From the NCBI GenBank assembly GCA_965372795.1, contig CBDVDR010000014.1:1-64000 (forward strand): a stretch of 64,000 nucleotides of DNA. The letters are read 5' to 3'. The notes under the pieces were generated by a model, which was given only the letters and a program-made list of their open reading frames with translations, was not told where the DNA came from and made no database searches. The DNA is from an uncultured bacterium (GTDB lineage Bacteria; Zixibacteria; MSB-5A5; GN15; FEB-12). Shown here piece after piece: positions 1 to 64,000 of this stretch. The position numbers and the translations under genes are program-made. Numbering within the stretch: the first letter of the stretch is position 1; each line of letters starts with the position of its first letter.

Positions 1-1063
1 TATCACCACCAGGTGAGCTGCCACTACCATCACCTAAATCCATCCTGGCAAAATCTGGATCACCAAAAAGACCAACCATGTTGGTAGTATCCAAACCACC
101 ATTAGAAATCTTCAGGATTGTGACATGAGCTTCATTGTCGAGTTGGCTGGCTGAGTTTGATACCGCTACACCACTGCCACCGGACATTGCCCCGACCGAC
201 ATCCTGGCTCCCGATTCGTCAGCAGAAACAATCCCATCGCAGTCATCATCAACCCCGTTCCCCCAATTAGCTGCAAAGCTCGCACTGCCGTTGAGTGTTA
301 GTGCAAGTATTTCGGTTTGAAATGTACCAGTAGTATTTCTTAGTTGCATGGCACTGGAATCAGAGGTAGAAAAGATTCCGGCTTCAGTCGGTATATCACC
401 AGTTTCAAAATAGGTTTTTAACTGTGATCGGCTGCCGTCAGCAGAAATAGATGCTTTACTGGGTGGGAAAAGGTTGCTTATCTCGCCTTTTTGGGCAGAC
501 CAGACAGATGTTGTTTCACCCAGAGAATTTAGTGAACTAATTCCGTCAGGATTCAAATGCATACTATTCCCAAAACCTATCAACTGAACACTGTTACCCT
601 TCTTCAAACTAATTATAACCGTTGTATCTCCCAATGAATCGACCATGACCAAACCATTATTATCAGTACTTATATTACCCTTAAGCGACGACGCCACAGC
701 CGCCATCGGAACAGATGTTAATCTCGTTCGAGGAGATATGGGTGGATCACTTCCAACTTGAATTTCAAGATAAAGTGAATCGGGACGAACTGGAATTAAA
801 GAAAAATCCAAGGTAGTCGAAGTACCCAGAATTACTGAAAATAATCCTTTGGTTACTTGTACTCCCTGAACTTCCTCCCATAGAACATCGGCGCTTGCCG
901 GGTCTGAATAAAGTCGGAATGTAATGTCAAAAAAACTGTCGACCGCTGAACCAGAGGCATCAAGTAATCGACCTTGGTGTGTTAGTGTCATTGGCACAGA
1001 AACTACCACCGATGCCAACAAAAGAACGGTTAACAAAGTTGTTACTAATAGTGATTTGTGCAT
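1..1063 (-). CDS. Secreted fibre/adhesin-like protein, 3' end beyond the window (absent from the ORF track)
   Basis: Manual translation from the ATG at 1063 stays open to base 2. Signal peptide MHKSLLVTTLLTVLLLASVVVS is followed by VPMTLTHQGRLLDASG..FRLYSD..LWEEVQ..GLFSVILG..YLEIQVGSDPPISPRTRLTSVP, an N-terminal module typical of secreted tail-fibre-like proteins. Upstream are a GAAAGG RBS-like site and TTGACT-N16-TATATT (1179-1152). Confidence 0.8.
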   Translation of the reverse strand, partial: MHKSLLVTTLLTVLLLASVVVSVPMTLTHQGRLLDASGSAVDSFFDITFRLYSDPASADVLWEEVQGVQVTKGLFSVILGTSTTLDFSLIPVRPDSLYLEIQVGSDPPISPRTRLTSVPMAAVASSLKGNISTDNNGLVMVDSLGDTTVIISLKKGNSVQLIGFGNSMHLNPDGISSLNSLGETTSVWSAQKGEISNLFPPSKASISADGSRSQLKTYFETGDIPTEAGIFSTSDSSAMQLRNTTGTFQTEILALTLNGSASFAANWGNGVDDDCDGIVSADESGARMSVGAMSGGSGVAVSNSASQLDNEAHVTILKISNGGLDTTNMVGLFGDPDFARMDLGDGSGSSPGGD

Positions 1064-1223
1064 GGATTACCTTTCACGTAATAGTTTTTTTATAAAATGA
1101 TGTATTTACTGTATTAACTGGGTTTGTGGATTTTTTGAATCCATTTTATCTAATATAACAGATTGATATTTTTAGTCAAACTGTATTTTAATCCATTTTT
1201 TGATAGAAATTTTAAGGTGAATA

Positions 1224-3887
1224 TTAATTCTCTAAATTCTGGTCCCAATTTTTCACCATGACTACTTTTGATTTGTCTGAACTTTGTAAAACAGTATTAA
1301 CAATAAATCGTTGTCCGTTGTTAGTAACATCATAAACTGAACCGGGTTTTGAAGTGCTTACCGGAAACATTTTCTTAACTTCACCGATTTGAAAAGTTGA
1401 TTGACTACCGTCTACCTCTGCTGTCATTATTTCATCTTTGTTATTCAAATAGAATAATTCCTTACCATCACTACGCCATAAGGGACGATCACCTTCGTTG
1501 ATTGAAACTTGCCACTTGGTCCCCGGACCCGGGAAAGGAGTAACATAAACTTGTTCAACACCTGTTTCATTAGAAGCATAAGCCATCCATCTTCCATCGG
1601 GTGAGAATGAAGGATCAAATTCTTCAAAAGGAGTAGTCAAAAATGGATATGGTTCTTTTTCACCAGACACAGTCACAACCCACGTGTCAAACATACTATT
1701 TTCATCATTAAACATAAAAAGTATATATTTACCATCAGGCGACCAGGTGGAGGGCCAACATTCATTTTTACTTTCGAAAACTTTTTCAATTTCACCAAGC
1801 CCTGAAACATTCTTAATATATATTCCTGGTTTTCCAGAACGATCAGAACGGAAGGCAATACGTTTACCATCGGGCGACCAGATAGGTGATGCATCCAAGG
1901 TTGAATCGAAAGTGAACCTTGTTTGAATTTTTCTTTTCACATCATATAACCACAAATCGACATTAGAATTGGCCACATCTTCAATACTAATAACGATTTT
2001 TTCTTCATCGGGTGAATATCTTTGATCATATTGAACTGAAAGTTCTCCAACTGTATCTAAAACTATACCCTCTCTATCAGTCAATAAAACGATTGACCCA
2101 ATATTTAAATCTCCTGATCGGTAGATCAATATCCCCGTATTGGAAACAGTAAAAACTGAACGGCTCCAGTTCGATAAGTAAGTTACTTTCTCAGCTATTG
2201 GAAAAGCATCATCAGTTAATTCCATTGACCCAAGATCAAAAGGATGAGCCATTAGTGATGCTTCTCTTTGGTAGAGAATATATCCATTAGCATAATCGAC
2301 TGTTGATTTAGCTGGGATAATTCGCTTGAAACTATCAGAGTCCAACGAACCAAGACAGATAGCATCTTTCTCTCCTTCAGATCCGCTTCCGGTTCGTGCA
2401 TAAAAAAGAAAATGGTTGCCATCAGGTAAGAATCTAACCCAGCGATGAGTTTTATCACCAATAGTTGTATCCAAAGTCGTTATAGGAACAGACTCCCCGC
2501 CTGCTGCTGATACTTTATGGATAACACCATTAAAGGTGGGAGTGAATAAAATTATATCATCCTGATTCCAGGAACCGTTACGACCGGAAGATGCATTGCT
2601 AATGGTTAAGGTTGGTCCGCCGGTTGCAAGTATTTTTTTCAGCTTCCCTTTTGCAAAAAAAGCGATATAACGACTGTCTGCTGACCAGAAAGGCAAATTT
2701 GCATTTTCAGTCCCCGGCAGTGGAAGGGAGGTTAACGAGTTAAGCGATCTTACCCATAATTGTTTAACAGTGGTCGCTGTATCCTCGGCGACAAAAGCAA
2801 GCTTCAGACCATCTGGTGAGATTGCAATACTACCACCGGAAGTTTCATCAAACTCATTATCATCCGGTGCCAACAGATGTGATTTGACCACTTGTACTGG
2901 TTCAGAATATTCCTGCCATAGAAAATAACTTAAGGCAGAACTGATTAATATAAATACAATCATACCTGTCATCGTGATCATTTCACGTACCGATCGGTTT
3001 TGTGGAATTAATCCTGAAGTTTTAACGACTCCTTTGCCATCAGCAATCCACTGAAGTGATCTTTTTAAATCTCCCGTTGTTTGCCAGCGTTGATCAGGAT
3101 CTTTTGACAAACATTGACTGATAGTCTGCTCAAGCAATGGCGGCAGCATCGGCTGAACTTCTGAAACCGAACGAGGTTCTTCTTTTATTATTGAAGCGAT
3201 CAAAGAGGCTTGTGAATTTCCTGCAAAGGCTCTCGACCCGGTTGCCATCTCATACATAACAGCACCAAAAGCAAAAATATCAGACCTTGCATCAGCTTCC
3301 TGACCTTCCAACTGCTCCGGAGCCATATACTGCATTGTTCCCAAAAGTGTCCCGGTTCCGGTTAAGGGAGTTGTCTGGGTAATGCTGGCGACACCCGGTG
3401 CTGAATTATCGAGCTGAAGTTTTGCCAGTCCAAAATCCAACAATTTTGCTCCGGTACTGGTCAGCATAATGTTGCCGGGCTTAAGATCACGATGGATCAA
3501 TCCCTGTCGATGAGCTTTATCAAGGGCATCAGCTATTTGAATCGAAATATCAAGCAATTCTTTCATCGGAAGAGGACCGTTCTTGATCTTATCTGATAAG
3601 GTCTCACCTTCAATAAATTCCATCACCAAATAATCAATCCCATCCTGTTCACCAACATCATAAAGAATGCATATATTGGGATGATTTAACGATGAAATAG
3701 CTTTGGCTTCCCGTTCAAAGCGGGTTTTGATATCCGGGTTTACTGCAAATGTGGCGGGCAGAACTTTTACAGCTACGATGCGATCAAGGCGGGTGTCTTT
3801 TGCTTTGTAAACTTCCCCCATGCCTCCGGCACCGGCTTGTTCAATTATCTCATAAGGACCTAATTTTTTTCCTGATTCTAAAGCCAT
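1224..3887 (-). CDS. Membrane Hanks-type Ser/Thr protein kinase with C-terminal PD40/TolB-like beta-propellers
   Basis: GAGGMGEVYKA, VAVK, HRDLKPGN, DFG and APE motifs; one TM segment; repeated WSPDG/FSPDG motifs. Confidence 0.95.
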   Translation of the reverse strand: MALESGKKLGPYEIIEQAGAGGMGEVYKAKDTRLDRIVAVKVLPATFAVNPDIKTRFEREAKAISSLNHPNICILYDVGEQDGIDYLVMEFIEGETLSDKIKNGPLPMKELLDISIQIADALDKAHRQGLIHRDLKPGNIMLTSTGAKLLDFGLAKLQLDNSAPGVASITQTTPLTGTGTLLGTMQYMAPEQLEGQEADARSDIFAFGAVMYEMATGSRAFAGNSQASLIASIIKEEPRSVSEVQPMLPPLLEQTISQCLSKDPDQRWQTTGDLKRSLQWIADGKGVVKTSGLIPQNRSVREMITMTGMIVFILISSALSYFLWQEYSEPVQVVKSHLLAPDDNEFDETSGGSIAISPDGLKLAFVAEDTATTVKQLWVRSLNSLTSLPLPGTENANLPFWSADSRYIAFFAKGKLKKILATGGPTLTISNASSGRNGSWNQDDIILFTPTFNGVIHKVSAAGGESVPITTLDTTIGDKTHRWVRFLPDGNHFLFYARTGSGSEGEKDAICLGSLDSDSFKRIIPAKSTVDYANGYILYQREASLMAHPFDLGSMELTDDAFPIAEKVTYLSNWSRSVFTVSNTGILIYRSGDLNIGSIVLLTDREGIVLDTVGELSVQYDQRYSPDEEKIVISIEDVANSNVDLWLYDVKRKIQTRFTFDSTLDASPIWSPDGKRIAFRSDRSGKPGIYIKNVSGLGEIEKVFESKNECWPSTWSPDGKYILFMFNDENSMFDTWVVTVSGEKEPYPFLTTPFEEFDPSFSPDGRWMAYASNETGVEQVYVTPFPGPGTKWQVSINEGDRPLWRSDGKELFYLNNKDEIMTAEVDGSQSTFQIGEVKKMFPVSTSKPGSVYDVTNNGQRFIVNTVLQSSDKSKVVMVKNWDQNLEN

Positions 3888-3932
3888 ATCGACTCCAATA
3901 AAAGCATGTGATAAGATAAAAACCTGTCAGCC

Positions 3933-3963
3933 TATTATAGGTCTACACAATCTACAATGCAAG
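3933..3963 (-). promoter_or_regulatory. sigma70-type promoter TTGCAT-N17-TATAAT of kinase 1
   Basis: Minus strand reads CTTGCATTGTAGATTGTGTAGACCTATAATA; 30/31 identical to 13934-13964. Confidence 0.8.
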
Positions 3964-4242
3964 TAAAATGATTCAACCATCACCGCCGTAATGCTATCAT
4001 TGCCACTATGTTATAAAATTCACGAAGTGCTCTGCTTAGTCAGTGTAAAAGCAATTTGCTAATACAATAGAGGTTAATTACTTATAATCTGCCGATCCCT
4101 AAGGTTGATAAATTGAGGGAAATGACGGCTTTCAGAGCCATAAGAGATTGATGAATATCAAATAAAATATTAAATCAACAATCAATCGAGAAAATCATAA
4201 ATTTCTAAAACTCAATAAGTTTACAGTACAAGAGATGCGTAT

Positions 4243-4282
4243 AAAAACACAGGCATTAACAAATCATGTTAATGCCCGTTTT
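4243..4282 (-). terminator. Intrinsic terminator after the DinB-family gene
   Basis: GGCATTAAC-N7-GTTAATGCC hairpin with A/T tracts on both sides. Confidence 0.7.
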
Positions 4283-4310
4283 TCCTTTAGAGTTATTATA
4301 AAAATAATTT

Positions 4311-4901
4311 TTACTTTCCTATTTTATCTTTAAGGATACTGACATCACGCATCATATGTTTTAGCATCAAAATCTGTCCGAAGTGGGAGCAAAAATGTTC
4401 CAGTACATGATAGGCAGTGGCAGTACGGGAGGCTTGAAATTTATCTCCAAGCTTATATAATTTATCAAGATCTTTATCCTGCCACTTTTTCATTTCATTC
4501 TTAATTGAACGACGTCCTTTGGCTAAAATTTGTAAATATTTTTCAGCTGAATATCCTTTTAGATAAGTTGGGTGCAACCCTTTTTTAGGTAATGGAATGC
4601 CATCATCTTCAAAACCGCAAATTTTATTAACAATTTTTTTACCATCAGTGTCCCACTTGAGTTCTTTCGGGGCTACCTTAAACCAGTAAATTTCAGCCAA
4701 AGCTAAATGAGCCAGTAGCATACCAATAGTATTCATTCCCGGTTTATGTTGCCATTGAAGTTGCTTAACGGTCAGGTCTTTAACCCCTCTTTTTAAACGA
4801 ACTAATTGATCGTCAAGTTGAGCGGCAAATAATCCGATTTTCTTCTGGGTTTTTGCATCAAACCCTTTTGCAGTTTTCAACTCCCATTTCTTCATTTTCA
4901 C
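4311..4901 (-). CDS. DinB/DUF664-family protein
   Basis: NTIGMLLAHLALAEIYW and YHVLEHFCSHFGQI His motifs. Confidence 0.85.
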   Translation of the reverse strand: MKMKKWELKTAKGFDAKTQKKIGLFAAQLDDQLVRLKRGVKDLTVKQLQWQHKPGMNTIGMLLAHLALAEIYWFKVAPKELKWDTDGKKIVNKICGFEDDGIPLPKKGLHPTYLKGYSAEKYLQILAKGRRSIKNEMKKWQDKDLDKLYKLGDKFQASRTATAYHVLEHFCSHFGQILMLKHMMRDVSILKDKIGK

Positions 4902-5242
4902 CTCATTGATTAATTACAAATTTATAAAAACTCTTTAATTGGAAACATTTGATACATGTACGGTACTAATATCAGGTTTTTCAATTAAATAAATATTGTA
5001 ATAATTTTATATAAAGAACAGACAGACTTAAACAAATAATATGAGTTGGTAAAAATATGCTCGTGGTGCGCCTTTCAAATTCACCACTAATTCTTTGATG
5101 AATAAGATTACACAACCAATTATTATAAGAGTAACGGTGCCTTAAGTTCAAAATTGTGAACGGAAAGAACAAACAAATTCTTGTAGAGAAGTTTGATGGA
5201 AATCACAAAAAGTGCTATTGATGTATTAAAAACATAAAAGTA

Positions 5243-5322
5243 ACAAAACGAACCCATTTATAAAATCAGATAAAATCAATTTTAATTGTAAACCGAACGA
5301 AATGTACAAAACGAACCCATTT
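5243..5322 (+). repeat. 17-bp direct repeat ACAAAACGAACCCATTT, two copies 63 bp apart
   Basis: Exact copies at 5243-5259 and 5306-5322 in an intergenic region. Confidence 0.85.
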
Positions 5323-5519
5323 TGCCGTATAATGTTATAACACTGCGGCTTACGCTGAATTTCAACATAAATATGCATGGTCATAATTAGCCAGAGGAAA
5401 TCTCACGAAGTTATAAACCTCACTTTGTGTGTTTTGCCTTGACAAAATACAATAATACCGTTTATTGCCACAACTAATTATTACCCCCTGTGTTAACTTA
5501 ATACCTTAAAGAGGATTAC

Positions 5520-6980
5520 TTGAACTTAAACGAACCACGAACTGATACTGATTTGAAAAAAAACTACAGTAAAAGAGACGACAAAACGACCAATCAATCG
5601 GAAAACGGATTTGATAATCTGGGTATCACCCCGAACCTGATAAAAGAGATCAAACGGCTGAAATTTAAAAACCCGACTCCTATTCAAAAAGAAGCTATCC
5701 CGACCGGAATTGAAGGCAAAGATATTATTGCCCTCGCCCAAACCGGTTCCGGCAAAACGCTGGCTTTTGGAATCCCGATGTTACAGCGGTTATCAAAAAT
5801 AAAAAATGCAACCGGACTTATCCTGGTTCCGACCCGTGAACTCGCCCTACAAGTTGACGAATCAATAAAATCAATCAGTCGCTATATAAATATCCGTACA
5901 GCAGTTATAATCGGCGGAGCCCCAATGACCCGCCAGCGGGTGGAACTTAAAAAGAACCCTCGTATAATTATTGCCACTCCCGGCAGATTGATGGATCATA
6001 TCGACCGAAGAACGATCAAGTTGAACGAGCTTGAGATTTTTGTGTTAGATGAAGCCGACCGTATGCTTGATATGGGATTTATTCCTGATATTAAAAAAAT
6101 AATGAAAGCTATTCCGCCAAAACATCAAACGATGCTTTTCTCAGCCACGATGCCGAAACAAATTGAAGCTATCGCTGAAAAACTTATGGAAGATCCGATC
6201 AGGTTTGAGATTGATCGTTCGGGTGCTACTCCGGCAGAAGTTAGTCAGGAATTGTTTTTAATCAAACATCAGCTTAAACTCAGACTTTTGGGACTCAAGC
6301 TAAAAGACTGCTCTGGTCCGGTTCTTGTTTTTACCCGAACCAAACGGACAGCAGGCAGACTTACGGGTAAAGTTAAAAACATGGGTTATGCTGCGGCTGA
6401 GATTCATTCCGACCGATCTTTAGCTCAAAGACGACGGGCTTTGGAAGGATTCAAAAAAGGTAGTTATCAGATTCTTATTGCAACCGATATTGCCGCTCGT
6501 GGGATAGATGTTAAAGGGATCGAAATGGTAGTGAATTTTGATATGCCTGCTAACGCCGAAGATTATGTTCATCGTATCGGCCGCACCGCTCGTGCGGGAA
6601 ACAGCGGACTTGCCGTTTCTTTTGTTACCAACGATCAAATCGGAGATATCAGAGCTCTTGAAAGATTCATGAAAATTAATTTACGGCTCTCAGATCTTCC
6701 GGCTCTGCCTTCTGAAAAAGTTCTTTTTCAGGAAGGTTTTGATCAGCAATTGAAAAACGAAATTTCAATGAACGATGTTCCTTCTGAAAGAAAATCTTCA
6801 TCCCGTCCTTCAAGACGCAGAGGCGGCAAACCTAAAAATTCACAACGGACTGATGCAAAACCGAATGACTCTGATAATGAACGGTCTTCCTGGTCAAATT
6901 TCAAAAAGAAAGATTGGCCATCTAAAAAGAAATCTGTCGGTCAGGGTTCTAAACGGAGACGGCGCCCAAAAAACAAGTAA
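5520..6980 (+). CDS. DEAD-box RNA helicase (RhlE-like) with basic C-terminal tail
   Basis: Q motif PTPIQ, AQTGSGKT, PTRELA, TPGRL, DEAD, SAT, ARGID, HRIGRTAR. Confidence 0.95.
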   Translation: MNLNEPRTDTDLKKNYSKRDDKTTNQSENGFDNLGITPNLIKEIKRLKFKNPTPIQKEAIPTGIEGKDIIALAQTGSGKTLAFGIPMLQRLSKIKNATGLILVPTRELALQVDESIKSISRYINIRTAVIIGGAPMTRQRVELKKNPRIIIATPGRLMDHIDRRTIKLNELEIFVLDEADRMLDMGFIPDIKKIMKAIPPKHQTMLFSATMPKQIEAIAEKLMEDPIRFEIDRSGATPAEVSQELFLIKHQLKLRLLGLKLKDCSGPVLVFTRTKRTAGRLTGKVKNMGYAAAEIHSDRSLAQRRRALEGFKKGSYQILIATDIAARGIDVKGIEMVVNFDMPANAEDYVHRIGRTARAGNSGLAVSFVTNDQIGDIRALERFMKINLRLSDLPALPSEKVLFQEGFDQQLKNEISMNDVPSERKSSSRPSRRRGGKPKNSQRTDAKPNDSDNERSSWSNFKKKDWPSKKKSVGQGSKRRRRPKNK

Positions 6981-7070
6981 GCTCCGAGTTATACCCAAAA
7001 TTATAATTGCAAATCAGTAATTTCAAACCTATTCTAACACAGTAAAACAACCATAAGTTGGGGGTTTCCG

Positions 7071-7697
7071 GTGTTAGATAATAAAGGGTTTGACAAATGG
7101 GCTGGGAGCTATGATGAAAGCATAAATCCCAATTTAACTTCGTTCCCATTTGATGGTTATTATGATGTGCTGGCTTCAGTTTTATCAATGGTCAAGACTC
7201 AAAAAAATCATCTCATTATGGATGTTGGCATCGGAACGGGACTCCTTTCAGAAGAATTATATAAGATTGGATGCACAATTTTTGGGGTTGATTTTTCAGA
7301 TAAGATGCTTGAACAGGCAAAACTTAAAATCCCGGATGGACTTTTTGAAACGGTTGACGTCTCAAAAGATCATTTTGGAAAATTTAATGATTATCAATTT
7401 GATCGGGTTATCTCATCATATTTTTTTCATCATCTTAATCAAGAGCAAAAAATCACATTCATCAAAAAAACCTTAAAAAATAATCTTTCACCTGATGGCA
7501 AAATAATTATAGCTGACATAGGTTTTAAAAATGAAGAGGACTTTGAATCGAGCCGTATTAAGTATCAGGATCAATGGGACAATGATGAATTTTATTTAAT
7601 CGGCGAATCTATTATTTCTCAACTTTTAAATGAAAAAATAGTCGCTGATTATAAACAGGTGAGTAGCTGCGCAGGCATCCTAGTTTGTATTGGGTAA
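7071..7697 (+). CDS. Class I SAM-dependent methyltransferase
   Basis: MDVGIGTG motif I, GVDFSDKML, SYFFHHL. Confidence 0.9.
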   Translation: MLDNKGFDKWAGSYDESINPNLTSFPFDGYYDVLASVLSMVKTQKNHLIMDVGIGTGLLSEELYKIGCTIFGVDFSDKMLEQAKLKIPDGLFETVDVSKDHFGKFNDYQFDRVISSYFFHHLNQEQKITFIKKTLKNNLSPDGKIIIADIGFKNEEDFESSRIKYQDQWDNDEFYLIGESIISQLLNEKIVADYKQVSSCAGILVCIG

Positions 7698-8014
7698 TAT
7701 TAGACAGCAGTCTATAGCCGAGATTTCACTGAATAAAAGTAATTTTAAATTCCCCAACATTTAATGGAATAGTAACGTAATTTTACCATAAACATAACGT
7801 GTACTCGTAGCTGAATGAAGAGTAACGCTATTATTTCCAATAAGCTTAAAAGTAACTTATTCTTTATACTCGACAAGGAAACCTTGGTTATTGCAATAAA
7901 ATATACTAGTTTTCATTAACTGACAATTCAATATGATTGGAAGCTCTTACTGGAATGTATTCATGACTCTGTTCTTTTAAAATTTAATTAAATTAAGGGA
8001 ATATTAAAAGACAA

Positions 8015-11000
8015 ATGATTAACAGGAAGAATTCAAATAAACTAATTCATAAAAAAGAATGGCAGGTTCCGGCTTTATTTGCAAGTGCAGCTATGGTTGT
8101 TTTAATAGTGCTTGCATTTATTTCATTACGAAACGATGAAGCTGATTCGTCAAGCAGCCTTGATAACGCAGTAACTCAAATAAGTGATAATATCCATCAC
8201 CACCTCCAGAACAAAGTTGACTATCTTAAGTTACTTGCTGATGATATGTCATCAAATATATTAGACGAACCACTATTTCATCATAGAATTACCCAGCTTG
8301 TAGAAGACCATCCTTATCTTATCAATGTAACCTGGTCCGATGAAGATTATGTAATCCGTTGGACGGCACCTTTTGAACCCAACAAACAAATAATCGGCTT
8401 AACTTTATCTTTACCAGAATCCAAAAAAGCTTCGCGTGAAGCCACCGCATCTAAAAGACCGGTATGGACCAATCCATTTCAAATAATTCAGGGGCATACA
8501 GCAATTGAAGTTTATGTACCGGTATTCAGAGATAATAAATTTGTTGGGACCTTTGGAGGAATTCATTCAATAAAGAGTTTATTGCAACACAGCATTCCTC
8601 ATAATTTTAAAGACGATTACTATATTGCTATCAGCGATTCTGAAGGCAGACAGTATAGTGTTAATCCAAATACAAGAGTTATTAATGAAGATTTGATTCG
8701 AAGCAGTCAAATAAATCTGCATGGAAGTCAAATATTTTTAGAAGTATCAGCTTATGAAGACGGTATTCACTGGTCACTTCTTATCCTGGTATTTATTTGT
8801 ATAATTTTAATCATAGGTATGACCCTCAGCCTTTGGTCATTAAGAAAACAATTAGTAGAGCGAAAACTTGCTGAGGAAAAGATCAATGAAGCCAACTATT
8901 TTAAAGAATCGCTGCTTAATGCCTCCCCCGATATAATTTACATCTATGATTTGGAATTAAATAAAAATGTTTACAGCAATGAAGGAATAATTAAAATTCT
9001 TGGATATTCAGTTAAAGAAATTCAAGATTTGGGAAATAAGGTAGTACAACAACTGATGCACCCAGATGATTTTCAAATTTATTTGCTCGAAATATTTCCA
9101 TTATATAAAAAGCTGAAACCCGGAGAAATATTACAACACAAATACCGGATGAAATCAAAAAAAGGCCAATGGCATACCTTGCTTTCAAAAGAACGTATTT
9201 TTAAACAAAATCCTGATCAATCTGCAAAACAAATCTTTGGCGTCATAACAGACATCACCGACCAAAAGAAAGCCGAAGAAGCTTTACAGGCTAGCGAAGA
9301 ACGATTCAGGACCCAAATGATTCAATCTCCGCTTGTAATGGAAATCTATGATCTTGATGGACTTCAGATAGAAGTCAACAAAGCCTATGAAAATCTTTGG
9401 GGATTTCCAGCAAGCACATCTGTAAATAAATTTAATGTTTTGAAAAGTAAAGAAGTTGAAGAAACCGGTTTAATTGTATATGTCAAACAGGCATATGCAG
9501 GAGAGGCTGTAACAGTACCAGAATACGTATTCGACCCGACCGGTGAAACAGAGTCAGGGGGATTTGGCAGAGTGCGCTGGCTAAGCACCAGGATTTATCC
9601 ATTGAAAGATTCTAATGGTAAAGTATTAAGTATTGTAATCACTCATGAGGACATCACTGATCGAAAAGTTGCCGAAGAGGAGTTGGCAAAAGAGGTCAAG
9701 TTGTCTGATGCTATTATCAATAGCCTTCCGGGGATGTTCTATTTGTATGATGATAAGGGAGCTTTTATCCGCTGGAACAAGAATCATGAAACAACGACCG
9801 GTTACACTGCTGTGGAATTAAGTAAAATGTCAATGCTTGATTGGTTCAAAGAAGATGATAAAAAAACTTTTTCAGATGCAGTAAACAAAATATATGAAAG
9901 TGGTGAAGCGCGTATTCAAATTTCACCATTGTTCAAAAATGGCTTGGCAGGCCTGCATGAATTTACAGCCCATCATTTGGAAATAGGTAACCAGACGTAT
10001 CTAATAGGTATAGCTATGGATATCAGCGAAGTAGTGCGTCTACAAGAATTAGAATCACGCGCCAAGCGTCTTGAATCAGCCGGTCAAATTGCCGGACAGG
10101 TAGCCCATGATTTCAATAACATGTTAGCCCCTTTGATGGCTTATCCGGATTTCATACGTGATGAATTACCCAAAAATCATCCCGCCTTAACCTATTTGGA
10201 TGACATTGAAAACTCTGCGAAAAAGATCGCCGAGATCAATCAGCAGCTTCTAACTCTGGGTCGAAGAGGGCATTATAACCAGCATCCTTTGAATTTGAAT
10301 ACTATAATTCTTCAAGCTGTTAGAGAGTTGAATCCACTTCCTGATTCATTGAGTATTGAGACAGTACTTGATCAGAATCTCCTTCATTTCAATGGCGGTG
10401 CATCACAGATTCATCGAATCTTGTTAAACCTCTTGAGTAATGCAATTGAGGCAGTGCAGGATAATGGACGGATAATCATAAAAACAGAAAATCAGTATGT
10501 TGACGAAGTTTCGATTGCCTATGGACGAGTGCCAAAAGGTGAATTTATAAAACTAACCGTAACCGATACTGGTTGTGGTATTCCTGATGAAAATTTACAG
10601 TATATATTCGATCCATTCTTTACTTCAAAGACAACTGATAAAAAACGAGGGTCGGGACTTGGACTGAGTGTAGTTGATGCAGTCATAAAAGATCATCATG
10701 GCTACCTCGATCTCACAACAGAAGTTGGAAAAGGAACTTCGTTTTATCTCTACTTCCCTATCACCCGAAATTTTGAAGAAACCACAAACCCTGAAAAAGC
10801 ATCTACGGGTACCGAAACGATTCTGATTGTAGATGATGACGACATTCAACGTGATGTCTCGACTCAACTCCTAGAGAAATTAGGTTATAAAGTTAACTCG
10901 GTTGAAAGCGGTAAAAAAGCAATCGAATTTCTCCGTGAAAATCCCCATGATATCATAGTTCTTGATATGGTTATGCCGGGAGGAATTGACGGGGCAGAAA

Positions 11001-11194
11001 CCTATCGTCAGATTCTTGATATTAACCCAACCCAGAAGGCGATAATATTGTCAGGATTTTCAGAAACGGATCGGGTTCTCGAAGCTCAAAAATTAGGAGC
11101 CGGGGTTTTTGTTAGAAAGCCGGTTACTAAAGAAGTTATTGCTAAAGCTGTAAGAACCGAGCTTGATCGAAAGGGTAAAAACATTAATTGCTAA
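8015..11194 (+). CDS. Hybrid sensor histidine kinase (2 TM, CHASE/Cache-like periplasmic domain, 3 PAS, HisKA, HATPase, REC)
   Basis: VAHDFNN H-box, NLLSNA N-box, DTGCGI, FDPFF, GSGLGL, and a receiver domain (ILIVDDD..LDMVMP..KP). Confidence 0.95.
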   Translation: MINRKNSNKLIHKKEWQVPALFASAAMVVLIVLAFISLRNDEADSSSSLDNAVTQISDNIHHHLQNKVDYLKLLADDMSSNILDEPLFHHRITQLVEDHPYLINVTWSDEDYVIRWTAPFEPNKQIIGLTLSLPESKKASREATASKRPVWTNPFQIIQGHTAIEVYVPVFRDNKFVGTFGGIHSIKSLLQHSIPHNFKDDYYIAISDSEGRQYSVNPNTRVINEDLIRSSQINLHGSQIFLEVSAYEDGIHWSLLILVFICIILIIGMTLSLWSLRKQLVERKLAEEKINEANYFKESLLNASPDIIYIYDLELNKNVYSNEGIIKILGYSVKEIQDLGNKVVQQLMHPDDFQIYLLEIFPLYKKLKPGEILQHKYRMKSKKGQWHTLLSKERIFKQNPDQSAKQIFGVITDITDQKKAEEALQASEERFRTQMIQSPLVMEIYDLDGLQIEVNKAYENLWGFPASTSVNKFNVLKSKEVEETGLIVYVKQAYAGEAVTVPEYVFDPTGETESGGFGRVRWLSTRIYPLKDSNGKVLSIVITHEDITDRKVAEEELAKEVKLSDAIINSLPGMFYLYDDKGAFIRWNKNHETTTGYTAVELSKMSMLDWFKEDDKKTFSDAVNKIYESGEARIQISPLFKNGLAGLHEFTAHHLEIGNQTYLIGIAMDISEVVRLQELESRAKRLESAGQIAGQVAHDFNNMLAPLMAYPDFIRDELPKNHPALTYLDDIENSAKKIAEINQQLLTLGRRGHYNQHPLNLNTIILQAVRELNPLPDSLSIETVLDQNLLHFNGGASQIHRILLNLLSNAIEAVQDNGRIIIKTENQYVDEVSIAYGRVPKGEFIKLTVTDTGCGIPDENLQYIFDPFFTSKTTDKKRGSGLGLSVVDAVIKDHHGYLDLTTEVGKGTSFYLYFPITRNFEETTNPEKASTGTETILIVDDDDIQRDVSTQLLEKLGYKVNSVESGKKAIEFLRENPHDIIVLDMVMPGGIDGAETYRQILDINPTQKAIILSGFSETDRVLEAQKLGAGVFVRKPVTKEVIAKAVRTELDRKGKNINC

Positions 11195-11222
11195 ATATCA
11201 TTATCAACTTTGACAATTCAAA

Positions 11223-13883
11223 CTAATCAATATCAAATTCTTCCAGCCAATTCTGAACGATAATAATATTATCTTTGGATTTCACATTAAGCGGAATATT
11301 CATAAGGATTCGCTGGCCGTCGTTTGAGACACAGTATCTGGCACCAATGATACTTCCGGCATAATTCATGGTTTTGTTAAAGAGTTTATTAGGTTGTCCA
11401 ATTTCAAATTTATCAGTTGAAATATTTACCTCAACTGACATAAAATCGTTTCGGCTAATATAAAAGATCTCTTTATTATCAGCCCTCCATGAAGGTCGAA
11501 ACCCACTCTCATTTGATATTTGCCATCGCCCGCCATCGCCGCCAAGTTCACTGACATATATTTCATTTATTCCTGATTCATTTGACATGTATAAAATATA
11601 TTTTCCGTTATTTGAGACGGTACCAACAACTTCTCTATATTGTGAATTTATAACCGGTGTTATAGATTTATCAGCAAGATCATATCTCATAATATCAAGA
11701 TTATTTTCCATTATTAATAAATACAGGATACTGTCACTAAACCAATGTGAAGGTCCATTGATAAGCGAGTCAAGATTGTCAAGTGAATGAATCACTCCCT
11801 GACCATCTGCCCGTTTATATTTTGTTCTAAAGGTACCATCCCCTGTTTCAGAATAAGCGATATATTTTCCATCCGGCGACCAGAGTGGTACAACATTATC
11901 AGGCTTGTCAAAAGTAAGCCGGGAGACTAAGTTTCTATTAAAATCTCTTATCCAGAGATCCTCATTTGATCCTTGTTGATCATATAATCCAAAAACAAGT
12001 TTAGAATTATCGGGAGAAAGGACAATGTCACGATAGGCATCTTGTTTCCCGACTTTTTCAATTTCCAACCCATTTCGGTCATACCAAATAAGTTCTGACT
12101 GATTTGAGGTTGAGGTGTATTGATATAGAAGAACTCCGTTGTCAGAAGTGCCGAAGGTAGAAGCATTGCCGGATTGATCGATTCCCTGAGCAATCGGGAT
12201 TGGTTCGCCAATAAGTTGAAATTTAATTTCATCAAATTTTTGAGCCAGCAGAAGTTTATCTTTAATAAAAAGCAGATATCCCTGTTTACAGAATTCAACT
12301 CTCGAATCCAGCAAACGCATCTCTTTTTCTTCAAAGATCAATGTCGATTCATCGGATTCAATTGATCCGACTCTTAATTCTGAGCCGCTTTTGGTATAGA
12401 GCGTGTATAGGAAATGAATACCATCTGATAAAAACCAGGGCCAGGCAGTTGATCGTTCACCATTGGCGGTATCTATCGGAGTTGCATATTGGGGAGTACC
12501 ACCCGAAGCAGAAACATACTTTAGGGTATCAGTTGATTGGCCATCAAACAGAATATAACCTTTGGTTCCCCAGTTTCCATCAGCGCCGTTAGTTTCACAG
12601 AGAAGTTGCGCCGGACCTCCGGCAACAGGAATTTTGTAAAGTTGATTGGATTTAAAAAAAGCAATGAATTTTGAATCAGGCGACCAGAATTGTCGGGCAA
12701 TATTTTCTGTCCCTCTCAATGGGTATGGTTCAAGTGAATTTAAAGGACGGATCCAAAGCATCGTAACCCCAAGGGTGTCAGTAGCGCGAAAGGCAATCAA
12801 CCGGCCATCAGGAGAAATACGGGACCAGTTTACAGAGCGAATTTCAGGAGTCTCCATTGACGGAGATAAGGAAAATCTGTTAGTATAAATTTTCTCTTTG
12901 GGTTGCATGAAAAGCATATAACTTAAAATCAAGGAAATCATAATAGCAACGGCACCGACAATTCGTGCAATTGTAAATTTGAATTTTCTTTTTTTGGCAA
13001 GATGCATTGGCAGTCCGACCTGGGAACCAGCCTGTGATATCCAGCGCAATTCATCGCATAAATCAGAAATTGACTGCCATCTTTTATCCGGGTCCTTTGA
13101 TAGACATTTTTTTACCAGCCGTTCAAAGAGCGGCGGAGTGATGGGTACCATTGATGAGATTGAAACCGGCTCTCTTTCAATAATAGCCGCAATCAAAGTT
13201 GCCTGTGAACTTCCTTCAAAAGCCCGTTTACCAGTAATCATTTCATACAGCAGGGCTCCAAAGGAAAAGATATCACTTCGAACATCAGCTTCTTTACCTT
13301 CCAATTGCTCGGGTGCCATATACTGCATGGTTCCAAGAATTGTTCCAACACCGGTCAAGGGAGTGGTCATTGTTAGATTAGAAACATTTTTATTCTGAGC
13401 GGAATCAATGGTTAGTTTTGCTAAACCGAAATCCAATAGTTTTGCTCCGTCTTTGGTCAACATAACATTTCCCGGTTTGAGATCACGATGGACCAAGCCC
13501 TGGCGGTGAGCAGACTCTAACGCAGTTGAAATTTGAATGGCAATCTGAAGAACCTCATCATAAGCTATCGGACCTTTTTCCAAACGCTCTGACAATGTAT
13601 CTCCTTCGAGATATTCCATGACCAGATAATCAAGCCCATCTTCGTTACCAACATCATGAAGAATACAAATATTGGGATGGTTGAGACTTGAGATAGTTTT
13701 AGCTTCCCGTTCGAATCGAAGTTTTAGATCCGGATTTGCCGCAACAGCAGGAGGAAGAACTTTTATTGCAACAATACGGTCAAGGCGGGTATCTTTAGCC
13801 TTGAAAACTTCACCCATCCCTCCGGCTCCGGCTTTTTCAATAATTTCATATGGTCCCAATATTTTTCCGGGAGCTAACGGCAT
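11223..13883 (-). CDS. Membrane Ser/Thr protein kinase with PD40/TolB-like propellers, paralog of 1224..3887
   Basis: Same kinase motifs (GAGGMGEV, HRDLKPGN, DFG, GTMQYMAPEQLEG), a TM segment and SPDG repeats. Confidence 0.95.
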   Translation of the reverse strand: MPLAPGKILGPYEIIEKAGAGGMGEVFKAKDTRLDRIVAIKVLPPAVAANPDLKLRFEREAKTISSLNHPNICILHDVGNEDGLDYLVMEYLEGDTLSERLEKGPIAYDEVLQIAIQISTALESAHRQGLVHRDLKPGNVMLTKDGAKLLDFGLAKLTIDSAQNKNVSNLTMTTPLTGVGTILGTMQYMAPEQLEGKEADVRSDIFSFGALLYEMITGKRAFEGSSQATLIAAIIEREPVSISSMVPITPPLFERLVKKCLSKDPDKRWQSISDLCDELRWISQAGSQVGLPMHLAKKRKFKFTIARIVGAVAIMISLILSYMLFMQPKEKIYTNRFSLSPSMETPEIRSVNWSRISPDGRLIAFRATDTLGVTMLWIRPLNSLEPYPLRGTENIARQFWSPDSKFIAFFKSNQLYKIPVAGGPAQLLCETNGADGNWGTKGYILFDGQSTDTLKYVSASGGTPQYATPIDTANGERSTAWPWFLSDGIHFLYTLYTKSGSELRVGSIESDESTLIFEEKEMRLLDSRVEFCKQGYLLFIKDKLLLAQKFDEIKFQLIGEPIPIAQGIDQSGNASTFGTSDNGVLLYQYTSTSNQSELIWYDRNGLEIEKVGKQDAYRDIVLSPDNSKLVFGLYDQQGSNEDLWIRDFNRNLVSRLTFDKPDNVVPLWSPDGKYIAYSETGDGTFRTKYKRADGQGVIHSLDNLDSLINGPSHWFSDSILYLLIMENNLDIMRYDLADKSITPVINSQYREVVGTVSNNGKYILYMSNESGINEIYVSELGGDGGRWQISNESGFRPSWRADNKEIFYISRNDFMSVEVNISTDKFEIGQPNKLFNKTMNYAGSIIGARYCVSNDGQRILMNIPLNVKSKDNIIIVQNWLEEFDID

Positions 13884-13933
13884 TTTATACTCCGAATTTA
13901 ATAGGATTATACTTGAGTTTGTTTACCAACCCA

Positions 13934-13964
13934 TATTATAGGTCTACACAATCTATAATGCAAG
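13934..13964 (-). promoter_or_regulatory. sigma70-type promoter TTGCAT-N17-TATAAT of kinase 2
   Basis: Near-identical copy of 3933-3963. Confidence 0.8.
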
Positions 13965-14057
13965 AGGTATTATTTCATTATAATTCGTAAACATTTTGGG
14001 GATATAATGTTACAAGTTTCACAAACAAGGCAATTTCTCAAAAGGAGAAGAATCATC

Positions 14058-14085
14058 TTGACAAAATTGGGATTTCAATTATAAT
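14058..14085 (+). promoter_or_regulatory. Consensus sigma70 promoter TTGACA-N16-TATAAT
   Basis: Perfect hexamers about 170 bp upstream of the CDS at 14258. Confidence 0.7.
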
Positions 14086-14257
14086 TTACTGTTCACGCAT
14101 TATAGACAATATTGGTACATAATAGTATTTACTTGGGTTTTCAATAACTTCAAAAGATCAAAATTGGTTGAACAATTTTATGTTTTTATTGTTATGGAAT
14201 TCAAACCACCAAAAATGCAATTCGATAATTATAGATTAAAATTAATTGGAGTCTTAA

Positions 14258-16342
14258 ATGAAGCTCAAAAAAACTAATAATAATCCAACAACGATATTGT
14301 CAGGTTTCTTAGCGGTCTTTATACTCATAGGTTTTTTCACAGCCCAATCAGCTTTTGCAGGATTTGATTACATGTTTTTTTCAATCAACGGTGACTCAAC
14401 AGTTACTTCAATGACCCAGGGCGATGAATTGTTTTGGGGTTCTAACTGTGATATAGGAGCTACCATAAATTGGGAGATTTGGTATGATATTAATTCAAGC
14501 TCAACTATCGACCCATCGCTTGATTTTTTGTTAGCATCTGAGAATATAACTGATGGGAATCCAATCACTGAAGCAGATCCAATTTTGGATGGCTGGGCGA
14601 TAATGGGAGCTTTTAATCTTGTAGCAGAACCGGGGAATTATATTTTTCGGGCTAAAGATATAGCTACCAATAGTACCTTGCAGAAAGTACTAACTATGCT
14701 TCCTATGCCTTCCCCCCCCAATCAAATAACCGGTCAAATATCAATTCCCGGTTTTCCGGCACCTAACAGTTTTCTTGCGAATCGATTTATAAATGCCGAG
14801 TCTGAGTCCGGTGATGAAGGCGCATTTTTGGCAACAACAGATATTAATGGATTCTATTCAATCAATATTGGCAATAATAGTTTTGGGGTTGAATTTTTTA
14901 TAGAACCACAAGTAGTTCCCGGGTTTGTATCATCCGAATATATTTCTGCTATCGTTTCCGGAGTTGTTGGTGGTAATGATTTTGTGTACACAGCTGCAAC
15001 CGATTCGGTGTGGGGCTTTGTAAAAGATAATTTTGGGACTCTGATAAATTTTGAAGGAGCAGTTTTTTCAATTGAACAAGAATTTGATATTGAAAAATTT
15101 GCAACGACACATAATGGTAGATACGTCATTTATTTCTCAGACTTAGACAAAGGTGACTGGGTATTAGAAGCCGATGATTTCATTTATAATCCAACCTATT
15201 TAGCCACCGAACAATTTAGCTTTAACCACGACACTTTAGGCAGTTTCCAACATGACATTATACTAACTAAAACCGATGCTGAGATTTACGTAAGAGTTAC
15301 TGAAAATGACGGGTTACCGATTAATAATTATAATATAAATGCATATTCATTTGCACTGTCTGGATGGACAAATGCAATATCAGGAGTCGGTATGGATAAT
15401 ATTGCAACCTTGCATGTATCTTCATTGGATAATTCCGGCTGGTCTATATCAATTGATAAATATAATGAAGATTTCCAAATGCCTCTCGGGTTAATAGTTT
15501 TAAATAATTACATTCCTAATGTTTCACCGGGTGAAACGGTAACCCTTGAGATAATTGAAGGTCAACTGATCGCAGGAACTATTGCACAAGACCCTGAGGA
15601 CAGCCCTATTTTCTGGGAAGATGTTATTGTTAATGCTTCAAATTTTGGATTTTTGGGAAATTATAACTTCGATGCAAGAGTTGGCGACGCTGGTAACTAT
15701 TCTTTGTACACAGATACTGGCTTATATTCTCTTAGTGTTTATGCTGAAGGTTATGTTACAGATCCAGCCTGGAGATCCATTGACGTAATCGGTGACACAA
15801 CCGGCAGCGGGCTTGGATTCACCATCAATGAAACTCATTTTACTCTCAGTGGAACTCTTGTAGATGTACCCCTGCCGCTGGATGACCCTTTTTATCAAGT
15901 AATTGCCAGAACAGGGACTAACGGCACCGATGGGTATTATGTTGCTGCTAATGTTGACGAATTTACCGGAACTTATTCAATGTCCTTATCTGATGGTATT
16001 TGGACAATTACTCCACCCTGTTGTTTTAATGGTGAGCAAGCTCCAGATACAATAATTACAATTGGAGAAATCCCCGACATTGCAAGAGTTGTCGATTTTG
16101 TTTATACCACGAATGAAGGTTGCTGTTTAACCCCCGGAGATGCCAATCATGATGGAACTGTTGATATTGTTGATTTAACTGATTTTGTAGCTTATATGTT
16201 TAATGGCGGTCAACCGCCCGTTTGCTTTGAAGAATTTGACAATGATGGCACTTGTGAAGATGGAATTGTGAATTTGACTTATTTTATCGACTGGATGTTT
16301 GGTGGCGGACCTGCTCCGGTAGATTGTCACATATGTCCGTAA
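14258..16342 (+). CDS. Secreted acidic beta-sandwich (carboxypeptidase-regulatory-like) repeat protein with C-terminal dockerin-like domain
   Basis: Signal peptide ending SAFA; repeated GxYS strands; C-terminus CCLTPGDANHDGTVDIVDLTDFVAYMF..NLTYFIDWMFGGGPAPVDCHICP. Confidence 0.8.
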   Translation: MKLKKTNNNPTTILSGFLAVFILIGFFTAQSAFAGFDYMFFSINGDSTVTSMTQGDELFWGSNCDIGATINWEIWYDINSSSTIDPSLDFLLASENITDGNPITEADPILDGWAIMGAFNLVAEPGNYIFRAKDIATNSTLQKVLTMLPMPSPPNQITGQISIPGFPAPNSFLANRFINAESESGDEGAFLATTDINGFYSINIGNNSFGVEFFIEPQVVPGFVSSEYISAIVSGVVGGNDFVYTAATDSVWGFVKDNFGTLINFEGAVFSIEQEFDIEKFATTHNGRYVIYFSDLDKGDWVLEADDFIYNPTYLATEQFSFNHDTLGSFQHDIILTKTDAEIYVRVTENDGLPINNYNINAYSFALSGWTNAISGVGMDNIATLHVSSLDNSGWSISIDKYNEDFQMPLGLIVLNNYIPNVSPGETVTLEIIEGQLIAGTIAQDPEDSPIFWEDVIVNASNFGFLGNYNFDARVGDAGNYSLYTDTGLYSLSVYAEGYVTDPAWRSIDVIGDTTGSGLGFTINETHFTLSGTLVDVPLPLDDPFYQVIARTGTNGTDGYYVAANVDEFTGTYSMSLSDGIWTITPPCCFNGEQAPDTIITIGEIPDIARVVDFVYTTNEGCCLTPGDANHDGTVDIVDLTDFVAYMFNGGQPPVCFEEFDNDGTCEDGIVNLTYFIDWMFGGGPAPVDCHICP

Positions 16343-16363
16343 AATAATTATTCAGATCAAAAT

Positions 16364-16398
16364 AAAAAAAGCCCCGATAGATATCAGGGCTTTTTTTT
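16364..16398. terminator. Bidirectional intrinsic terminator
   Basis: A7-GCCCCGAT..ATCAGGGC-T8 between convergent genes. Confidence 0.8.
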
Positions 16399-16407
16399 AA
16401 CTAATAA

Positions 16408-17832
16408 TTAAACTTTAGGAGAAATATTTTGATTCATTCGGAATAAATTGTTTGGATCATATTTCTTTTTAACTTTTACAAGTCGGTCATAACTTGTTCC
16501 AAAGGCAGCTCCGACACGATCGGATTCATCGGCAGTCATAAAGTTGATATAAACACCACCGGTTGCGAACGGTTCAGAGGCTTTAAAAAAGTCACGTGCC
16601 CAGCCTATACACTTATCATCATCGGAAGCATCATCCCACCTGCCATGTACATTCAAAACAAAATTAGCATCGCGATGATTGTAGGCCGTACTATCTGAAT
16701 CTATCCGGCTTACTTCCCCACCAAGTGAAGCAAAGAATATTTCACACTGTGGTGAAGGAAGATCACCAGCATATTTAACTATTTCGTCTAATAACCCATC
16801 CTGCAGTTCCATAAAGTTGTGAGATTTCCAATAATTTCTTGCACCCGGAGTAAGCAGCGGATCGAATGCTTGCTGCCAATTTTTAAAAGGCTGGACCCCA
16901 AGATGTTCGCCGATCACGTTTCCAAAACTTCGAACCGGTTTAAGAATTTCTTCACCTTCTTGAGGATCACCGATATGACAGATTGCCAGGACCAGAACAT
17001 TTGTACCATGGACATTTTCCGGAAGAAAAGGAAGCGGAGGAGCCTCGCGTAAAACTGCCCATACACTGGTTTCATCGCCAAGGTTTGCAACAAATTCACG
17101 ATATTTCATTAGAACGGACTTAGCCTCATCTTGTGAGAAAACTATCAAACCGCTAAGAACTTCCGGACCGATTGGATAAATCTCAAATTCAAAACGGGTG
17201 ACGATTCCAAAGTTTCCTCCTCCTCCACGAATCGCCCAGAACAGATCGGGATTATCATTTTCGCTGGCATGGACAAGATTTCCATCAGCCGTGACTACAT
17301 CAGCAGAGCGAAGGGCATCAATAGTCATACCATGTTTTCGTGATATCCATCCAAAGCCGCCGCCAAGTGTTAGTCCGGAAATACCGGTAGTAGAATTAAT
17401 ACCCGTTGGTACCGCAAACCCAAAAGCCTGGGTTTCATGGTCAATATCTCCCAGAGTTGCACCGGGTCCGACATGAGCCCGCTTTGTATCCAAGTCAACC
17501 CGTACATCAGACATTTGTGATAAATCAATCATCAAGCCGCCATCACATACAGCATTCCCGGCAATGTTGTGTCCTCCTCCATGAATCGACACCAGAAAAT
17601 TTTGTTCAGCGGCAAATTTAACAGCAATAATTACATCGGCAACGCCTTTACACCTAATTATAATTGCCGGCTTCCGATCGATCATAGCATTCCAGATTGT
17701 ACGCGCCTCATCGTAGTCTTTATCAACGGGAAGCAAAAGCTCACCTCTTAGGGATTCTTTAAGATTTTCTATTATAGCGCTGTCAATCGTTTTGACACCG
17801 CTATCAGACAGGTTGACATTGATATTTGTCAT
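16408..17832 (-). CDS. FAD-linked oxidoreductase (berberine bridge enzyme / 6-hydroxy-D-nicotine oxidase-like)
   Basis: GGGHN covalent-FAD motif, GLTLGGGFG, DLFWAIRGGGGNFGIVT, KKKYDPNNLF BBE tail. Confidence 0.92.
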   Translation of the reverse strand: MTNINVNLSDSGVKTIDSAIIENLKESLRGELLLPVDKDYDEARTIWNAMIDRKPAIIIRCKGVADVIIAVKFAAEQNFLVSIHGGGHNIAGNAVCDGGLMIDLSQMSDVRVDLDTKRAHVGPGATLGDIDHETQAFGFAVPTGINSTTGISGLTLGGGFGWISRKHGMTIDALRSADVVTADGNLVHASENDNPDLFWAIRGGGGNFGIVTRFEFEIYPIGPEVLSGLIVFSQDEAKSVLMKYREFVANLGDETSVWAVLREAPPLPFLPENVHGTNVLVLAICHIGDPQEGEEILKPVRSFGNVIGEHLGVQPFKNWQQAFDPLLTPGARNYWKSHNFMELQDGLLDEIVKYAGDLPSPQCEIFFASLGGEVSRIDSDSTAYNHRDANFVLNVHGRWDDASDDDKCIGWARDFFKASEPFATGGVYINFMTADESDRVGAAFGTSYDRLVKVKKKYDPNNLFRMNQNISPKV

Positions 17833-18165
17833 ATTTTATTCCTCATGTATAAAGACTTATAGATAATTATGGAGTCATTTCGTCCATATATTAAAACTAA
17901 TTATAGCAAGGTACAGAAAACATGTCAAGTTATATTTATGGATCATGATTACCCATCATACAACTACGACAGGTACTGTTAATTCGTTGTATTGCTATGC
18001 TTAACAAGCCTTTAATAAATCAAGGAATTTTAATACTCTATCTCATTTTATCTAAAAACAAATTTATAATATTTTATTTAAAGTGAATTTTTTATTGATA
18101 ATAAAAATTTAAACTAATATTTTTTTATAAATCAATTCCAAAAAAATTAATAGAAGGAGAAAGCT

Positions 18166-18699
18166 GTGTATTTTTCCAAAATTAAACCTTATACGATAAT
18201 TTTAATCGTACTACTTTTCATGGGTGGATGTTCTGAAAATAGCAACCTTGCAAAAATGGAAAATGATAATATCGCAACCATTCGTTATATCCATTCTGAA
18301 ATGGCTAAAGGAAACATGGAAGTTTTTGATGAAGTCCTGACTTCAAATTATGTAAGACACTGTCAGGCAATGCCTCCAGAATTTCAGGAAATGCATGGGA
18401 GTGAACAATTAAAAGCATTTGTTGGAGACTTCATCTCAGCTGTTTCAGATTTCAGTGAGACCATTGATGTTATAGTAGCAGATAGTGATAAAGTCGCCTA
18501 TGTAACAACTATGACAGCAACACAAACCGGTCCAATGGGCGGACTTCCCGCTTCCGGCAAAGAATTTACCTGTGTTAACATTATTATTCAACGCTTTGAA
18601 GAGGGTAAAATCGCTGAAACATGGGTAACCTGGGACAATGTGGCAATGTTATCACAGCTCGGCTTCTTCCCCCCTCCCTCAGCTAAAAGCCAACCATAA
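18166..18699 (+). CDS. SnoaL-like ester cyclase family protein, probable lipoprotein
   Basis: MGGC lipobox; GLPASGK, RFEEGKIAETWVTWD..MLSQLG. Confidence 0.85.
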   Translation: MYFSKIKPYTIILIVLLFMGGCSENSNLAKMENDNIATIRYIHSEMAKGNMEVFDEVLTSNYVRHCQAMPPEFQEMHGSEQLKAFVGDFISAVSDFSETIDVIVADSDKVAYVTTMTATQTGPMGGLPASGKEFTCVNIIIQRFEEGKIAETWVTWDNVAMLSQLGFFPPPSAKSQP

Positions 18700-18869
18700 A
18701 AGTAAGAAAGTGGATCTCATTTGATAGATGCAGGATCGAATAAATTGGGCATAATCTCGTACGTTCTGCTATCAGATTTAGATTGACTAATTAGGGCATT
18801 AAAAGTTATATATTAATATTATAACAAGTTAAATTAAGACATTTGAATTTTTGATATGGAATATTAAAA

Positions 18870-19361
18870 TTGCATTTGATTAATAAAACTATTGATGTAG
18901 ATACCGGCGAATATTATGTATCAACTGAGCCAGTTATTTTACGATCAATTGCCCTTGGATCATGTGTTGCTTTCCTAGTTTACGATAGAACCAGGAAAAT
19001 AGGCGGATTAGCGCATATAATGCTTCCGGGTAAGGCACCCACTACTAATAAAACTACAAAATATGCCGAAAATTCTATAGACATATTACTTGAAACTGTT
19101 CAACATTTAGGGGCATCTATTAATGATTTGGAAATCTTTGTTGTTGGCGGAGCCAATATACTTCAAGATGGAGATATTCCTGATAAAATAATAGATTCCG
19201 TTTTGGGATATATAGTGAAATTAAATTTGGAAATTAAATATATGCGAGTTGGTGGAATTCAACGGCGATCTGTTTTATTGGATGTAACATCAGGTCAAGT
19301 GTTCTTCACCGAAGGAAATAATACTACCAAAATATTACTTCAGAAAAATGAAAGAATTTAG
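18870..19361 (+). CDS. cheD: Chemoreceptor glutamine deamidase CheD
   Basis: GEY..LGSCVA (catalytic Cys), GGLAHIMLP (catalytic His), KYAE, GGAN, VGG..RSV. Confidence 0.9.
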   Translation: MHLINKTIDVDTGEYYVSTEPVILRSIALGSCVAFLVYDRTRKIGGLAHIMLPGKAPTTNKTTKYAENSIDILLETVQHLGASINDLEIFVVGGANILQDGDIPDKIIDSVLGYIVKLNLEIKYMRVGGIQRRSVLLDVTSGQVFFTEGNNTTKILLQKNERI

Positions 19362-19378
19362 TTGTTCGGAAACAATAT

Positions 19379-22300
19379 ATGAAAAACAAATCAGACGATA
19401 AAAATTTACTTGTCAAAAAAGACAATGATGATATAATTCCAATTTCCTTTACTCGAAAAGCCTGGAAGGTTTATCTGCAGGTTAGCTTTATTGGTCTGAT
19501 TATTGCAGCCACCATGTGGTATGTTTTGAATACTGGCTCTCAAATTGCAAAACAATATACTCCTCTTATTGATGCTATAATTGAGATCAAATATGAATCA
19601 ACAATAGCTCATTTATGGTTTGAGGAAATCATTAGCGGCGATAAAAACGAAGATATTGAAACAGTGTGGCATCATATAAATAAAGCGGAATGGTATTCAC
19701 TTGCAATGCTTGAGGGAGGACAAAAAGAGGATGTTCATTTTATTGCTCTTAAAGATCCCGATCTTCGAATTGGTATTACAAAAATATTAGAGAATATAAG
19801 AGCGTTCCGTGTTATTGCCAAAGAAAGATATGCTCAATTAAATTTATCAACGGTCGGATCGGACATTGATCAGCGTTTTGATTTTGTGTTCAGAAGTGTC
19901 CTTGATCAAGCTGAAAACGTTGAGACTTCCCTTCATCAGGTTATTAAAAAAGTCAATAAGCGTTTCGAGACGGTTCAATATGCATTGATTGTGTTATGTT
20001 TTCTGCTTGCAGGTTTTATCGGCATGATTTTAAATCGTTATAAACGACATCAAGAGATCAACATGATGAAGCTTAAAGCATCAAATCAAGAATTAATAGC
20101 CAGCGAACAACAACTTAAAGCTACCAACCAGCAGTTATTGGCGAGCGAACAACAACTTAGAGCTACCAACCAGCAGTTAATGGCGAGCGAACAACAACTT
20201 AGAGATACAAATCTACATCTACTTCAATCACAGCAAAAACTATCTTTACATGTTCAACAAACACCGTTAGGAGTAATTCAATGGGATTTAAATTTTAAAG
20301 TTACTGAATGGAATAAATCCGCAGAGAATATTTTTGGGTTCACCTATGAGGAAGCAATCGGCCAGCATGCTTCTGGATTAATTGTTCCAGATTCAGCGAA
20401 GGATGCGGTTGATAAAGTTTGGAATAATCTTTTAGCTCAAAGAAAAGAAACTAAAAGTTCTAATGAGAATGTAACAAAAAACAATAAGACAATTATTTGT
20501 GAATGGTATAATACACCCTTAATTGATGATGAGGGCAAAACAATCGGCGTAGCTTCTTTAGTATTAGACGTCACCAAACGGACACGGTTAGAGAATACAA
20601 TAAGAAAACTTGTTGAAGGCACATCTTCACAATCAGGAAGAGGCTTCTTTGAATCCATGGCCATACACCTTGCTAAAAACCTGGATGCCGACTATACCTT
20701 TATAGGGGAATTTAATAAAGGTCAAGAGGACTTAATAAAAACTATTGCAGTTACTGCTGAAGGAAAACTAGAAGAAAATATTGAATATGGCTTAGTCGAT
20801 ACTCCATGTGAAAACGTAATGGGGAAACATGCCTGTTCGTATACTTCGGGAGTAGCAGATCAATTTCCAAAGGATTTATTATTAAAACAAATGGGTGTTG
20901 AAGGCTATGTTGGAGTTCCTCTTTTTGATTCCAAAAATAAGCCACTGGGTATATTGGCAGCTCTTTATCGAAACCCTATAGATGAAACGGATTTCAAAGA
21001 AGGTATACTTAAAATATTTTCTTCACGCATTGAAAGTGAGATGGAACGTGCCATTGCTGACAAAGCATTACGCGAAAGTGAAAGCAAACTTCTTAAAGCA
21101 CAAAAATTAGCGGGCTTAGGGCATTATGTGTTTGAGGTAAATTCAGGTAATTGGACAAATTCGATTGAACTGGACATTCTTTTCGGCATTGATGAAAATT
21201 TTGTTAGAAACTTAGATGGGTGGCTGGAAATAATTCATCCTGATTTTAAAGAAATAATGTTGAATTACGTACAGGATGATGTTTTAAAACAGCATAATCA
21301 TTTTGATAAAGAATATAAAATTATTGACTTAGCAACCGGCCAGGAAAAGTGGGTTCATGGGTTAGGTAACTTAAAGTTCGATAATGCAGGAAATCCGACT
21401 GAAATGTTTGGGACTATCCAGAACATCACCGAACGCAAGCAGGCTGAGGAAGCCCTTCTGGACAGCCAGGAACGATTCAAGAAACTTTCAAACCTCACTT
21501 TCGAAGGAATAATAATTCACAATAACGGTATTACTGTTGATGTAAACGAATCGCTTACAAAACTATTAGGCTATTCAAGAAATGAAATTATTGGCAAGAA
21601 TATAATTGAGCTATGTGTCCCACCGGAATATCATGCAGCGATTCAAGAGAATATTATAAAAAAAGAAACCAAGCCTTATGAGTTAATAGCCATAAAAAAA
21701 GATGGAACACTAATTCCTGTTGAGGTTGAAGCGAGAGATATAAAAGGTGACGATGATGAATTACGGGTCACCGCAATAAGAGATATTTCTAAACGCAAAC
21801 AGGCAGAGGAAGAGTTGAGAGATAGCGAAGAGAAGTATCGCTCTTTATATGAAGAGACTCCTGCGATGCTTCACTCCATCGACAAACACGGTAAAATAGT
21901 GAGTGTAACCGAAAAGTGGCTGGAAAAACTTGGCTATACAGAAGATGAAGTTCTTGGGCGTAAATCTACAGATTTCCTCACGGATAAATCAAAACAATTT
22001 GCCATTGATGAGGTTCTCCCCAATTTTTTCAAGACCGGACACAGCGAGGATATTCCCTATCAATATGTAAAAAAGAATGGCGATATAATTGATGTTCTTC
22101 TTTCGGCAACCTCAGAGCAAACTAAAGATGGCAAAATTGTTAGATCTATGGCATCATTGATAGACATTACCGAGCGCAAACACGCTGAGGAAGCACTACT
22201 GGAAAGCGAACAGAATTTCCGTCTACTGGTTGAAAATCAAAACGATATGGTCGTCAAGGTGGACACAGAAGGAAGATTCCAGTTTGTCAGCCCTTCCTAT

Positions 22301-24079
22301 TGCAAGGTGTTTGGAAACACAGAGGATCAATTACTGGGACAAAAATTTATGCTCAAGGTCCATGAAGATGACCATGAAAGCACCGCCAAAGAGATGGAAA
22401 AATTGTATCGCCCGCCACACACTGCATACGTTGAACAACGGGCTATGACAAAAGACGGCTGGAGATGGCTCGGCTGGATGGATACCGCTGTTCTTGACGT
22501 TGAGGGGAACGTGACTTCAATCATAGGTGTGGGTCGTGATATCACTGATCGCAAACGGGCTGAACAAAACACAAGAGATTTAGCTAACATCCTGGAGAGA
22601 TCACTTAATGAAATTTATATTTTTGATACTGAGAGTTTAAAGTTTATTAATGTCAATTTCGGTGCACGAGAAAATATTGGGTATTCACTGGAAGAACTTT
22701 CAAAAATGACTCCGTTGGATATTAAGCCAGAATTTACCAGAGAATCATTTATGCAGCTAATCGAACCACTAAAAAACAATACTAAAGAGCTAATTTCCAT
22801 TGAAGCTGTTCATAAGAGAAAGAACGGGTCGACATACGATGTTGATGTTCATCTTCAATTATCAGAATTTAACGGAAAATCTGTATTAGTCGAAATAATT
22901 CTTGATATCACAGAGACTAAACGATTGCAGAAACTGGAATCAAGAGCACAACGATTAGAAATGGCAGGAACAATTGCAGGACAGGTTGCCCATGACTTTA
23001 ATAATCTTTTGGGTCCAATTATGGCATACCCTGAATTTATTCGAAGCGGCCTGCCAAATGATCATCCAACTTTAAAATATTTAGACCAAATTGAAAAGGC
23101 ATCGATTAAGATAGCAGAAATTAACCAGGACTTATTAGCTATGGGTCGAAGAGGACATTACAATCAAAAAATCTTAAACTTAAATACAATCGTTCAACAA
23201 ACCTTAACGGATTTGAAGCCTTATCCCAATACACTCACTTTTGATTTAAATTTAAATGACGATTTAAATAATTTTCGTGGCGGCGGGGCGCAAATTCATC
23301 GAATGATCAGCAATCTTCTTCATAATGCAAAAGATGCTATGCAGGATATTGGGATAATAGATATTAAAACTGAGAACTACTATGTTGATGATGTTTCAAT
23401 AGTTTACGGCCGGGTTCCAAAGGGGGAATATGTAAAATTAACTATATCTGATAATGGTTGTGGTATTCCTGATGACATTGTCCAGAAAATTTTTGATCCT
23501 TTCTTTACATCCAAGAGAACTAATATGAATCATGGTTCGGGGCTTGGGATGAGTGTTGTAGATGCGGTTATTAAAGACCACAAAGGATTTATTGACTTGA
23601 GTACCAAAGTCGGTGAAGGTACTTCTTTTTATATCTATTTACCTATCACGCTTGAGACGGTTGATATAAAGGATGCCAATAAAATTATGGGCGGAGAAGA
23701 ATCGATATTAGTTGTTGATGATGATGATATTCAGCGTGAAGTTTCAACTGTAATACTCACAAAGCTTGGATACAATGTAAATTCTGTAGAAAGCGGCGAG
23801 AAAGCTATTTTATTCCTGCGTGAGAATCCGGTGGAGCTTGTCATACTTGACATGGTAATGCCGGGCGGGATTGATGGGACTGAAACCTATCGACAAATTC
23901 TAAAAGTAAATTCTGTTCAAAAGGCAATTATTTTATCAGGTTTTTCAGAATCAAGCAGTGTTTTAGAAGTTCAGAAATTGGGTGCCGGTGCCTTTGTGAA
24001 GAAACCTGTTACTTCAAAAACAATTGCCGCCGCTGTGAGAACTGAACTTGATCGACCCAAGAAAATATCTAATTTGTAA
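19379..24079 (+). CDS. Hybrid sensor histidine kinase (2 TM, helical periplasmic domain, Gln-rich heptad repeat, PAS, GAF, 5 more PAS, HisKA, HATPase, REC)
   Basis: VAHDFNN, NLLHNA, DNGCGI, GSGLGM and a receiver domain; repeated DITERK-type PAC ends; starts 17 bp after cheD. Confidence 0.95.
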   Translation: MKNKSDDKNLLVKKDNDDIIPISFTRKAWKVYLQVSFIGLIIAATMWYVLNTGSQIAKQYTPLIDAIIEIKYESTIAHLWFEEIISGDKNEDIETVWHHINKAEWYSLAMLEGGQKEDVHFIALKDPDLRIGITKILENIRAFRVIAKERYAQLNLSTVGSDIDQRFDFVFRSVLDQAENVETSLHQVIKKVNKRFETVQYALIVLCFLLAGFIGMILNRYKRHQEINMMKLKASNQELIASEQQLKATNQQLLASEQQLRATNQQLMASEQQLRDTNLHLLQSQQKLSLHVQQTPLGVIQWDLNFKVTEWNKSAENIFGFTYEEAIGQHASGLIVPDSAKDAVDKVWNNLLAQRKETKSSNENVTKNNKTIICEWYNTPLIDDEGKTIGVASLVLDVTKRTRLENTIRKLVEGTSSQSGRGFFESMAIHLAKNLDADYTFIGEFNKGQEDLIKTIAVTAEGKLEENIEYGLVDTPCENVMGKHACSYTSGVADQFPKDLLLKQMGVEGYVGVPLFDSKNKPLGILAALYRNPIDETDFKEGILKIFSSRIESEMERAIADKALRESESKLLKAQKLAGLGHYVFEVNSGNWTNSIELDILFGIDENFVRNLDGWLEIIHPDFKEIMLNYVQDDVLKQHNHFDKEYKIIDLATGQEKWVHGLGNLKFDNAGNPTEMFGTIQNITERKQAEEALLDSQERFKKLSNLTFEGIIIHNNGITVDVNESLTKLLGYSRNEIIGKNIIELCVPPEYHAAIQENIIKKETKPYELIAIKKDGTLIPVEVEARDIKGDDDELRVTAIRDISKRKQAEEELRDSEEKYRSLYEETPAMLHSIDKHGKIVSVTEKWLEKLGYTEDEVLGRKSTDFLTDKSKQFAIDEVLPNFFKTGHSEDIPYQYVKKNGDIIDVLLSATSEQTKDGKIVRSMASLIDITERKHAEEALLESEQNFRLLVENQNDMVVKVDTEGRFQFVSPSYCKVFGNTEDQLLGQKFMLKVHEDDHESTAKEMEKLYRPPHTAYVEQRAMTKDGWRWLGWMDTAVLDVEGNVTSIIGVGRDITDRKRAEQNTRDLANILERSLNEIYIFDTESLKFINVNFGARENIGYSLEELSKMTPLDIKPEFTRESFMQLIEPLKNNTKELISIEAVHKRKNGSTYDVDVHLQLSEFNGKSVLVEIILDITETKRLQKLESRAQRLEMAGTIAGQVAHDFNNLLGPIMAYPEFIRSGLPNDHPTLKYLDQIEKASIKIAEINQDLLAMGRRGHYNQKILNLNTIVQQTLTDLKPYPNTLTFDLNLNDDLNNFRGGGAQIHRMISNLLHNAKDAMQDIGIIDIKTENYYVDDVSIVYGRVPKGEYVKLTISDNGCGIPDDIVQKIFDPFFTSKRTNMNHGSGLGMSVVDAVIKDHKGFIDLSTKVGEGTSFYIYLPITLETVDIKDANKIMGGEESILVVDDDDIQREVSTVILTKLGYNVNSVESGEKAILFLRENPVELVILDMVMPGGIDGTETYRQILKVNSVQKAIILSGFSESSSVLEVQKLGAGAFVKKPVTSKTIAAAVRTELDRPKKISNL
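20072..20212 (+). repeat. In-frame 42-bp tandem repeat (about 3.3 copies) encoding ASEQQL(K/R)ATNQQL(L/M)
   Basis: Near-identical units at 20099-20140 and 20141-20182, with partial copies on both sides. Confidence 0.95.
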
Positions 24080-24082
24080 GGA

Positions 24083-25267
24083 TTAAGTTTTTTTTGTTAT
24101 TTTATAGATTTCGTCGTTTTTTCTGATACCCGGTATTTTGATACCAATCTCGTCACCCTTTTGGGCTTTTGAAACAATCCTGTTTTCAATTTCAATTGAT
24201 TTTACTTCGGTCTTTTTTATACCAGTTTTATTCCCAATCACAATAATTTCATCACCAACTTTTAAATCCAATAATAATTTTACTGCCGCGACTTGATTCT
24301 TTGTATAGTAATTGGTGACTTTCCCCAATGCCCGTTTGATCTCTTTTGCATCATTATTTTGGGTTGTGGAAAAATCATGATTAGTTGGTTTGCCAAGGAA
24401 GAAACCGGATGAGAACTGCCGATTAAAAACTTTTTCCAAATCGTTGATTCCGGTTTTTATTTCTTCATCGGTCAATTTATTATCCAGGGCTTTTCTATAA
24501 ACCGAGGTAACCTGATCAACGTACCTTGCATCTCTCCCCCTGCCTTCGATTTTAAAACTAATGACACCTGCTTTTTTCATTGGTTCTACAAAGGCGAGAC
24601 CGCATAAATCCTTGGCAGACATAATTTGAGAATTTTCAACTCGTAATTCATGTCCGTTATCATCAGTAACAACGTAACTTCTCCGACAATTTTGGTAACA
24701 CTCTCCCCGGTTAGCTGATTTGTTATAGGTAAACTGAGACATAAAACATCGTCCAGAGACAGCAACACACATAGCACCATGCACAAAACATTCGACCTCA
24801 ATTGTTTTGGAAATATTTTTGATCTGTTTTAAATTTAACTCCCGGGCTAAAACGATTCTTTTGGCACCCATTTTTTTATAGAATTCGGCAGCTTCGGTAT
24901 TTGCCACAGATGCCTGGGTTGAGATGAAAAACGGGATTTTATATTTTTTACTAAGTCTCATTACGGCATGGTCCCAGCAAATAATCGCATCAACTTTGCC
25001 TTTTATTTTACTTATGACTTTCTCTAATTTTTTCAGTTCATCATCATAAATAATAGTATTCAGAGTGAGATACATTTTCACCTTGCGAGGGGAAGCTTCA
25101 CAAACTTCTCTCATTTGGTCAAGGTCAGTCAGTTTGAAATTTTTGGAAGTTGCCCGCATGGAGAATTCGTTTAATCCAAAATAAACAGCGTCCGCCCCGG
25201 CATTAACAGCCGCAACTAACATTGAGAAATTTCCCGCCGGAGCCATTAGTTCATATTTCTTTTTCAT
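24083..25267 (-). CDS. U32-family Fe-S protein (TrhP/YegQ-like, probable tRNA hydroxylation)
   Basis: ELMAPAG, GADAVYFG, HGAMCVAVSGRC..NRGECYQNCRR, SFKIEGR, C-terminal beta-barrel. Confidence 0.88.
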   Translation of the reverse strand: MKKKYELMAPAGNFSMLVAAVNAGADAVYFGLNEFSMRATSKNFKLTDLDQMREVCEASPRKVKMYLTLNTIIYDDELKKLEKVISKIKGKVDAIICWDHAVMRLSKKYKIPFFISTQASVANTEAAEFYKKMGAKRIVLARELNLKQIKNISKTIEVECFVHGAMCVAVSGRCFMSQFTYNKSANRGECYQNCRRSYVVTDDNGHELRVENSQIMSAKDLCGLAFVEPMKKAGVISFKIEGRGRDARYVDQVTSVYRKALDNKLTDEEIKTGINDLEKVFNRQFSSGFFLGKPTNHDFSTTQNNDAKEIKRALGKVTNYYTKNQVAAVKLLLDLKVGDEIIVIGNKTGIKKTEVKSIEIENRIVSKAQKGDEIGIKIPGIRKNDEIYKITKKT

Positions 25268-25456
25268 CGGTAACTCTAAAATATCCTATTTTGATCAATT
25301 TTCATATTTGAAATGTAATTCAAAAACCAGATAAATCAATCAGAACTAATAATTAATATTTTGCTATTCTTGCCCGGTTAAACCTATTCGTTTACAAACA
25401 TCATTCGGTTTAGTATTGTTACAAGAAGAAAACAATAAATCGACAGGAGAATTAAA

Positions 25457-25948
25457 TTGGGTACTACTATAAAAGAAGTTCTTTGGCTGCAATACGGGGC
25501 TGCCATAGATATGCTCGAAAACGGAATAGTTGAGTGCCCTGAAAAATTATGGGGCGACCGTTCACAAAAACCTGAATTCTGGTATATAGCCTATCATACA
25601 ATATTCTTTCTTGATTTCTACCTCTCTGATTCGGCTGAAGGGTTTACTCCCCCACAACCATTCGGGCTGACCGAGCTTGATCCGGCAGGCGTATTTCCTG
25701 AACGTGTATATTCACAAGATGAACTTCTAACTTATCTAAAATTTGCACGCAACAAATGCAAAGAAAAAGTTTCTACCTTATCTGATGAGAACGCCGAACT
25801 GCCCTGTGCAATGCGAAAAGGACTCACCGTTGCGGAGTTATATATGTATACTATGCGTCATGTCCAGCATCATGCGGCTCAGTTATATTTGATATTACGC
25901 CAACAGATTGATTCAGCCCCACCCTGGGTTAGTAAAGCAAAAGATTGA
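25457..25948 (+). CDS. DinB-family protein
   Basis: FWYIAYHT and RHVQHHAAQL. Confidence 0.85.
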   Translation: MGTTIKEVLWLQYGAAIDMLENGIVECPEKLWGDRSQKPEFWYIAYHTIFFLDFYLSDSAEGFTPPQPFGLTELDPAGVFPERVYSQDELLTYLKFARNKCKEKVSTLSDENAELPCAMRKGLTVAELYMYTMRHVQHHAAQLYLILRQQIDSAPPWVSKAKD

Positions 25949-25982
25949 TCAGGTTGTATTTTAAAATAAGAGCTTTTGCCTA

Positions 25983-26816
25983 ATGTCAATCGGTGTAAAG
26001 TATATAATCATTTCAACGATTTTCTTCGCCTTGATGAATATCGGGGTCAAATATCTTGATAACATCCCTGCTTATGAGATAGTATTTTTTAGAGCACTGG
26101 TGTCGCTGGTAGTATGCTATTTTTTAATTAAAAAACAAAAATTAAATCCCTGGGGGAACAATAAGAAGTATCTGATTTTGCGAGGCATCGCCGGTACCGG
26201 AGGGTTAATGATGTATTTTTATACTTTGCAGCAAATGCCTTTAGCATCGGCTGTTACAATACAGTATCTCTCCCCTATTTTTACAATTATCTTTGCTGGC
26301 TTTCTGCTTAAAGAACATCCTCGATCAATTCAGTGGTTATTTTTTCTGATCTCTTTTATGGGTGTCTTTTTTATTAAGGGATTTGATCCAAGAGTTTCGG
26401 TAACTGATTTAATAATCGGAATTAGTGCGGCTGTCTGCTCGGGATTTGCTTATAATTTTATTCGTAAATTAAAAGAATTTGATCATCCTCTGGTTGTTGT
26501 ACTTTATTTCCCGCTGGTGACAGTTCCGATAATAGGAACCTATACACTTTTTCATTGGGTAACTCCTAATCTCACCGAATTGATAATATTAATTGGAATC
26601 GGTCTTACAACTACTGTTGCTCAAATTTATATGACCAAAGCCTACCAACTTGAACGCGCGGCTAATATCAGCAATTTCAATTATCTTGGGGCAGTCTATG
26701 CCATCATCATCGGATATTTTCTATTTGGAGAAGTAATCAGTTTATTAGCCTATCTTGGAATAGGATTAATAATTTCAGGAGTTTTATTTTCCGCTCGTTT
26801 TCGAACTAAAGCTTAA
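25983..26816 (+). CDS. DMT/EamA-family transporter
   Basis: About 10 TM helices in two EamA repeats (EIVFFR, LSPIF..LKE). Confidence 0.9.
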   Translation: MSIGVKYIIISTIFFALMNIGVKYLDNIPAYEIVFFRALVSLVVCYFLIKKQKLNPWGNNKKYLILRGIAGTGGLMMYFYTLQQMPLASAVTIQYLSPIFTIIFAGFLLKEHPRSIQWLFFLISFMGVFFIKGFDPRVSVTDLIIGISAAVCSGFAYNFIRKLKEFDHPLVVVLYFPLVTVPIIGTYTLFHWVTPNLTELIILIGIGLTTTVAQIYMTKAYQLERAANISNFNYLGAVYAIIIGYFLFGEVISLLAYLGIGLIISGVLFSARFRTKA

Positions 26817-27050
26817 AATCTTTTATGTCAAGCGGCAAAGGAATCAAATACTTTTGTTATCACAAGCATTTAGAAAAGATGAAAGACAAGATCAGAAATG
26901 CCTATTTGATGTTGCGGGGCACTATTCTCGACCGGATGTTTTAGTATAATATCAATAAATAGACAATACTAACCACTTGACAACAGCCTTTAGTTATCGC
27001 ACCTTATAAATAACTCAAATATCTTTAACCAAAAACAGTAGGTAGTAATT

Positions 27051-27740
27051 ATGTTTAATATTAGGCAAAATCACAGTTTTCAGGCTTCCCTTTCAGCTAA
27101 ACAGACTGGCTTTAGAATTCTATTCATTTTGATAATGACTTCTTTATTACTTCTTCTTGGGTGCAGCGATGACAAGAAAAATCCTGTAATTGATGATTTT
27201 GTACCTGATATATATGTTAGCGGTTTTCTATCTTTTGATTATTTGAAGATAGCTCTCCCCCCTGAAGCAGGAACTTTTGCAATTGAAGGTCTTACAATGC
27301 CTGTGAATGGACAATTTCCTTTAAATATTACTGAAGTATGTGGAGGATCGCATATTCCTGCTCAAACTGAATCCTATGCTTTTTGCTATGGAGGCAGGAA
27401 AAATTTAGATAATACGGTTGATATAATGATTATCGTATTATCTAAAACGGGTAATGCTGTTACAACCGGTAATTATCCGGTTAGTCTCACTCAAGTGAAT
27501 TTGTATGCTTACTTAGAAGGTGTTGAGGATTTTGAACTTCCTGATGAATTTGACCCGGAACAGGCTTCATCCTGGATTGAAACCTTAACCGCCAATAGAA
27601 TATTTGTAAGTACGACCGGATCAATCACAGTTGACGAAATCACTAATTCCACTTTTAACGGATCATTTACCGGAACAATGGCATCAGCGACCGGTATTTT
27701 TACAGTCAGTAATGGTGTTTTTAGTATGGTAGGCTTATAA
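27051..27740 (+). CDS. Hypothetical lipoprotein (start may be later)
   Basis: LLLLGC lipobox; beta-rich, ends GSITV..GSFTGT..NGVF. Confidence 0.65.
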   Translation: MFNIRQNHSFQASLSAKQTGFRILFILIMTSLLLLLGCSDDKKNPVIDDFVPDIYVSGFLSFDYLKIALPPEAGTFAIEGLTMPVNGQFPLNITEVCGGSHIPAQTESYAFCYGGRKNLDNTVDIMIIVLSKTGNAVTTGNYPVSLTQVNLYAYLEGVEDFELPDEFDPEQASSWIETLTANRIFVSTTGSITVDEITNSTFNGSFTGTMASATGIFTVSNGVFSMVGL

Positions 27741-27758
27741 ACAACAAAAACTACTGCC

Positions 27759-28553
27759 TTATCTGGTTTCATCAATTAGGATAGAATAAAAATAATCGGC
27801 TGCTTTTTTTTCGATCCAGGGATAATGCCCGCAGTCCGGTATGATTATAAATTTTGGGTCTGCCAAGCAACTTTCAAGAAAAGGACGGATACCTTCTATT
27901 GGATGCGGGTCATAGTCTCCATGGATCACAATCACCGGGACTTTAATTCGAGAAAATAGATTTTTCAGATACCCCGGTTTATTGCGTAAGGTAACAAAAT
28001 CGCCCCAGACTTTTTTGTGCAGTTCAGCCTGGACTTCGATCACTTCAAGATCGGTGGTAATCGGATCGTACAAATCTGTTTCCATAAAGAGTTTTCCCCA
28101 CTCTTTAAAAATTGAATTCTGTTGTTCTTTGGGAGCAGATTGAAAGTTTTTTTTTATAGATTTATATCGAGCCTGATTTTCCGGGCTTAGCCTTTGAAAT
28201 CGTATGTTTTCAATCATCGCCGAATGTTTCGAATCAAAAACCGCTGAACCGATTAGAATTAGTTTTTTTACCATAGAAGACTCGCGGGCAGCTAAAAACA
28301 GAGCCAAAACCGCCCCCCATGATGATCCAACTAATGTAACAGGGAGGGTTGAATTCTGTTGGAGTTGTTCTTTTAATTCATCAATTTGCCCAACAAGGGA
28401 ATCTTCAGATTGGATAGGTTCCAATATGCCTATTTTATCACTCAATTTACGGGCAATCGGAGCCATATATCCGGGCGCACCGGGACCTCCGTGAAGCAGG
28501 GCAACCTTGAAGGGAGGATTGCCGTATTTTCTAACTTGCATATCAATTCCCAT
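27759..28553 (-). CDS. Alpha/beta hydrolase (proline iminopeptidase-like)
   Basis: LHGGPG, GSSWG nucleophile, HGDYD, CGHYPW. Confidence 0.9.
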   Translation of the reverse strand: MGIDMQVRKYGNPPFKVALLHGGPGAPGYMAPIARKLSDKIGILEPIQSEDSLVGQIDELKEQLQQNSTLPVTLVGSSWGAVLALFLAARESSMVKKLILIGSAVFDSKHSAMIENIRFQRLSPENQARYKSIKKNFQSAPKEQQNSIFKEWGKLFMETDLYDPITTDLEVIEVQAELHKKVWGDFVTLRNKPGYLKNLFSRIKVPVIVIHGDYDPHPIEGIRPFLESCLADPKFIIIPDCGHYPWIEKKAADYFYSILIDETR

Positions 28554-28682
28554 AGATTAACATTATTTAAATATTAAAACATTCTATTATATATTTTTTA
28601 TTTTCAAACTTGCATATAAAACCGGGGTGATTTAATTTTTAATCAATTGAATCAAACCAATATTTGACCGATATTATATATA

Positions 28683-29243
28683 ATGAAAATTTTCTTATAC
28701 ATAATTGTTATTATAATTTTAGTTCCATTTATGGGATTTGCTGAAATTTTATTTCCCACAGGATATAATTTTCTAAACCAGTATAATATCAATACTCAAA
28801 GCATTAGCTCGGATGATACTTTGATTATCACCCGTACAATAGTTAATAATGAATCATTTTCATTAACCGGTCTGTTTTTCTCAGAACATATACCCGAAGA
28901 ATTTAACCTGATAGACCATTCTGTTACTAAAAATGGAAATAGCATATCTTATATTTTTGATAATACAATCTTCCCATCTTATCCTGATAATAATTGCTTC
29001 TATTGGATTGTTGATGATCCTAACGGAGAAATTTTGAATAGTATAAATCCAGGCGATAATTTGACATTAATTACCAAATATACTTGTTCAGTAAACGGAA
29101 ATTATACATTTCCGCTTCATTCCAGCTCATTTTATGGCAATTCAACCGGATTTTATTCTACCGCTAATTCACTGCAAATTAGCGTTTCTTCAGAAATTGA
29201 TGTTACTCCGCCAGCCCGAGTAATTGACTTGGAAGCATTTTAA
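28683..29243 (+). CDS. Secreted hypothetical beta-sandwich protein
   Basis: Signal peptide; Ig/DUF11-like strand pattern; ends DVTPPARVIDLEA. Confidence 0.65.
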   Translation: MKIFLYIIVIIILVPFMGFAEILFPTGYNFLNQYNINTQSISSDDTLIITRTIVNNESFSLTGLFFSEHIPEEFNLIDHSVTKNGNSISYIFDNTIFPSYPDNNCFYWIVDDPNGEILNSINPGDNLTLITKYTCSVNGNYTFPLHSSSFYGNSTGFYSTANSLQISVSSEIDVTPPARVIDLEAF

Positions 29244-29468
29244 ATATTTAAGATAATATATCTCTATATAATACAGTTTTTAATCGCTATCTAATTATAC
29301 ATCAAAAAGATAATTTATTTTTTTACACATATTAAATAATTAACTTAGTAACATTTTTGAGATAGTATCCGATAAATAATTAAAGGTAATATTTTATCAT
29401 AAAAAATATGTTTTTTTCGACTGAGTCAATTTTTACTGTGTCAAAGCCAGGGCTTAAGAAAGACATTT

Positions 29469-32315
29469 ATGAAAGACCACCGAGAAACTAAAAAGCAACT
29501 AATCAAAACAATAAAGACGCTGCGTCAACAGCTCAGTAATTTTCAATCTGGTGATAATTCAGACCAATTTAATAATCATAAAAGTTCGGATATAAAATTG
29601 ACTCCGCCAACGAATTCCCCCAATAATGAATTTGAATATTTATTTAACGAATCACAACTCGTTGCCAAACTTGGCACATATTTACTGGATATAAAAACCG
29701 GAGTATGGACAAGTTCTGATATGTTAAACATCATTTTTGGGATTGATGATAATTACATAAAAGATAATAATGGGTGGTTTCAAATACTTCATCTTGATTA
29801 TAAGGAAGAATTACAACATTATTTTCTAAATGATGTATTAAAGAATAAAGAAAATTTTGATAAAGAATATAAAATTATAAGTTTTGATGATAAAAGAGAA
29901 AAATGGGTTCATGGATTAGGGGAGCTCAAATTTGATTCGGATGGAAATCCAGTTAGTATGCTTGGAACGATTCAGGATATAACCGAGCGAAAACTATCGG
30001 AAGAAATAATACGAAAATCTGAAGAACGACTTAGAACTCATTTAGAACAATCGCCTCTGGGTTATATCGAATTTGACTCAGAATTTAATATAAAGGAATG
30101 GAATAAATCAGCAGAGGTTATATTTGGATATACCAAAGAAGAAATCCTCGATAACCATGGCTCGTTGTTAATACCAGAGCATCTAAAAAAAGAATTTTTT
30201 ATTACTTTTAATGAGTTATTGAATTTCCGAGGAAAGAAACTATATACCTATCCCAATATAACTAAAACAGGTGAAACAATTATATGTGAGTGGTATAATA
30301 CACCGTTGATTAATTCAAATGGCAGTACCCTTGGAGTTGCCTCTTTAGTTATTGATGTTACTAAACAGAAACAAGCAGAAAAATCATTACTAAAAAGTGA
30401 AGAGTTTAGCAGGGCATTAATAGAAAATTCTCCGTTAGGAATATCGGTTAGAAATACTTATGGAAAATTATTGAGTGTTAACAAAGCCTGGCAAAATATC
30501 TGGGGAATATCGAATGCTCAGGTAAAAGAATTTATGTCAATAGATCCAAAAGAATTACTTTTTAACGATCAAGATCGTTATATCAACAGATGGATTCCTC
30601 AATTAGAAAAGGTATACAAAGAGGGCGGACAATTTTATATCCCTGAGTTACCTCTAACTACTCAAAGCTCAACCGGAACGAAATGGGTATCGCAAACTTT
30701 TTATTCTATCAATAATGAGAATAATTCAGTAGATCATGTGGTTATTATAACTCATGATATTACCGAACGAAAAGAAGCTGAGATGGCAGTAATTGAGAGT
30801 GAAGAAAAATTTAAGAATATTGCCAATCATATGTTTGATGTCATAACAACTATAGATTTATCAGGTAAATTATTATATGTCTCACCTTCAATTAGAAGAG
30901 TCTTCGGTTATACTCCTGAAAATCTAATAGGCAAGAATATCATGGAATTTGTCCCCGGTGATGAAATCCCCCATGCTCTGGAATCTTTTGATATGAGTGC
31001 TCAAGGAAAATTGGTTGAACATTTCCCCTCTGAGTTTATCAAGAAGGATAATTCGATTGCAAAAATTCAAGTAAATGCATTACCTGTTTATAAAGATGGC
31101 GAGATTATTGGGGCACAAGCAATTCTTCATGATGTAACTGAGGAAACAAGGCTTCAGGAACTTGAATCCCGCGCTCAGCGTCTTGAGGCTGCCGGGAGTA
31201 TCGCCGGTCAAATAGCTCATGATTTTAATAATTTGCTGGCACCTATGACAGCCTATCCCGATTTTATAAGAGAAGAACTTCCGGAAGGCCATCCAGCCTT
31301 AGAGTATCTTGATGATATTGAACGCTCTGCTTATCAGATTGCTGATATCAATCAGCAACTATTGACATTAGGCAGGCGGGGCCATTATAATCAGGAACCT
31401 TTAAATTTGAACGATATCATCCCCTTTGCCATAAAGGAAAATGTTAAGATAACAGACAGCTTAATTTGCAAGTTGGATCTTGCCGGCGACTTAAAGAATA
31501 TGATGGGTGGTAATGCACAAATTTATAGAGTAATATCCAATTTATTGATAAATGCCAGTGATGCGGTTCATGGTTCCGGGAAAATAATAATTAAGACAGA
31601 AAATATAAATCTTATAAAAGTATCTTCAAAAATCAATCAAGTTCCTAAAGGCAGCTATGTAAAGCTGACAGTTAAAGATAATGGCTATGGCATACCGGAA
31701 GATAAGATTACAAAAATATTTGATCCTTTCTTTACCCTTAAAACAACCGATAAAAAACGCGGTTCGGGTCTTGGCTTAAGTGTCGTGGATACGGTTGTCA
31801 AAGATCATGATGGCTATATTGACCTGATTACAAAAGAGGGAGTCGGCACATCATTCTATATTTATTTCCCTATCACAAATGATTCAGTAAAACCGGAAGA
31901 GGTGGAATCATTCTTAGGGGGGAATGAATCTTTGCTGGTTGTTGATGACGATAATGTCCAAAGAGAAGTAACTTGTAAGCTTCTTAACAAGTTAGGTTAT
32001 AATATCACCACGGTGAATAGTGGTGAAAAGGCGATTGAAATTTTAAAACTAAACCAGTTTGATCTTCTAATTCTCGACATGGTTATGCCTTTGGGAATAG
32101 ATGGAGCTACAACTTACCAGAAAGCTCTGGAAATAAATCCAGATCAAAAAGCTATAATCGTCTCTGGATATTCAGAAACTGATCGCGTTACAAAAGCTCA
32201 ATCATTCGGTGCCGGTGAGTTTATTAAAAAACCATTGACTCAAAAAATTATCGCTAAGGCTGTTAGAAAAGAACTTAACAGAAAAATGAGTGAATGTTTA
32301 ATCGCTGAATATTAA
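29469..32315 (+). CDS. Cytoplasmic hybrid histidine kinase (4 PAS, HisKA, HATPase, REC)
   Basis: No TM segment; IAHDFNN, NLLINA, DNGYGI, GSGLGL, receiver domain. Confidence 0.95.
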   Translation: MKDHRETKKQLIKTIKTLRQQLSNFQSGDNSDQFNNHKSSDIKLTPPTNSPNNEFEYLFNESQLVAKLGTYLLDIKTGVWTSSDMLNIIFGIDDNYIKDNNGWFQILHLDYKEELQHYFLNDVLKNKENFDKEYKIISFDDKREKWVHGLGELKFDSDGNPVSMLGTIQDITERKLSEEIIRKSEERLRTHLEQSPLGYIEFDSEFNIKEWNKSAEVIFGYTKEEILDNHGSLLIPEHLKKEFFITFNELLNFRGKKLYTYPNITKTGETIICEWYNTPLINSNGSTLGVASLVIDVTKQKQAEKSLLKSEEFSRALIENSPLGISVRNTYGKLLSVNKAWQNIWGISNAQVKEFMSIDPKELLFNDQDRYINRWIPQLEKVYKEGGQFYIPELPLTTQSSTGTKWVSQTFYSINNENNSVDHVVIITHDITERKEAEMAVIESEEKFKNIANHMFDVITTIDLSGKLLYVSPSIRRVFGYTPENLIGKNIMEFVPGDEIPHALESFDMSAQGKLVEHFPSEFIKKDNSIAKIQVNALPVYKDGEIIGAQAILHDVTEETRLQELESRAQRLEAAGSIAGQIAHDFNNLLAPMTAYPDFIREELPEGHPALEYLDDIERSAYQIADINQQLLTLGRRGHYNQEPLNLNDIIPFAIKENVKITDSLICKLDLAGDLKNMMGGNAQIYRVISNLLINASDAVHGSGKIIIKTENINLIKVSSKINQVPKGSYVKLTVKDNGYGIPEDKITKIFDPFFTLKTTDKKRGSGLGLSVVDTVVKDHDGYIDLITKEGVGTSFYIYFPITNDSVKPEEVESFLGGNESLLVVDDDNVQREVTCKLLNKLGYNITTVNSGEKAIEILKLNQFDLLILDMVMPLGIDGATTYQKALEINPDQKAIIVSGYSETDRVTKAQSFGAGEFIKKPLTQKIIAKAVRKELNRKMSECLIAEY

Positions 32316-32468
32316 TAACTATATTTATTTATTTAATTCAATTTTGTAAAAGATTAGTTGCATCCAAAATTAAAATCCAATAACTTTCTTAAGAATATCT
32401 ATTAAACAACAAGTAGAATTTGATACAGAACTTTTTATACTTAATAGTTTTGAACAGGAGATCAAAAT

Positions 32469-33137
32469 ATGAAAAGAACAGCAATTTTTGCCATGGTAGG
32501 TTTGATTCTGATAGGATCTTTCGGGTGTGGTGCCTGGAAAAAAAGAGACAAAGGCGCATTAATCGGTGCCGGTGCGGGAGCTGTAATTGGTGGTATCATT
32601 GGCGATAAAGCCGGTAATACTGCGGTTGGGGCAATCATCGGAGCCGCAGTTGGCGGAGCTGCCGGAGCCTATATAGGTAATTATATGGATAATCAAGCAG
32701 CGGAAATTCAAAGAGATTTAGAAGGTGCCAGAGTCGAAAGGATCGGTGAAGGGATTAAAATTACCTTTGATTCCGGTATTCTGTTTGATATCAATTCTTC
32801 ATCATTGAGACCGATTGCTAAAGATAACTTGGGTAATCTTGCCGGTATTTTAAATAAATATTCAGATACAGAGATTCTTGTAGAAGGTCATACTGATGCC
32901 ACCGGCTCAAACGATCATAATCTGAACCTGTCTATGCGTCGGGCTCAATCAGTTTCCAACTATATGACTACTCTGGAAGTTTTCTCTAACCGATTTAGAA
33001 TTATGGGATATGGCGAAGATCAACCAATCGCCAGTAATGATACAGAATCAGGACGTCAGGACAACCGCCGGGTTGAAATAGCTATCTTTGCTAATGATAA
33101 ACTTAAAGATGCTGCAAAGGCTAAAACTGAAGGATAA
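32469..33137 (+). CDS. OmpA-family lipoprotein with glycine zipper (YiaD-like)
   Basis: SFGC lipobox, GALIGAGAGA zipper, EGHTD, NLSMRRA, NRRVEI. Confidence 0.93.
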   Translation: MKRTAIFAMVGLILIGSFGCGAWKKRDKGALIGAGAGAVIGGIIGDKAGNTAVGAIIGAAVGGAAGAYIGNYMDNQAAEIQRDLEGARVERIGEGIKITFDSGILFDINSSSLRPIAKDNLGNLAGILNKYSDTEILVEGHTDATGSNDHNLNLSMRRAQSVSNYMTTLEVFSNRFRIMGYGEDQPIASNDTESGRQDNRRVEIAIFANDKLKDAAKAKTEG

Positions 33138-33159
33138 ACTTCAAATTCTATTTTACTTT

Positions 33160-33189
33160 AAGGCTGGAATTTATTCCAGCCTTTTTTTT
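33160..33189 (+). terminator. Intrinsic terminator after the OmpA-family gene
   Basis: AAGGCTGGAAT-TT-ATTCCAGCCTT followed by a T tract. Confidence 0.85.
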
Positions 33190-33273
33190 GTTGAATCTTC
33201 TCTATTAAAGAGGTTAAACTTGTGGAGTTTAATGAATTTAATAACTTTGCATTTTTGAATTAGAGATAGACTT

Positions 33274-34515
33274 TTGCATAATAGAAACTTCAATATCTTT
33301 CGATACCCCATCAGTATAGGTTTAATTTTAGCAATATTATTGATTATTAGCAATGGAACTGCTAATTCGATTGAGTTGCGGGGGAAATTTAACTCTGATT
33401 TATATATCTGGACAGACAGTTCCGAATCCCATTTCAGACCGTATGAACAATTAAGAACCGATATTATTTTTTCAAGACCATCCCGAGGCAAACAGATATC
33501 TTTTCACTCAAATATCAGATGGAGAAACGATTTTCAGGATCAGCTCCCGGATGACCCTCAATTATTTATTTATGATGGTTTCTTAAGAATTGAAAACATG
33601 ATCGGGTCAAGCCTGATACAATTAGGCCGTCAATATTATTACAATGGTGCCGGAAGCGCCCATTTTGACGGACTTAGAACTCAATACAAATTCGGTAAAA
33701 AGTTTAAAGTTAATTTTTTTGGAGGAAGCCGGGTAAACCGTCTTGACCCTGAGACAATTAAATCATTTTCAGAATCCGGAATTATGGGGAGTAAACTTCA
33801 AATATCCGGAATCAGAAGAACAAATTTGAACTTTAGCTGGCTGGCAAAGCTCGAAGAAGATAATATTGTTTATAATAAAGCCACAATAGATATTAAAAAA
33901 AGAAGCCGGTTTTGGGTTTTTTATGGTAAAGCAGGATTTAATATTCTCAATAAGCGATTATCGGATATTTTATCCCGCGCAATTTTCACAAATAATGAAT
34001 GGCGGATTTCTGCTGAATACAGCAAACGAGAACCTTCTCTGTTTGGAAATACAATTTTCTCTATCATTGACTATAAAAAAAATAAAACTCTAAGATTAAA
34101 TCTGAATCGTCATATTAATAGCAGGTTATCAATATTTAGCCGTTATCAAGTAAGTTTTTTCTCAGCTGAAAACTCGCGCTTGTACAATTTTGGTTTCAGT
34201 TTTAAAAATATTACTCTCTCCTATTATAAACAGACCGGGTATGGTGGAAAAAATAGCGGATTTTCAGGATCGGCATATCACTCATTAAACAGTAACTGGC
34301 AAACTTATGCTCGATTCAATTTAAGTAAATATAAAATTCAATCACTTCAGTCTGATAATTACAAAGCCTATACAGCGGCTTTTGGAATGGACAGGAAATT
34401 TACCGGAGGCTGGGTAGTCAGAGGTGAATATCAATATTTGAAGAATGCGATTAGCAATAATGATGTTCGGTTGTACTTCAGGGTAAGTAAGAATTTTGTT
34501 TTAGGGAAGATATAA
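33274..34515 (+). CDS. Putative outer-membrane beta-barrel porin of a porin-cytochrome complex
   Basis: Signal peptide; alternating aromatic-rich strands; LGRQY..HFDG; terminal strand YFRVSKNF; 5 bp upstream of a multiheme cytochrome. Confidence 0.75.
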   Translation: MHNRNFNIFRYPISIGLILAILLIISNGTANSIELRGKFNSDLYIWTDSSESHFRPYEQLRTDIIFSRPSRGKQISFHSNIRWRNDFQDQLPDDPQLFIYDGFLRIENMIGSSLIQLGRQYYYNGAGSAHFDGLRTQYKFGKKFKVNFFGGSRVNRLDPETIKSFSESGIMGSKLQISGIRRTNLNFSWLAKLEEDNIVYNKATIDIKKRSRFWVFYGKAGFNILNKRLSDILSRAIFTNNEWRISAEYSKREPSLFGNTIFSIIDYKKNKTLRLNLNRHINSRLSIFSRYQVSFFSAENSRLYNFGFSFKNITLSYYKQTGYGGKNSGFSGSAYHSLNSNWQTYARFNLSKYKIQSLQSDNYKAYTAAFGMDRKFTGGWVVRGEYQYLKNAISNNDVRLYFRVSKNFVLGKI

Positions 34516-34520
34516 AGATA

Positions 34521-35570
34521 ATGAGAAAAATAATCGGGCTTGGTCTTATATTATTATTAATGGTAAGTTTAAGCTGGGCGAGCTATAACCGGCTTGAAGC
34601 ACGATTGGTTATCCCGGAAACAAGTTTGATATTTTCCCATTCTTTTCATGTTGATGAACAGGAGATTGAATGTACCTCCTGTCACCCGGAGATTGAAAAC
34701 AGCAAGCTGTCCTCCGATAGAAATCTGCCAACTATGGAAGAGTGTGAAGCCTGTCATGATGTTGATGATGATGAAACCTGTGGGATGTGTCATAAAGTTG
34801 CCGATGAACCGGAAGAATTAATTAACCCGGACAGACCAATAGATTTCAATCATGAGCTGCATCTATCTTCAGGGATGGAGTGTTCTGGCTGTCATGGTGA
34901 GGTTGGCAAAGTAGAAATCCTTACCGATGATAATCTCCCGGATAAGAAAACATGCATGAACTGTCATAATAATGTTAAGGCGGATGGCTCCTGTGAAAAA
35001 TGTCACAGCGACAAAATAACGCTTACAGACATACACCCCAAAGAGTGGCGGCATACCCATGCGGAGAATATAAATTTTGACAACGAATGGTGCAGTAACT
35101 GCCATAAAATAGAACGTGATTGTCTTGAGTGCCACAAAGGTGACAACACTACCGGAAAGATTCACGACCTGAACTATCGTTTGACTCATGGACTTGATGC
35201 TAACAGCAAAGCTCTTGATTGTCAAAAATGTCACGACCGTGAAAATTTCTGTAACACCTGTCATATTCGTGAACTTCGACTGCCGTTGAATCATTCGTCA
35301 CTTGGATGGATAGGACAACATTCTCAAGCAGCAAAAAATGATATTGAAAATTGCGCTTCCTGCCATATGTCTGATGATTTAACCTGCGCCCGAGCCGGAT
35401 GTCATTCTGATTTTGACGGGATCAGGGGAACTGACCCTAAAATTCATATTAGCGGAGCCGAACAGTTTGAATCCGAGGGAGATTGGCATAATGACAATAA
35501 TTTTTATTGTTAAAAATGTCATACTCGTTCAAACCAAACAGAAATAGGATTTTGTTCTTATTGTCATTAA
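34521..35570 (+). CDS. Periplasmic multiheme c-type cytochrome (c7/c3-like modules), interrupted by an in-frame TAA at 35511-35513
   Basis: 11 CxxCH plus 1 CX4CH before the stop. The frame continues C*KCHTRSNQTEIGFCSYCH to TAA at 35568-35570, giving 14 motifs if intact. Confidence 0.9.
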
Positions 35571-35594
35571 TGATGATAGGATACCGGGAGTTAA

Positions 35595-38500
35595 TTGATG
35601 CTGATTAAAAATATGATTAAAATTTTCATATTAGGGATAATATTCTGTTTTTTTATTATAGCAGGGTGCAGTGATAAAAATGATTTTCAGAATGAATCCC
35701 ATCCGGATTCCTGGATGGATGTTAATTCATCTGATTTCCATGGTCATGTTACCCTTGTAAACGGAGATGATCATTGCAAACGCTGCCATGGAGATGATCT
35801 CAATGGCGGTGATGTGGAAATATCCTGCGTTGATTGTCATCAGCACGAAAATGCCTGTTCAAGCTGTCACGGTGGAAAAGATAATCTGACCGGCGCCCCG
35901 CCATTTGGATTACATGGTGAAATAGATGATACAACTTTAGCCGTTGGCGCCCATACGGCTCATGTCGAATCCGGTGAAATTGCAGCAGCTTTAAATTGCG
36001 AAGTTTGTCACATCATGCCGACAACAATGATGGATTCGGCTCATTTCAATTTTGTACTTATTGACAGCATCTTAATATTAGATTCGATAGCAGAAATTAA
36101 TTGGAGCGGTATCGCCGGAGAAGATGCTGATTGGGGCAGATCTGATAGAAAATGCAACAACACTTATTGTCATGGTAATTTTTCAGGCGGTGACAGTTTA
36201 AACTCCCCGGTCTGGACGGATGCAAATCAAGCTGAGTGCGGTTCATGTCATGATGCTGGTACTGATCCGGCAAGTCTGTTATGGCATCATGAATTTCATA
36301 TTTCAACTGCTGGCTTAAATTGTTCAGATTGTCATGCCGGTGTTGTCGATTCCTTGTTGAACATTACTGATATCAGTCTTCATGTGAACGGTCTTGTTGA
36401 TACATTGGTAAACGATATTTCCCTATGCAGCAGCTGTCATGGAAGCGGATCGGCATCCTGCACCGGATGTCACGGCGGGACCGATAATTTATCCGGGGCT
36501 CCCCCGTTTGGGTTGCATAGTGAAACAGCTACAACCGAAAGAGCTGTCGGAGCCCATACCGCTCATCTATCAGATAGTGATATTACGGATGCTTTTGAAT
36601 GTTCCAGTTGTCATTTGGTTCCGAATTTCCTATCAGATGAAGGTCATCTGGGTGATGATTCAATAGCCGAAGTTTCATGGAGTTTCCTTGCCGGAGAACA
36701 AACTATCTGGGATCGTGACATTCAAACTTGTTCAAATTCTTATTGTCATGGTAATTTTACCGGCGGTTATGATTCCAATTCTCCAAGATGGAATCAGGAA
36801 AATCAGGCTGAATGCGGATCATGTCATAATGTTGGAAGTCGTCCAAGTGACCTGGGTTGGAAGCATGAGTTCCATATCACCTCAGCCGGCTTGGATTGCA
36901 GTAACTGTCATTCAACAGTTATAGATTCAAATTTAGTAATAACCGATATAACTTTGCACGTCAACGGTAATGTTGACACCTTGACATCTGATACAACCTT
37001 ATGTGTCAGCTGTCATAGTGATGGAGCCCTCTCATGTACCGGCTGTCATGGCGGTGATTTAAATGATACCGGTGCCCCTCCCAAAGGATTAAGCGGTGAA
37101 ACGGCTACTACTGATCTTGCTGTTGGTGCCCACACTGCTCATGTCAGTGGTGGATCAATCGCCAATGCGATGACCTGTGCTGCCTGCCATTTGGAGCCGG
37201 ACAACATAGCCTCCCCCGGACATTTAGACCCTGATTCAATCGCGGAATTAACCTGGGGCGATATATCAGGCGATCAATCTATCTGGAACCGCAGTAATGC
37301 CAAATGCAGTAATGTTTATTGTCATGGTAATTTCACCGGAGGTAATAATGCCAATGCACCAATCTGGACAGGAACCGATCAAGCATCCTGCGGATCATGC
37401 CATAATGTTGATAACAATTATGCCAACTTAAAATGGGAGCATCAACTTCATATAGAAATCGGCGGACTTGCGTGCGATGATTGTCATTCCTCGGTTGTTA
37501 ATACCAGTTTACAAATAATAAACACTTCTTTGCATGTTAACGGCTCGGTTGATCTGCTGACTAAAGATCAGGCAAAGTGTGATGTATGTCATAAGCCGGG
37601 AGCGGTGTTGTGCACGATGTGTCATGGCGGTATCGATAATCAAAGCGGGGCGCCTCCCACATCATTAACCGGAGAAACTCTGCCAAGTCACATTTCAGTT
37701 GGAGCACATAGTTCACACATAGACGGCAATGTTTTATCTGATGGGGTTGAGTGCAACGACTGTCATGAGGTTCCGGTCGCTGTTTTAGAAGCCGGACATA
37801 TTGATGCTGATTCAATTGCAGAATTAAGTTTCAATGGAATCTCGGGTTTCCAATCCGATTGGGATCGAGTTTCGGAAAGTTGTTCTGATACTTATTGTCA
37901 TGGGAATTTTAACGGCGGGAATTCTTCGAACAGTCCAAGCTGGACCGGATTAAATCAGGCAGAATGCGGATCGTGCCATAATGATGGTTCTCAGCCTGAT
38001 GAGCTTAAATGGAAACATAAATATCATATCACTGATTTAAATTTTGAATGTGTCGATTGTCATGCAAATGTGGTGGATCTTGATAATAATATTATCGGCT
38101 TTGACCTGCATATAAACGGTGTTGCCGATACACTGGCGAATAATCCGGCGGCGTGTAATGCCTGTCATGGTCCTGTAGGAGTTACTTGTACTTTCTGTCA
38201 TGGTGGTACTGATAATATCACAGGCGCACCTCCCCAAGGTCTCGATGATGAAGTAGCTACATCCGAACTGGCGGTTGGTGCCCATACTATCCACTTGGAC
38301 GGTGGGTCAAAGTCTCATTCGTTTGAATGCAGCACTTGTCATCTCGTTCCAGTTGTAGCTTTAGATTTAAGTGAAGCCCATTATATGGAAGTTGAACCTG
38401 ATGACATTGCAGAAATTATCTGGGGTGGATTATCCGGTGAAAATGCAAACTGGGACCGTAACGATTCGACCTGTAGCGGGACCTATTGTCATGGAGATTT

Positions 38501-38819
38501 CCGAGGTGGTAACCAAGCTAACTCACCGAACTGGACTGGAGGTTCGGTAGAAGGTCAATGCGGTTCTTGTCACGCCTTTACAATTGAAAATTCTAACTTG
38601 CTGCTTGATAAACATGAAAAGCATGTTAAGGATGAAGATATTGAATGTTACCAATGTCATAATTTAACAGTTGATCAGAATTTAATTATAATCGGTCATA
38701 GGTATCATGTTGACGGTATTAACACTGTTAGCTTTTCATCCGAAGAAGGCAGTTTTGATGGTGCCGGATGCTCCGGTGTTATAAGCTGTCACGGTGATAA
38801 TGAATCTAAGGACTGGTAA
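35595..38819 (+). CDS. Large multiheme c-type cytochrome lipoprotein (Geobacter-type CxxxxCH..CxxCH repeats)
   Basis: IIAGC lipobox; hand count of 26 CxxCH, 5 CX4CH and 1 CX5CH; five tandem repeats. Likely start ATG 35598. Confidence 0.95.
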   Translation: MMLIKNMIKIFILGIIFCFFIIAGCSDKNDFQNESHPDSWMDVNSSDFHGHVTLVNGDDHCKRCHGDDLNGGDVEISCVDCHQHENACSSCHGGKDNLTGAPPFGLHGEIDDTTLAVGAHTAHVESGEIAAALNCEVCHIMPTTMMDSAHFNFVLIDSILILDSIAEINWSGIAGEDADWGRSDRKCNNTYCHGNFSGGDSLNSPVWTDANQAECGSCHDAGTDPASLLWHHEFHISTAGLNCSDCHAGVVDSLLNITDISLHVNGLVDTLVNDISLCSSCHGSGSASCTGCHGGTDNLSGAPPFGLHSETATTERAVGAHTAHLSDSDITDAFECSSCHLVPNFLSDEGHLGDDSIAEVSWSFLAGEQTIWDRDIQTCSNSYCHGNFTGGYDSNSPRWNQENQAECGSCHNVGSRPSDLGWKHEFHITSAGLDCSNCHSTVIDSNLVITDITLHVNGNVDTLTSDTTLCVSCHSDGALSCTGCHGGDLNDTGAPPKGLSGETATTDLAVGAHTAHVSGGSIANAMTCAACHLEPDNIASPGHLDPDSIAELTWGDISGDQSIWNRSNAKCSNVYCHGNFTGGNNANAPIWTGTDQASCGSCHNVDNNYANLKWEHQLHIEIGGLACDDCHSSVVNTSLQIINTSLHVNGSVDLLTKDQAKCDVCHKPGAVLCTMCHGGIDNQSGAPPTSLTGETLPSHISVGAHSSHIDGNVLSDGVECNDCHEVPVAVLEAGHIDADSIAELSFNGISGFQSDWDRVSESCSDTYCHGNFNGGNSSNSPSWTGLNQAECGSCHNDGSQPDELKWKHKYHITDLNFECVDCHANVVDLDNNIIGFDLHINGVADTLANNPAACNACHGPVGVTCTFCHGGTDNITGAPPQGLDDEVATSELAVGAHTIHLDGGSKSHSFECSTCHLVPVVALDLSEAHYMEVEPDDIAEIIWGGLSGENANWDRNDSTCSGTYCHGDFRGGNQANSPNWTGGSVEGQCGSCHAFTIENSNLLLDKHEKHVKDEDIECYQCHNLTVDQNLIIIGHRYHVDGINTVSFSSEEGSFDGAGCSGVISCHGDNESKDW

Positions 38820-38847
38820 AAGTCTTCATATTTAACAGATAATATTA

Positions 38848-41800
38848 TTATTCAAATGACGGTATTTGAAGTTCTTTCACTGCCGGTTCTACTTCTTCCG
38901 ATGTCATAGCTTTTTGATTAACTATACTGGCAGATCTAATTCGCAGACTGTTCAAAACTAAAAATGAAGCCGGTAAGATCAGTAGCAGAATAAAAGTACC
39001 AAACAACAATCCATAAGCGACCGAAACCGCCATCGGAATCAGAAATTGTGCCTGACGGCTTGTTTCCAAAATCAAAGGCGCTAAACCTAAAGCTGTTGTA
39101 AGAGTTGTCAAAAGAATTGGGCGCAATCGAGAGATTGCGGCATTATAAACGGCATCGTAAACTTTTTGACCGGCACGAAGATTCTTATTTATTCTATCAA
39201 CCAGAACTATACTATCATTAATAATGATTCCAGACAGTGCAATAATTCCAAACAGTGACAACATATTAATTTGTAATCCCTGAATGCCATGCCCCCATAT
39301 TGCTCCAAGCATTCCAATCGGAATAAGTGAGAAAATAATAAGAGACTGAGCATAGGATCTGAACACCAAAATAACTAAAATAAACATCCCCATCAAAGCC
39401 ATAGGAAATGCTGTTTTCATAGATTTTTGAATTTTAGCCTGATCCCGAGATTGACCTTCAAATTGAGCCGTAATTCCCTGAACTTGTCCAAGAACTCTGG
39501 GTAATACCTCTATTTCAATTTCTGCTAATATAGGCGGTAAATCATCTTCATGATTAGCCTGATTAGCTTCAACTTTTATTTCTCTTTTACGATTGAGATG
39601 GCTGATTGAGGTCAATCCCCGCTCAATCTTATAGGTCGCTAATTCAGAAAATGGGAATTCATTGCCGTTTAAGGTTCTAATTCTCATTTGATCAAGCTGC
39701 CCCAGTGTGCTTCGATCTTCATCAGAGTATCTAACCCAAACCCGAATTTCATCCCGACCTCTTTGAATTCTTTGGATCTCCTGACCATAGAAACCCTGTC
39801 GTACTTGCTGAGCAATATCATCCAAGGTCAGTCCAAGCGAATATGCTTTTGGTTTAAGTTCTATATTAATTTCACGTCTGCCCTTTTGATCAGTATCAGC
39901 AACATCTTTTAAAGTATTAAAATTCTTTAATTCTGCCAGAAGTAAATCTTTTGCTTTATTTAATTGCTCATAATCGTTGCCCAACAAACTAATTGAAACA
40001 GCTTTTCCAAAATGTCCTAAAACACCAAATGAGATTTTTTCAACTCCCATGATGTCACCAATTCGTGCACGGATTCGATTTCCGATAACATCACTATCCA
40101 TATCACGAATTTCACCTTCAATTAGCTGTATCAATAAATTTCCAGCATTGGACCCTTTATCCCCAAAAGCGTTACTTCCAATTTGCCGACTTATACCGGT
40201 TATAACATCTAACCCGTCTTCTCTTTCATTTTTTAATTCGTCATTGATTTCCCAACAAATGTTTTCAATTTTCTCAAGAATTTGATCGGTGTCTGCTTCT
40301 TGTCTTCCGGAAACCAAAGAAACATTGATCGGAATTATATCGCCGTCAATAAAAGGGAAAAATGTTAAGCCAATAACACCTCCTCCAATTAAACCGATGG
40401 TCATAAATACCAGTGCGATTGGTGTGACGAGAGTGATGAGTTTATGTTTAAGCGTCTTTTTTAATGCGGGCGCATAAATTTTGTAAGTTAAGTAATCAAT
40501 AGATTTTTCAATTTTCTTTCTGATATTTGAATCTTCTTTATGAGGTTTTAAGCCTTTAGAATGAGCCAAATGAGCCGGTAAAATAAAGAATGCTTCAAAT
40601 AGAGAAAAGAGCAGCGAAGCAATTACAACGACAGCAATTTGCCAGATAAATTTTCCAAGCATCCCATCCAAAAAGAAAAACGGTGTAAAAGCTATGACCG
40701 TTGTTAAAACAGAAGTTGCAACCGGCGTTATTACTTCCATTGTCCCATCAACGGCCGCCCTATACGCCGATTTACCCTTTTCAAAGTGGGCATATATATT
40801 TTCACCAACAACAATGGCATCATCCACTAAAATACCGACAACAATGATCATCCCAAAAAGAGATATAACATTTATCGTTAAGCCAACAAATGAAGCAATG
40901 ATAAACATACCGGCAAACGAAAATGGGATAGAAACTGCCACCCAGAATGAAAGGCGCAGATTCAGGAAAAATCCAAGAGTAATCATGATTAAAATTAAAC
41001 CTATTATTCCATTAAAAATTAATAAGTCAATTCTTTGACGAAGAGGAACTGTCCGATCATCAACAACCAAAGCAGTAACATTTTCATGAGTTTCATTAAA
41101 GGAAGCAACCGATTCATTAGTATAATCGGCAATACCAATAATATCCTCTCCTTCGGCTTGATCAATTCCTAAAATGAGAGCGGTATGGCTGTTGTAATAT
41201 TGTTTATCCGGTATATCCCGCCACTTCTCTTTTATTTCAGCAATATCACTTAGAGTTATAAAAGTTCCGTCAGAATTCGCCCTGACAGGGATATCTCTTA
41301 ATTCACGGGCGTGATAATCCCGTCCCCAGACCCTGATCAGAATTTCTTCAGTTTCCGTTTCAATTTTACCGCCGGAGATATTAACATTTGCTTTGCGTAC
41401 TGCACTGGCTATTTCATTAAAAGTAAGTTGATACCGACGCATATCCGCTTCTGAGACTTCAATGGAAAACTCCAGATCAGGCAACCCGGAAATTGCGACC
41501 TGAGAAATTAAGTCATTTGATAACAAATTATCGCGGAATTCCTCAGTTATATATTTTAAATTATACAGATCAGTCTTGCCGTAAATAACAACCGATAATG
41601 ATTTAGTTCGGAAAGTTTGTCCAAAGATAATCGGTTTTTCAGCATCCACCGGAAATGAATTAATTCGATCAATTGCATTTTTAACATCTGCAACAACCTC
41701 ATCAATATCGGATCCTTTTATAGTTTCGACTGTTACTGTCCCGATATGTTCCTGTGACAGCGAGGTGACTCGTTCAACGCCGGATAAACCCTCAAGGTTT

Positions 41801-42009
41801 TCCTCAATCTTTAAGACCACTCCCTCAGCAACCTCACTGGGTGATGCACCGGGATATGGAATTTGAATAATAATTATATCTGGTAAAATTTCCGGGAAAA
41901 AGGAATACCGCATCTGAGACATTGAAATAATTCCAAAAATAATAATGCTCAACATTATTACATTGGTCCAGATCGGGTATTTAATTAGATATTCAATAAC
42001 TTTACGCAT
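38848..42009 (-). CDS. RND efflux transporter permease subunit (AcrB/CusA family)
   Basis: YPGASP.EV, GILVDDAIVVGENI, GIIINDSIVLVD, RLRPILLTTLTT. Confidence 0.95.
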   Translation of the reverse strand: MRKVIEYLIKYPIWTNVIMLSIIIFGIISMSQMRYSFFPEILPDIIIIQIPYPGASPSEVAEGVVLKIEENLEGLSGVERVTSLSQEHIGTVTVETIKGSDIDEVVADVKNAIDRINSFPVDAEKPIIFGQTFRTKSLSVVIYGKTDLYNLKYITEEFRDNLLSNDLISQVAISGLPDLEFSIEVSEADMRRYQLTFNEIASAVRKANVNISGGKIETETEEILIRVWGRDYHARELRDIPVRANSDGTFITLSDIAEIKEKWRDIPDKQYYNSHTALILGIDQAEGEDIIGIADYTNESVASFNETHENVTALVVDDRTVPLRQRIDLLIFNGIIGLILIMITLGFFLNLRLSFWVAVSIPFSFAGMFIIASFVGLTINVISLFGMIIVVGILVDDAIVVGENIYAHFEKGKSAYRAAVDGTMEVITPVATSVLTTVIAFTPFFFLDGMLGKFIWQIAVVVIASLLFSLFEAFFILPAHLAHSKGLKPHKEDSNIRKKIEKSIDYLTYKIYAPALKKTLKHKLITLVTPIALVFMTIGLIGGGVIGLTFFPFIDGDIIPINVSLVSGRQEADTDQILEKIENICWEINDELKNEREDGLDVITGISRQIGSNAFGDKGSNAGNLLIQLIEGEIRDMDSDVIGNRIRARIGDIMGVEKISFGVLGHFGKAVSISLLGNDYEQLNKAKDLLLAELKNFNTLKDVADTDQKGRREINIELKPKAYSLGLTLDDIAQQVRQGFYGQEIQRIQRGRDEIRVWVRYSDEDRSTLGQLDQMRIRTLNGNEFPFSELATYKIERGLTSISHLNRKREIKVEANQANHEDDLPPILAEIEIEVLPRVLGQVQGITAQFEGQSRDQAKIQKSMKTAFPMALMGMFILVILVFRSYAQSLIIFSLIPIGMLGAIWGHGIQGLQINMLSLFGIIALSGIIINDSIVLVDRINKNLRAGQKVYDAVYNAAISRLRPILLTTLTTALGLAPLILETSRQAQFLIPMAVSVAYGLLFGTFILLLILPASFLVLNSLRIRSASIVNQKAMTSEEVEPAVKELQIPSFE

Positions 42010-42010
42010 T

Positions 42011-43171
42011 CTAAATGCCTCGTTCCAAAGAAGTTTCCATTACCGGTTTGGCAGGCATTCCCGGGGCAACACCCTGTAAGATTTCGACTACCAGAGTATC
42101 ACCATCGGATAAACCGTTGGTTACTATCACAGATTTATCTTCTTCTCTTAGAATATTAACTTTTTTGTATTCAAGTTTTCCATCAACTATTATATATACG
42201 AACGATTTATCATAAATGGCACGACGTGGAACCGAATAGGCATTTTCGATATGTACACCGGGAATTTTCCCTTCCAAAAATAATCCGTTTATTAAACTAC
42301 TTTGTAAATCGTTTTCGATTCCGACATAAACAGGAATTGTCTGAGTTCTTTCATCTATACTGCTGCCGATTCTTCTGATGGTTCCTTCCCATTTGCCAGC
42401 AGATTCATTGCTGGTAAAATTAACCGGTCTATTGTAATCAATCCATTGGACATCTTCTGCCGGAATTGAAATTTCGACTTCAAAATCTTCAAGATTGATA
42501 ATTTTTCCTAATAAAGAATTAACACCGGTATTTGTGGCTACGCGCTTACTGGTCGCAACAATTGTTCCATTAAAAGGAGCATAGAGATAATATTTTTCGA
42601 GTTTAATTTCTAATTCTTTAATACTGAAATACAATTTATAAATATTGAATCGAGCTAAATATAACTTTACTTTGTTCGATGAAACTTCAGGAAGCGACTT
42701 TAATTGCTGATCAAAATTGCAATTTTTGAAGTACTTATTCCACAATTTAGACTCATCAGGAAATTCACTTTTAATTTCCGGCAGAAACTGGCCAAGGGCT
42801 GTAAGAAGTTCACTAATTTTACTATTGATAGTCAATTTGGTTTGCCGATCATCAATCATGATTAACAGATCACCTTTATTAAATGACTGTCCCGGCAAAA
42901 AATTAACATTGCCCTTTCTTAAAGTCCCGCTAACTTCGCTAATGAGATCTACGGGTTGAGTCGATCTGATTTTACCAAACCCACTAATTTTAGTTTCAAT
43001 TGATTCAAATTTAACTATTTCAGAAGAAACAATTTTGGGGCGAATTTGTTGAGTGCGATGTCCGGAATCCTCTCGAAAATTAAGTAACATTTTCATGGCG
43101 ATAAAGCCAATTATTAAAATACCAATCGGTAATAAAAATTTAGTCGCTCGTTTCATCAATATCCCTTTCAA
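42011..43171 (-). CDS. RND periplasmic adaptor (membrane fusion protein)
   Basis: N-terminal anchor, SEVSG, APFNG, IDERTQT, GLSDGD; 1 bp from the permease gene. Confidence 0.92.
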   Translation of the reverse strand: MKGILMKRATKFLLPIGILIIGFIAMKMLLNFREDSGHRTQQIRPKIVSSEIVKFESIETKISGFGKIRSTQPVDLISEVSGTLRKGNVNFLPGQSFNKGDLLIMIDDRQTKLTINSKISELLTALGQFLPEIKSEFPDESKLWNKYFKNCNFDQQLKSLPEVSSNKVKLYLARFNIYKLYFSIKELEIKLEKYYLYAPFNGTIVATSKRVATNTGVNSLLGKIINLEDFEVEISIPAEDVQWIDYNRPVNFTSNESAGKWEGTIRRIGSSIDERTQTIPVYVGIENDLQSSLINGLFLEGKIPGVHIENAYSVPRRAIYDKSFVYIIVDGKLEYKKVNILREEDKSVIVTNGLSDGDTLVVEILQGVAPGMPAKPVMETSLERGI

Positions 43172-43297
43172 TCAATTTTCAACCACAGTTCAGAAAATCA
43201 AAATAACAAATATTCCATAGAAAGACACTACAAAAGCTTTTTAGATTAATTATTTCAATATTAAACTTTAATCTTCTTCGATTGTTCCACTAAAGTT

Positions 43298-43462
43298 ATG
43301 ATAATCTTATCGTTAGTAGTTGATAAAGTCATTTCTACCGGTAGAGCCGCTATTTGGAGTTGTGGTGAAGATAACTATGGCTCAATTATCATAGCTCAAA
43401 AACTCGGTTTTGAAGAACATAAAAAATTACACTATCTCATACCGACTAATCACAAATCATGA
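43298..43462 (+). pseudogene. C-terminal relic of a GNAT acetyltransferase
   Basis: 54-codon frame MIILSLVVDKVISTGRAAIWSCGEDNYGSIIIAQKLGFEE matches the GNAT C-terminal W..N.xS...xKLGF pattern; no acetyl-CoA motif A upstream. Confidence 0.6.
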
Positions 43463-43480
43463 ATTAAATATTAATTGTAT

Positions 43481-43511
43481 AAAAAAACCGGAGGGAAAAT
43501 CCTCCGGCTTT
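43481..43511. terminator. Intrinsic terminator after the M56 gene (possibly bidirectional)
   Basis: A7-CCGGAGG-GAAAAT-CCTCCGG-CTTT. Confidence 0.85.
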
Positions 43512-43516
43512 AAAAA

Positions 43517-46500
43517 TTAGTACGAGCTTCCTTTATCGCGTCTTTTATGCAATTTATAATAAAGCTGCTGTTGTTCGTATTCAGAAGTCATTTCATCTAC
43601 AATATCTAAATAAACTTCTTCAAGTTTTTCTTTGTCACGACAATATGACGCAATCTCTTTCAATAATTGACTTTTTTCATAATCAGATGAAATAGCCTCG
43701 ATAGCATTCATAATGCTTAAAGCCAGTTCATCATCAAGTTCATTGTAGTTAATAATTTCATTCAAAGCGCGAGATTTTTCATAATCTGAATGAAGCTCGT
43801 TAATAATTCTTAAATAGGCATCCCGTACCTGCTTATTTTCTCGGGTACAATCAGAATGTTCTAATAGAGTTTGTACAATTTCATAATCGGATGACATATT
43901 TTCGAGCATGCTCATCATTTCGACAATCAGAGCAGCATCTTCATTACAATCATATCTTTGAGAAGTAAGCACTCTTTTCATCTCATAATCACTGTCTAAA
44001 GTAGCACAAGCCTCAAGGACTGCTTTTTTTAGGGCTGGATCATTGCGAGAGGCATCATAGAGTTCTATAAGTAATTCCGCTTTTTCGTAATCTGAAGACA
44101 TCCCCATAGTCAGATAAATCATTTCATCAATAGTTTCCGGAGAAATGTTCCTATGGCTTAGAAGTTCGAATATGACTCTTTTCTTTTCATAGTCCGAATC
44201 TATTCCCTCAATTGCCTGTACTAACAGTTTCTGAGATTCAGCATCTTTCAAATCCGTTGATGCCATATCAATCAGTAATTCGCTTCTATCATAATCAGAA
44301 TCCAAATCCTCAGCCATTTCTAAAATAGCTTTTAAAACCTGGTTGTTAACATTTCTAAATTCAATCGCCGATAAGGCTTGTCGCATCGAATAATCAGATT
44401 CTATTGTTCCAACCATATCAACATAGTCAACCAGGTATTCCTCTTTAAGATCGGTATAATCCGCAAAGCTAATCAAAAATTCGCTTTTGGAATAATCAGA
44501 ATCAATTTCTCGACTGGCTGCTCTGATTATGTCTCCAAATTCTTCATCAGACAAAGCTCTCAAAGACATTAACTCTTGATAATACAAGCTTTTTACATGG
44601 TTATTATCAATTTTAGTAATTTCTTTAAGTACTCCATCAACCCCGTCTTCACTATAATATTTTTGAACCCTCTTATCGACATTAACGCCGGTGTTTCTTA
44701 CAAGCCTTCCAATAATCTCAGCCAGCCATTCTTGCCCTGCTTGATCAAAGTCCTGAATTTTATTTTTGATTGAATATTCATATTGAAGCTCACCATTTTT
44801 ATCCGGTTCAATTTCAAGAACTGTCAATAGTTTTCCTCTACGCTGTCTGATAGAAATATACCCTCTTTTTGATATACTTTCTATTCCAGTCTCATCTTCA
44901 TTAAACTCAATATCTCCATCCATTATGATGCTGGTTTTATCATCATCATCAACCCATGAGACGGTTGTTTCTCCCTTATGCCCGGTTATAATACTAAGTC
45001 CGCTTTTTAGATAATCAAAAAATCCATTTTTGCCCGAGGAAGATGAATAAGAATATCTCAAGTGATCATCGTCATCATAAAAATAGGTCTCATTCGGTGA
45101 AGGAGCATCTGAATCTATAACGCCATCATACACAATCATCGGCATTGATGAATGTGGGGTTCTACTATTGCGTTTTGCTTTCTTTAAAGCCTTTTGGCTC
45201 TCTTCTCCCAGTTCCTGGAATATTGCCCGCATCCACTCTTTAGCATCGTCATCAAAGGTTTGCAGGCTTCCATCAACATAGTAATCATAATCAAGATTGC
45301 CACGTCGGTTTAGTTCTATGTCGAGTTCCTTATTTGGTTCACTGCGCTTATCCCTTATTGTAACATATCCATTTTGAGATAATCTTTTAATGTCTGAAAA
45401 ATCATCGGTAAACTTTACTTTGCCACCGAGGGTAAGGCGAACTTTTTTATCATCACTTTTAACCACAACTGATGAATTGCTTGAGCTTGTCGCTAAAGTT
45501 GACCAATAAGTTCCTTGAGCAGAGCCATAGGCATAATTACTTCTTGGAGCTGACTTAGATCCTGATTCATTTGTAAACACATATCGCTGATTTAAGGCTC
45601 CTTCAGATATATTGTTAAATGATACGTATTGACCTATCGCTGGTAATTCCGGCAAATCCGGAATCGGTGGGACATCAGGAATCGAAGGCAGTGTGCCAAT
45701 TGATCTCATTGCAGGAATTGAAGGTACGGTTGGTACGGTTGGCAATTTCCTATATTCTGTTAATCTTAAATTTGATATTCTATTTCTTTCTAAATTTTTG
45801 GATCCCTCTACCTCGGTCTCACCGAAGCTTGCCTGAACATCCCGATATGACATATCTGGAAACGGTAATGATGTTGCCGGTACAAACTCTATTGTTACCA
45901 TCAGAAAAACTGTGGCAATCAAAAATGCCCCGGCTATCCATCGCAAGGAAACTTTTTGAGTACGATTTCTTTTTTTCATGAGAATCCTCTCAAACCTCTT
46001 AAATATTTGTTTTCTTCCTGTGAGTGCTCCCGGAAGTAACAAGGTTCCGGTACCCGTTGATAACTGTGACAGGCGGGTTAAACACTGAGCATATCCGGAT
46101 GGATCTCCGGTTTTAGAAATGACAATATCATCACATGCGATTTCACGTTCGAAATCAAGCTGCTTACCGATCCAATGCACGATAGGATTAAAAAATAAAA
46201 CAGCTTCCAATAATTTCTGCCCAAGCTTTGCCCAATCGTCCCATCTTTGAATATGAGCCAGCTCATGACTAATAATTATTTTAAGATCATCATCAGTCAT
46301 TTTATTAATTAAATCAGTTGGGATTAATACTATCGGATTACCCAAACCGGCAGCCATTGGATAATCAATATCATCAGACAGCATTATTTTTATACTTCTG
46401 TTAGGGAGTTGTTCATTTAGGAGCAAGCGAAACCCTTGAATTTCATCAAGATCAAATAAAGTCGAGTTAGCTTTAATTTCTGTCATCTTACGATAAGCCA

Positions 46501-47050
46501 AAATAATGCGAATCAATAAAGCCGTAAAGACAATAAACCAAACAAGAAAAATTCCGAATGGGAGCATACCTAAAAGTATAGATTTTGCCGGTTTATTATA
46601 TTGAATGTCATTAAGCAATAATGAAGGATTTGTCGACCCAACAAATTGTGCATTATCACTTAAGAGAGTACGGTCTGGTGCCTCACGATTAAAGTTCAAA
46701 TTCTGGATTTTACTCTGATCAGCAGTATTGACTACAATAGGTTCACTTTGTTGAGCTACAAATTGGGAACTGTTATTAGTTCCCATTTTTTTAATTTGAT
46801 TAAAACTTATATCCGGAAGAGTCGGGAAATAATTTGATGATAACGGTAATATAATCGCTGCTGTTAAAACCACCCACCACACAACATATTTTGTAGCGGC
46901 ATTCACTTTCTGGCTTCGCTGCCAAAACAAAAATAGAACCAGACTCAATGTCATTGCTATAACAATGCTGTAAATTCCGAAGTATAATGATGAATGTGAG
47001 ATGCTATTGAAAAGATTAAATAGTGTTTCCATTTTATTTATCCTGCTCAA
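43517..47050 (-). CDS. M56 (BlaR1/MecR1-like) metallopeptidase sensor with Pro-rich linker, duplicated beta module and SDYE helical repeats
   Basis: N-terminal TMs, HELAHIQRWD, FFNP, REIACD; no penicillin-binding domain. Likely start ATG 47032. Confidence 0.92.
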   Translation of the reverse strand: MSRINKMETLFNLFNSISHSSLYFGIYSIVIAMTLSLVLFLFWQRSQKVNAATKYVVWWVVLTAAIILPLSSNYFPTLPDISFNQIKKMGTNNSSQFVAQQSEPIVVNTADQSKIQNLNFNREAPDRTLLSDNAQFVGSTNPSLLLNDIQYNKPAKSILLGMLPFGIFLVWFIVFTALLIRIILAYRKMTEIKANSTLFDLDEIQGFRLLLNEQLPNRSIKIMLSDDIDYPMAAGLGNPIVLIPTDLINKMTDDDLKIIISHELAHIQRWDDWAKLGQKLLEAVLFFNPIVHWIGKQLDFEREIACDDIVISKTGDPSGYAQCLTRLSQLSTGTGTLLLPGALTGRKQIFKRFERILMKKRNRTQKVSLRWIAGAFLIATVFLMVTIEFVPATSLPFPDMSYRDVQASFGETEVEGSKNLERNRISNLRLTEYRKLPTVPTVPSIPAMRSIGTLPSIPDVPPIPDLPELPAIGQYVSFNNISEGALNQRYVFTNESGSKSAPRSNYAYGSAQGTYWSTLATSSSNSSVVVKSDDKKVRLTLGGKVKFTDDFSDIKRLSQNGYVTIRDKRSEPNKELDIELNRRGNLDYDYYVDGSLQTFDDDAKEWMRAIFQELGEESQKALKKAKRNSRTPHSSMPMIVYDGVIDSDAPSPNETYFYDDDDHLRYSYSSSSGKNGFFDYLKSGLSIITGHKGETTVSWVDDDDKTSIIMDGDIEFNEDETGIESISKRGYISIRQRRGKLLTVLEIEPDKNGELQYEYSIKNKIQDFDQAGQEWLAEIIGRLVRNTGVNVDKRVQKYYSEDGVDGVLKEITKIDNNHVKSLYYQELMSLRALSDEEFGDIIRAASREIDSDYSKSEFLISFADYTDLKEEYLVDYVDMVGTIESDYSMRQALSAIEFRNVNNQVLKAILEMAEDLDSDYDRSELLIDMASTDLKDAESQKLLVQAIEGIDSDYEKKRVIFELLSHRNISPETIDEMIYLTMGMSSDYEKAELLIELYDASRNDPALKKAVLEACATLDSDYEMKRVLTSQRYDCNEDAALIVEMMSMLENMSSDYEIVQTLLEHSDCTRENKQVRDAYLRIINELHSDYEKSRALNEIINYNELDDELALSIMNAIEAISSDYEKSQLLKEIASYCRDKEKLEEVYLDIVDEMTSEYEQQQLYYKLHKRRDKGSSY

Positions 47051-47420
47051 AATCAGTTACCATCTGTTTCAGCCGTTCCAGTTCCTCTTTGCTCATTGAA
47101 TCATTTTTTAAAACACTCAATAATAAAAGCTCCGGAGAGTTATTAAAAAAATTCGAAACCATATGTTGTAATGCTTTCCCCTGCGCCTGGATTTGGCTGA
47201 CCACCGGAATATAAACATGAGCGCGACCTTTTTTGACTCTGCGGAGTTGACCTTTATCTTCAAGAATTCGCATAGTTGTTAAGACCGTGTTATATGCGGG
47301 TCGATCATTTTCCGGTAGAGCTTCAATAACGGCATTAACGGTTGCTTCTGTAAGTTTCCAAATTACCTTCATTAGCTTCAGTTCGGCTTCGGTTAAAGTT
47401 GGAGATTTTTTTCGTGGCAT
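47034..47420 (-). CDS. BlaI/MecI/CopY-family repressor
   Basis: LTEAELKLMKVIW, AYNTVLTTMRILEDKG, GRAHVYIP, FFNNS. Confidence 0.95.
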   Translation of the reverse strand: MPRKKSPTLTEAELKLMKVIWKLTEATVNAVIEALPENDRPAYNTVLTTMRILEDKGQLRRVKKGRAHVYIPVVSQIQAQGKALQHMVSNFFNNSPELLLLSVLKNDSMSKEELERLKQMVTDFEQDK

Positions 47421-47440
47421 ATATTTCCTCCTCGGCTAAC

Positions 47441-47508
47441 TCTTAATTTATTAGGACTTAAATATATATACGGGCAACTTTAAAAAAGGTTCAACTAATT
47501 AATTAGTT
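47441..47508 (-). promoter_or_regulatory. ECF-type promoter (TGAAC-N16-CGTA) flanked by two palindromic candidate BlaI operators
   Basis: Perfect palindrome AACTAATTAATTAGTT at 47493-47508, imperfect TCCTAATAAATTAAGA at 47441-47456, and the promoter motif at 47469-47493. Confidence 0.6.
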
Positions 47509-47589
47509 TTTTCGTTACTTGAAGATTAATTTATGTTATATTACTATATAGCAATAGCATAAGGCAGATATAAATTTTGTTAGGAAAAT

Positions 47590-49692
47590 TTAGACAGATT
47601 GGTTTTGTCGTTTTTTCTCATCCAACAAACGACAACCCTCAATCAGAATTAAGTCATTTGGTAATTCATTGTTAGGAATCGGCAGTTTCTCACTATCAAT
47701 CGGATCAATACTCCAGACGCCTTTTTCCCATTCTATGGCATCATAGACAGCATCGGCGCCGACTTTATCTTCACATTCAGCATAGGTTATTTGCCCCTGA
47801 TCAAGATAAATCAGAAGTTGCTTCCCGGCTCCGGTCACACTTAATGAGACTGTTTTTTTACTGCAGCCCATCATTTGAAGGAGATCAATAAGGTTCATAT
47901 TTTCTAATGAACCATGAGTTCCTAACTCCTGAATAACATTGAGCCTTTGGCTTACTTCACTTCTTTTTCTACTTCTAATTCGATTAATTTTTATCATCAA
48001 TTGATCAATATCATTATCAACATTAAAGATATCTTCAACCCCGATTTTTAATAGTCCGTTTAATTCGCTAATATTTTTTGAGTCGGTTAATAAAAGCATC
48101 GGTAGGCTATCAAAGGAAATACCGCTGACAACTAAACTACTGAAGAAGTCGATTATATTCTTTTCTTCATTATTATTTACAATCAATGCAATATCAGGCT
48201 GGCGATCTTCTAATTTTCTTATAAAAGTTTCCTTCGAATCTGTAAAGGTAACACTGAATCCAAAATTATGTAAACAATTCTCAAGCATATATATATCACT
48301 GCCTGATTCATCATAAACCAAAACTAAAAATGAACCATCCTTTTCAGGTATAGCTACTAATTCCCTCCTGAGTAATCCAATAAATGTTTCGACTATTATT
48401 GGTAAAAATAGTTTCCCAGAGAGGCTTTTTAAATTCTTTTTGACATTATCAAATTGTTCAATACTTATTTTCAAACTTTCCGAGTAATTTTTATAGAAAA
48501 AATCAACAATCGTCAAAATATTACTTCCCAGAACTTTAAGCGGGAGATGCTGAAAGTGATGTTCATTAATCTCTCGATACATATTTCTAAGAATTGACAA
48601 TACTGGCGCAGGAAAATCGGTAACATCAAATTTACCACTCGACATATATGAAAGTTTATTTTCCCAACTGGAATTTTCAGTTCGACCGGTATACATCAAA
48701 GAAAGTTCATATAAATAAGCAGCATTCATAATATGAATCTGGTCGCAACCGCTAATCTTTAGTGATTTACATATAGATTTAACAAACTTAACAATATTAT
48801 TATTTATCTGTTCGTTTTTTTGATCAGCAAAAAGAATTGTTGTTAAAAATTTATAATTTTGTTCAAGTAACTCACTCATCTGACTTGATAACTTTTTGTG
48901 AAATAAAATATCTTTTAAAGTACCATAAGTTTGAATATTAATAGACGGTGAGACAACTCTAATTTTATCTGAAAGATCTTTAATCAAGTGTTTTTCATTA
49001 CGATCATGAATTAAAACCAAAATCACTTTTTCTTTGTTAACAAGTTGTTTCGCCTCTTCTATATCTGCGATCAAAAAGACATTATACCCTTCAGTAATTA
49101 AAGATTCACTTAATTCCTTTTCAAAAGTAACATCCCCGGTAACTATGAGTATAGATTCAGTACTATCGGATAAGTTAGCTTCCATTTTAAAATATTGATC
49201 TATTGAAAGAAAGTTTTTTTCAACTTGAAGGCTCTTTCCTTCATTTGAATTTGATGCCGCCAGTTGGACTCGATATTTATCTAAAATTGCACAATTAAGA
49301 AATGACGGAATCGCCATAAAGAATTCAACGATATAATCTTTTAGACTTAACTGTAAAACATCTTTCATTTTTGAATCAAAGGGATTGATACAGGCCACAC
49401 TGACTGTTTTAGAAGAAATATCGTAATTAAAAGGAAGCACCTTATTATTCCAGGCGGTAGCTGCCGGAATAAAATCAAGAACATTTTGAGGGATATCAAT
49501 ATTTTTGATATTTACAGTTTTACATCCAAAGGCCTGCTCAATAATGCCTAAAATCTGTTCGGGTTCAATAAATTTTGAACGAATCAGAAAATCATAAATA
49601 TCTTGACCACCATTATTAATATAATCATATGAACCATCAAATTGGCTCTGATTGATTAACCCTTCTGTTTTTAATCTTTCAAGTAAATTCAA
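47590..49692 (-). CDS. Multidomain signalling protein: MshEN/GSPII_N, pseudo-receiver, degenerate HD-GYP-like, receiver-like, DUF4388
   Basis: IPAATAWNNKVLPF..VACINP (GSPII_N); AAYLYEL and GSNILTIVD..SGKLFLP (HD-GYP-like without HD); GSLENMNLIDLLQM..W.KG..EGCRLLDE (DUF4388). Confidence 0.75.
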   Translation of the reverse strand: MNLLERLKTEGLINQSQFDGSYDYINNGGQDIYDFLIRSKFIEPEQILGIIEQAFGCKTVNIKNIDIPQNVLDFIPAATAWNNKVLPFNYDISSKTVSVACINPFDSKMKDVLQLSLKDYIVEFFMAIPSFLNCAILDKYRVQLAASNSNEGKSLQVEKNFLSIDQYFKMEANLSDSTESILIVTGDVTFEKELSESLITEGYNVFLIADIEEAKQLVNKEKVILVLIHDRNEKHLIKDLSDKIRVVSPSINIQTYGTLKDILFHKKLSSQMSELLEQNYKFLTTILFADQKNEQINNNIVKFVKSICKSLKISGCDQIHIMNAAYLYELSLMYTGRTENSSWENKLSYMSSGKFDVTDFPAPVLSILRNMYREINEHHFQHLPLKVLGSNILTIVDFFYKNYSESLKISIEQFDNVKKNLKSLSGKLFLPIIVETFIGLLRRELVAIPEKDGSFLVLVYDESGSDIYMLENCLHNFGFSVTFTDSKETFIRKLEDRQPDIALIVNNNEEKNIIDFFSSLVVSGISFDSLPMLLLTDSKNISELNGLLKIGVEDIFNVDNDIDQLMIKINRIRSRKRSEVSQRLNVIQELGTHGSLENMNLIDLLQMMGCSKKTVSLSVTGAGKQLLIYLDQGQITYAECEDKVGADAVYDAIEWEKGVWSIDPIDSEKLPIPNNELPNDLILIEGCRLLDEKKRQNQSV

Positions 49693-50124
49693 ACTATTCC
49701 CTTTCAGGAAATTTCTTTAATTCTGTTGATCAAAAAATATGAACCAGGACCTGTCATATATTTAAATATATTCGGTCAAATTTTCCGGTAGAATAGGAAG
49801 TTACAAGAAATTAGTCATTAATTGAACAGTTGCAGATTATTTTGATTTATAAACCCTCAAAGAAACTTTAATCTTAAAAGAATGAACACTATATTAAAAT
49901 AAGGCATGGGTGGAAATTAAATTTGAAGCCAATCCGTGTTTTCTTTTAATGAATTCAAAAGACCTTGGATAATCAAAAACAGGCTAAAAAAATGAATATT
50001 TTTGGTACCTTTTGAAACATACACCCTGAGCAGACTCATATAAACGAACCATTGTTTTTCTTTGTTTAGTCTTTTTAAGTAAATAATATTTTATTAATAT
50101 TATTTTATCTTTTATTCATTTTTT

Positions 50125-50153
50125 TGTAAACCTTTCAATATTTCTATCGTAAT
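50125..50153 (+). promoter_or_regulatory. ECF-type promoter TGTAAAC-N16-CGTAAT
   Basis: AAC at 50129-50131 and CGTA at 50148-50151. Confidence 0.55.
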
Positions 50154-50225
50154 AAAATCAGACCCCGGGGAAATTTCGGGAGAGTCGAATTCTAGAATGA
50201 TTCTCTCTGAAAAAAATGTTAGTTT

Positions 50226-52670
50226 TTGAAACTGTACATGTTTCAAAAATGTGATTTAAAGGGGTTTGTAATGATTATAGATTTTAAGATTAGTACACAA
50301 AGAAGGGTTACGCCTTATTTAAGTGTACTAATAGTGCTAATGTTGGCAGTTAACTCTTTTGCATCTCTTCAACCCGTTTATAAACCGCATATGAATGTTA
50401 TTAAAACTGAATTTCCAATTAAAATTGACGGGAAAATCAATGATCTTGAATGGGAAGGTGCAACTTCAATTACATCATTTTTTGAAAGAGATCCGGGAGA
50501 AAACATTGCTCCACAAGTAAATACTGAAACATTTATTACATATGATGATAATAATCTATATGTAAGTTTTAAATGTTATGATGATCCTTCGACTATTCGA
50601 GCATCATTGACTCAGCGGGATCAATACTCCGGGAATGATGAAGTTGGCGTTTTTATTGACACGTATGGTGATGCTTCGGTAGCATACATGCTGTTTGTAA
50701 ATCCTTTAGGAATTCAAAAAGATTTATTATGGAATTCAATAACAGGTAGTGATACCGGCTATGATTTAATATGGGAATCCTCAGCTGAAATAACAGATTT
50801 TGGTTATCAGGTTGAAATGGCAATTCCTTTTTCAAGTTTCAGATTTCCAAACAAAGATGTACAGTCATGGAAAATTGATTTTAGAAGAAACCATCCGCGA
50901 GAAAGTTATCATGAGTACGCCTGGGCAGCTCACGACAGGAATGAACAATGTGGTCCTTGCCAGTGGGGAACTATTGATGGAATAACTTCTGTTAAGCCCG
51001 GTAAAGGTATCGAATTTTTGCCAGCATATGTCGGCAATCAGAATCATGAATTTAATGGTAATAGCTTAGAGAATTTAGGCTTTGAAAGTGAAGTTTCCCT
51101 GACTGGAAAATATGCAATCAACTCAGATGTAACTCTTGAAGGATCCATCAATCCTGATTTTTCACAAATTGAAGCAGATGCTGCTCAGATAGATGTTAAC
51201 AGCACATTCAGTTTGTTCTTCCCCGAAAGACGTCCTTTTTTCCAGGAAGGTGCGGATATTTTTAGAACTATGTTTAATTCGTTTTATACCAGAACAATTT
51301 TTGATCCTCAATACGTTGCCAAATTAACCGGTCGACCGGGTAAATTCCGGTTTGGATTTATTTCTGCTTATGATGACTCTTCTGCTTATATAATACCTCT
51401 TGAAGAAAGTGATATTACTTTCAAAGCCAGTAAAAGTTATGTAAATGTATTGCGCGGTTTAAAATCTATTGGTCAAAATTCACGAGTTGGCTTTATGCTT
51501 AACGACCGTCGATATGAAGGTGAGGAAGGATCTAATACTATTTTTGCACTTGATGGTGATTTTAGCATAACAAGATCCCTCAGATATGATATGCAGGTTA
51601 TTTATTCTTATACTAAAGAAGGGTCTGGTGATATAATACCTTATGACACTTTAATAAATGTAGATACCCTTTGGAACAATGGTTCCGTTTCGGAAATTGA
51701 TAGTACCTACGAAGTAACCAAATTTGATTATGATGGTGATTATACTTTAAATTTTGACGATGAGTCGTATGGCGGGATTGCTATGATTTCAAGATTAAGG
51801 TATGCAACCAGAAATTTATTTATTCAAGCTGGCTATAACCAACTTGATCCAACCTATAGAACTCTTACGGGATATGATCCGGTAAACAATCACCGTTCGG
51901 CAGACTTTTATACACAATATACTATTTTCCTAAATGAAGGATTGTTTGAAAGAATAACTCCTCAAGCATCAGGGTTTAACCGTTGGAATAAGCAATCCGG
52001 TGAGAAAAAAAATGAGAATTTTAATCTTGGTATAAATACAAATCTTAGACTGGCTCAAACATCGGTCAATATAAATATTGATAATAATTCAGAAATTTAT
52101 GCAAATAAATCATACGATGACATGAAAAATATAAACTTGAGTGTGAATACTCAGGTTAGCAGCAATTTAGGGCTATATGCATCAGCCAGTTTTGGTGAAG
52201 GAATTGCTCGCGGAACAAATTTGTTGAGTGACAGAAATTCATTAAGTACCGGTTTTGAATTAAAACCGATTGATAATTTAAATATCGAACCAAGCATCAG
52301 ATTCGTTCGTGGCCTTGATAATGAAAATTCTGATGTTGAACTTTTTAAACAAATTGTGGCAAGAACAAGAGTGAGTTGGCAAGTAAACCGTAAACTTTCA
52401 CTTCGTTTGATTGGCCAATTTGTTGACTCAAAAAATTCTTTTGATATTGGTGAGTCCGAATATGGAATAACAAAAGGCAAATCTTTTGATATTGACCCAT
52501 TGGTTACTTACCGGCTTAATCCGTTTACTGTCTTTTATCTGGGCATGGTAAATAATTATGTTAAAGGGACCTATACTGAAAACTTAAATCAATATAATCT
52601 TTACTCTTATGATACCAGAGAAAACCAGCGGAAGTTTTTCTTTAAACTGCAATATCTTTTCCAAACTTAA
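50226..52670 (+). CDS. CBM9-like domain plus DUF5916 outer-membrane beta-barrel protein
   Basis: IKIDGKINDLEW, YDDNNLYVSF, EMAIPFSSFRF, INPDFSQIEAD, FFPERRPFFQEG, terminal FFFKLQYLF. Likely start ATG 50271. Confidence 0.88.
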   Translation: MKLYMFQKCDLKGFVMIIDFKISTQRRVTPYLSVLIVLMLAVNSFASLQPVYKPHMNVIKTEFPIKIDGKINDLEWEGATSITSFFERDPGENIAPQVNTETFITYDDNNLYVSFKCYDDPSTIRASLTQRDQYSGNDEVGVFIDTYGDASVAYMLFVNPLGIQKDLLWNSITGSDTGYDLIWESSAEITDFGYQVEMAIPFSSFRFPNKDVQSWKIDFRRNHPRESYHEYAWAAHDRNEQCGPCQWGTIDGITSVKPGKGIEFLPAYVGNQNHEFNGNSLENLGFESEVSLTGKYAINSDVTLEGSINPDFSQIEADAAQIDVNSTFSLFFPERRPFFQEGADIFRTMFNSFYTRTIFDPQYVAKLTGRPGKFRFGFISAYDDSSAYIIPLEESDITFKASKSYVNVLRGLKSIGQNSRVGFMLNDRRYEGEEGSNTIFALDGDFSITRSLRYDMQVIYSYTKEGSGDIIPYDTLINVDTLWNNGSVSEIDSTYEVTKFDYDGDYTLNFDDESYGGIAMISRLRYATRNLFIQAGYNQLDPTYRTLTGYDPVNNHRSADFYTQYTIFLNEGLFERITPQASGFNRWNKQSGEKKNENFNLGINTNLRLAQTSVNINIDNNSEIYANKSYDDMKNINLSVNTQVSSNLGLYASASFGEGIARGTNLLSDRNSLSTGFELKPIDNLNIEPSIRFVRGLDNENSDVELFKQIVARTRVSWQVNRKLSLRLIGQFVDSKNSFDIGESEYGITKGKSFDIDPLVTYRLNPFTVFYLGMVNNYVKGTYTENLNQYNLYSYDTRENQRKFFFKLQYLFQT

Positions 52671-52695
52671 CGTACTCCCTCTCATTTTTTTATAT

Positions 52696-52729
52696 AAAAC
52701 CCGGATTGATTATCAGTTCGGGTTTTTTT
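52696..52729 (+). terminator. Intrinsic terminator
   Basis: AAAACCCGGATTGAT-T-ATCAGTTCGGGTTTTTTT. Confidence 0.8.
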
Positions 52730-52786
52730 ATTGCAAGTATGCCGTAGTTCATATAATTTTCTTTAACTTTTAATCGGAGATACTAA

Positions 52787-53887
52787 TTGAATATTCTTGC
52801 AATGGAACCGTTTTATGGCGGTAGCCATAAAGCCTTTCTTGATGGTTGGATCAAACACAGTAACCATCGATGGAACCTGCTTACCCTTCCGGACATAAAA
52901 TGGAAATGGCGGATGCGACATTCAGCAATAACTTTTGCCGAACAAGCCAACCATTTATGGGAAAAAGGTCAGCGATGGGATTTAATATTTTGTTCTGACA
53001 TGTTGAATCTTGCTGAATTTTATGGATTAACTAATAATCATATACAGAAAATTCCTTCTGTAATATATTTCCATGAAAATCAATTAACTTACCCGGTAAG
53101 AAAAAATGAAGAACGAGACTATCACTTTGCAATGATTAACTTTACTTCATGTTTAAAAGCAGATCAAATTTGGTTTAATTCAAATTTTCATCGCAATTCA
53201 TTTTTGACTGCCTTAAAAATATTTTTGGAAAGAATGCCCGATAATAAACATCTTGATAGAATTAAAGAGATTGAAGATAAATCTATAATATGTTCTCCCG
53301 GAATAGAAAAAATAAAACTGAAAAAGAAAAAGCAGACAAAGCCGGTTCACATTATTTGGGCAGCCAGATGGGAACATGACAAAAATCCGGAAGATTTTTT
53401 TACAGCTCTCAAAACAATTAAAGGTAAAGGAATTCAGTTCAAATTATCAGTAATAGGTCAACAATATAGTAATTCACCCTCTATTTTTTCAGAAGCAAAA
53501 ACATATTTTAAAAACGAAATTGTTAATTGGGGATATCAAAACAGCTATTCTGAGTATATAACTGCCCTTTCAGAGGCTGATATCTTAGTTTCTACAGCAA
53601 ATCATGAATTTTTCGGCATTTCGGTCATAGAAGCCGTCGCACAGGAGGTTTTTCCTATTCTACCAAATAGATTATCCTACCCTGAACTTTTTCCTTATGA
53701 TAAATTTGAAGAGTGTTACTATAATAATAGTATTAAAGACCTAATCAACAAACTACTCCAAGTTATTGACCTACACAGCGTTGGCAGAATATCCTTAGAT
53801 CCGGGAAAATTCAGCGAACAGATTTCACCTTTTTTCTGGATTCAACAAACTCCAATTTTTGATAAATTATTATCTTCTCAGCAATAA
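52787..53887 (+). CDS. GT4-like glycosyltransferase, DUF3524/GTDC1 family
   Basis: EPFYGGSH, KWKWRMRHSA, YFHENQLTYP, RWEHDKNPEDFF, HEFFG..EA..P.RLSYPEL. Confidence 0.9.
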   Translation: MNILAMEPFYGGSHKAFLDGWIKHSNHRWNLLTLPDIKWKWRMRHSAITFAEQANHLWEKGQRWDLIFCSDMLNLAEFYGLTNNHIQKIPSVIYFHENQLTYPVRKNEERDYHFAMINFTSCLKADQIWFNSNFHRNSFLTALKIFLERMPDNKHLDRIKEIEDKSIICSPGIEKIKLKKKKQTKPVHIIWAARWEHDKNPEDFFTALKTIKGKGIQFKLSVIGQQYSNSPSIFSEAKTYFKNEIVNWGYQNSYSEYITALSEADILVSTANHEFFGISVIEAVAQEVFPILPNRLSYPELFPYDKFEECYYNNSIKDLINKLLQVIDLHSVGRISLDPGKFSEQISPFFWIQQTPIFDKLLSSQQ

Positions 53888-54145
53888 AAGTAAATCAATG
53901 AACTTTTTTTCACAATATGGCTAATTTTTATATGACAGTTGTTGACTCAACACTTTGAAACAAATATACTTTACACGTTCGCGCAGTTATTACAACAAGT
54001 GGATACAGTGATATTAAAATTGAAAAAATAACTTTTTATTAAGTATGCGAATAATAGATATAATAATCTAATTTATTGTTTAAATAAAGAAATGGAGGTT
54101 CTATAGTAAATTTCGTTATTTTTTTTATAAGACAGCAAAGAGCAC

Positions 54146-54174
54146 ATCAACATGAATGTTGATTTTATCAACAT
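54146..54174. promoter_or_regulatory. Three alternating ATCAACAT half-sites upstream of the surface lipoprotein gene
   Basis: ATCAACAT-GA-ATGTTGAT-TTT-ATCAACAT. Confidence 0.5.
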
Positions 54175-54200
54175 AAAAAAATTACTCATCGAGTTTACAA

Positions 54201-56879
54201 ATGGAGGATGGAATGAAATTTAAACTCGCAATTATGTTAACTCTGTTAGCATTACTCTTTATTGCTGGATGTGATAAAGAAGAAAATTTCTATGACGGCT
54301 TATGGACTGACGGCCGCGTTATTGGCTCTGTTCATGGAATCGTTACAGATAATCAAACTAATGCCCGTATGGGAGATGTTACAGTAACTTGGGCATCACA
54401 AGGTAAAATATTTTCGACCATAACCAACAGTCTTGGATATTATGCCATTACAGATCTTTCATCAGGTCATTACGAAATCTCCTTCTCTGGATCTTCTGGT
54501 TACGCAATTGGTATTCTCCATATGGATATTCCAGAACTTGACGCAATTGGCATTGATGAATATCCAACTAATGAAGATTTTCATTGGAGTGAATCTGAAA
54601 ATATGTCTATGTATATGCTCAACGCCGGATTAACCGGTATGGTATATGCCGTACTTGACGATGAAACAGTAGTTCCAGCTGTTGGGGTTACGGTTGTAGC
54701 TGATTTTTCAGGATTCGGTGTATCAGTTGAAGACTATACTGTCGTAACTGATGCTAATGGAGCTTACACTTTTACAGCTCTCCCGGCAACCTTGAATGTT
54801 GATCTGAGAACCCTTCCATTTTACGATGGAGTGTATAGTTTTGCAGTAGCAACACAAAATGATGTGACTCTGCATAATGGTGGTACTGTGACAGCGGCTG
54901 ATTTCATGCTGCAGGTTGCAGCAATGATACCGTTTATAGTCCAAAATAATATTGCCAATAATGATTTTGGTCTCACAGATGACATCATGATCACTTTCTC
55001 AAAAGCTATGGTAACAGAATCTTTTGAGATAACACTTGCCCCAACTGTCAAAGCTGTTGGTGCTGAAATTGGATTTGTAGCTACCTGGGCTGATGATGTT
55101 GCCCTTACTATTAATCCTGGAACAGCTCTTAATGCGAGCACAAGCTACACTCTATCAATGAGTGGAGTATCTCAGGATGGAAACGCATATACTGAATCAA
55201 TTGCGTTTACTACAATTGATGGCTTGGAATTCCTTTATACTAATGCTGAACGAGCAATTGGTCTTTTTGATGAGTTCCCGGTTAATGGAAATATTGAAAT
55301 AACATTCAATATGGAAATTGATCTGACAAACATCAATGGTCATGTAACTATGACTGAAGATGGTGATCAGGTTGCATTGGATGCTACTGCTTCTGCCGAT
55401 CTTATGACTCTCATAATTGACCCGGACTATGACCTGGAACCAGGCATGGATTACATAGTCGATTATGAAGTATATTCAAATATCCCTGGTGACTTTGATA
55501 CTAAAACATTCACTATAACAACTTCCGATGATGTTGTTGTTCCAGGTCAGGTCATGAATTTTGCTCTTGATATGGGAGCAGGATATGAAGCTGACTATAA
55601 TGACGCCGGTTGGGGATTTCAATGGGATGCGGTTGCAAATGCAACTACTTATAGAATCTATGCCAGAGATACCTATAATAACTCTGACTTTGTAGAAGTC
55701 TTTGATTTTACAGGTAATGATGTTGATCTGACATTTAACAGTGGTTTTGGTTTACCAGCCGAGTTTGACTATTTTGAGGATGATGGCATTCAAACTCCTT
55801 TAGCCTATGGAACCAAAGTTATCTTTAAAATTGTCGCAGAAAATGCCGCCGGCATGGGAATCTTCTCTGATTCTATTATGATCGGCGATGAAACAGCTCC
55901 TAATTATAATCAAAATAGTAGTCAGGAAAATTCTGCCAATAACTCTCTTGGTACCGAAGATATTGTCTTTACTATTGAATTTGATGCAAATGAACCAATG
56001 GCACAAGAAGACCCAACCTTTATTTTTGGTGATAATGGTTCAGGTTATGTAACTTCCGCCTCAGACATTACTACATCTTGGGAAACCTTGTCTGAAGGTG
56101 AATTTACCTTTACAATTCCTGCCGGTCAGGATGCCTCGGGTGATACCGTATTCATTACTGCCAACGATGGTAGCGGTAATTCTTCTGCTGACACTATCAC
56201 ATTGGTTCTTGAAGGTACAAACTTCTCAACAGCCGCTGATATAGATTATAACACAACATCAATTGCATTTACCTGGACAGACTATAACAATTATGCAGAC
56301 GATTATATGATCTATGTTAAAGATGATGGACTGAATCCAGAGGATACAGTAGTTGTAGGACCATTTGCAACTGGCAGTGGCGCTGTGAATTTGGCGACAT
56401 TGAACTATCCTCCACAATTTGATGGGGATACTCTGTTAAGCCCGGACGATGGTATGCAGACACCATTCCTCGCAACTAATCTTACCTTTACTCTTGTTCC
56501 AAGAGTTGGTGGCGAAGAATTTGATCCGTATGAAGCTATAACATTGTCTGATGTTGTGTCTCCAACTGGTGGAGCCCTCACCTATTTTTCAGGTACAGCA
56601 GCCAGTGCTGGAGCTGATCATAACTATGTTATAGATTTTGCTGGAGTATCTGAATATATCGATACTTCTGGAACAGGAATGACATTCACATTCGAAGATA
56701 ACGGAGATGCTGGTGTTCCAGCAGATGTTTCAATCCTTTGGACTGATTTGGTTTCCGGAGTAATAACAATTGTTATTCCAGCAAATATAGATCATTCAAA
56801 TGATGTCTTAACAGTAAGTTACTTTGATATGAGTGGAAATGTTGTTGAAACTACTATAACAATCGGATTAGTCAACTAA
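54201..56879 (+). CDS. Large acidic surface lipoprotein with carboxypeptidase-regulatory-like, Big_5 Ig-like and FN3-like modules
   Basis: FIAGC lipobox; IMITFSKAM..LTINP..L...TSY and IEITFNMEID..IDP..L.PG..Y Ig-like repeats; duplicated DYN..F.W..Y.IY..DDG.QTP module. Likely start ATG 54213. Confidence 0.8.
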   Translation: MEDGMKFKLAIMLTLLALLFIAGCDKEENFYDGLWTDGRVIGSVHGIVTDNQTNARMGDVTVTWASQGKIFSTITNSLGYYAITDLSSGHYEISFSGSSGYAIGILHMDIPELDAIGIDEYPTNEDFHWSESENMSMYMLNAGLTGMVYAVLDDETVVPAVGVTVVADFSGFGVSVEDYTVVTDANGAYTFTALPATLNVDLRTLPFYDGVYSFAVATQNDVTLHNGGTVTAADFMLQVAAMIPFIVQNNIANNDFGLTDDIMITFSKAMVTESFEITLAPTVKAVGAEIGFVATWADDVALTINPGTALNASTSYTLSMSGVSQDGNAYTESIAFTTIDGLEFLYTNAERAIGLFDEFPVNGNIEITFNMEIDLTNINGHVTMTEDGDQVALDATASADLMTLIIDPDYDLEPGMDYIVDYEVYSNIPGDFDTKTFTITTSDDVVVPGQVMNFALDMGAGYEADYNDAGWGFQWDAVANATTYRIYARDTYNNSDFVEVFDFTGNDVDLTFNSGFGLPAEFDYFEDDGIQTPLAYGTKVIFKIVAENAAGMGIFSDSIMIGDETAPNYNQNSSQENSANNSLGTEDIVFTIEFDANEPMAQEDPTFIFGDNGSGYVTSASDITTSWETLSEGEFTFTIPAGQDASGDTVFITANDGSGNSSADTITLVLEGTNFSTAADIDYNTTSIAFTWTDYNNYADDYMIYVKDDGLNPEDTVVVGPFATGSGAVNLATLNYPPQFDGDTLLSPDDGMQTPFLATNLTFTLVPRVGGEEFDPYEAITLSDVVSPTGGALTYFSGTAASAGADHNYVIDFAGVSEYIDTSGTGMTFTFEDNGDAGVPADVSILWTDLVSGVITIVIPANIDHSNDVLTVSYFDMSGNVVETTITIGLVN

Positions 56880-56902
56880 GACATATTTTCATTGTTTTTT
56901 AC

Positions 56903-56930
56903 AAGGGGAGCTTCGGCTCCCCTTTTTTTT
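56903..56930 (+). terminator. Intrinsic terminator
   Basis: AAGGGGAGC-TTCG-GCTCCCC followed by a T tract. Confidence 0.92.
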
Positions 56931-56984
56931 ATTGCATAAACTAAAATTGGCAAGATTTCTGCTCTTTAGTATATTAACATTATC

Positions 56985-57040
56985 AATTGTTCAACAATTG
57001 AACAATTATTTTGTAACAATTAAAAGGGTATTGCGTCTTA
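56985..57040 (+). promoter_or_regulatory. 10-bp inverted repeat followed by an ECF-type promoter TGTAAC-N16-CGTC
   Basis: AATTGTTCAA-CAA-TTGAACAATT at 56985-57007; AAC at 57015-57017 and CGTC at 57034-57037. Confidence 0.6.
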
Positions 57041-57083
57041 ATAAATATACCGAACCGCATTACAGTTCTATACCCTCACATTT

Positions 57084-59354
57084 TTGATAATTATTATATT
57101 TCACCAATATGGAGGAATGACAATGAAGAGATTCGCATTTACAGCCACTCTATCTATTTTCCTAATAGTGGCAATTCTCCTCACAATTAATGTTTGGGCT
57201 TCATCTTCACCAAACAACTCAAAAGCTTTAATCCTGGATAATTCAAAAGTATCTGCTTTAAATAAGCAATCATCCGAATTATCGACAACCAGTATTAAAG
57301 AAGAATTTAACGAAGATAAAGCAATATTTACTCCGCCGGAAACAACACCGTTTCAGGGTGGCGATGATATTGGTTCGGCAGCCCCTATTACCAGCATGCC
57401 GGCTTCAATAAGCGGTACAACAGATAGTTATACTGACGATTATCAGGAAAATTGTGATGGTACCGGTTCGAGTAATCAGCCTGATGTTGTATACTCGTAT
57501 GCACCGGCTGTGGATGAATATGTTGATATTTCTCTTTGTAATTCATCCTATGTTACAAATTTGTGGGTTTATGAGAATGATGCTACTACTCTGACAGCAT
57601 GTAATCGATTTGAACCTGCCTGTGGAAATCCTCGCTCTCAATTAACCAATGTTGAGATGATTGCAGGTAATACCTATTATATAGTTATTGATGGTGATTG
57701 GCAGCTTTCACCCGGATTTGGCACTTACCAGATGGAACTGTCTTCCATCCCTGTTCCAGTGTTGCATGATTCATCTTATGTCCATCCAGCACTTGCTGAT
57801 GCCGGAAATGGTAACCTGATTCTCGCTTATGAAGATAATAATTTGGATACTAATGGAATATGGACCGGATCAAACTTGGATGGTGTATTTTTAATGGGTG
57901 GAGTTTTTTGGTCAGGTCATAATATATATCCATCGGTAGCATATTGGGGACAAGATTCTGTGTTCTATGGCACTTACGTTGAAGAAGGTACTGGAAATAT
58001 ACATGTATTAGATTTACATCATCCTACTGATAATGGTTTATGGAGCAATTCTTTCTGGGATTACTCTACTTATGGATGGCAAAATCTGAGTATTATTGAT
58101 ATTGCAACCGATGATTCGCAACCTTTTGCTGAACAGCCGGGTTACAGATTCGGTCTAGTCTCAATGGTGCACAATACAACTTATACTACCCCCTCAATAG
58201 TTGATGGACCGTTTCTTCTTTATGAAATTGACGGACCTGATATTGGCCGAGCAAATATAAGCTGGTACAACGACATGAACGGCTGTCTCAGTACATCAAT
58301 TAATATTGATAATACGACTTTGATGTCATATGCGGTATATGATCCATATAGTATTGCTGATGCTCAACGGCAATTATTTATTCGTTATGATAATTTTGAT
58401 GATATGGATGATGACGTTAACGCCGGTGGTTATACTTATAGTCTTGAACCTGGTGAAAATATTCAATATCCCGAAGTTTCCGCTCATGATGGAAATATTC
58501 TGGTTGTATGTGAATATTTCACTGATACTGCTCCTGATGACAGAGATATCATCTGTTATTATGCTCCGGGAGGTGATGTCGCGAATTTGAGTACTTCAAT
58601 AGTAATGGCAACCGTTGAAGATGAACGATTCCCAAGAATCGAAAATGTATTCGGAAATACCTTTGTCTGTACATATATCTCAAATAATGTTCTGTATATG
58701 GTACTTTCAGATGATGGCGGTGCAACCTGGGGAATTCCTGAGGCAATGAGCGATGCTGATGAAGTCGTCTCAGAATATCATGCCTCTGACATTACAGAAA
58801 AAGGCTCTAAACTGATCTGGGAATACCGGATAGCCGGAGACCCGGATACAAGTATTTTCCTACATTTTGGACCTTCCAATCTTGTAACAGACTCCGATAA
58901 TGACGGCGTTTCTGATGAATTCGACAACTGTTTGACAACTGCAAACCCAGGTCAGGAAGATGCTGACGGTGATGGTATTGGAGATGTTTGTGATGATTGT
59001 ACCGATACCGACAATGACGGTTACGGTGACCCCGGATTTCCTGCTAACACCTGCGGACTTGACAATTGCCCTACCACTTATAATCCCGGACAAGAAGATT
59101 CCGGTAGTGAAAATATAGGTGATGCCTGTTGTTGTATAGATTATAGAGGTGATGTCGATTATGATGGTGATATACTGATTTCTGATATAACCTTTTTAGT
59201 CGATTACCTTTTTGGAGGCGGCGCTCCCCCACCCTGCCCATTTGAGGGCGATGCTGACGGCGGCGGCGGCGATACTCCGGTAAATATCTCCGATCTCACT
59301 TTTTTGGTTGAGTACATGTTTTCTGGAGGTATAATCCCCCCAAACTGCCCGTAA
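57084..59354 (+). CDS. Secreted protein with PPC-like domain, BNR-containing propeller-like region, thrombospondin type-3 repeats and dockerin-like C-terminus
   Basis: PDVVYSY..ISLCNS..GNTYYIVIDG; SDDGGATW; DNC..ANPGQEDADGDGIGDVCD; CCC..RGDVDYDG..ISDITFLVDYLF..NISDLTFLVEYMF..CP. Likely start ATG 57123. Confidence 0.85.
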   Translation: MIIIIFHQYGGMTMKRFAFTATLSIFLIVAILLTINVWASSSPNNSKALILDNSKVSALNKQSSELSTTSIKEEFNEDKAIFTPPETTPFQGGDDIGSAAPITSMPASISGTTDSYTDDYQENCDGTGSSNQPDVVYSYAPAVDEYVDISLCNSSYVTNLWVYENDATTLTACNRFEPACGNPRSQLTNVEMIAGNTYYIVIDGDWQLSPGFGTYQMELSSIPVPVLHDSSYVHPALADAGNGNLILAYEDNNLDTNGIWTGSNLDGVFLMGGVFWSGHNIYPSVAYWGQDSVFYGTYVEEGTGNIHVLDLHHPTDNGLWSNSFWDYSTYGWQNLSIIDIATDDSQPFAEQPGYRFGLVSMVHNTTYTTPSIVDGPFLLYEIDGPDIGRANISWYNDMNGCLSTSINIDNTTLMSYAVYDPYSIADAQRQLFIRYDNFDDMDDDVNAGGYTYSLEPGENIQYPEVSAHDGNILVVCEYFTDTAPDDRDIICYYAPGGDVANLSTSIVMATVEDERFPRIENVFGNTFVCTYISNNVLYMVLSDDGGATWGIPEAMSDADEVVSEYHASDITEKGSKLIWEYRIAGDPDTSIFLHFGPSNLVTDSDNDGVSDEFDNCLTTANPGQEDADGDGIGDVCDDCTDTDNDGYGDPGFPANTCGLDNCPTTYNPGQEDSGSENIGDACCCIDYRGDVDYDGDILISDITFLVDYLFGGGAPPPCPFEGDADGGGGDTPVNISDLTFLVEYMFSGGIIPPNCP

Positions 59355-59371
59355 GGGAAAGAACTACATAT

Positions 59372-59405
59372 AAAAAAGAGGAGCGGCTATGGCTGCTCCT
59401 TTTTT
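59372..59405 (+). terminator. Intrinsic terminator
   Basis: AGGAGCGGC-TATG-GCTGCTCCT followed by a T tract. Confidence 0.85.
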
Positions 59406-59591
59406 GTAAATACTAAATCTGGATATTATATGTTGTCATTTCGTAATAACCTAAAACCCTATATCCTCTTAAAAAATCTTAAATAATACTACAAAATAAG
59501 CATTCTAAACCTTATACAGTTGATTTTCATAATTTTCTGATGTATATATTTTACGGAAATTAATTTAATCATGACTTGATAAGGTTTCAAT

Positions 59592-60566
59592 ATGAAAAAA
59601 ATAATCGTTACCGGTGCAGTTGGCCAAATCGGATCCGAACTCACAACCTCACTTCGCCAAAAATATGGAGAGTCCAATGTTATCGCCACTGATATTCGTA
59701 TGCCAACTGATACAAAACTTCGTGATGGCGGTCCGTTTGAATTTCTTGACTGTCTCGATCCTCATCACATTACCCGCGTTATGCAGATTCATCAGGTTGA
59801 TACGATTTTCCATCTTGCCGCTGTACTCTCTGCTATCGGTGAATCCAAACCTAATCATGCCTGGCAAATAAACGTGAACGGCTTATACAATATCATTGAA
59901 GCTGCTCGCCAGTATAATTGTGCTCTTTTCTTCCCTAGTTCAATCGGAGCCTTTGGACCCTCGACTCCCCCTGATAAAACTCCACAGGTCACTATTCAAA
60001 GACCGGAAACGATGTATGGCGTTACAAAAGTCGCTGGTGAGCTGGTTTGTGATTACTATCATAAACGATTTGGCTTGGATACTCGCGGGTTGAGATTCCC
60101 GGGGTTGATTTCCTATGAAACGGAACCGGGTGGCGGAACAACTGACTATGCCGTCGAAATTTATATCGAAGCCCTTCGTCATAAAAAATATTCTTGCTAT
60201 CTGACTGAAAATACATCTTTAGACATGATGTATATGCCGGATGCTATCAGAGCTATAATTGAACTAATGGAAGCGGATCCGGATAAACTGAAAGATCGTA
60301 ATGCGTTCAATGTTACAGCAATGAATTTTACACCTTCACAGATTGCTAAAGAGATTCAAAAACATATTCCTGACTTTGAAATAGATTATAAAGTTGATCC
60401 GGTTCGTCAGGAGATCGCTGATTCCTGGCCTAACTCACTTGATGATTCTGCGGCAAAAGAACAATGGGGATGGAAACCAACCTTTGATCTTAAATCAATG
60501 ACAGAAGATATGCTGGATAAATTAGCCGACCGGGTGCAACTTCCTCAGGAACAGAAGACACGCTAA
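59592..60566 (+). CDS. tdh: L-threonine 3-dehydrogenase (SDR/epimerase type)
   Basis: TGAVGQIG, HLAAVLSA.GE, PSSIGAFG, YGVTK, PGGGTTDYAVEI, MMYMPDA; adjacent to kbl. Confidence 0.9.
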   Translation: MKKIIVTGAVGQIGSELTTSLRQKYGESNVIATDIRMPTDTKLRDGGPFEFLDCLDPHHITRVMQIHQVDTIFHLAAVLSAIGESKPNHAWQINVNGLYNIIEAARQYNCALFFPSSIGAFGPSTPPDKTPQVTIQRPETMYGVTKVAGELVCDYYHKRFGLDTRGLRFPGLISYETEPGGGTTDYAVEIYIEALRHKKYSCYLTENTSLDMMYMPDAIRAIIELMEADPDKLKDRNAFNVTAMNFTPSQIAKEIQKHIPDFEIDYKVDPVRQEIADSWPNSLDDSAAKEQWGWKPTFDLKSMTEDMLDKLADRVQLPQEQKTR

Positions 60567-60581
60567 GTAAAGGAATACAAA

Positions 60582-61811
60582 ATGTCATTGAATAAATTTT
60601 CTATAGAACTTCAGAACAATCTGGATGAACTGTACAAAAGCGGAACTGCCAAAGGCGCTGAACAGGTTGTAGTAAAAGTCAATAAATCCACCGGTGAAAA
60701 AGGTCCGCGCTTTTTCCTTGAAGGTCACGGCGATAAAGAATTTATTAGAATGAATGCCAATTCATATCTTGGCATGTCCTTACGTGATGATGTGGTTAAA
60801 GCTGAAGAGGAAGCCGCTCTTAGTTTTGGCGTTGGTCCCGGAGCTGTAAGATTTATAAGCGGTACCTATAAAGTACACACTGATCTTGAAAAAAAACTGG
60901 CTGAATTCCATAAGCGTGAAGATTGTATGCTGACATCGGCGGCGTACACATCTGTTCTTGGCGTTATCTCGACACTGACTACACCGGAAACAATTATTAT
61001 CAGTGATGAATTAAATCATAATTGTATTATCAATTCGATGAAACTTGCCCGCCCAAAAGCTAAAAAAATATACACTCATCTTGATATGAATATGCTTGAA
61101 GAGCAGATTAAAGATTCAATCGGGCAGTGTGAAACTATTATTGTGATAACCGATGGCGTCTTCAGTATGCGGGGTGATTATGCTCCCCTTGATAAAATTG
61201 CGAATATTTGTAAAAAATATAATGATAAATTTCCAAAAGATATAGTGTTTGTCGTTGATGACTCTCATGGAGTCGGTGCCTTAGGTGCCACCGGAGGTGG
61301 TACTGAAGAACTTTGCAATGCTGATGGAATTGATATTCTCATCGCTACCTTAGGCAAGGCTTTTGGTGTTAATGGGGGTTACATAGTTTCCAACAAAACT
61401 GTTATTACTTATTTACGTGAAAAAAATTCTTTCTATATTTACACTAACCCGATTACCCCATCCGAAGCCGCCGCAGCCTATAAATCTATAGAAATTTTAC
61501 AAAGCTCCGAAGGTGCGCAGCTTTTGAAACATCTTAGCAAAATGACTAAAAAATTCGAAAACGGTTTAGTTGATCTGGGCTACGAAACAATCCCAAGTGA
61601 ACACCCGGTTGTACCGTTGATGGTACGAGATACTGAGAAAACGATAGCACTTGTAAAATATCTGCGAGATAACGGAATCCTCGCCACCGGTCTTAATTTC
61701 CCGGTTGTTCCTCAGGGTGATCAACTGATCCGATTCCAGGTTTCGGCTGACCATACAGAATTTGATATTGATTATGTGCTGAATGTTTTAAAAGAATTCA
61801 AATCAAAGTAA
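60582..61811 (+). CDS. kbl: 2-amino-3-ketobutyrate CoA ligase (glycine C-acetyltransferase)
   Basis: ANSYLG, VRFISGT, SDELNHNCII, TDGVFSMRG, DDSHGVG, TLGKAFG PLP lysine. Confidence 0.88.
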   Translation: MSLNKFSIELQNNLDELYKSGTAKGAEQVVVKVNKSTGEKGPRFFLEGHGDKEFIRMNANSYLGMSLRDDVVKAEEEAALSFGVGPGAVRFISGTYKVHTDLEKKLAEFHKREDCMLTSAAYTSVLGVISTLTTPETIIISDELNHNCIINSMKLARPKAKKIYTHLDMNMLEEQIKDSIGQCETIIVITDGVFSMRGDYAPLDKIANICKKYNDKFPKDIVFVVDDSHGVGALGATGGGTEELCNADGIDILIATLGKAFGVNGGYIVSNKTVITYLREKNSFYIYTNPITPSEAAAAYKSIEILQSSEGAQLLKHLSKMTKKFENGLVDLGYETIPSEHPVVPLMVRDTEKTIALVKYLRDNGILATGLNFPVVPQGDQLIRFQVSADHTEFDIDYVLNVLKEFKSK

Positions 61812-61871
61812 CTTCGTTACTTTAATCTTTAGATTTGTAAGCCCTTCTTTATTTATAATAAATTAGAGCAT

Positions 61872-62456
61872 TTAATTAATATTACAAACATGACAATCAA
61901 CCGGTGGCGGTGATCCCGGCACAAACATGAAATCAACAAAATAAGTGAGATCAGAAATACCTAAATCACAATCATTATTATTATCAAATTCTTCAGTACA
62001 AATCGGTGGCGGGGAACCGGGTACAAACATGAAATCAATAAAATAAGTAAGATCAGAAATACCAACCTCAGTATCCCCATTTGCATCTCCCGGCAAATCA
62101 CAACATTCAATAATTGGGATTTCCATAAATATTGTATCTTTCATAGTTGTCGGATGAATCCCACATAAATACGGAAATGGTCCCGGACCGTCTTCTAACA
62201 AAAATGCCACTTCAAAAAAAGACCCAACAGTGCTCATATTTCCCGAATTCCATTGCTTAGGTGAATCAATTGTGGAAGTAGTTGTATGAAAACCACTTGC
62301 CAAGGTCCATCGAACGGTATCTCCGGGTTGAACTACTGTTTTTTCTGGTGAAAAGAAAAAATCACCAAAACTGATTTGGTGAATAGTAGCAAAGACATTG
62401 GAATTCATTAAAGTCAAAAATCCTACTACTATCAGGAAATTTTTTACTTCTTTCAC
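61872..62456 (-). CDS. Secreted plastocyanin-like cupredoxin fused to a dockerin-like domain
   Basis: Signal peptide; FSP..V.PGDTVRW..HTTT..YLCGIHPTTM (His/Cys/His/Met type-1 Cu ligands); CCDLPGDANGD..ISDLTYF twice, ending VDCHVC. Confidence 0.88.
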   Translation of the reverse strand: MKEVKNFLIVVGFLTLMNSNVFATIHQISFGDFFFSPEKTVVQPGDTVRWTLASGFHTTTSTIDSPKQWNSGNMSTVGSFFEVAFLLEDGPGPFPYLCGIHPTTMKDTIFMEIPIIECCDLPGDANGDTEVGISDLTYFIDFMFVPGSPPPICTEEFDNNNDCDLGISDLTYFVDFMFVPGSPPPVDCHVCNIN

Positions 62457-62504
62457 AATAGAATCCTCTTTTATTCAATTTTTATATAAAACGATATGAT
62501 TGAC

Positions 62505-62600
62505 AAAAATAAAACAAACAGGGGCTATGACACCCCTGAATGCTATCCTGTTAAGACAGATATAGAGAGGAAACTCTTAAATCCAAAACAGGGATAATTC
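62505..62600 (-). promoter_or_regulatory. Structured 5' leader with intrinsic terminator (candidate attenuator/riboswitch)
   Basis: Long hairpin at 62538-62600 followed on the minus strand by CAGGGGT-GTCATA-GCCCCTG and TTTGTTTTATTTTT, about 50 nt before the cupredoxin start. Confidence 0.5.
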
Positions 62601-62835
62601 ACTTACCTATTTACCATTGAAAATTATAACATAATTTAATACTTAATTGTTCCTCTATCTTGGATTATTTTGATCTTTTTTAAGGTGTATTAGTTATCGG
62701 TCAAAATACTATCTATATTTAATTTTATTTTTGGGGTTGTTTGGAGAACAATACCAAGAAAAAGTATCAAAATTGCTTTTGTTGACTCCGATTTTATAAA
62801 AAGATAAATTTATACGTTCAAAGTTATAATCATAA

Positions 62836-63447
62836 TTGAAAGGAAATTCTGTGAAAAAATTAATTCTATTAGTTCTGATTGCTGCAATCCTCACCGGCTG
62901 TGGCTCATCAACAAAAGTCTACCGGATCGATGAAAAAACGGTAACCGATTTAAGTGGAAAATGGAATGACACTGATGCTCGTTTAGTTGCCGAGGAAATG
63001 ATCTCTGATTGTTTGTCACGCCCATGGTTGACTGATTTTGTTATGAAAAACAGTCAAAAACCGGTTGTGACGGTTGGCACTATTCGCAACAGGAGTGATG
63101 AACACATCGACACCGAAATTTTCTCTAAAGATTTCGAAAGAGAACTGATCAATTCATCTCAGGTTAGATTTGTTGCCAGCAGTGGTCAACGTGATGAACT
63201 TCGCGGTGAAAGAATGGATCAAAGCGAGTTTGCCTCAAAAGAAACCATGAAAAAACTTCGTGAAGAAACCGGCGCCGATTATCTTTTAATGGGCTCAATC
63301 AAAACTATCACCGATCAAGCTGAAGGTGTTCGGGTTGTATTCTATCAAACCGATCTGGAATTGATTGATATTGAAAGCATGGAAAAAGTTTGGATTAATA
63401 CTAAGAAAATTAAAAAAGAAATTTCCAAGTCTAAAACAAAGTGGTAA
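62836..63447 (+). CDS. LpoB-like lipoprotein (COG3417 type)
   Basis: LTGC lipobox, DLSGKWNDTD, IRNRSDEHIDT, GADYLLMGSI. Likely start GTG 62851. Confidence 0.8.
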   Translation: MKGNSVKKLILLVLIAAILTGCGSSTKVYRIDEKTVTDLSGKWNDTDARLVAEEMISDCLSRPWLTDFVMKNSQKPVVTVGTIRNRSDEHIDTEIFSKDFERELINSSQVRFVASSGQRDELRGERMDQSEFASKETMKKLREETGADYLLMGSIKTITDQAEGVRVVFYQTDLELIDIESMEKVWINTKKIKKEISKSKTKW

Positions 63448-64000
63448 ATCAGCGACACATATTTTCTTTGAAGTATATCTGTTTACCGCTTTTTGTCGGG
63501 TTGTTGCTATTTAGCGGATGTAGTTCTTTAGCGACGAAAAACAAATTCTATTCTCCGATCACTCAAGAGCTGCGCCAGAATAATTTTGACAAAGTTGTCG
63601 AAAAAATAGAACAAGCCCGACGTGAAAATAAATGGGCAGGCAAAGATAGATTCCTATATTATTTAGATGCCGGTTTAGCCCACCATTTTGCCGGCAATTA
63701 CGATTCGAGCAATTTGAGGCTCGCCGAGGCAGAGAGATCCGCCGATGAACTTTTCACTAAAAGCATCTCAAAAGCTGCAGCTTCAATCCTCTTAAATGAT
63801 AATGTTCTGGAATATGCCGGAGAGGATTATGAAATACTATACACCAATCTGATAATGGCAATGAACTATCTTGCCATGGGAAAATTTGATGATGCTTTTG
63901 TAGAGGTCAGAAGAGTTAATGAAAAACTCGAACTTTTGGATCGGAAGTATGCCGATGCTGCTCAACGGTATCAATCGCATTCTAAAGATGATACTACCGG
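63441..64000 (+). CDS. COG3014-like TPR lipoprotein, 3' end beyond the window
   Basis: Manual translation from GTG 63441: LLFSGC lipobox, KDRFLYYLDAGLAHH, LLNDNVLEYAGEDYE..N...AMNYL..DDAFVEVRR; usual neighbour of LpoB-like genes. Confidence 0.8.
   Translation, partial: MVNQRHIFSLKYICLPLFVGLLLFSGCSSLATKNKFYSPITQELRQNNFDKVVEKIEQARRENKWAGKDRFLYYLDAGLAHHFAGNYDSSNLRLAEAERSADELFTKSISKAAASILLNDNVLEYAGEDYEILYTNLIMAMNYLAMGKFDDAFVEVRRVNEKLELLDRKYADAAQRYQSHSKDDTT

Follow-up and report, generated by a model that had tools for sequence, protein, structure and literature searches.

The window, as we call the whole stretch of 64,000 nucleotides that was analysed, begins with the N-terminal half of a gene for a fibre protein of the MAT/S74 type. 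The stalk of this fibre is probably a micro-mosaic of short modules that are frozen as building blocks of a trimer core, without an active cassette system behind them. This reading builds on the observed architecture of the protein, the homologies of its parts, the pattern of selection and the absence of diversification machinery; the fibre presumably functions in adhesion.

Organization of the fibre gene and its product

The initial annotation had described an open reading frame truncated by the window edge and called for recovery of the rest of the gene. In the genome (G000, 98.65% complete) the fibre gene appears to be split over contig C14, which holds the window, and contig C16, at whose end a further 482 aa were recovered. 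The last 55 nt of both contig ends are identical, both ends lie inside the same ~46-aa repeat, and the orthologs P0003 and L009, each a single ORF, contain the parts in the same order as the split gene. Judged from this overlap and the ortholog order, the two halves most likely form one gene with the following parts.

Positions 2..1063, minus strand: N-terminal 354 aa of the fibre gene, open at the window start
G000:C16:83116..81671, outside the window at the end of contig C16: C-terminal 482 aa of the fibre
Positions 992..1063, minus strand: putative hydrophobic leader (signal peptide or membrane anchor), aa 1-24, read from the translation
Positions 689..991, minus strand: beta-rich conserved N-domain, MAT-like, aa ~25-125 (NCBIfam NF053851, Bdello_MAT_N)

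The Bdello_MAT_N profile matched aa 12-84 of the window half over profile positions 2-77 of 162, with E = 3e-10 and 40.1 bits, which is below the family cut-off of 60. Three paralogous N-domains are present in the genome. On the C16 half, a Peptidase_S74 domain (PF13884) was found at aa 367-418 (E = 1e-15, 58.2 bits, cut-off 22). Its Ser367 and Lys372, at the S.xxxK position, are invariant in 7/7 sequences of alignment A1. The Asp of the SDxxxK motif, which is described for S74 fibres in PMC10769870, is replaced by Ser in this gene, and L009 has S-D-x-x-x-K. The order of leader, MAT-like N-domain, mosaic stalk and S74 chaperone suggests a phage-tail-fibre-like protein that is probably located at the cell surface. 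The fibre appears to be a chromosomal relative of the Bdellovibrio MAT fibres. Its conserved N-domain would probably anchor it to the cell, and the S74 domain, as an intramolecular chaperone, would drive trimerization of the stalk and then cut itself off.

Short peptide modules in the window half of the stalk

The stalk would consist of modules of 8-35 aa separated by turns rich in Asp, Ser, Gly and Thr. Recomputed from the translation, the ORF and all five peptides singled out in the initial annotation lie exactly where they had been placed. The modules of the window half, all on the minus strand, are listed here.

Positions 620..640: scaffold motif DSLGDTT, aa 142-148, a conserved block in 6/7 other rows of alignment A2
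Positions 566..610: HU beta1-beta2 piece SLKKGNSVQLIGFGN (BLASTP to P0008 and A2)
Positions 509-529: degenerate second scaffold copy NSLGETT
Positions 461..487: GEISNLFPP piece, homologous to GVITDLHPPG of P0004 and P0005 (A2)
Positions 353..454: YFETGD module with flanks, aa ~204-237, conserved in P0001, P0004, P0026, P0027 and P0028
Positions 380-430: peptide RSQLKTYFETGDIPTEA, coordinates confirmed
Positions 287..328: piece GTFQTEILALTLNG, a word also found in the C18 triple-repeat domain, L009 and P0013
Positions 227..259: MopE-like piece NGVDDDCDGIV, with an 8/9 match to the repeats of G000:C1:347060-347797
Positions 107-145: peptide QLDNEAHVTILKI, coordinates confirmed
Positions 2..145: first ~46-aa tandem unit (HVTILKISNGG ... 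LFGDPDFARMDLGDG), with the contig break inside the array

The YFETGD piece is more than a chance resemblance, as it recovers 14 viral and 39 genomic loci when searched alone; its module is the only part with loci recovered from viral and genome collections. The GTFQTEILALTLNG word is shared with L009, which has 3 copies of it, with P0013 and with the triple-repeat domain of G000:C18:17361-20132. Arrays of 2-6 units of the ~46-aa type are present in P0003, P0006 and P0021-P0024, and many of the retrieved proteins contain the HVT.LKI and FQTEI pieces. The proposed likeness to MopE holds insofar as the genome encodes a MopE-type repeat protein with the 8/9 match, but a profile search of the window ORF with PF11617 gave no match at E<=1, the piece being too short on its own; in relatives PF11617 is weak (P0029 with 26.7 bits at a cut-off of 27, and P0016). 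Words related to the GEISNLFPP piece, of the form (I/L)HPP..PG, are present in other fibres of the phylum. All five peptides recur in unrelated architectures, and the pattern is wider than first noted.

The picture of the scaffold strands in the initial annotation had to be corrected: ASISADGSRSQL and GIFSTSDSSAMQL belong to the YFETGD module as its flanks, GLFGDPDFARMDL forms a separate word, and the clearest scaffold is the DSLGDTT-like motif. A phmmer search of the window stalk against the PDB returned weak matches alone, e.g., succinyl-CoA synthetase alpha, which was set aside at E = 0.1. In the ESM Atlas, unnamed clusters scored 0.77-0.78, some of them with gp37_trimer, which serves as a lead only.

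HU- and EF-Tu-derived segments

The resemblance of the window piece to HU exceeds chance, with 14/19 identities and E = 6e-6 in a BLASTP comparison with P0008, a naturally occurring multi-HU protein whose retrieval relied on the C-terminal half only and was hence independent of the window piece. The piece is also almost identical to the first HU domain of P0018. Against PDB 1HUE alone it reached E = 0.69, and a Pfam search of the window half gave no PF00216 at E<=1. The C16 half matched positions 47-74/90 of PF00216 with 27.2 bits (cut-off 22.4) and the NCBIfam HU-beta profile with E = 2.6e-6, and three further HU segments are located in this half. PF00216 exceeded its cut-off in 5/5 arm-bearing fibres (the C-terminal half, P0003, P0004, P0005 and L009) and was found in 0/8 other S74 fibres of the phylum at E<=1. 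In all five fibres with the arm, its motif R..R.GRNP.TG is invariant.

The HU segments comprise helix 1, helix 2, the beta1-beta2 hairpin and the DNA-binding arm, to which the orthologs add the C-terminal strand-helix. A complete collinear HU domain of ~90 aa is not present, neither in the C-terminal half, where the profile match is confined to the positions given above, nor in the window half. Since the pieces are scattered and reordered, an HU fold is not expected. A single permuted HU fold was considered as an alternative. The fibre HU arm has 23-24/35 identities to HU domains of secreted proteins versus 17/26 and 14/29 to the genome's own HU. This eases the puzzle raised in the initial annotation of a nucleoid protein fragment in a secreted fibre, in that the pieces are closer to the HU domains of HU-X-HU proteins with signal peptides than to the HU of the same genome. 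As far as its conserved motif tells, the HU arm may have a role in DNA binding.

The EF-Tu piece of the C-terminal half matches the genome's own EF-Tu exactly in 11/11 residues; in 30 shuffles, exact runs reached no more than 8-9 residues. Its codons differ from those of the genome's own tuf at 6/11 synonymous positions. On the basis of such synonymous differences, found in genome G285 as well, capture from the genome's own genes was rejected.

If these resemblances were due to chance or composition, or if the ORF were an assembly artefact, exact 6-mers shared by the fibre and the ORFs of the genome should be at shuffle level, which they are. Also in line with this explanation, only the HU arm exceeds 40 shuffles in ungapped BLAST against the genome's own ORFs (the EF-Tu piece, with 29.5 bits, falls within the shuffle range), the MopE-like piece lacks a significant match, and the gene is split over two contigs. 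The explanation is nevertheless extremely improbable in view of PF00216 scores that pass the curated cut-off in five fibres but in no control out of eight, the exact EF-Tu run of 11 residues, the E value of 6e-6 to an independently retrieved HU domain, and intact orthologous ORFs in other genomes and sources.

Selection on the pieces and exchange of modules

Among four orthologs, the pieces show 75-86% amino acid identity and the linkers 31%, whereas codons differ at 48-58% of the identical residues in pieces and linkers alike. The higher conservation of the pieces at equal synonymous divergence argues for selection at the protein level and not for recent copying; by this measure the pieces are held by purifying selection. 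The initial annotation had set against its own proposal the possibility that orthologs conserve the peptides collinearly as parts of one fold. Collinearity was found for the pieces of the C-terminal half in 5/5 closest relatives (A1), and piece boundaries are identical across genera.

The opposite expectation, a constant scaffold with swapped pieces, was borne out at one site, as the orthologs keep DSLGDTT and carry differing pieces in the slot behind it. Relatives have four different pieces in this slot (A2), which shows that exchange happens at some rate, and the alignment indicates that modules are exchanged over evolutionary time. The window HU piece lies in an insertion of ~38 aa relative to P0004 and P0005 that is bounded by two scaffold copies matching at 15 of their first 20 nt.

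Differences between orthologs would have arisen by rare insertion, deletion, duplication or exchange of whole modules at repeated scaffold motifs, and purifying selection would keep the modules as building blocks of the trimer core. Several of the modules would be relics of other proteins, among them four HU segments, the last hairpin of EF-Tu domain 3, the widespread YFETGD module and three words of a beta-domain family of the same genome. Selfish in-frame DNA elements occur in Rickettsia; they were rejected here, as it is the protein sequence and not the DNA that is conserved.

Search for diversification machinery

The idea of the initial annotation that captured DNA fragments fill variable loops in frame stood in part: the stalk peptides derive from HU, EF-Tu and a beta-domain family of the same genome. 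Ongoing variation through an enzyme that inserts captured DNA in frame would agree with the different pieces behind DSLGDTT in orthologs, with the window HU piece as an insertion between two scaffold copies, and with the source's initiator Met kept inside pieces (MNK... in the fibres, a GroES-like start in the RHS protein L047), which points to real gene fragments as their origin. For the responsible enzyme that this would require, the translations of the neighbouring genes were read, and they contained no integrase, reverse transcriptase, Cas1 or recombinase; the neighbours are a kinase-like gene, two unassigned ORFs and ORFs with haem motifs (CxxCH), and phage genes were not found among them. 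A search of the 98.65%-complete genome for the RVT_1 family (PF00078) detected no reverse transcriptase, and donor copies were not found by tblastn or BLAST.

The active filling of loops is further contradicted by the synonymous divergence from the genome's own tuf, seen also in G285, by the far stronger amino acid conservation of pieces at a synonymous divergence equal to that of linkers, by the collinear C-terminal half, by piece boundaries that are identical across genera, and by scaffold copies with just 15 of their first 20 nt alike. Taken together, we consider active micro-cassette diversification very unlikely. The stalk construction looks inherited and stable and not like an active shuffling system.

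Trimer model of the stalk

Complex prediction with three copies of the window stalk gave an ipSAE of 0.79, compared to 0.00 for the best of 3 controls, a result that supports binding but is no proof. The model is based on a shallow 8-row alignment, and three copies lie outside the calibration of the tool. This mark was reached by 20/30 proteins solved as pairs and by 1/23 solved as single chains. The runs showed at least 61% contact agreement and a partner pLDDT of at least 61, with contacts along residues 12-177 that include the HU, YFETGD and FQTEI pieces. The model thus suggests a long trimeric stalk with the pieces in the inter-chain core of the fibre and not in the variable loops assumed in the initial annotation. 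An AlphaFold2 monomer of the C-terminal half (7-row alignment) had a mean pLDDT of 41 and no usable fold.

The same words in HU-X-HU and RHS proteins

The same peptide words are present in three unrelated architectures from several phyla. Besides the fibres, these are the secreted HU-X-HU proteins P0007-P0020, which are mostly unnamed and in a few cases called HU-beta or nucleoid DNA-binding protein, and the C-termini of RHS proteins. The HU-X-HU proteins share with the fibre the type of HU and the words HVT.L[KR], DSFFDI and D.DCDG, as well as common acidic D.D.DG loops and the EF-Tu-like word REGG.T. They differ in having whole HU domains at both ends and neither an S74 domain nor a MAT N-domain. 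The RHS tail of L047 matched EF-Tu at 109-130/394 (E = 2.4e-4; E~1e-3 against PDB EF-Tu), GroES at 1-14/96 (E = 0.086) and TIGR04563 at 2-17/53 (E = 2.8e-5), and the tail of L052 matched GTP_EFTU_D3 at 15-33/106 (E = 7.7e-4). The L047 piece agrees in 15/16 residues with an E. coli-type EF-Tu chain (PDB) and in 13/16 with the EF-Tu of its own genome.

These matches would be expected if the peptides were displayed as functional mimics that copy HU, EF-Tu, GroES and others in order to bind, capture or poison these proteins or their ligands, possibly via fragment complementation, beta-strand pairing or DNA binding by the HU arm. The greater similarity of the L047 piece to a foreign EF-Tu and of the fibre arm to secreted HU domains, and the strong protein-level conservation of the pieces, fit such a role. 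A purely structural role leaves unexplained the letter-for-letter upkeep of the DNA-contacting arm motif and the recurrence of the words in other phyla, both in secreted HU-X-HU proteins and at the C-termini of RHS proteins. On the other hand, the pieces lie deep in the fibre core according to the trimer model, several matches are weak (E 0.01-0.2) and cover short stretches, recognizing only conserved motifs introduces ascertainment bias, and HU, EF-Tu and GroES are proteins of the cytoplasm whereas the fibre is presumably extracellular. We regard mimicry as unlikely. Somewhat more doubtful still is its extension to a cross-phylum 'collage' class, in which MAT-like fibres, HU-X-HU proteins and RHS C-termini would share a vocabulary of 8-35 aa copied from abundant proteins and selected for interaction with those proteins or ligands in other cells or debris (capture, poisoning, co-assembly). 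Its sources may include HU, EF-Tu, GroES, a ribbon-helix-helix protein and contractile-tail tube proteins, often copied at their very N- or C-terminus.

On the favoured reading as a frozen micro-mosaic, several stalk words came from cytoplasmic housekeeping proteins and were then fixed by selection. If the words are structural only, the fibre would be a natural example of the re-use of fragments of unrelated folds as strands of a trimeric fibre, which bears on protein evolution and fibre engineering. If, as the RHS tails hint, the words act as functional mimics, they would represent an undescribed bacterial way to target universally conserved proteins. With its intact HU arm, the fibre is a candidate extracellular DNA-binding adhesin.

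Comparison with known systems

A literature search with motif strings and general terms found no description of such a fibre, the general terms leading to work on plant and animal transposons and on peptide mimicry; the supplementary list of non-Bdellovibrio MAT-like proteins in PMC10769870 was outside its scope. Compared to HU/IHF (DNABII) proteins, the fibre keeps highly conserved, recognizable HU stretches, but these are non-collinear, non-contiguous and interrupted by other sequence, with the arm directly after helix 1. The HU-HIG proteins of the HU superfamily are, according to PMC5499826, intracellular and in this respect unlike the fibres described here.

With diversity-generating retroelements and cassette-based antigenic variation, the fibre has in common that distal parts of receptor-binding or fibre proteins vary. 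In contrast to these systems, a reverse transcriptase, template repeat or silent cassettes were not found here, and the variation is between species. Tail fibres commonly evolve modularly by segment exchange. Like phage tail fibres and spikes with PF13884, the protein has an S74 domain in which Ser and Lys keep the catalytic spacing, but it has an N-terminal leader, lacks phage genes nearby, and its exchanged units are far shorter than the domains that tail fibres usually swap.

The closest counterparts are the MAT proteins of Bdellovibrio bacteriovorus, as presented in PMC10769870. In both cases the gene is chromosomal and located outside a prophage, and with the S74 subgroup the fibre shares a stalk predicted to be trimeric and the S74 chaperone/protease, preceded here by a putative leader and a beta-rich N-domain that resembles that of the MATs. 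As in the MATs, several paralogs combine the same N-domain with different distal parts. Differences are that the N-domain match is below the family cut-off and that the host is not a known predator. The mosaicism described for MATs concerns whole tip domains on beta-helical prisms; in the fibre described here, it is found one level lower, in a stalk composed of peptide words of 8-35 aa, some of them derived from HU and EF-Tu.

Gene Extent and Genomic Neighbourhood

The fibre ORF (positions 1063 to 2, minus strand; 354 aa), in which all five peptides named by the initial annotation were found where it had placed them, is open at the start of the window, which begins inside the gene and coincides with the beginning of contig C14 from a genome of 3.35 Mb (G000; completeness 98.65%). 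The terminal 99 bases of C16, another contig of this genome, were 94% identical to window bases 1-99, and the final 55 nt of the two contig ends were identical. Reading C16 inward from that end gave a 482-aa open frame closed by a stop codon (G000:C16:83116..81671; C-half). Both contig ends fall within a tandem unit of about 46 aa (72% DNA identity between the two full copies compared), and the order of parts was the same in single-ORF relatives, namely the proteins P0003 (764 aa) and P0004 (742 aa) and the ORF of locus L009 (852-aa open frame). Since the ends overlap in the tandem unit and the single-ORF relatives share the part order, we treated the two pieces as one gene, which presumably encodes at least about 850 aa and whose remainder, left for recovery by the initial annotation, would be the C-half at the end of C16.

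According to their translations, the neighbours are a kinase-like gene, two ORFs without assignment and ORFs with many CxxCH haem motifs; phage genes were not evident among these translations. The 887-aa ORF directly upstream of the fibre gene (window 1224-3887, minus strand) resembles in translation a Ser/Thr protein kinase that a membrane segment links to a TolB-like beta-propeller region. A 61-aa TTG-started ORF antisense to the fibre gene (window 135-320, plus strand) is without support and probably spurious. Positions 20072-20208 hold a tandem repeat with a 42-bp unit in about three copies (86-91% matches).

Sources of the Fibre Peptides

The observation that the fibre contains peptides matching unrelated protein families was confirmed and extended. 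The piece assigned by the initial annotation to the HU core was weak when taken alone, with no Pfam match at E ≤ 1 and a PDB match (1HUE) only at E = 0.69. Three further HU segments (helix 1, arm and helix 2) lie in the C-half, which matched positions 47-74 of 90 of PF00216 with 27.2 bits (cut-off, 22.4) and HU-beta with E = 2.6e-6. A search with the C-half alone yielded natural HU proteins (P0007-P0020), and the window piece matched the beta1-beta2 hairpin of P0008 with 14 of 19 identities (E = 6e-6). Because P0008 came from the C-half-only search, this match bears out an independent prediction; together with the PF00216 score it upholds the HU assignment. PF00216 was above cut-off in all five arm-bearing fibres (own C-half, P0003, P0004, P0005 and L009), and none of eight other fibres of the phylum with the Peptidase_S74 chaperone domain (S74) matched it at E ≤ 1. 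In the comparison with ORFs of the same genome, the arm reached 40.8 bits (best of 40 shuffles, 32.6), and it was less similar to the genome's two HU genes (17/26 and 14/29 identities) than to secreted HU domains (23-24 of 35). A protein-level pseudo-palindrome surrounds helix 2: when the C-half was reversed, it matched its forward sequence at residues ~144-218 across 75 positions, with 38.1 bits and 31% identity, a score beyond that of any shuffle.

Eleven consecutive C-half residues equal the C-terminus of the genome's own EF-Tu, whereas exact runs in 30 shuffles were at most 8-9 residues long; by ungapped BLAST, the piece scored 29.5 bits, within the shuffle range. P0004 has a similar 11-mer, with a weak GTP_EFTU_D3 match (positions 90-105 of 106, E = 0.18). 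In each of the 14 viral and 39 genomic loci found, the match was confined to the YFETGD module, which is kept in P0001, P0004, P0026, P0027 and P0028. Of the 16 viral ORFs listed, 15 have the module no more than 28 residues from the open-frame start; Flavobacteriales proteins of the P0034 type carry repeated internal copies, and in three RHS-type ORFs it is C-terminal to the RHS core. The N-terminal Bacteroidota motif LKxYFETGDxPT given in the initial annotation was thereby borne out.

The words FQTEI, FGDPDF and DSFFDI occur in that order in each repeat of a protein that likely represents the source family of three fibre words:

G000:C18:17361-20132, minus strand, 924-aa protein, three repeats of an unassigned domain with FQTDI, FGDPDF and DSFFDI; DUF7901, weak dockerin match

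Pfam recognises only DUF7901 in it, outside the repeated domain. DSFFDI is also used in L009 and in the window fibre's own N-domain. The MopE-like piece (NGxDDDCDG) had no significant match of its own; a repeat protein of the same genome matched it at 8/9 residues. HVT.LKI heads the tandem unit, recurs in P0003, P0006, P0021-P0024, P0029, P0032 and HU-X-HU proteins, and forms the final residues of three large ORFs. Exact 6-mers common to the fibre and the genome's ORFs were at shuffle level, and several Pfam/NCBIfam matches to pieces were sub-threshold (E 0.01-0.2).

The Same Words in Other Proteins

In P0007-P0018 a leader precedes a complete HU domain, which is followed by a variable middle and, in most cases, by another HU domain. 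The words of the fibre recur in these middles, which also weakly matched parts of eCIS_core (E = 0.012), T4 gp19 tail tube (E = 0.026) and CIS_tube (E = 0.24). In P0007-P0020, the hydrophobic leader is joined directly to an intact HU domain with its Met retained, and the second HU is usually C-terminal. Such words also form tails after the RHS core of three RHS-type ORFs:

L047:4812-5672, plus strand, tail of 1890-aa ORF
L052:5800-6141, plus strand, tail of 2047-aa ORF
L079:4652-5134, plus strand, tail of 1711-aa ORF

The 287-aa C-terminal tail of L047 (Phycisphaerae MAG), with Gly-rich linkers between the words, matched EF-Tu (109-130 of 394, E = 2.4e-4; PDB EF-Tu at about E = 1e-3), TIGR04563 (2-17 of 53, E = 2.8e-5) and GroES (1-14 of 96, E = 0.086). 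Its EF-Tu piece and the EF-Tu of its own genome share 13 of 16 residues, and 8 of those 13 are encoded by different codons. The L052 tail matched GTP_EFTU_D3 (15-33 of 106, E = 7.7e-4). The tail words of these three MAGs include an HU helix-1 word, pieces of EF-Tu, the YFETGD module and an end that resembles the start of GroES, and HVTL.K directly precedes the stop in two of the three giant ORFs. One L047 word may be an RRM motif, and DKATP..L in P0013 and P0016 may be Hcp-like; neither had a profile match to the respective family. Literature searches by motif strings and general terms found no published description of these word-built proteins.

The pieces might alternatively be functional mimics that copy signature segments of other proteins. 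A purely structural role does not account for the exact retention of DNA-contacting and other signature residues, nor for the use of the same vocabulary in toxin tails; we therefore keep mimicry as a reading, albeit an unlikely one.

Inherited Modules Versus Active Capture

The initial annotation had proposed active in-frame capture of micro-cassettes, which was not supported. As to a co-occurring reverse transcriptase or recombinase, RVT_1 was not found in the genome (98.65% complete) and no recombinase among the translated neighbours; donor sequences or a second gene built of such words were not found in the genome either. Of the 11 codons in the EF-Tu piece, 6 are synonymous variants of those in the genome's own tuf, and the HU arm resembles the genome's two HU genes less than it does secreted HU domains. 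In four orthologs with DNA, protein identity was 75-86% in pieces versus 31% in linkers, and codons differed at 48-58% of identical residues in pieces and linkers alike. Higher protein identity at like codon divergence reflects purifying selection on the peptides rather than recent copying.

The suggestion that pieces swap within a constant scaffold failed for the C-half, where the order helix 1, arm, acidic segment, helix 2, beta segment is collinear in the own gene, P0003, P0004, P0005 and L009, with whole-module indels as the only differences. It held for the slot behind the scaffold motif DSLGDTT, which carries four different pieces among relatives:

HU hairpin: window fibre
..HPPG word: P0004, P0005
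..KF.YKQ.FGP word: P0001, P0026
PKD-like word: P0027, P0028 (K319L-like_PKD, 26.6 and 27.2 bits; cut-off 27)

The HU hairpin of the window gene is part of a ~38-aa insertion flanked by two scaffold copies. Internal pieces retain the initiator Met of their source, which argues for real gene fragments as origin and against convergence. The stalk pieces likely originated as captured gene fragments, and modules were likely exchanged on occasion over evolutionary time.

Fibre Architecture and Relation to Mosaic Adhesive Trimers

The C-half matched Peptidase_S74 (PF13884) with E = 1e-15, and Ser367 and Lys372, invariant in a seven-sequence alignment, are spaced as in the catalytic Ser/Lys motif described in PMC10769870. 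A hydrophobic leader opens the window half, and residues 12-84 matched NCBIfam NF053851 ('mosaic adhesive trimer family chimeric fiber protein') with E = 3e-10 and 40.1 bits, below the cut-off of 60. This N-domain is common to three further genes of the genome (30-39% identity), whose distal parts differ:

G000:C16:28526, plus strand, MAT-like N-domain gene; distal part unrelated, without the fibre words
G000:C6:139028, plus strand, MAT-like N-domain gene; distal part unrelated, without the fibre words
G000:C2:310673, minus strand, MAT-like N-domain gene; distal part unrelated, without the fibre words

S74 fibre relatives (E ≤ 1e-15) occur in 91 of 285 genomes of the phylum, with stalks of quite different kinds (peptide-mosaic, proline-rich repeats or Gly-rich beta-roll-like repeats). 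In some genomes, S74 fibre genes form tandem runs of three or four (G284:C11:7872-14284; G283:C379:3591-7727; G258:C3:27289-33827).

A three-copy model of the window stalk (229 aa, eight-row alignment) scored 0.79 versus 0.00 for the best of three controls, with an author-built alignment and three copies, both outside the tool's calibration; among proteins of solved structure, 20 of 30 pairs and 1 of 23 single chains attain this mark. Contact agreement between runs was at least 61%, partner pLDDT at least 61, and contacts ran along residues 12-177. The predicted model supports a trimeric stalk.

The fibre architecture is close to certain, and the pieces would have a structural role in it. We favour, with somewhat better than even confidence, the reading that borrowed peptides form a micro-mosaic under selection in the stalk of this MAT-like S74 fibre. 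The S74 domain with its Ser/Lys pair, the leader, the NF053851 match, the N-domain paralogs and the trimer model together assign the gene to the S74 subgroup of fibres resembling the mosaic adhesive trimers (MAT) of Bdellovibrio.

Follow-up and report, generated by a model that had tools for sequence, protein, structure and literature searches.

A candidate Pcc-type porin-cytochrome conduit with an outer cytochrome of five repeated hexahaem units in a probable Zixibacterium

The window analyzed here is a stretch of 64,000 nucleotides from an uncultured bacterium, in which ORF calling (table 11) identified three + strand genes forming a tight operon with intergenic gaps of 5 and 81 nt. A hairpin found 3' of a YiaD/OmpA-family lipoprotein gene marks the upstream edge of this operon, in agreement with the initial annotation, which had described three tightly spaced genes past a terminator. 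The features of the locus are the following:

32469-33137, upstream of the hairpin: YiaD/OmpA-family lipoprotein gene, from Pfam/NCBIfam profile matches
33160..33183, + strand: intrinsic-terminator-like hairpin with a 10-bp stem that includes 5 GC pairs, a loop of 4 nt and a T-run behind it
33274..34515, + strand: predicted Pcc-type outer-membrane sheath (barrel), 413 aa, from the ORF, its composition and an AF2 model
34521..35513, + strand: putative periplasmic/trans-barrel multihaem cytochrome, 330 aa as encoded, from the ORF, motif counts and PF14522
35511..35513, + strand: in-frame TAA inside haem motif 13 of the middle gene, from alignment with 10 relatives and three-frame translation
35514..35570, + strand: same-frame continuation of 18 codons (KCH...GFCSYCH), then TAA TGA TGA, from frame reading
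35595..38819, + strand: putative outer lipoprotein cytochrome, 1074 aa, from the ORF, lipobox, TIGR01904 and PF09698
35823..36401, + strand: hexahaem unit 1 (aa 77-269), from repeat comparison
36399..36977, + strand: hexahaem unit 2 (aa 269-461), from repeat comparison
36975..37553, + strand: hexahaem unit 3 (aa 461-653), from repeat comparison
37551..38129, + strand: hexahaem unit 4 (aa 653-845), from repeat comparison
38142..38720, + strand: hexahaem unit 5 (aa 850-1042), the unit that diverges most, from repeat comparison

The neighbours of the operon (hybrid kinase, RND efflux) are unrelated to the conduit, and no pointer to a substrate was found among the neighbouring genes of the window.

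The 413-aa protein contains no cysteine, carries a signal peptide and has a pI of 10.07. It matched no Pfam or NCBIfam model, including MtrB_PioB, and no sequence in the PDB, and its family counts 533 representatives at E<=1e-3. In the AF2 model (pLDDT 78.7) the protein forms a 22-strand beta-barrel that has short loops and lacks a plug, in agreement with the barrel fold initially proposed. When this model was compared with 48,161 chains by VIA-align, the best match was the barrel part of BtuB (Z 19.3, rmsd 3.7, 339 residues), and the 22-strand barrels of the TonB-dependent transporters BtuB, Cir and FptA gave Z values of 19.3-19.2 over ~340 residues (rmsd 3.7-4.3). These barrels are only 7-10% identical to the protein studied here, which, according to profiles and the model, has neither their plug domain nor a TonB box nor long extracellular loops. 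The plug of TonB-dependent transporters has ~150 aa, and the likeness thus suggests a lumen sized to hold a domain of that length. MtrB (6r2q_B) ranked 19th (Z 15.8, rmsd 5.2, 336 residues); solved MtrB has 26 strands, compared with 22 in our model. In structure the barrel comes closest to transporters and porins, none of the family models gives it a name, and the cytochromes alone point to no substrate; it might thus be an ordinary diffusion or uptake channel in an operon merely shared with periplasmic or surface redox enzymes acting on a soluble substrate. The missing plug, TonB box and long loops argue against this reading, which, given the synteny and co-folding data presented below, we consider very improbable.

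The middle protein has, as encoded, 11 CxxCH and 1 Cx4CH motifs, a pI of 5.10 and a signal peptide judged by eye. Its N-terminal half is c7-like (PF14522, E 2.2e-15), as had been noticed from the sequence. Its closest relative in the PDB is 3ov0 (E 1.7e-26), annotated only as "cytochrome c family protein", which we take to be GSU1996, a Geobacter c7-polymer; MtrA (6r2q_A) was found at an E value of only 5e-3, and the NCBIfam models did not place the protein in the DmsE/MtrA family.

The large cytochrome (1074 aa, pI 4.59) carries 26 CxxCH, 5 Cx4CH and one C-terminal Cx5CH motif, with a "CH" total of 32, and a lipobox (IIAG-C) judged by eye; its translation more likely begins at the ATG at 35598, 8 nt downstream of GGGAG. 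Both cytochromes together contain 43 motifs as encoded (table 11), or 44 if the Cx5CH is counted. The up to 14 motifs initially given for the middle protein, and the total of about 46, hold only with read-through of the TAA at 35511-35513; the encoded numbers are 12 and 31-32. In 1000 shuffles of each cytochrome, CxxCH occurred on average 0.14 times (middle) and 0.26 times (large), with maxima of 2 and 3, and the haem motifs are thus far above chance. Signal peptide, lipobox and motif counts bear out the proposed layout of a porin, a periplasmic cytochrome and a lipoprotein cytochrome, and the contrast between a very basic barrel and two acidic cytochromes was also found.

TIGR01904, the Geobacter CxxxxCH/CxxCH domain, matches five stretches of the large cytochrome (E 1.1e-45), as does PF09698, but no sequence relative was found in the PDB and no MtrC/OmcA domain was detected. 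The five hexahaem units each consist of 5 CxxCH and 1 Cx4CH and share 42-57% pairwise identity. Unit 5 clusters with the last units of the outer cytochromes of relatives. One copy of the unit is found in the Ignavibacteria-labelled loci examined, and two to seven in the Zixibacteria-labelled clade; amplification of internal units took place independently in two lineages.

The three genes occur together well beyond this genome. Of 80 loci found with the middle cytochrome, 78 have the barrel gene immediately before the 14-haem gene, the other two having no upstream DNA; a further cytochrome is encoded close downstream in 76 of the 80, with Cx3-4CH motifs in 71 of these. The same arrangement was observed in all 11 relatives found with the barrel as query, one of which is cut by a contig end. 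Within the phylum, a barrel gene adjoins a 14-haem gene in 73 of 285 genomes. The closest loci are labelled Zixibacteria and the Atlas clusters agree, in line with the initial assignment to a probable Zixibacterium. In the close clade, the pI of all 21 barrels is 9.0-10.1 and the cytochromes are acidic in 20 of 21 cases, so that the two partners complement each other in charge.

The barrel (residues 31-413) and the middle cytochrome (residues 21-330) were then co-folded without haems. The three runs gave ipSAE values of 0.80, 0.78 and 0.79 (median 0.79), and the best of three controls 0.00; the predicted complex resembles the solved MtrAB architecture, and part of this result may reflect learned likeness. 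Of 157 solved complexes, 116 attain the ipSAE mark used, as do 2 of 215 mismatched pairs; because the alignments here were our own, these figures apply only roughly. The runs have at least 84% of contacts in common, with a partner pLDDT of at least 70 (70-72). Cytochrome residues ~150-289 are predicted to be inserted in the barrel, where they contact alternate, lumen-facing residues on strands all round it. The interface comprises 106 residues and includes 10 of the 19 conserved residues of the barrel, an enrichment with an odds ratio of 3.1 (one-sided Fisher p 0.016). The 25 contact pairs listed, together with the usual strand parity of outer-membrane barrels, would place the C-terminus of the cytochrome outside the cell. 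A barrel whose gene almost always accompanies the 14-haem gene, that is predicted to hold the cytochrome in its lumen and that is enriched in conserved residues at that interface is difficult to reconcile with an ordinary channel.

The TAA at 35511-35513 splits haem motif 13 as C-stop-K-C-H, where the 10 aligned relatives have C-[F/Y]-x-C-H. The codons that follow encode the rest of motif 13 and the whole of motif 14, so that a real stop would cost the protein its last two haems. It is possible, although unlikely, that the conduit is broken or decaying in this genome, the TAA being a true nonsense mutation and the truncated 12-haem cytochrome being unable to reach the outer one. This genome uses TAA as an ordinary stop, and indeed as its commonest one (891 of 1391 long ORFs), and among 72 homologues this is the only case of a stop within motif 13 and the only one with 11 CxxCH and 1 Cx4CH (13 and 1 in 19 homologues, 14 and 0 in 46). 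Moreover, it is the lost tail that is predicted to leave the barrel, and the barrel had no match in the same-genus genome searched, as would fit a losable accessory trait. However, the 18 codons past the TAA are intact and end at the usual place, in a tail whose C/H columns are nearly invariant among relatives, and five of the 72 homologues (L050, L054, L080, L082, and L097) naturally end right after haem 12 with no tail, indicating that a 12-haem form can evidently serve. As the barrel gene and the 1074-aa gene are also intact, the change either arose very recently, is a consensus error or is tolerated.

The initial annotation had proposed a distinct conduit family, and this claim did not hold. 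Each of the three genes has a syntenic homologue (22-34% identity) in a cluster of a MAG labelled I. album, L052, with 22% identity for the barrel (E 2e-18), 33% for the 14-haem protein and 34% for the outer cytochrome (E 4e-37). The L052 cluster corresponds to IALB_1839-1837, a Pcc cluster that Shi et al. 2014 (PMC4245776) described as a porin (IALB_1839), a 400-aa cytochrome with 14 motifs (IALB_1838) and an outer cytochrome with atypical motifs (IALB_1837), and whose proteins they called "distantly related to the rest". With FeGenie, Pcc operons like those of Geobacter have, in addition, already been reported from Zixibacteria (PMC7005843), and the outer cytochrome studied here carries five copies of a Geobacter domain. 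Judging from homology, the locus thus probably encodes a conduit of a known kind.

Gene order, barrel size, the 14-motif middle cytochrome and an outer lipoprotein cytochrome with the CxxxxCH/CxxCH domain are common to the I. album cluster and the present one. The published I. album cluster is a genomic prediction, and L052 is a MAG rather than the type strain. The Ignavibacteria-labelled outer cytochromes are mostly ~290-370 aa long, with one TIGR01904 stretch each in L052 (~314 aa) and L065 (~293 aa), whereas five units, 1074 aa and 31-32 haems are found here. Their middle cytochromes have ~400 aa and 14 CxxCH, compared with ~350 aa (13 CxxCH and 1 Cx4CH) here, and their loci mostly include a 4-haem gene upstream and often another gene for 9-16 haems, neither of which is present in our locus. 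The "Geobacter-like pcc" of Melioribacter roseus is also among the nearest systems. The Geobacter sulfurreducens conduits (OmbB-OmaB-OmcB, ExtABCD, ExtEFG, and ExtHIJKL), compared by description, follow the same principle and share the TIGR01904 domain, and Geobacter also provides the presumed source of 3ov0, the best solved relative of the middle cytochrome; OmaB has 8 haems and OmcB 12, compared with 12-14 and 31-32 here. Geobacter Pcc systems combine a small barrel of 18-22 predicted strands with a periplasmic multihaem cytochrome and one or more lipoprotein cytochromes (PMC4245776, PMC6148476). A barrel-threaded cytochrome capped by a surface lipoprotein cytochrome, as predicted here, is also the design of Shewanella MtrCAB (PDB 6R2Q), although the negative family models agree with the earlier remark that the components are unlike MtrA/B/C. 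These relatives are only distantly similar, and the literature searched contained no experiment on this Pcc subtype; no close ortholog among characterised conduits was therefore identified, and conduit function is assigned by analogy.

Elsewhere in the genome, 36 ORFs have at least two CxxCH motifs, and ccsB/ccsA and further CcmF-like genes are present, as well as an 18-haem protein with an NrfH-like N-terminus, three COX1-family oxidase genes and a 26+16-haem pair whose orthologues (47-48% identity) adjoin the barrel in another locus, L048. Gene content, motifs, homology and conserved synteny were computed here, and the barrel fold and the insertion are models. On this basis, the operon probably encodes a Pcc-type conduit from the periplasm to the cell surface, with outward flow most likely; haem loading, topology, flow direction, substrate and activity are what we infer. 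Periplasmic multihaem cytochromes and the NrfH-like quinol dehydrogenase would feed an acidic 14-haem cytochrome, exported by Sec and threaded through the basic interior of the barrel, the c7-like part at its N-terminus (haems ~1-5) remaining periplasmic, residues ~150-289 filling the lumen and the C-terminal two-haem tail protruding outside. This tail would pass electrons to the lipid-anchored 31-32-haem cytochrome, and respiratory electrons may thereby reach Fe(III)/Mn(IV) minerals, or else another insoluble acceptor or a partner.

In principle, porin-cytochrome conduits can run either way, and this one could instead carry electrons inward: Fe(II), a syntrophic partner or a cathode-like mineral would donate them to the periplasm, in support of interspecies electron transfer or of an oxidative or lithotrophic metabolism. 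The Mto/Pio relatives of Mtr work inward (PMC4245776, PMC3903129), and the three COX1-family oxidases are possible electron sinks. We nevertheless regard this direction as quite unlikely. The inward-working MtoAB/PioAB clusters and the RBG-1 MtrAB cluster have no outer cytochrome, an absence from which Castelle et al. argued for oxidation (PMC3903129), whereas a 31-32-haem surface cytochrome is encoded here. RuBisCO, the only marker of CO2 fixation searched for, was not found in the 98.65%-complete genome, and M. roseus, the cultured holder of a related cluster, reduces Fe(III) (Fortney et al. 2018).

The TAA, if real, would remove haems 13-14 and with them the predicted outer contact of the middle cytochrome. 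The distinguishing feature of the system is its outer cytochrome of five repeated six-haem units, which in tandem would lengthen the haem path away from the cell.

The three open reading frames that the initial annotation had read as a three-gene porin-cytochrome conduit were confirmed exactly by their coordinates, with gaps of 5 and 81 nt between the genes.

Features of the window around the conduit genes
19379-24079 and 29469-32315, + strand: a pair of very large hybrid histidine kinases, 1566 and 948 aa long, that carry several PAS domains plus receiver domains
33160-33183: strong terminator-like hairpin, 3' of a YiaD/OmpA-family lipoprotein gene
33274-34515, + strand: barrel gene, 413-aa ORF
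34521-35513, + strand: middle cytochrome gene, 330-aa ORF
35511-35513: in-frame TAA, as assembled, inside a haem motif (C-stop-K-C-H) of the middle gene
35595-38819, + strand: outer cytochrome gene, 1074-aa ORF
43517-47420, - strand: BlaR1-type M56 peptidase/sensor (1177 aa) and overlapping BlaI/Penicillinase_R repressor gene

The hairpin separates the OmpA-family gene from the conduit genes, in line with the insulation initially described, and this gene was rejected as a part of the conduit because of that terminator and because the upstream genes vary among 11 relatives. An RND efflux operon converges from the far side on the opposite strand. The other neighbours, the hybrid PAS kinases and the BlaR1/BlaI-like pair, are unrelated to the conduit. 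The second kinase ends 150 nt ahead of the OmpA-family gene, and no conserved link between hybrid kinases and conduit was seen in the relatives. A similar BlaR1/BlaI-like pair, judged by size only (653 aa and 132 aa), lies near the conduit in the relative L013.

The barrel protein contains no cysteine and has a pI of 10.07. It matched no Pfam or NCBIfam family and no PDB sequence, and a barrel profile likewise gave no match to PDB sequences at E ≤ 1. No NCBIfam family was assigned to the 15 barrel relatives checked among the 150 listed, taken from the weaker part of that list. In the ESM Atlas, only unnamed clusters were found, most commonly in Zixibacteriota and Thermodesulfobacteriota. A word-index search returned only five relatives (29-37% identity), whereas a full HMMER scan with a profile of those five retrieved 533 cluster representatives at E ≤ 1e-3, 121 of them at E ≤ 1e-30. 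The AlphaFold2 model, computed from a six-row alignment, reached a pLDDT of 78.7 and comprised 22 beta-strands, counted from the strand list, with short connections on both sides. Foldseek matched this model to generic outer-membrane barrels only (FimD usher, OccK, MOMP, AlgE; E about 3e-8, TM ≤ 0.48). In a structure search independent of Foldseek, the 22-strand barrels of TonB-dependent transporters ranked first, the best being BtuB (Z 19.3, rmsd 3.7 Å, 339 residues aligned to BtuB 135-594, plug excluded), while MtrB from the solved Mtr complex ranked 19th (Z 15.8, rmsd 5.2 Å over 336 residues). The model and these matches identify the 413-aa protein as a beta-barrel, as had been supposed.

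The resemblance to TonB-dependent transporters appears to stop at the barrel wall. Those transporters carry a plug and a TonB box inside a 22-strand barrel, whereas the window's protein has no Plug or TonB_dep_Rec match and is only about 380 aa long when mature. Barrels of such girth normally enclose a plug of about 150 residues; the modelled barrel would thus match plug-holding barrels in girth, yet lack a plug of its own. Its 22 strands in the AlphaFold2 model lie within the range used to recognise Pcc porins (18-22 strands, smaller than MtrB).

In parallel, the mature parts of the barrel and of the middle cytochrome were co-folded, without haems, from alignments (72 rows each) of barrels and the cytochromes next to them. 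The three ipSAE values were 0.80, 0.78, and 0.79, when the best of three controls gave 0.00; of the solved complexes 116 of 157 reach the mark applied to this score, and of the mismatched pairs two of 215, but these counts apply here only roughly because the co-fold was run on alignments built in this analysis. The runs shared at least 84% of their contacts, with a partner pLDDT of 70-72. On the barrel, the contacts fall on alternate residues along the strands all round the wall (e.g., 286/288/290/292/294 and 363/365/367/369), which in the model is a lumen-facing pattern. On the cytochrome they span residues 150-289, taking in the invariant IHDLNY..THGLDA stretch. The interface comprises 106 barrel residues and holds ten of the 19 that are conserved (odds ratio 3.1, p 0.016). 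In the tightest pairs listed, cytochrome residues 210-225 touch the ends of strands 18-22 and of strand 1, and the usual parity of outer-membrane barrels places those strand ends extracellularly. This suggests, tentatively, that the modelled c7-like N-terminal part remains periplasmic whereas the two-haem tail at the C-terminus protrudes on the outer side, the orientation of MtrA. Part of the co-fold confidence may be learned likeness, because a similar architecture, MtrAB, has been solved.

As encoded, the middle cytochrome contains 11 CxxCH and one Cx4CH (pI 5.10), with a signal peptide judged by eye, and the outer cytochrome 26 CxxCH, five Cx4CH, and a C-terminal Cx5CH (pI 4.59). In 1000 shuffles of each cytochrome, CxxCH never occurred more than three times. 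The 25 histidines of the middle protein (12 motifs) and the 73 of the outer one (32 motifs) would suffice for bis-His ligation, judging from composition. Past the in-frame TAA, the frame of the middle gene runs on for 18 conserved codons (KCH...GFCSYCH) to TAA TGA TGA at 35570, and ten aligned relatives, 345-354 aa long, show C-[F/Y]-x-C-H at the TAA site. Since this TAA falls inside a motif, the 14 motifs and the total of about 46 in the initial annotation hold for the read-through product; as encoded, the counts are 12 for the middle cytochrome and 43-44 overall. Both 12 and 14 lie within the 5-14 motifs that, with a signal peptide, characterise the periplasmic Pcc cytochromes. A reassigned TAA was ruled out as the explanation because it is the commonest ordinary stop of this genome, terminating 891 of 1391 long ORFs. 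Among 72 homologues, the combination of 11 CxxCH and one Cx4CH was found only in the window; the others had 13 and one (n = 19), 14 and none (n = 46), 12 and none (n = 5), or 13 and none (n = 1). The 12-haem form is not necessarily dead, since five of the 72 end naturally straight after haem 12, without the whole tail. Nor are interrupted conduit genes unique to the window: two loci of Ignavibacteriales-labelled MAGs (L076 and L088) have the barrel gene broken into two ORFs, and L088 has a split 14-haem gene as well, which may reflect assembly errors or decay.

The components had been said not to resemble MtrA, MtrB, and MtrC, and both family models and PDB comparison agreed. The MtrB_PioB model (PF11854) matched neither the barrel (E ≤ 0.01) nor anything else in the genome, and barrels of that family have 26 strands whereas the window's model has 22. 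The DmsE/MtrA model (TIGR03508) had no match on the middle cytochrome at E ≤ 0.01, and MtrA is a decahaem protein, unlike this one with its 12 or 14 motifs. Against PDB sequences, the middle cytochrome matched MtrA at E 5e-3 and 3ov0_A, presumably the Geobacter c7 polymer GSU1996, at E 1.7e-26 over profile residues 32-164. The c7-like modules previously noticed were recovered with PF14522 (56.7 bits against a cut-off of 24.8), although this likeness covers the N-terminal half of the protein only. The MtrC/OmcA models PF22113 and TIGR03507 did not match the outer cytochrome; PF22113 gave a borderline match on the middle one (31.4 bits, cut-off 30).

The arrangement of the genes was then surveyed in relatives. 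Within the same order, a barrel-profile search matched 12 of 61 genomes, the window's own included. In all 11 relatives found with the barrel, the next gene encodes a cytochrome of about 350 aa with 13 CxxCH and one Cx4CH (14 CxxCH in one case), and the gene after it a lipoprotein cytochrome 491-960 aa long; a contig end cuts one of these loci. A pattern scan of genome contigs with the six-row barrel alignment gave 77 stretches and no relative; relatives were found instead with the cytochrome alignment, searched against species-representative genomes, from which 80 loci were kept out of 91 relatives. The barrel lies directly upstream of the cytochrome in 78 of these 80, the remaining two having no upstream DNA. 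A further cytochrome follows close downstream in 76 loci, 71 of them with Cx3-4CH motifs. The loci nearest to the window's (41-53% identity) carry Zixibacteria labels for the most part; below them, at 29-36%, come loci labelled Ignavibacteria, Melioribacter, Bacteroidota, Calditrichota, KSB1, Eisenbacteria, Gemmatimonadota, or Chlorobiaceae. Across the window's phylum, a search for the barrel matched 73 of 285 genomes (52 of 198 of good quality; 43 of 130 by genus). Its distribution is patchy in the window's own family (17/107) and near-universal in some others (9/9, 14/15); no barrel match was found in the same-genus genome searched. Six loci (L022, L023, L024, L027, L036, and L039) cluster tightly with Zixibacteria-labelled conduits under different public labels ("uncultured Ignavibacteriales", "Candidatus Deferrimicrobium", "Candidatus Latescibacterota"); these MAGs are perhaps unreliably labelled, or else the cluster may have been transferred from one phylum to another.

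The proposal of a distinct conduit family was not borne out. In the available text of Shi, Fredrickson and Zachara (2014; PMC4245776), the I. album Pcc cluster comprises the porin-like protein IALB_1839, the 400-aa, 14-motif cytochrome IALB_1838, the outer cytochrome IALB_1837 with atypical motifs, and the associated periplasmic cytochrome IALB_1840, and its proteins are described as distantly related to other Pcc proteins. The locus L052, from an I. album-labelled MAG, shows this published arrangement, with a 4-haem gene first, then the barrel, the 14-haem protein (about 411 aa), and finally a lipoprotein with 6+1 motifs. From the 14 motifs, the length of about 400 aa, and the gene order, we infer that L052 is the published IALB_1839-1837 locus. 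All three components of the window are homologous to this cluster through L052, with 22% identity for the barrel (E 2e-18), 33% for the middle cytochrome (E 7e-57), and 34% for the outer cytochrome (E 4e-37). The accessible parts of Fortney et al. 2018 (PMC6137239) and of Arbour et al. 2020 (PMC7399161) describe Ignavibacteria porins as Geobacter-like or OmbB-like; similarly, FeGenie (PMC7005843) reports Geobacter-like Pcc operons in Zixibacteria. The portion available of the first Zixibacteria genome paper (PMC3903129) describes a different, MtrAB-like cluster without outer cytochromes, and that of the Melioribacter multi-omics paper (PMC5492636) does not treat the Pcc cluster. To judge from the homology and from these texts, the system is therefore of a known kind, a Zixibacteria-clade member of an I. 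album-type Pcc subfamily that had already been noticed. No genetic or biochemical work on this subfamily was found in the literature searched. With the Geobacter Pcc systems, the links are the shared TIGR01904 domain and the 3ov0 match; TIGR01904 had no match in 14 control genomes, which therefore apparently included no Geobacter.

Taken as a whole, the barrel model, the co-fold, the synteny, and the Pcc homology make the conduit reading well supported for an in silico case; its activity and direction, outward to minerals or to partners, we infer.

The genome (3.35 Mb, 98.65% complete) contains 36 ORFs with at least two CxxCH motifs. For haem attachment, a ccsB/ccsA pair and further CcmF-like genes were located. 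A candidate quinol dehydrogenase is the membrane-anchored 18-motif cytochrome L114.

Candidate partners elsewhere in the genome
C12:104186-106177, - strand: 663-aa cytochrome (L114) with 17 CxxCH, one atypical motif, and an N-terminal membrane anchor
C16:66269-69468, - strand: neighbouring cytochromes with 26 haems (662 aa) and 16 haems (403 aa), doubled-CXXCH/DmsE-like (L116)

The anchor and first haems of L114 resemble NrfH (E 5e-11, below the curated cut-off), and this protein could possibly be a quinol dehydrogenase fused to a long haem wire. A QrcA/ActA-like pentahaem cytochrome is also encoded. Orthologues of the 26- and 16-haem pair (47-48% identity) lie immediately upstream of the barrel in the Zixibacteria-labelled locus L048, which suggests a functional link between this pair and the conduit; the two cytochromes are likely periplasmic feeders. 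Large signal-peptide proteins are found near it (e.g., C16:72824-74935, 703 aa). At C2:22583-55671, ccsA/ccsB (System II cytochrome maturation) adjoins a 3038-aa ORF with 11+1 haem motifs, and about ten further multihaem cytochrome genes (4 to 17 motifs) make this a second large cytochrome island. C7:120923-132462 holds a run of six neighbouring ORFs for multihaem cytochromes with 8-13 motifs each. A CcmF/CcsA-family match at C9:70034-70576 (- strand) lies in an open frame with one in-frame TGA, which may be a selenocysteine codon, a frameshift, or the mark of a broken gene. Three COX1-family genes are present, and RuBisCO was not found in the genome.

What distinguishes the window's system is its five-unit, 31-32-haem outer cytochrome. 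In this protein the lipobox is followed by a short leader that contains a single CxxCH; then come five tandem units of about 192 aa and a short tail with the Cx5CH. Each unit carries five CxxCH, one Cx4CH, and one TIGR01904/PF09698 domain; TIGR01904 scored 153.3 bits (cut-off 27) in five stretches, and its five separate matches genome-wide all lie in this gene. In contrast, L052 and the M. roseus-labelled locus L065 have one domain each. The units are 42-57% identical pairwise at the protein level, an identity pointing to old units, and at the DNA level Tandem Repeats Finder detected no repetition in the gene. Units were counted in the 17 complete close-clade relatives that passed the filter; L033, L037, L038, L041, L042, and L043 were left out as cut by a contig end, outside the coordinate filter, or with no downstream cytochrome found.

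Units per outer cytochrome in 17 close-clade relatives
2 units: 10 loci
3 units: 3 loci
4 units: 2 loci
7 units: 2 loci (1521 and 1662 aa; 46 and 43 motifs)

In a maximum-likelihood tree of 56 units, the first units formed one clade (18 rows, support 98/90), with the last units outside it. The internal units of each 7-unit protein were monophyletic (99/96 and 100/95); internal duplication has thus lengthened the chain on independent occasions. The window's internal units paired weakly with those of other proteins (support 84-90). The outer cytochrome had no match to PDB sequences at E ≤ 0.01, and an AlphaFold2 model of two tandem units was poor (pLDDT 63.3) with no Foldseek match at E ≤ 0.001, a result that says nothing on fold novelty. 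A bolder proposal, which we consider rather doubtful, is that the outer cytochrome is a new surface-tethered monomeric "haem ruler", with an unsolved hexahaem fold whose copy number (1 in Ignavibacteria; 2, 3, 4, 5, and 7 in the Zixibacteria-labelled clade) has been varied by repeated independent internal duplication and sets the reach of the conduit.

Through porin-cytochrome conduits, Gram-negative bacteria can respire minerals and electrodes as well as partner cells. To our knowledge, only the Mtr complex has a solved structure, and genetics exist only for the Geobacter and Shewanella systems. The I. album-type family, predicted in silico and giving a confident co-fold, is widespread in FCB-type lineages (Zixibacteria, Ignavibacteria, and Bacteroidota-, Calditrichota-, KSB1-, Eisenbacteria-, and Gemmatimonadota-labelled MAGs), and the barrel profiles built here would let this conduit, now "hypothetical", be called in MAGs. 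If confirmed, it would offer a compact 22-strand sheath with a 14-haem insert for comparative mechanism and engineering, and a natural series of outer-cytochrome lengths (7 to about 46 haems) in which reach could be tested against mineral or partner respiration. Should the haem-ruler proposal prove true, the ruler would be another way than polymerised cytochrome filaments to achieve extracellular electron transfer over a medium range, and the barrel with its 14-haem insert would solve the MtrAB problem in a second, structurally independent manner.
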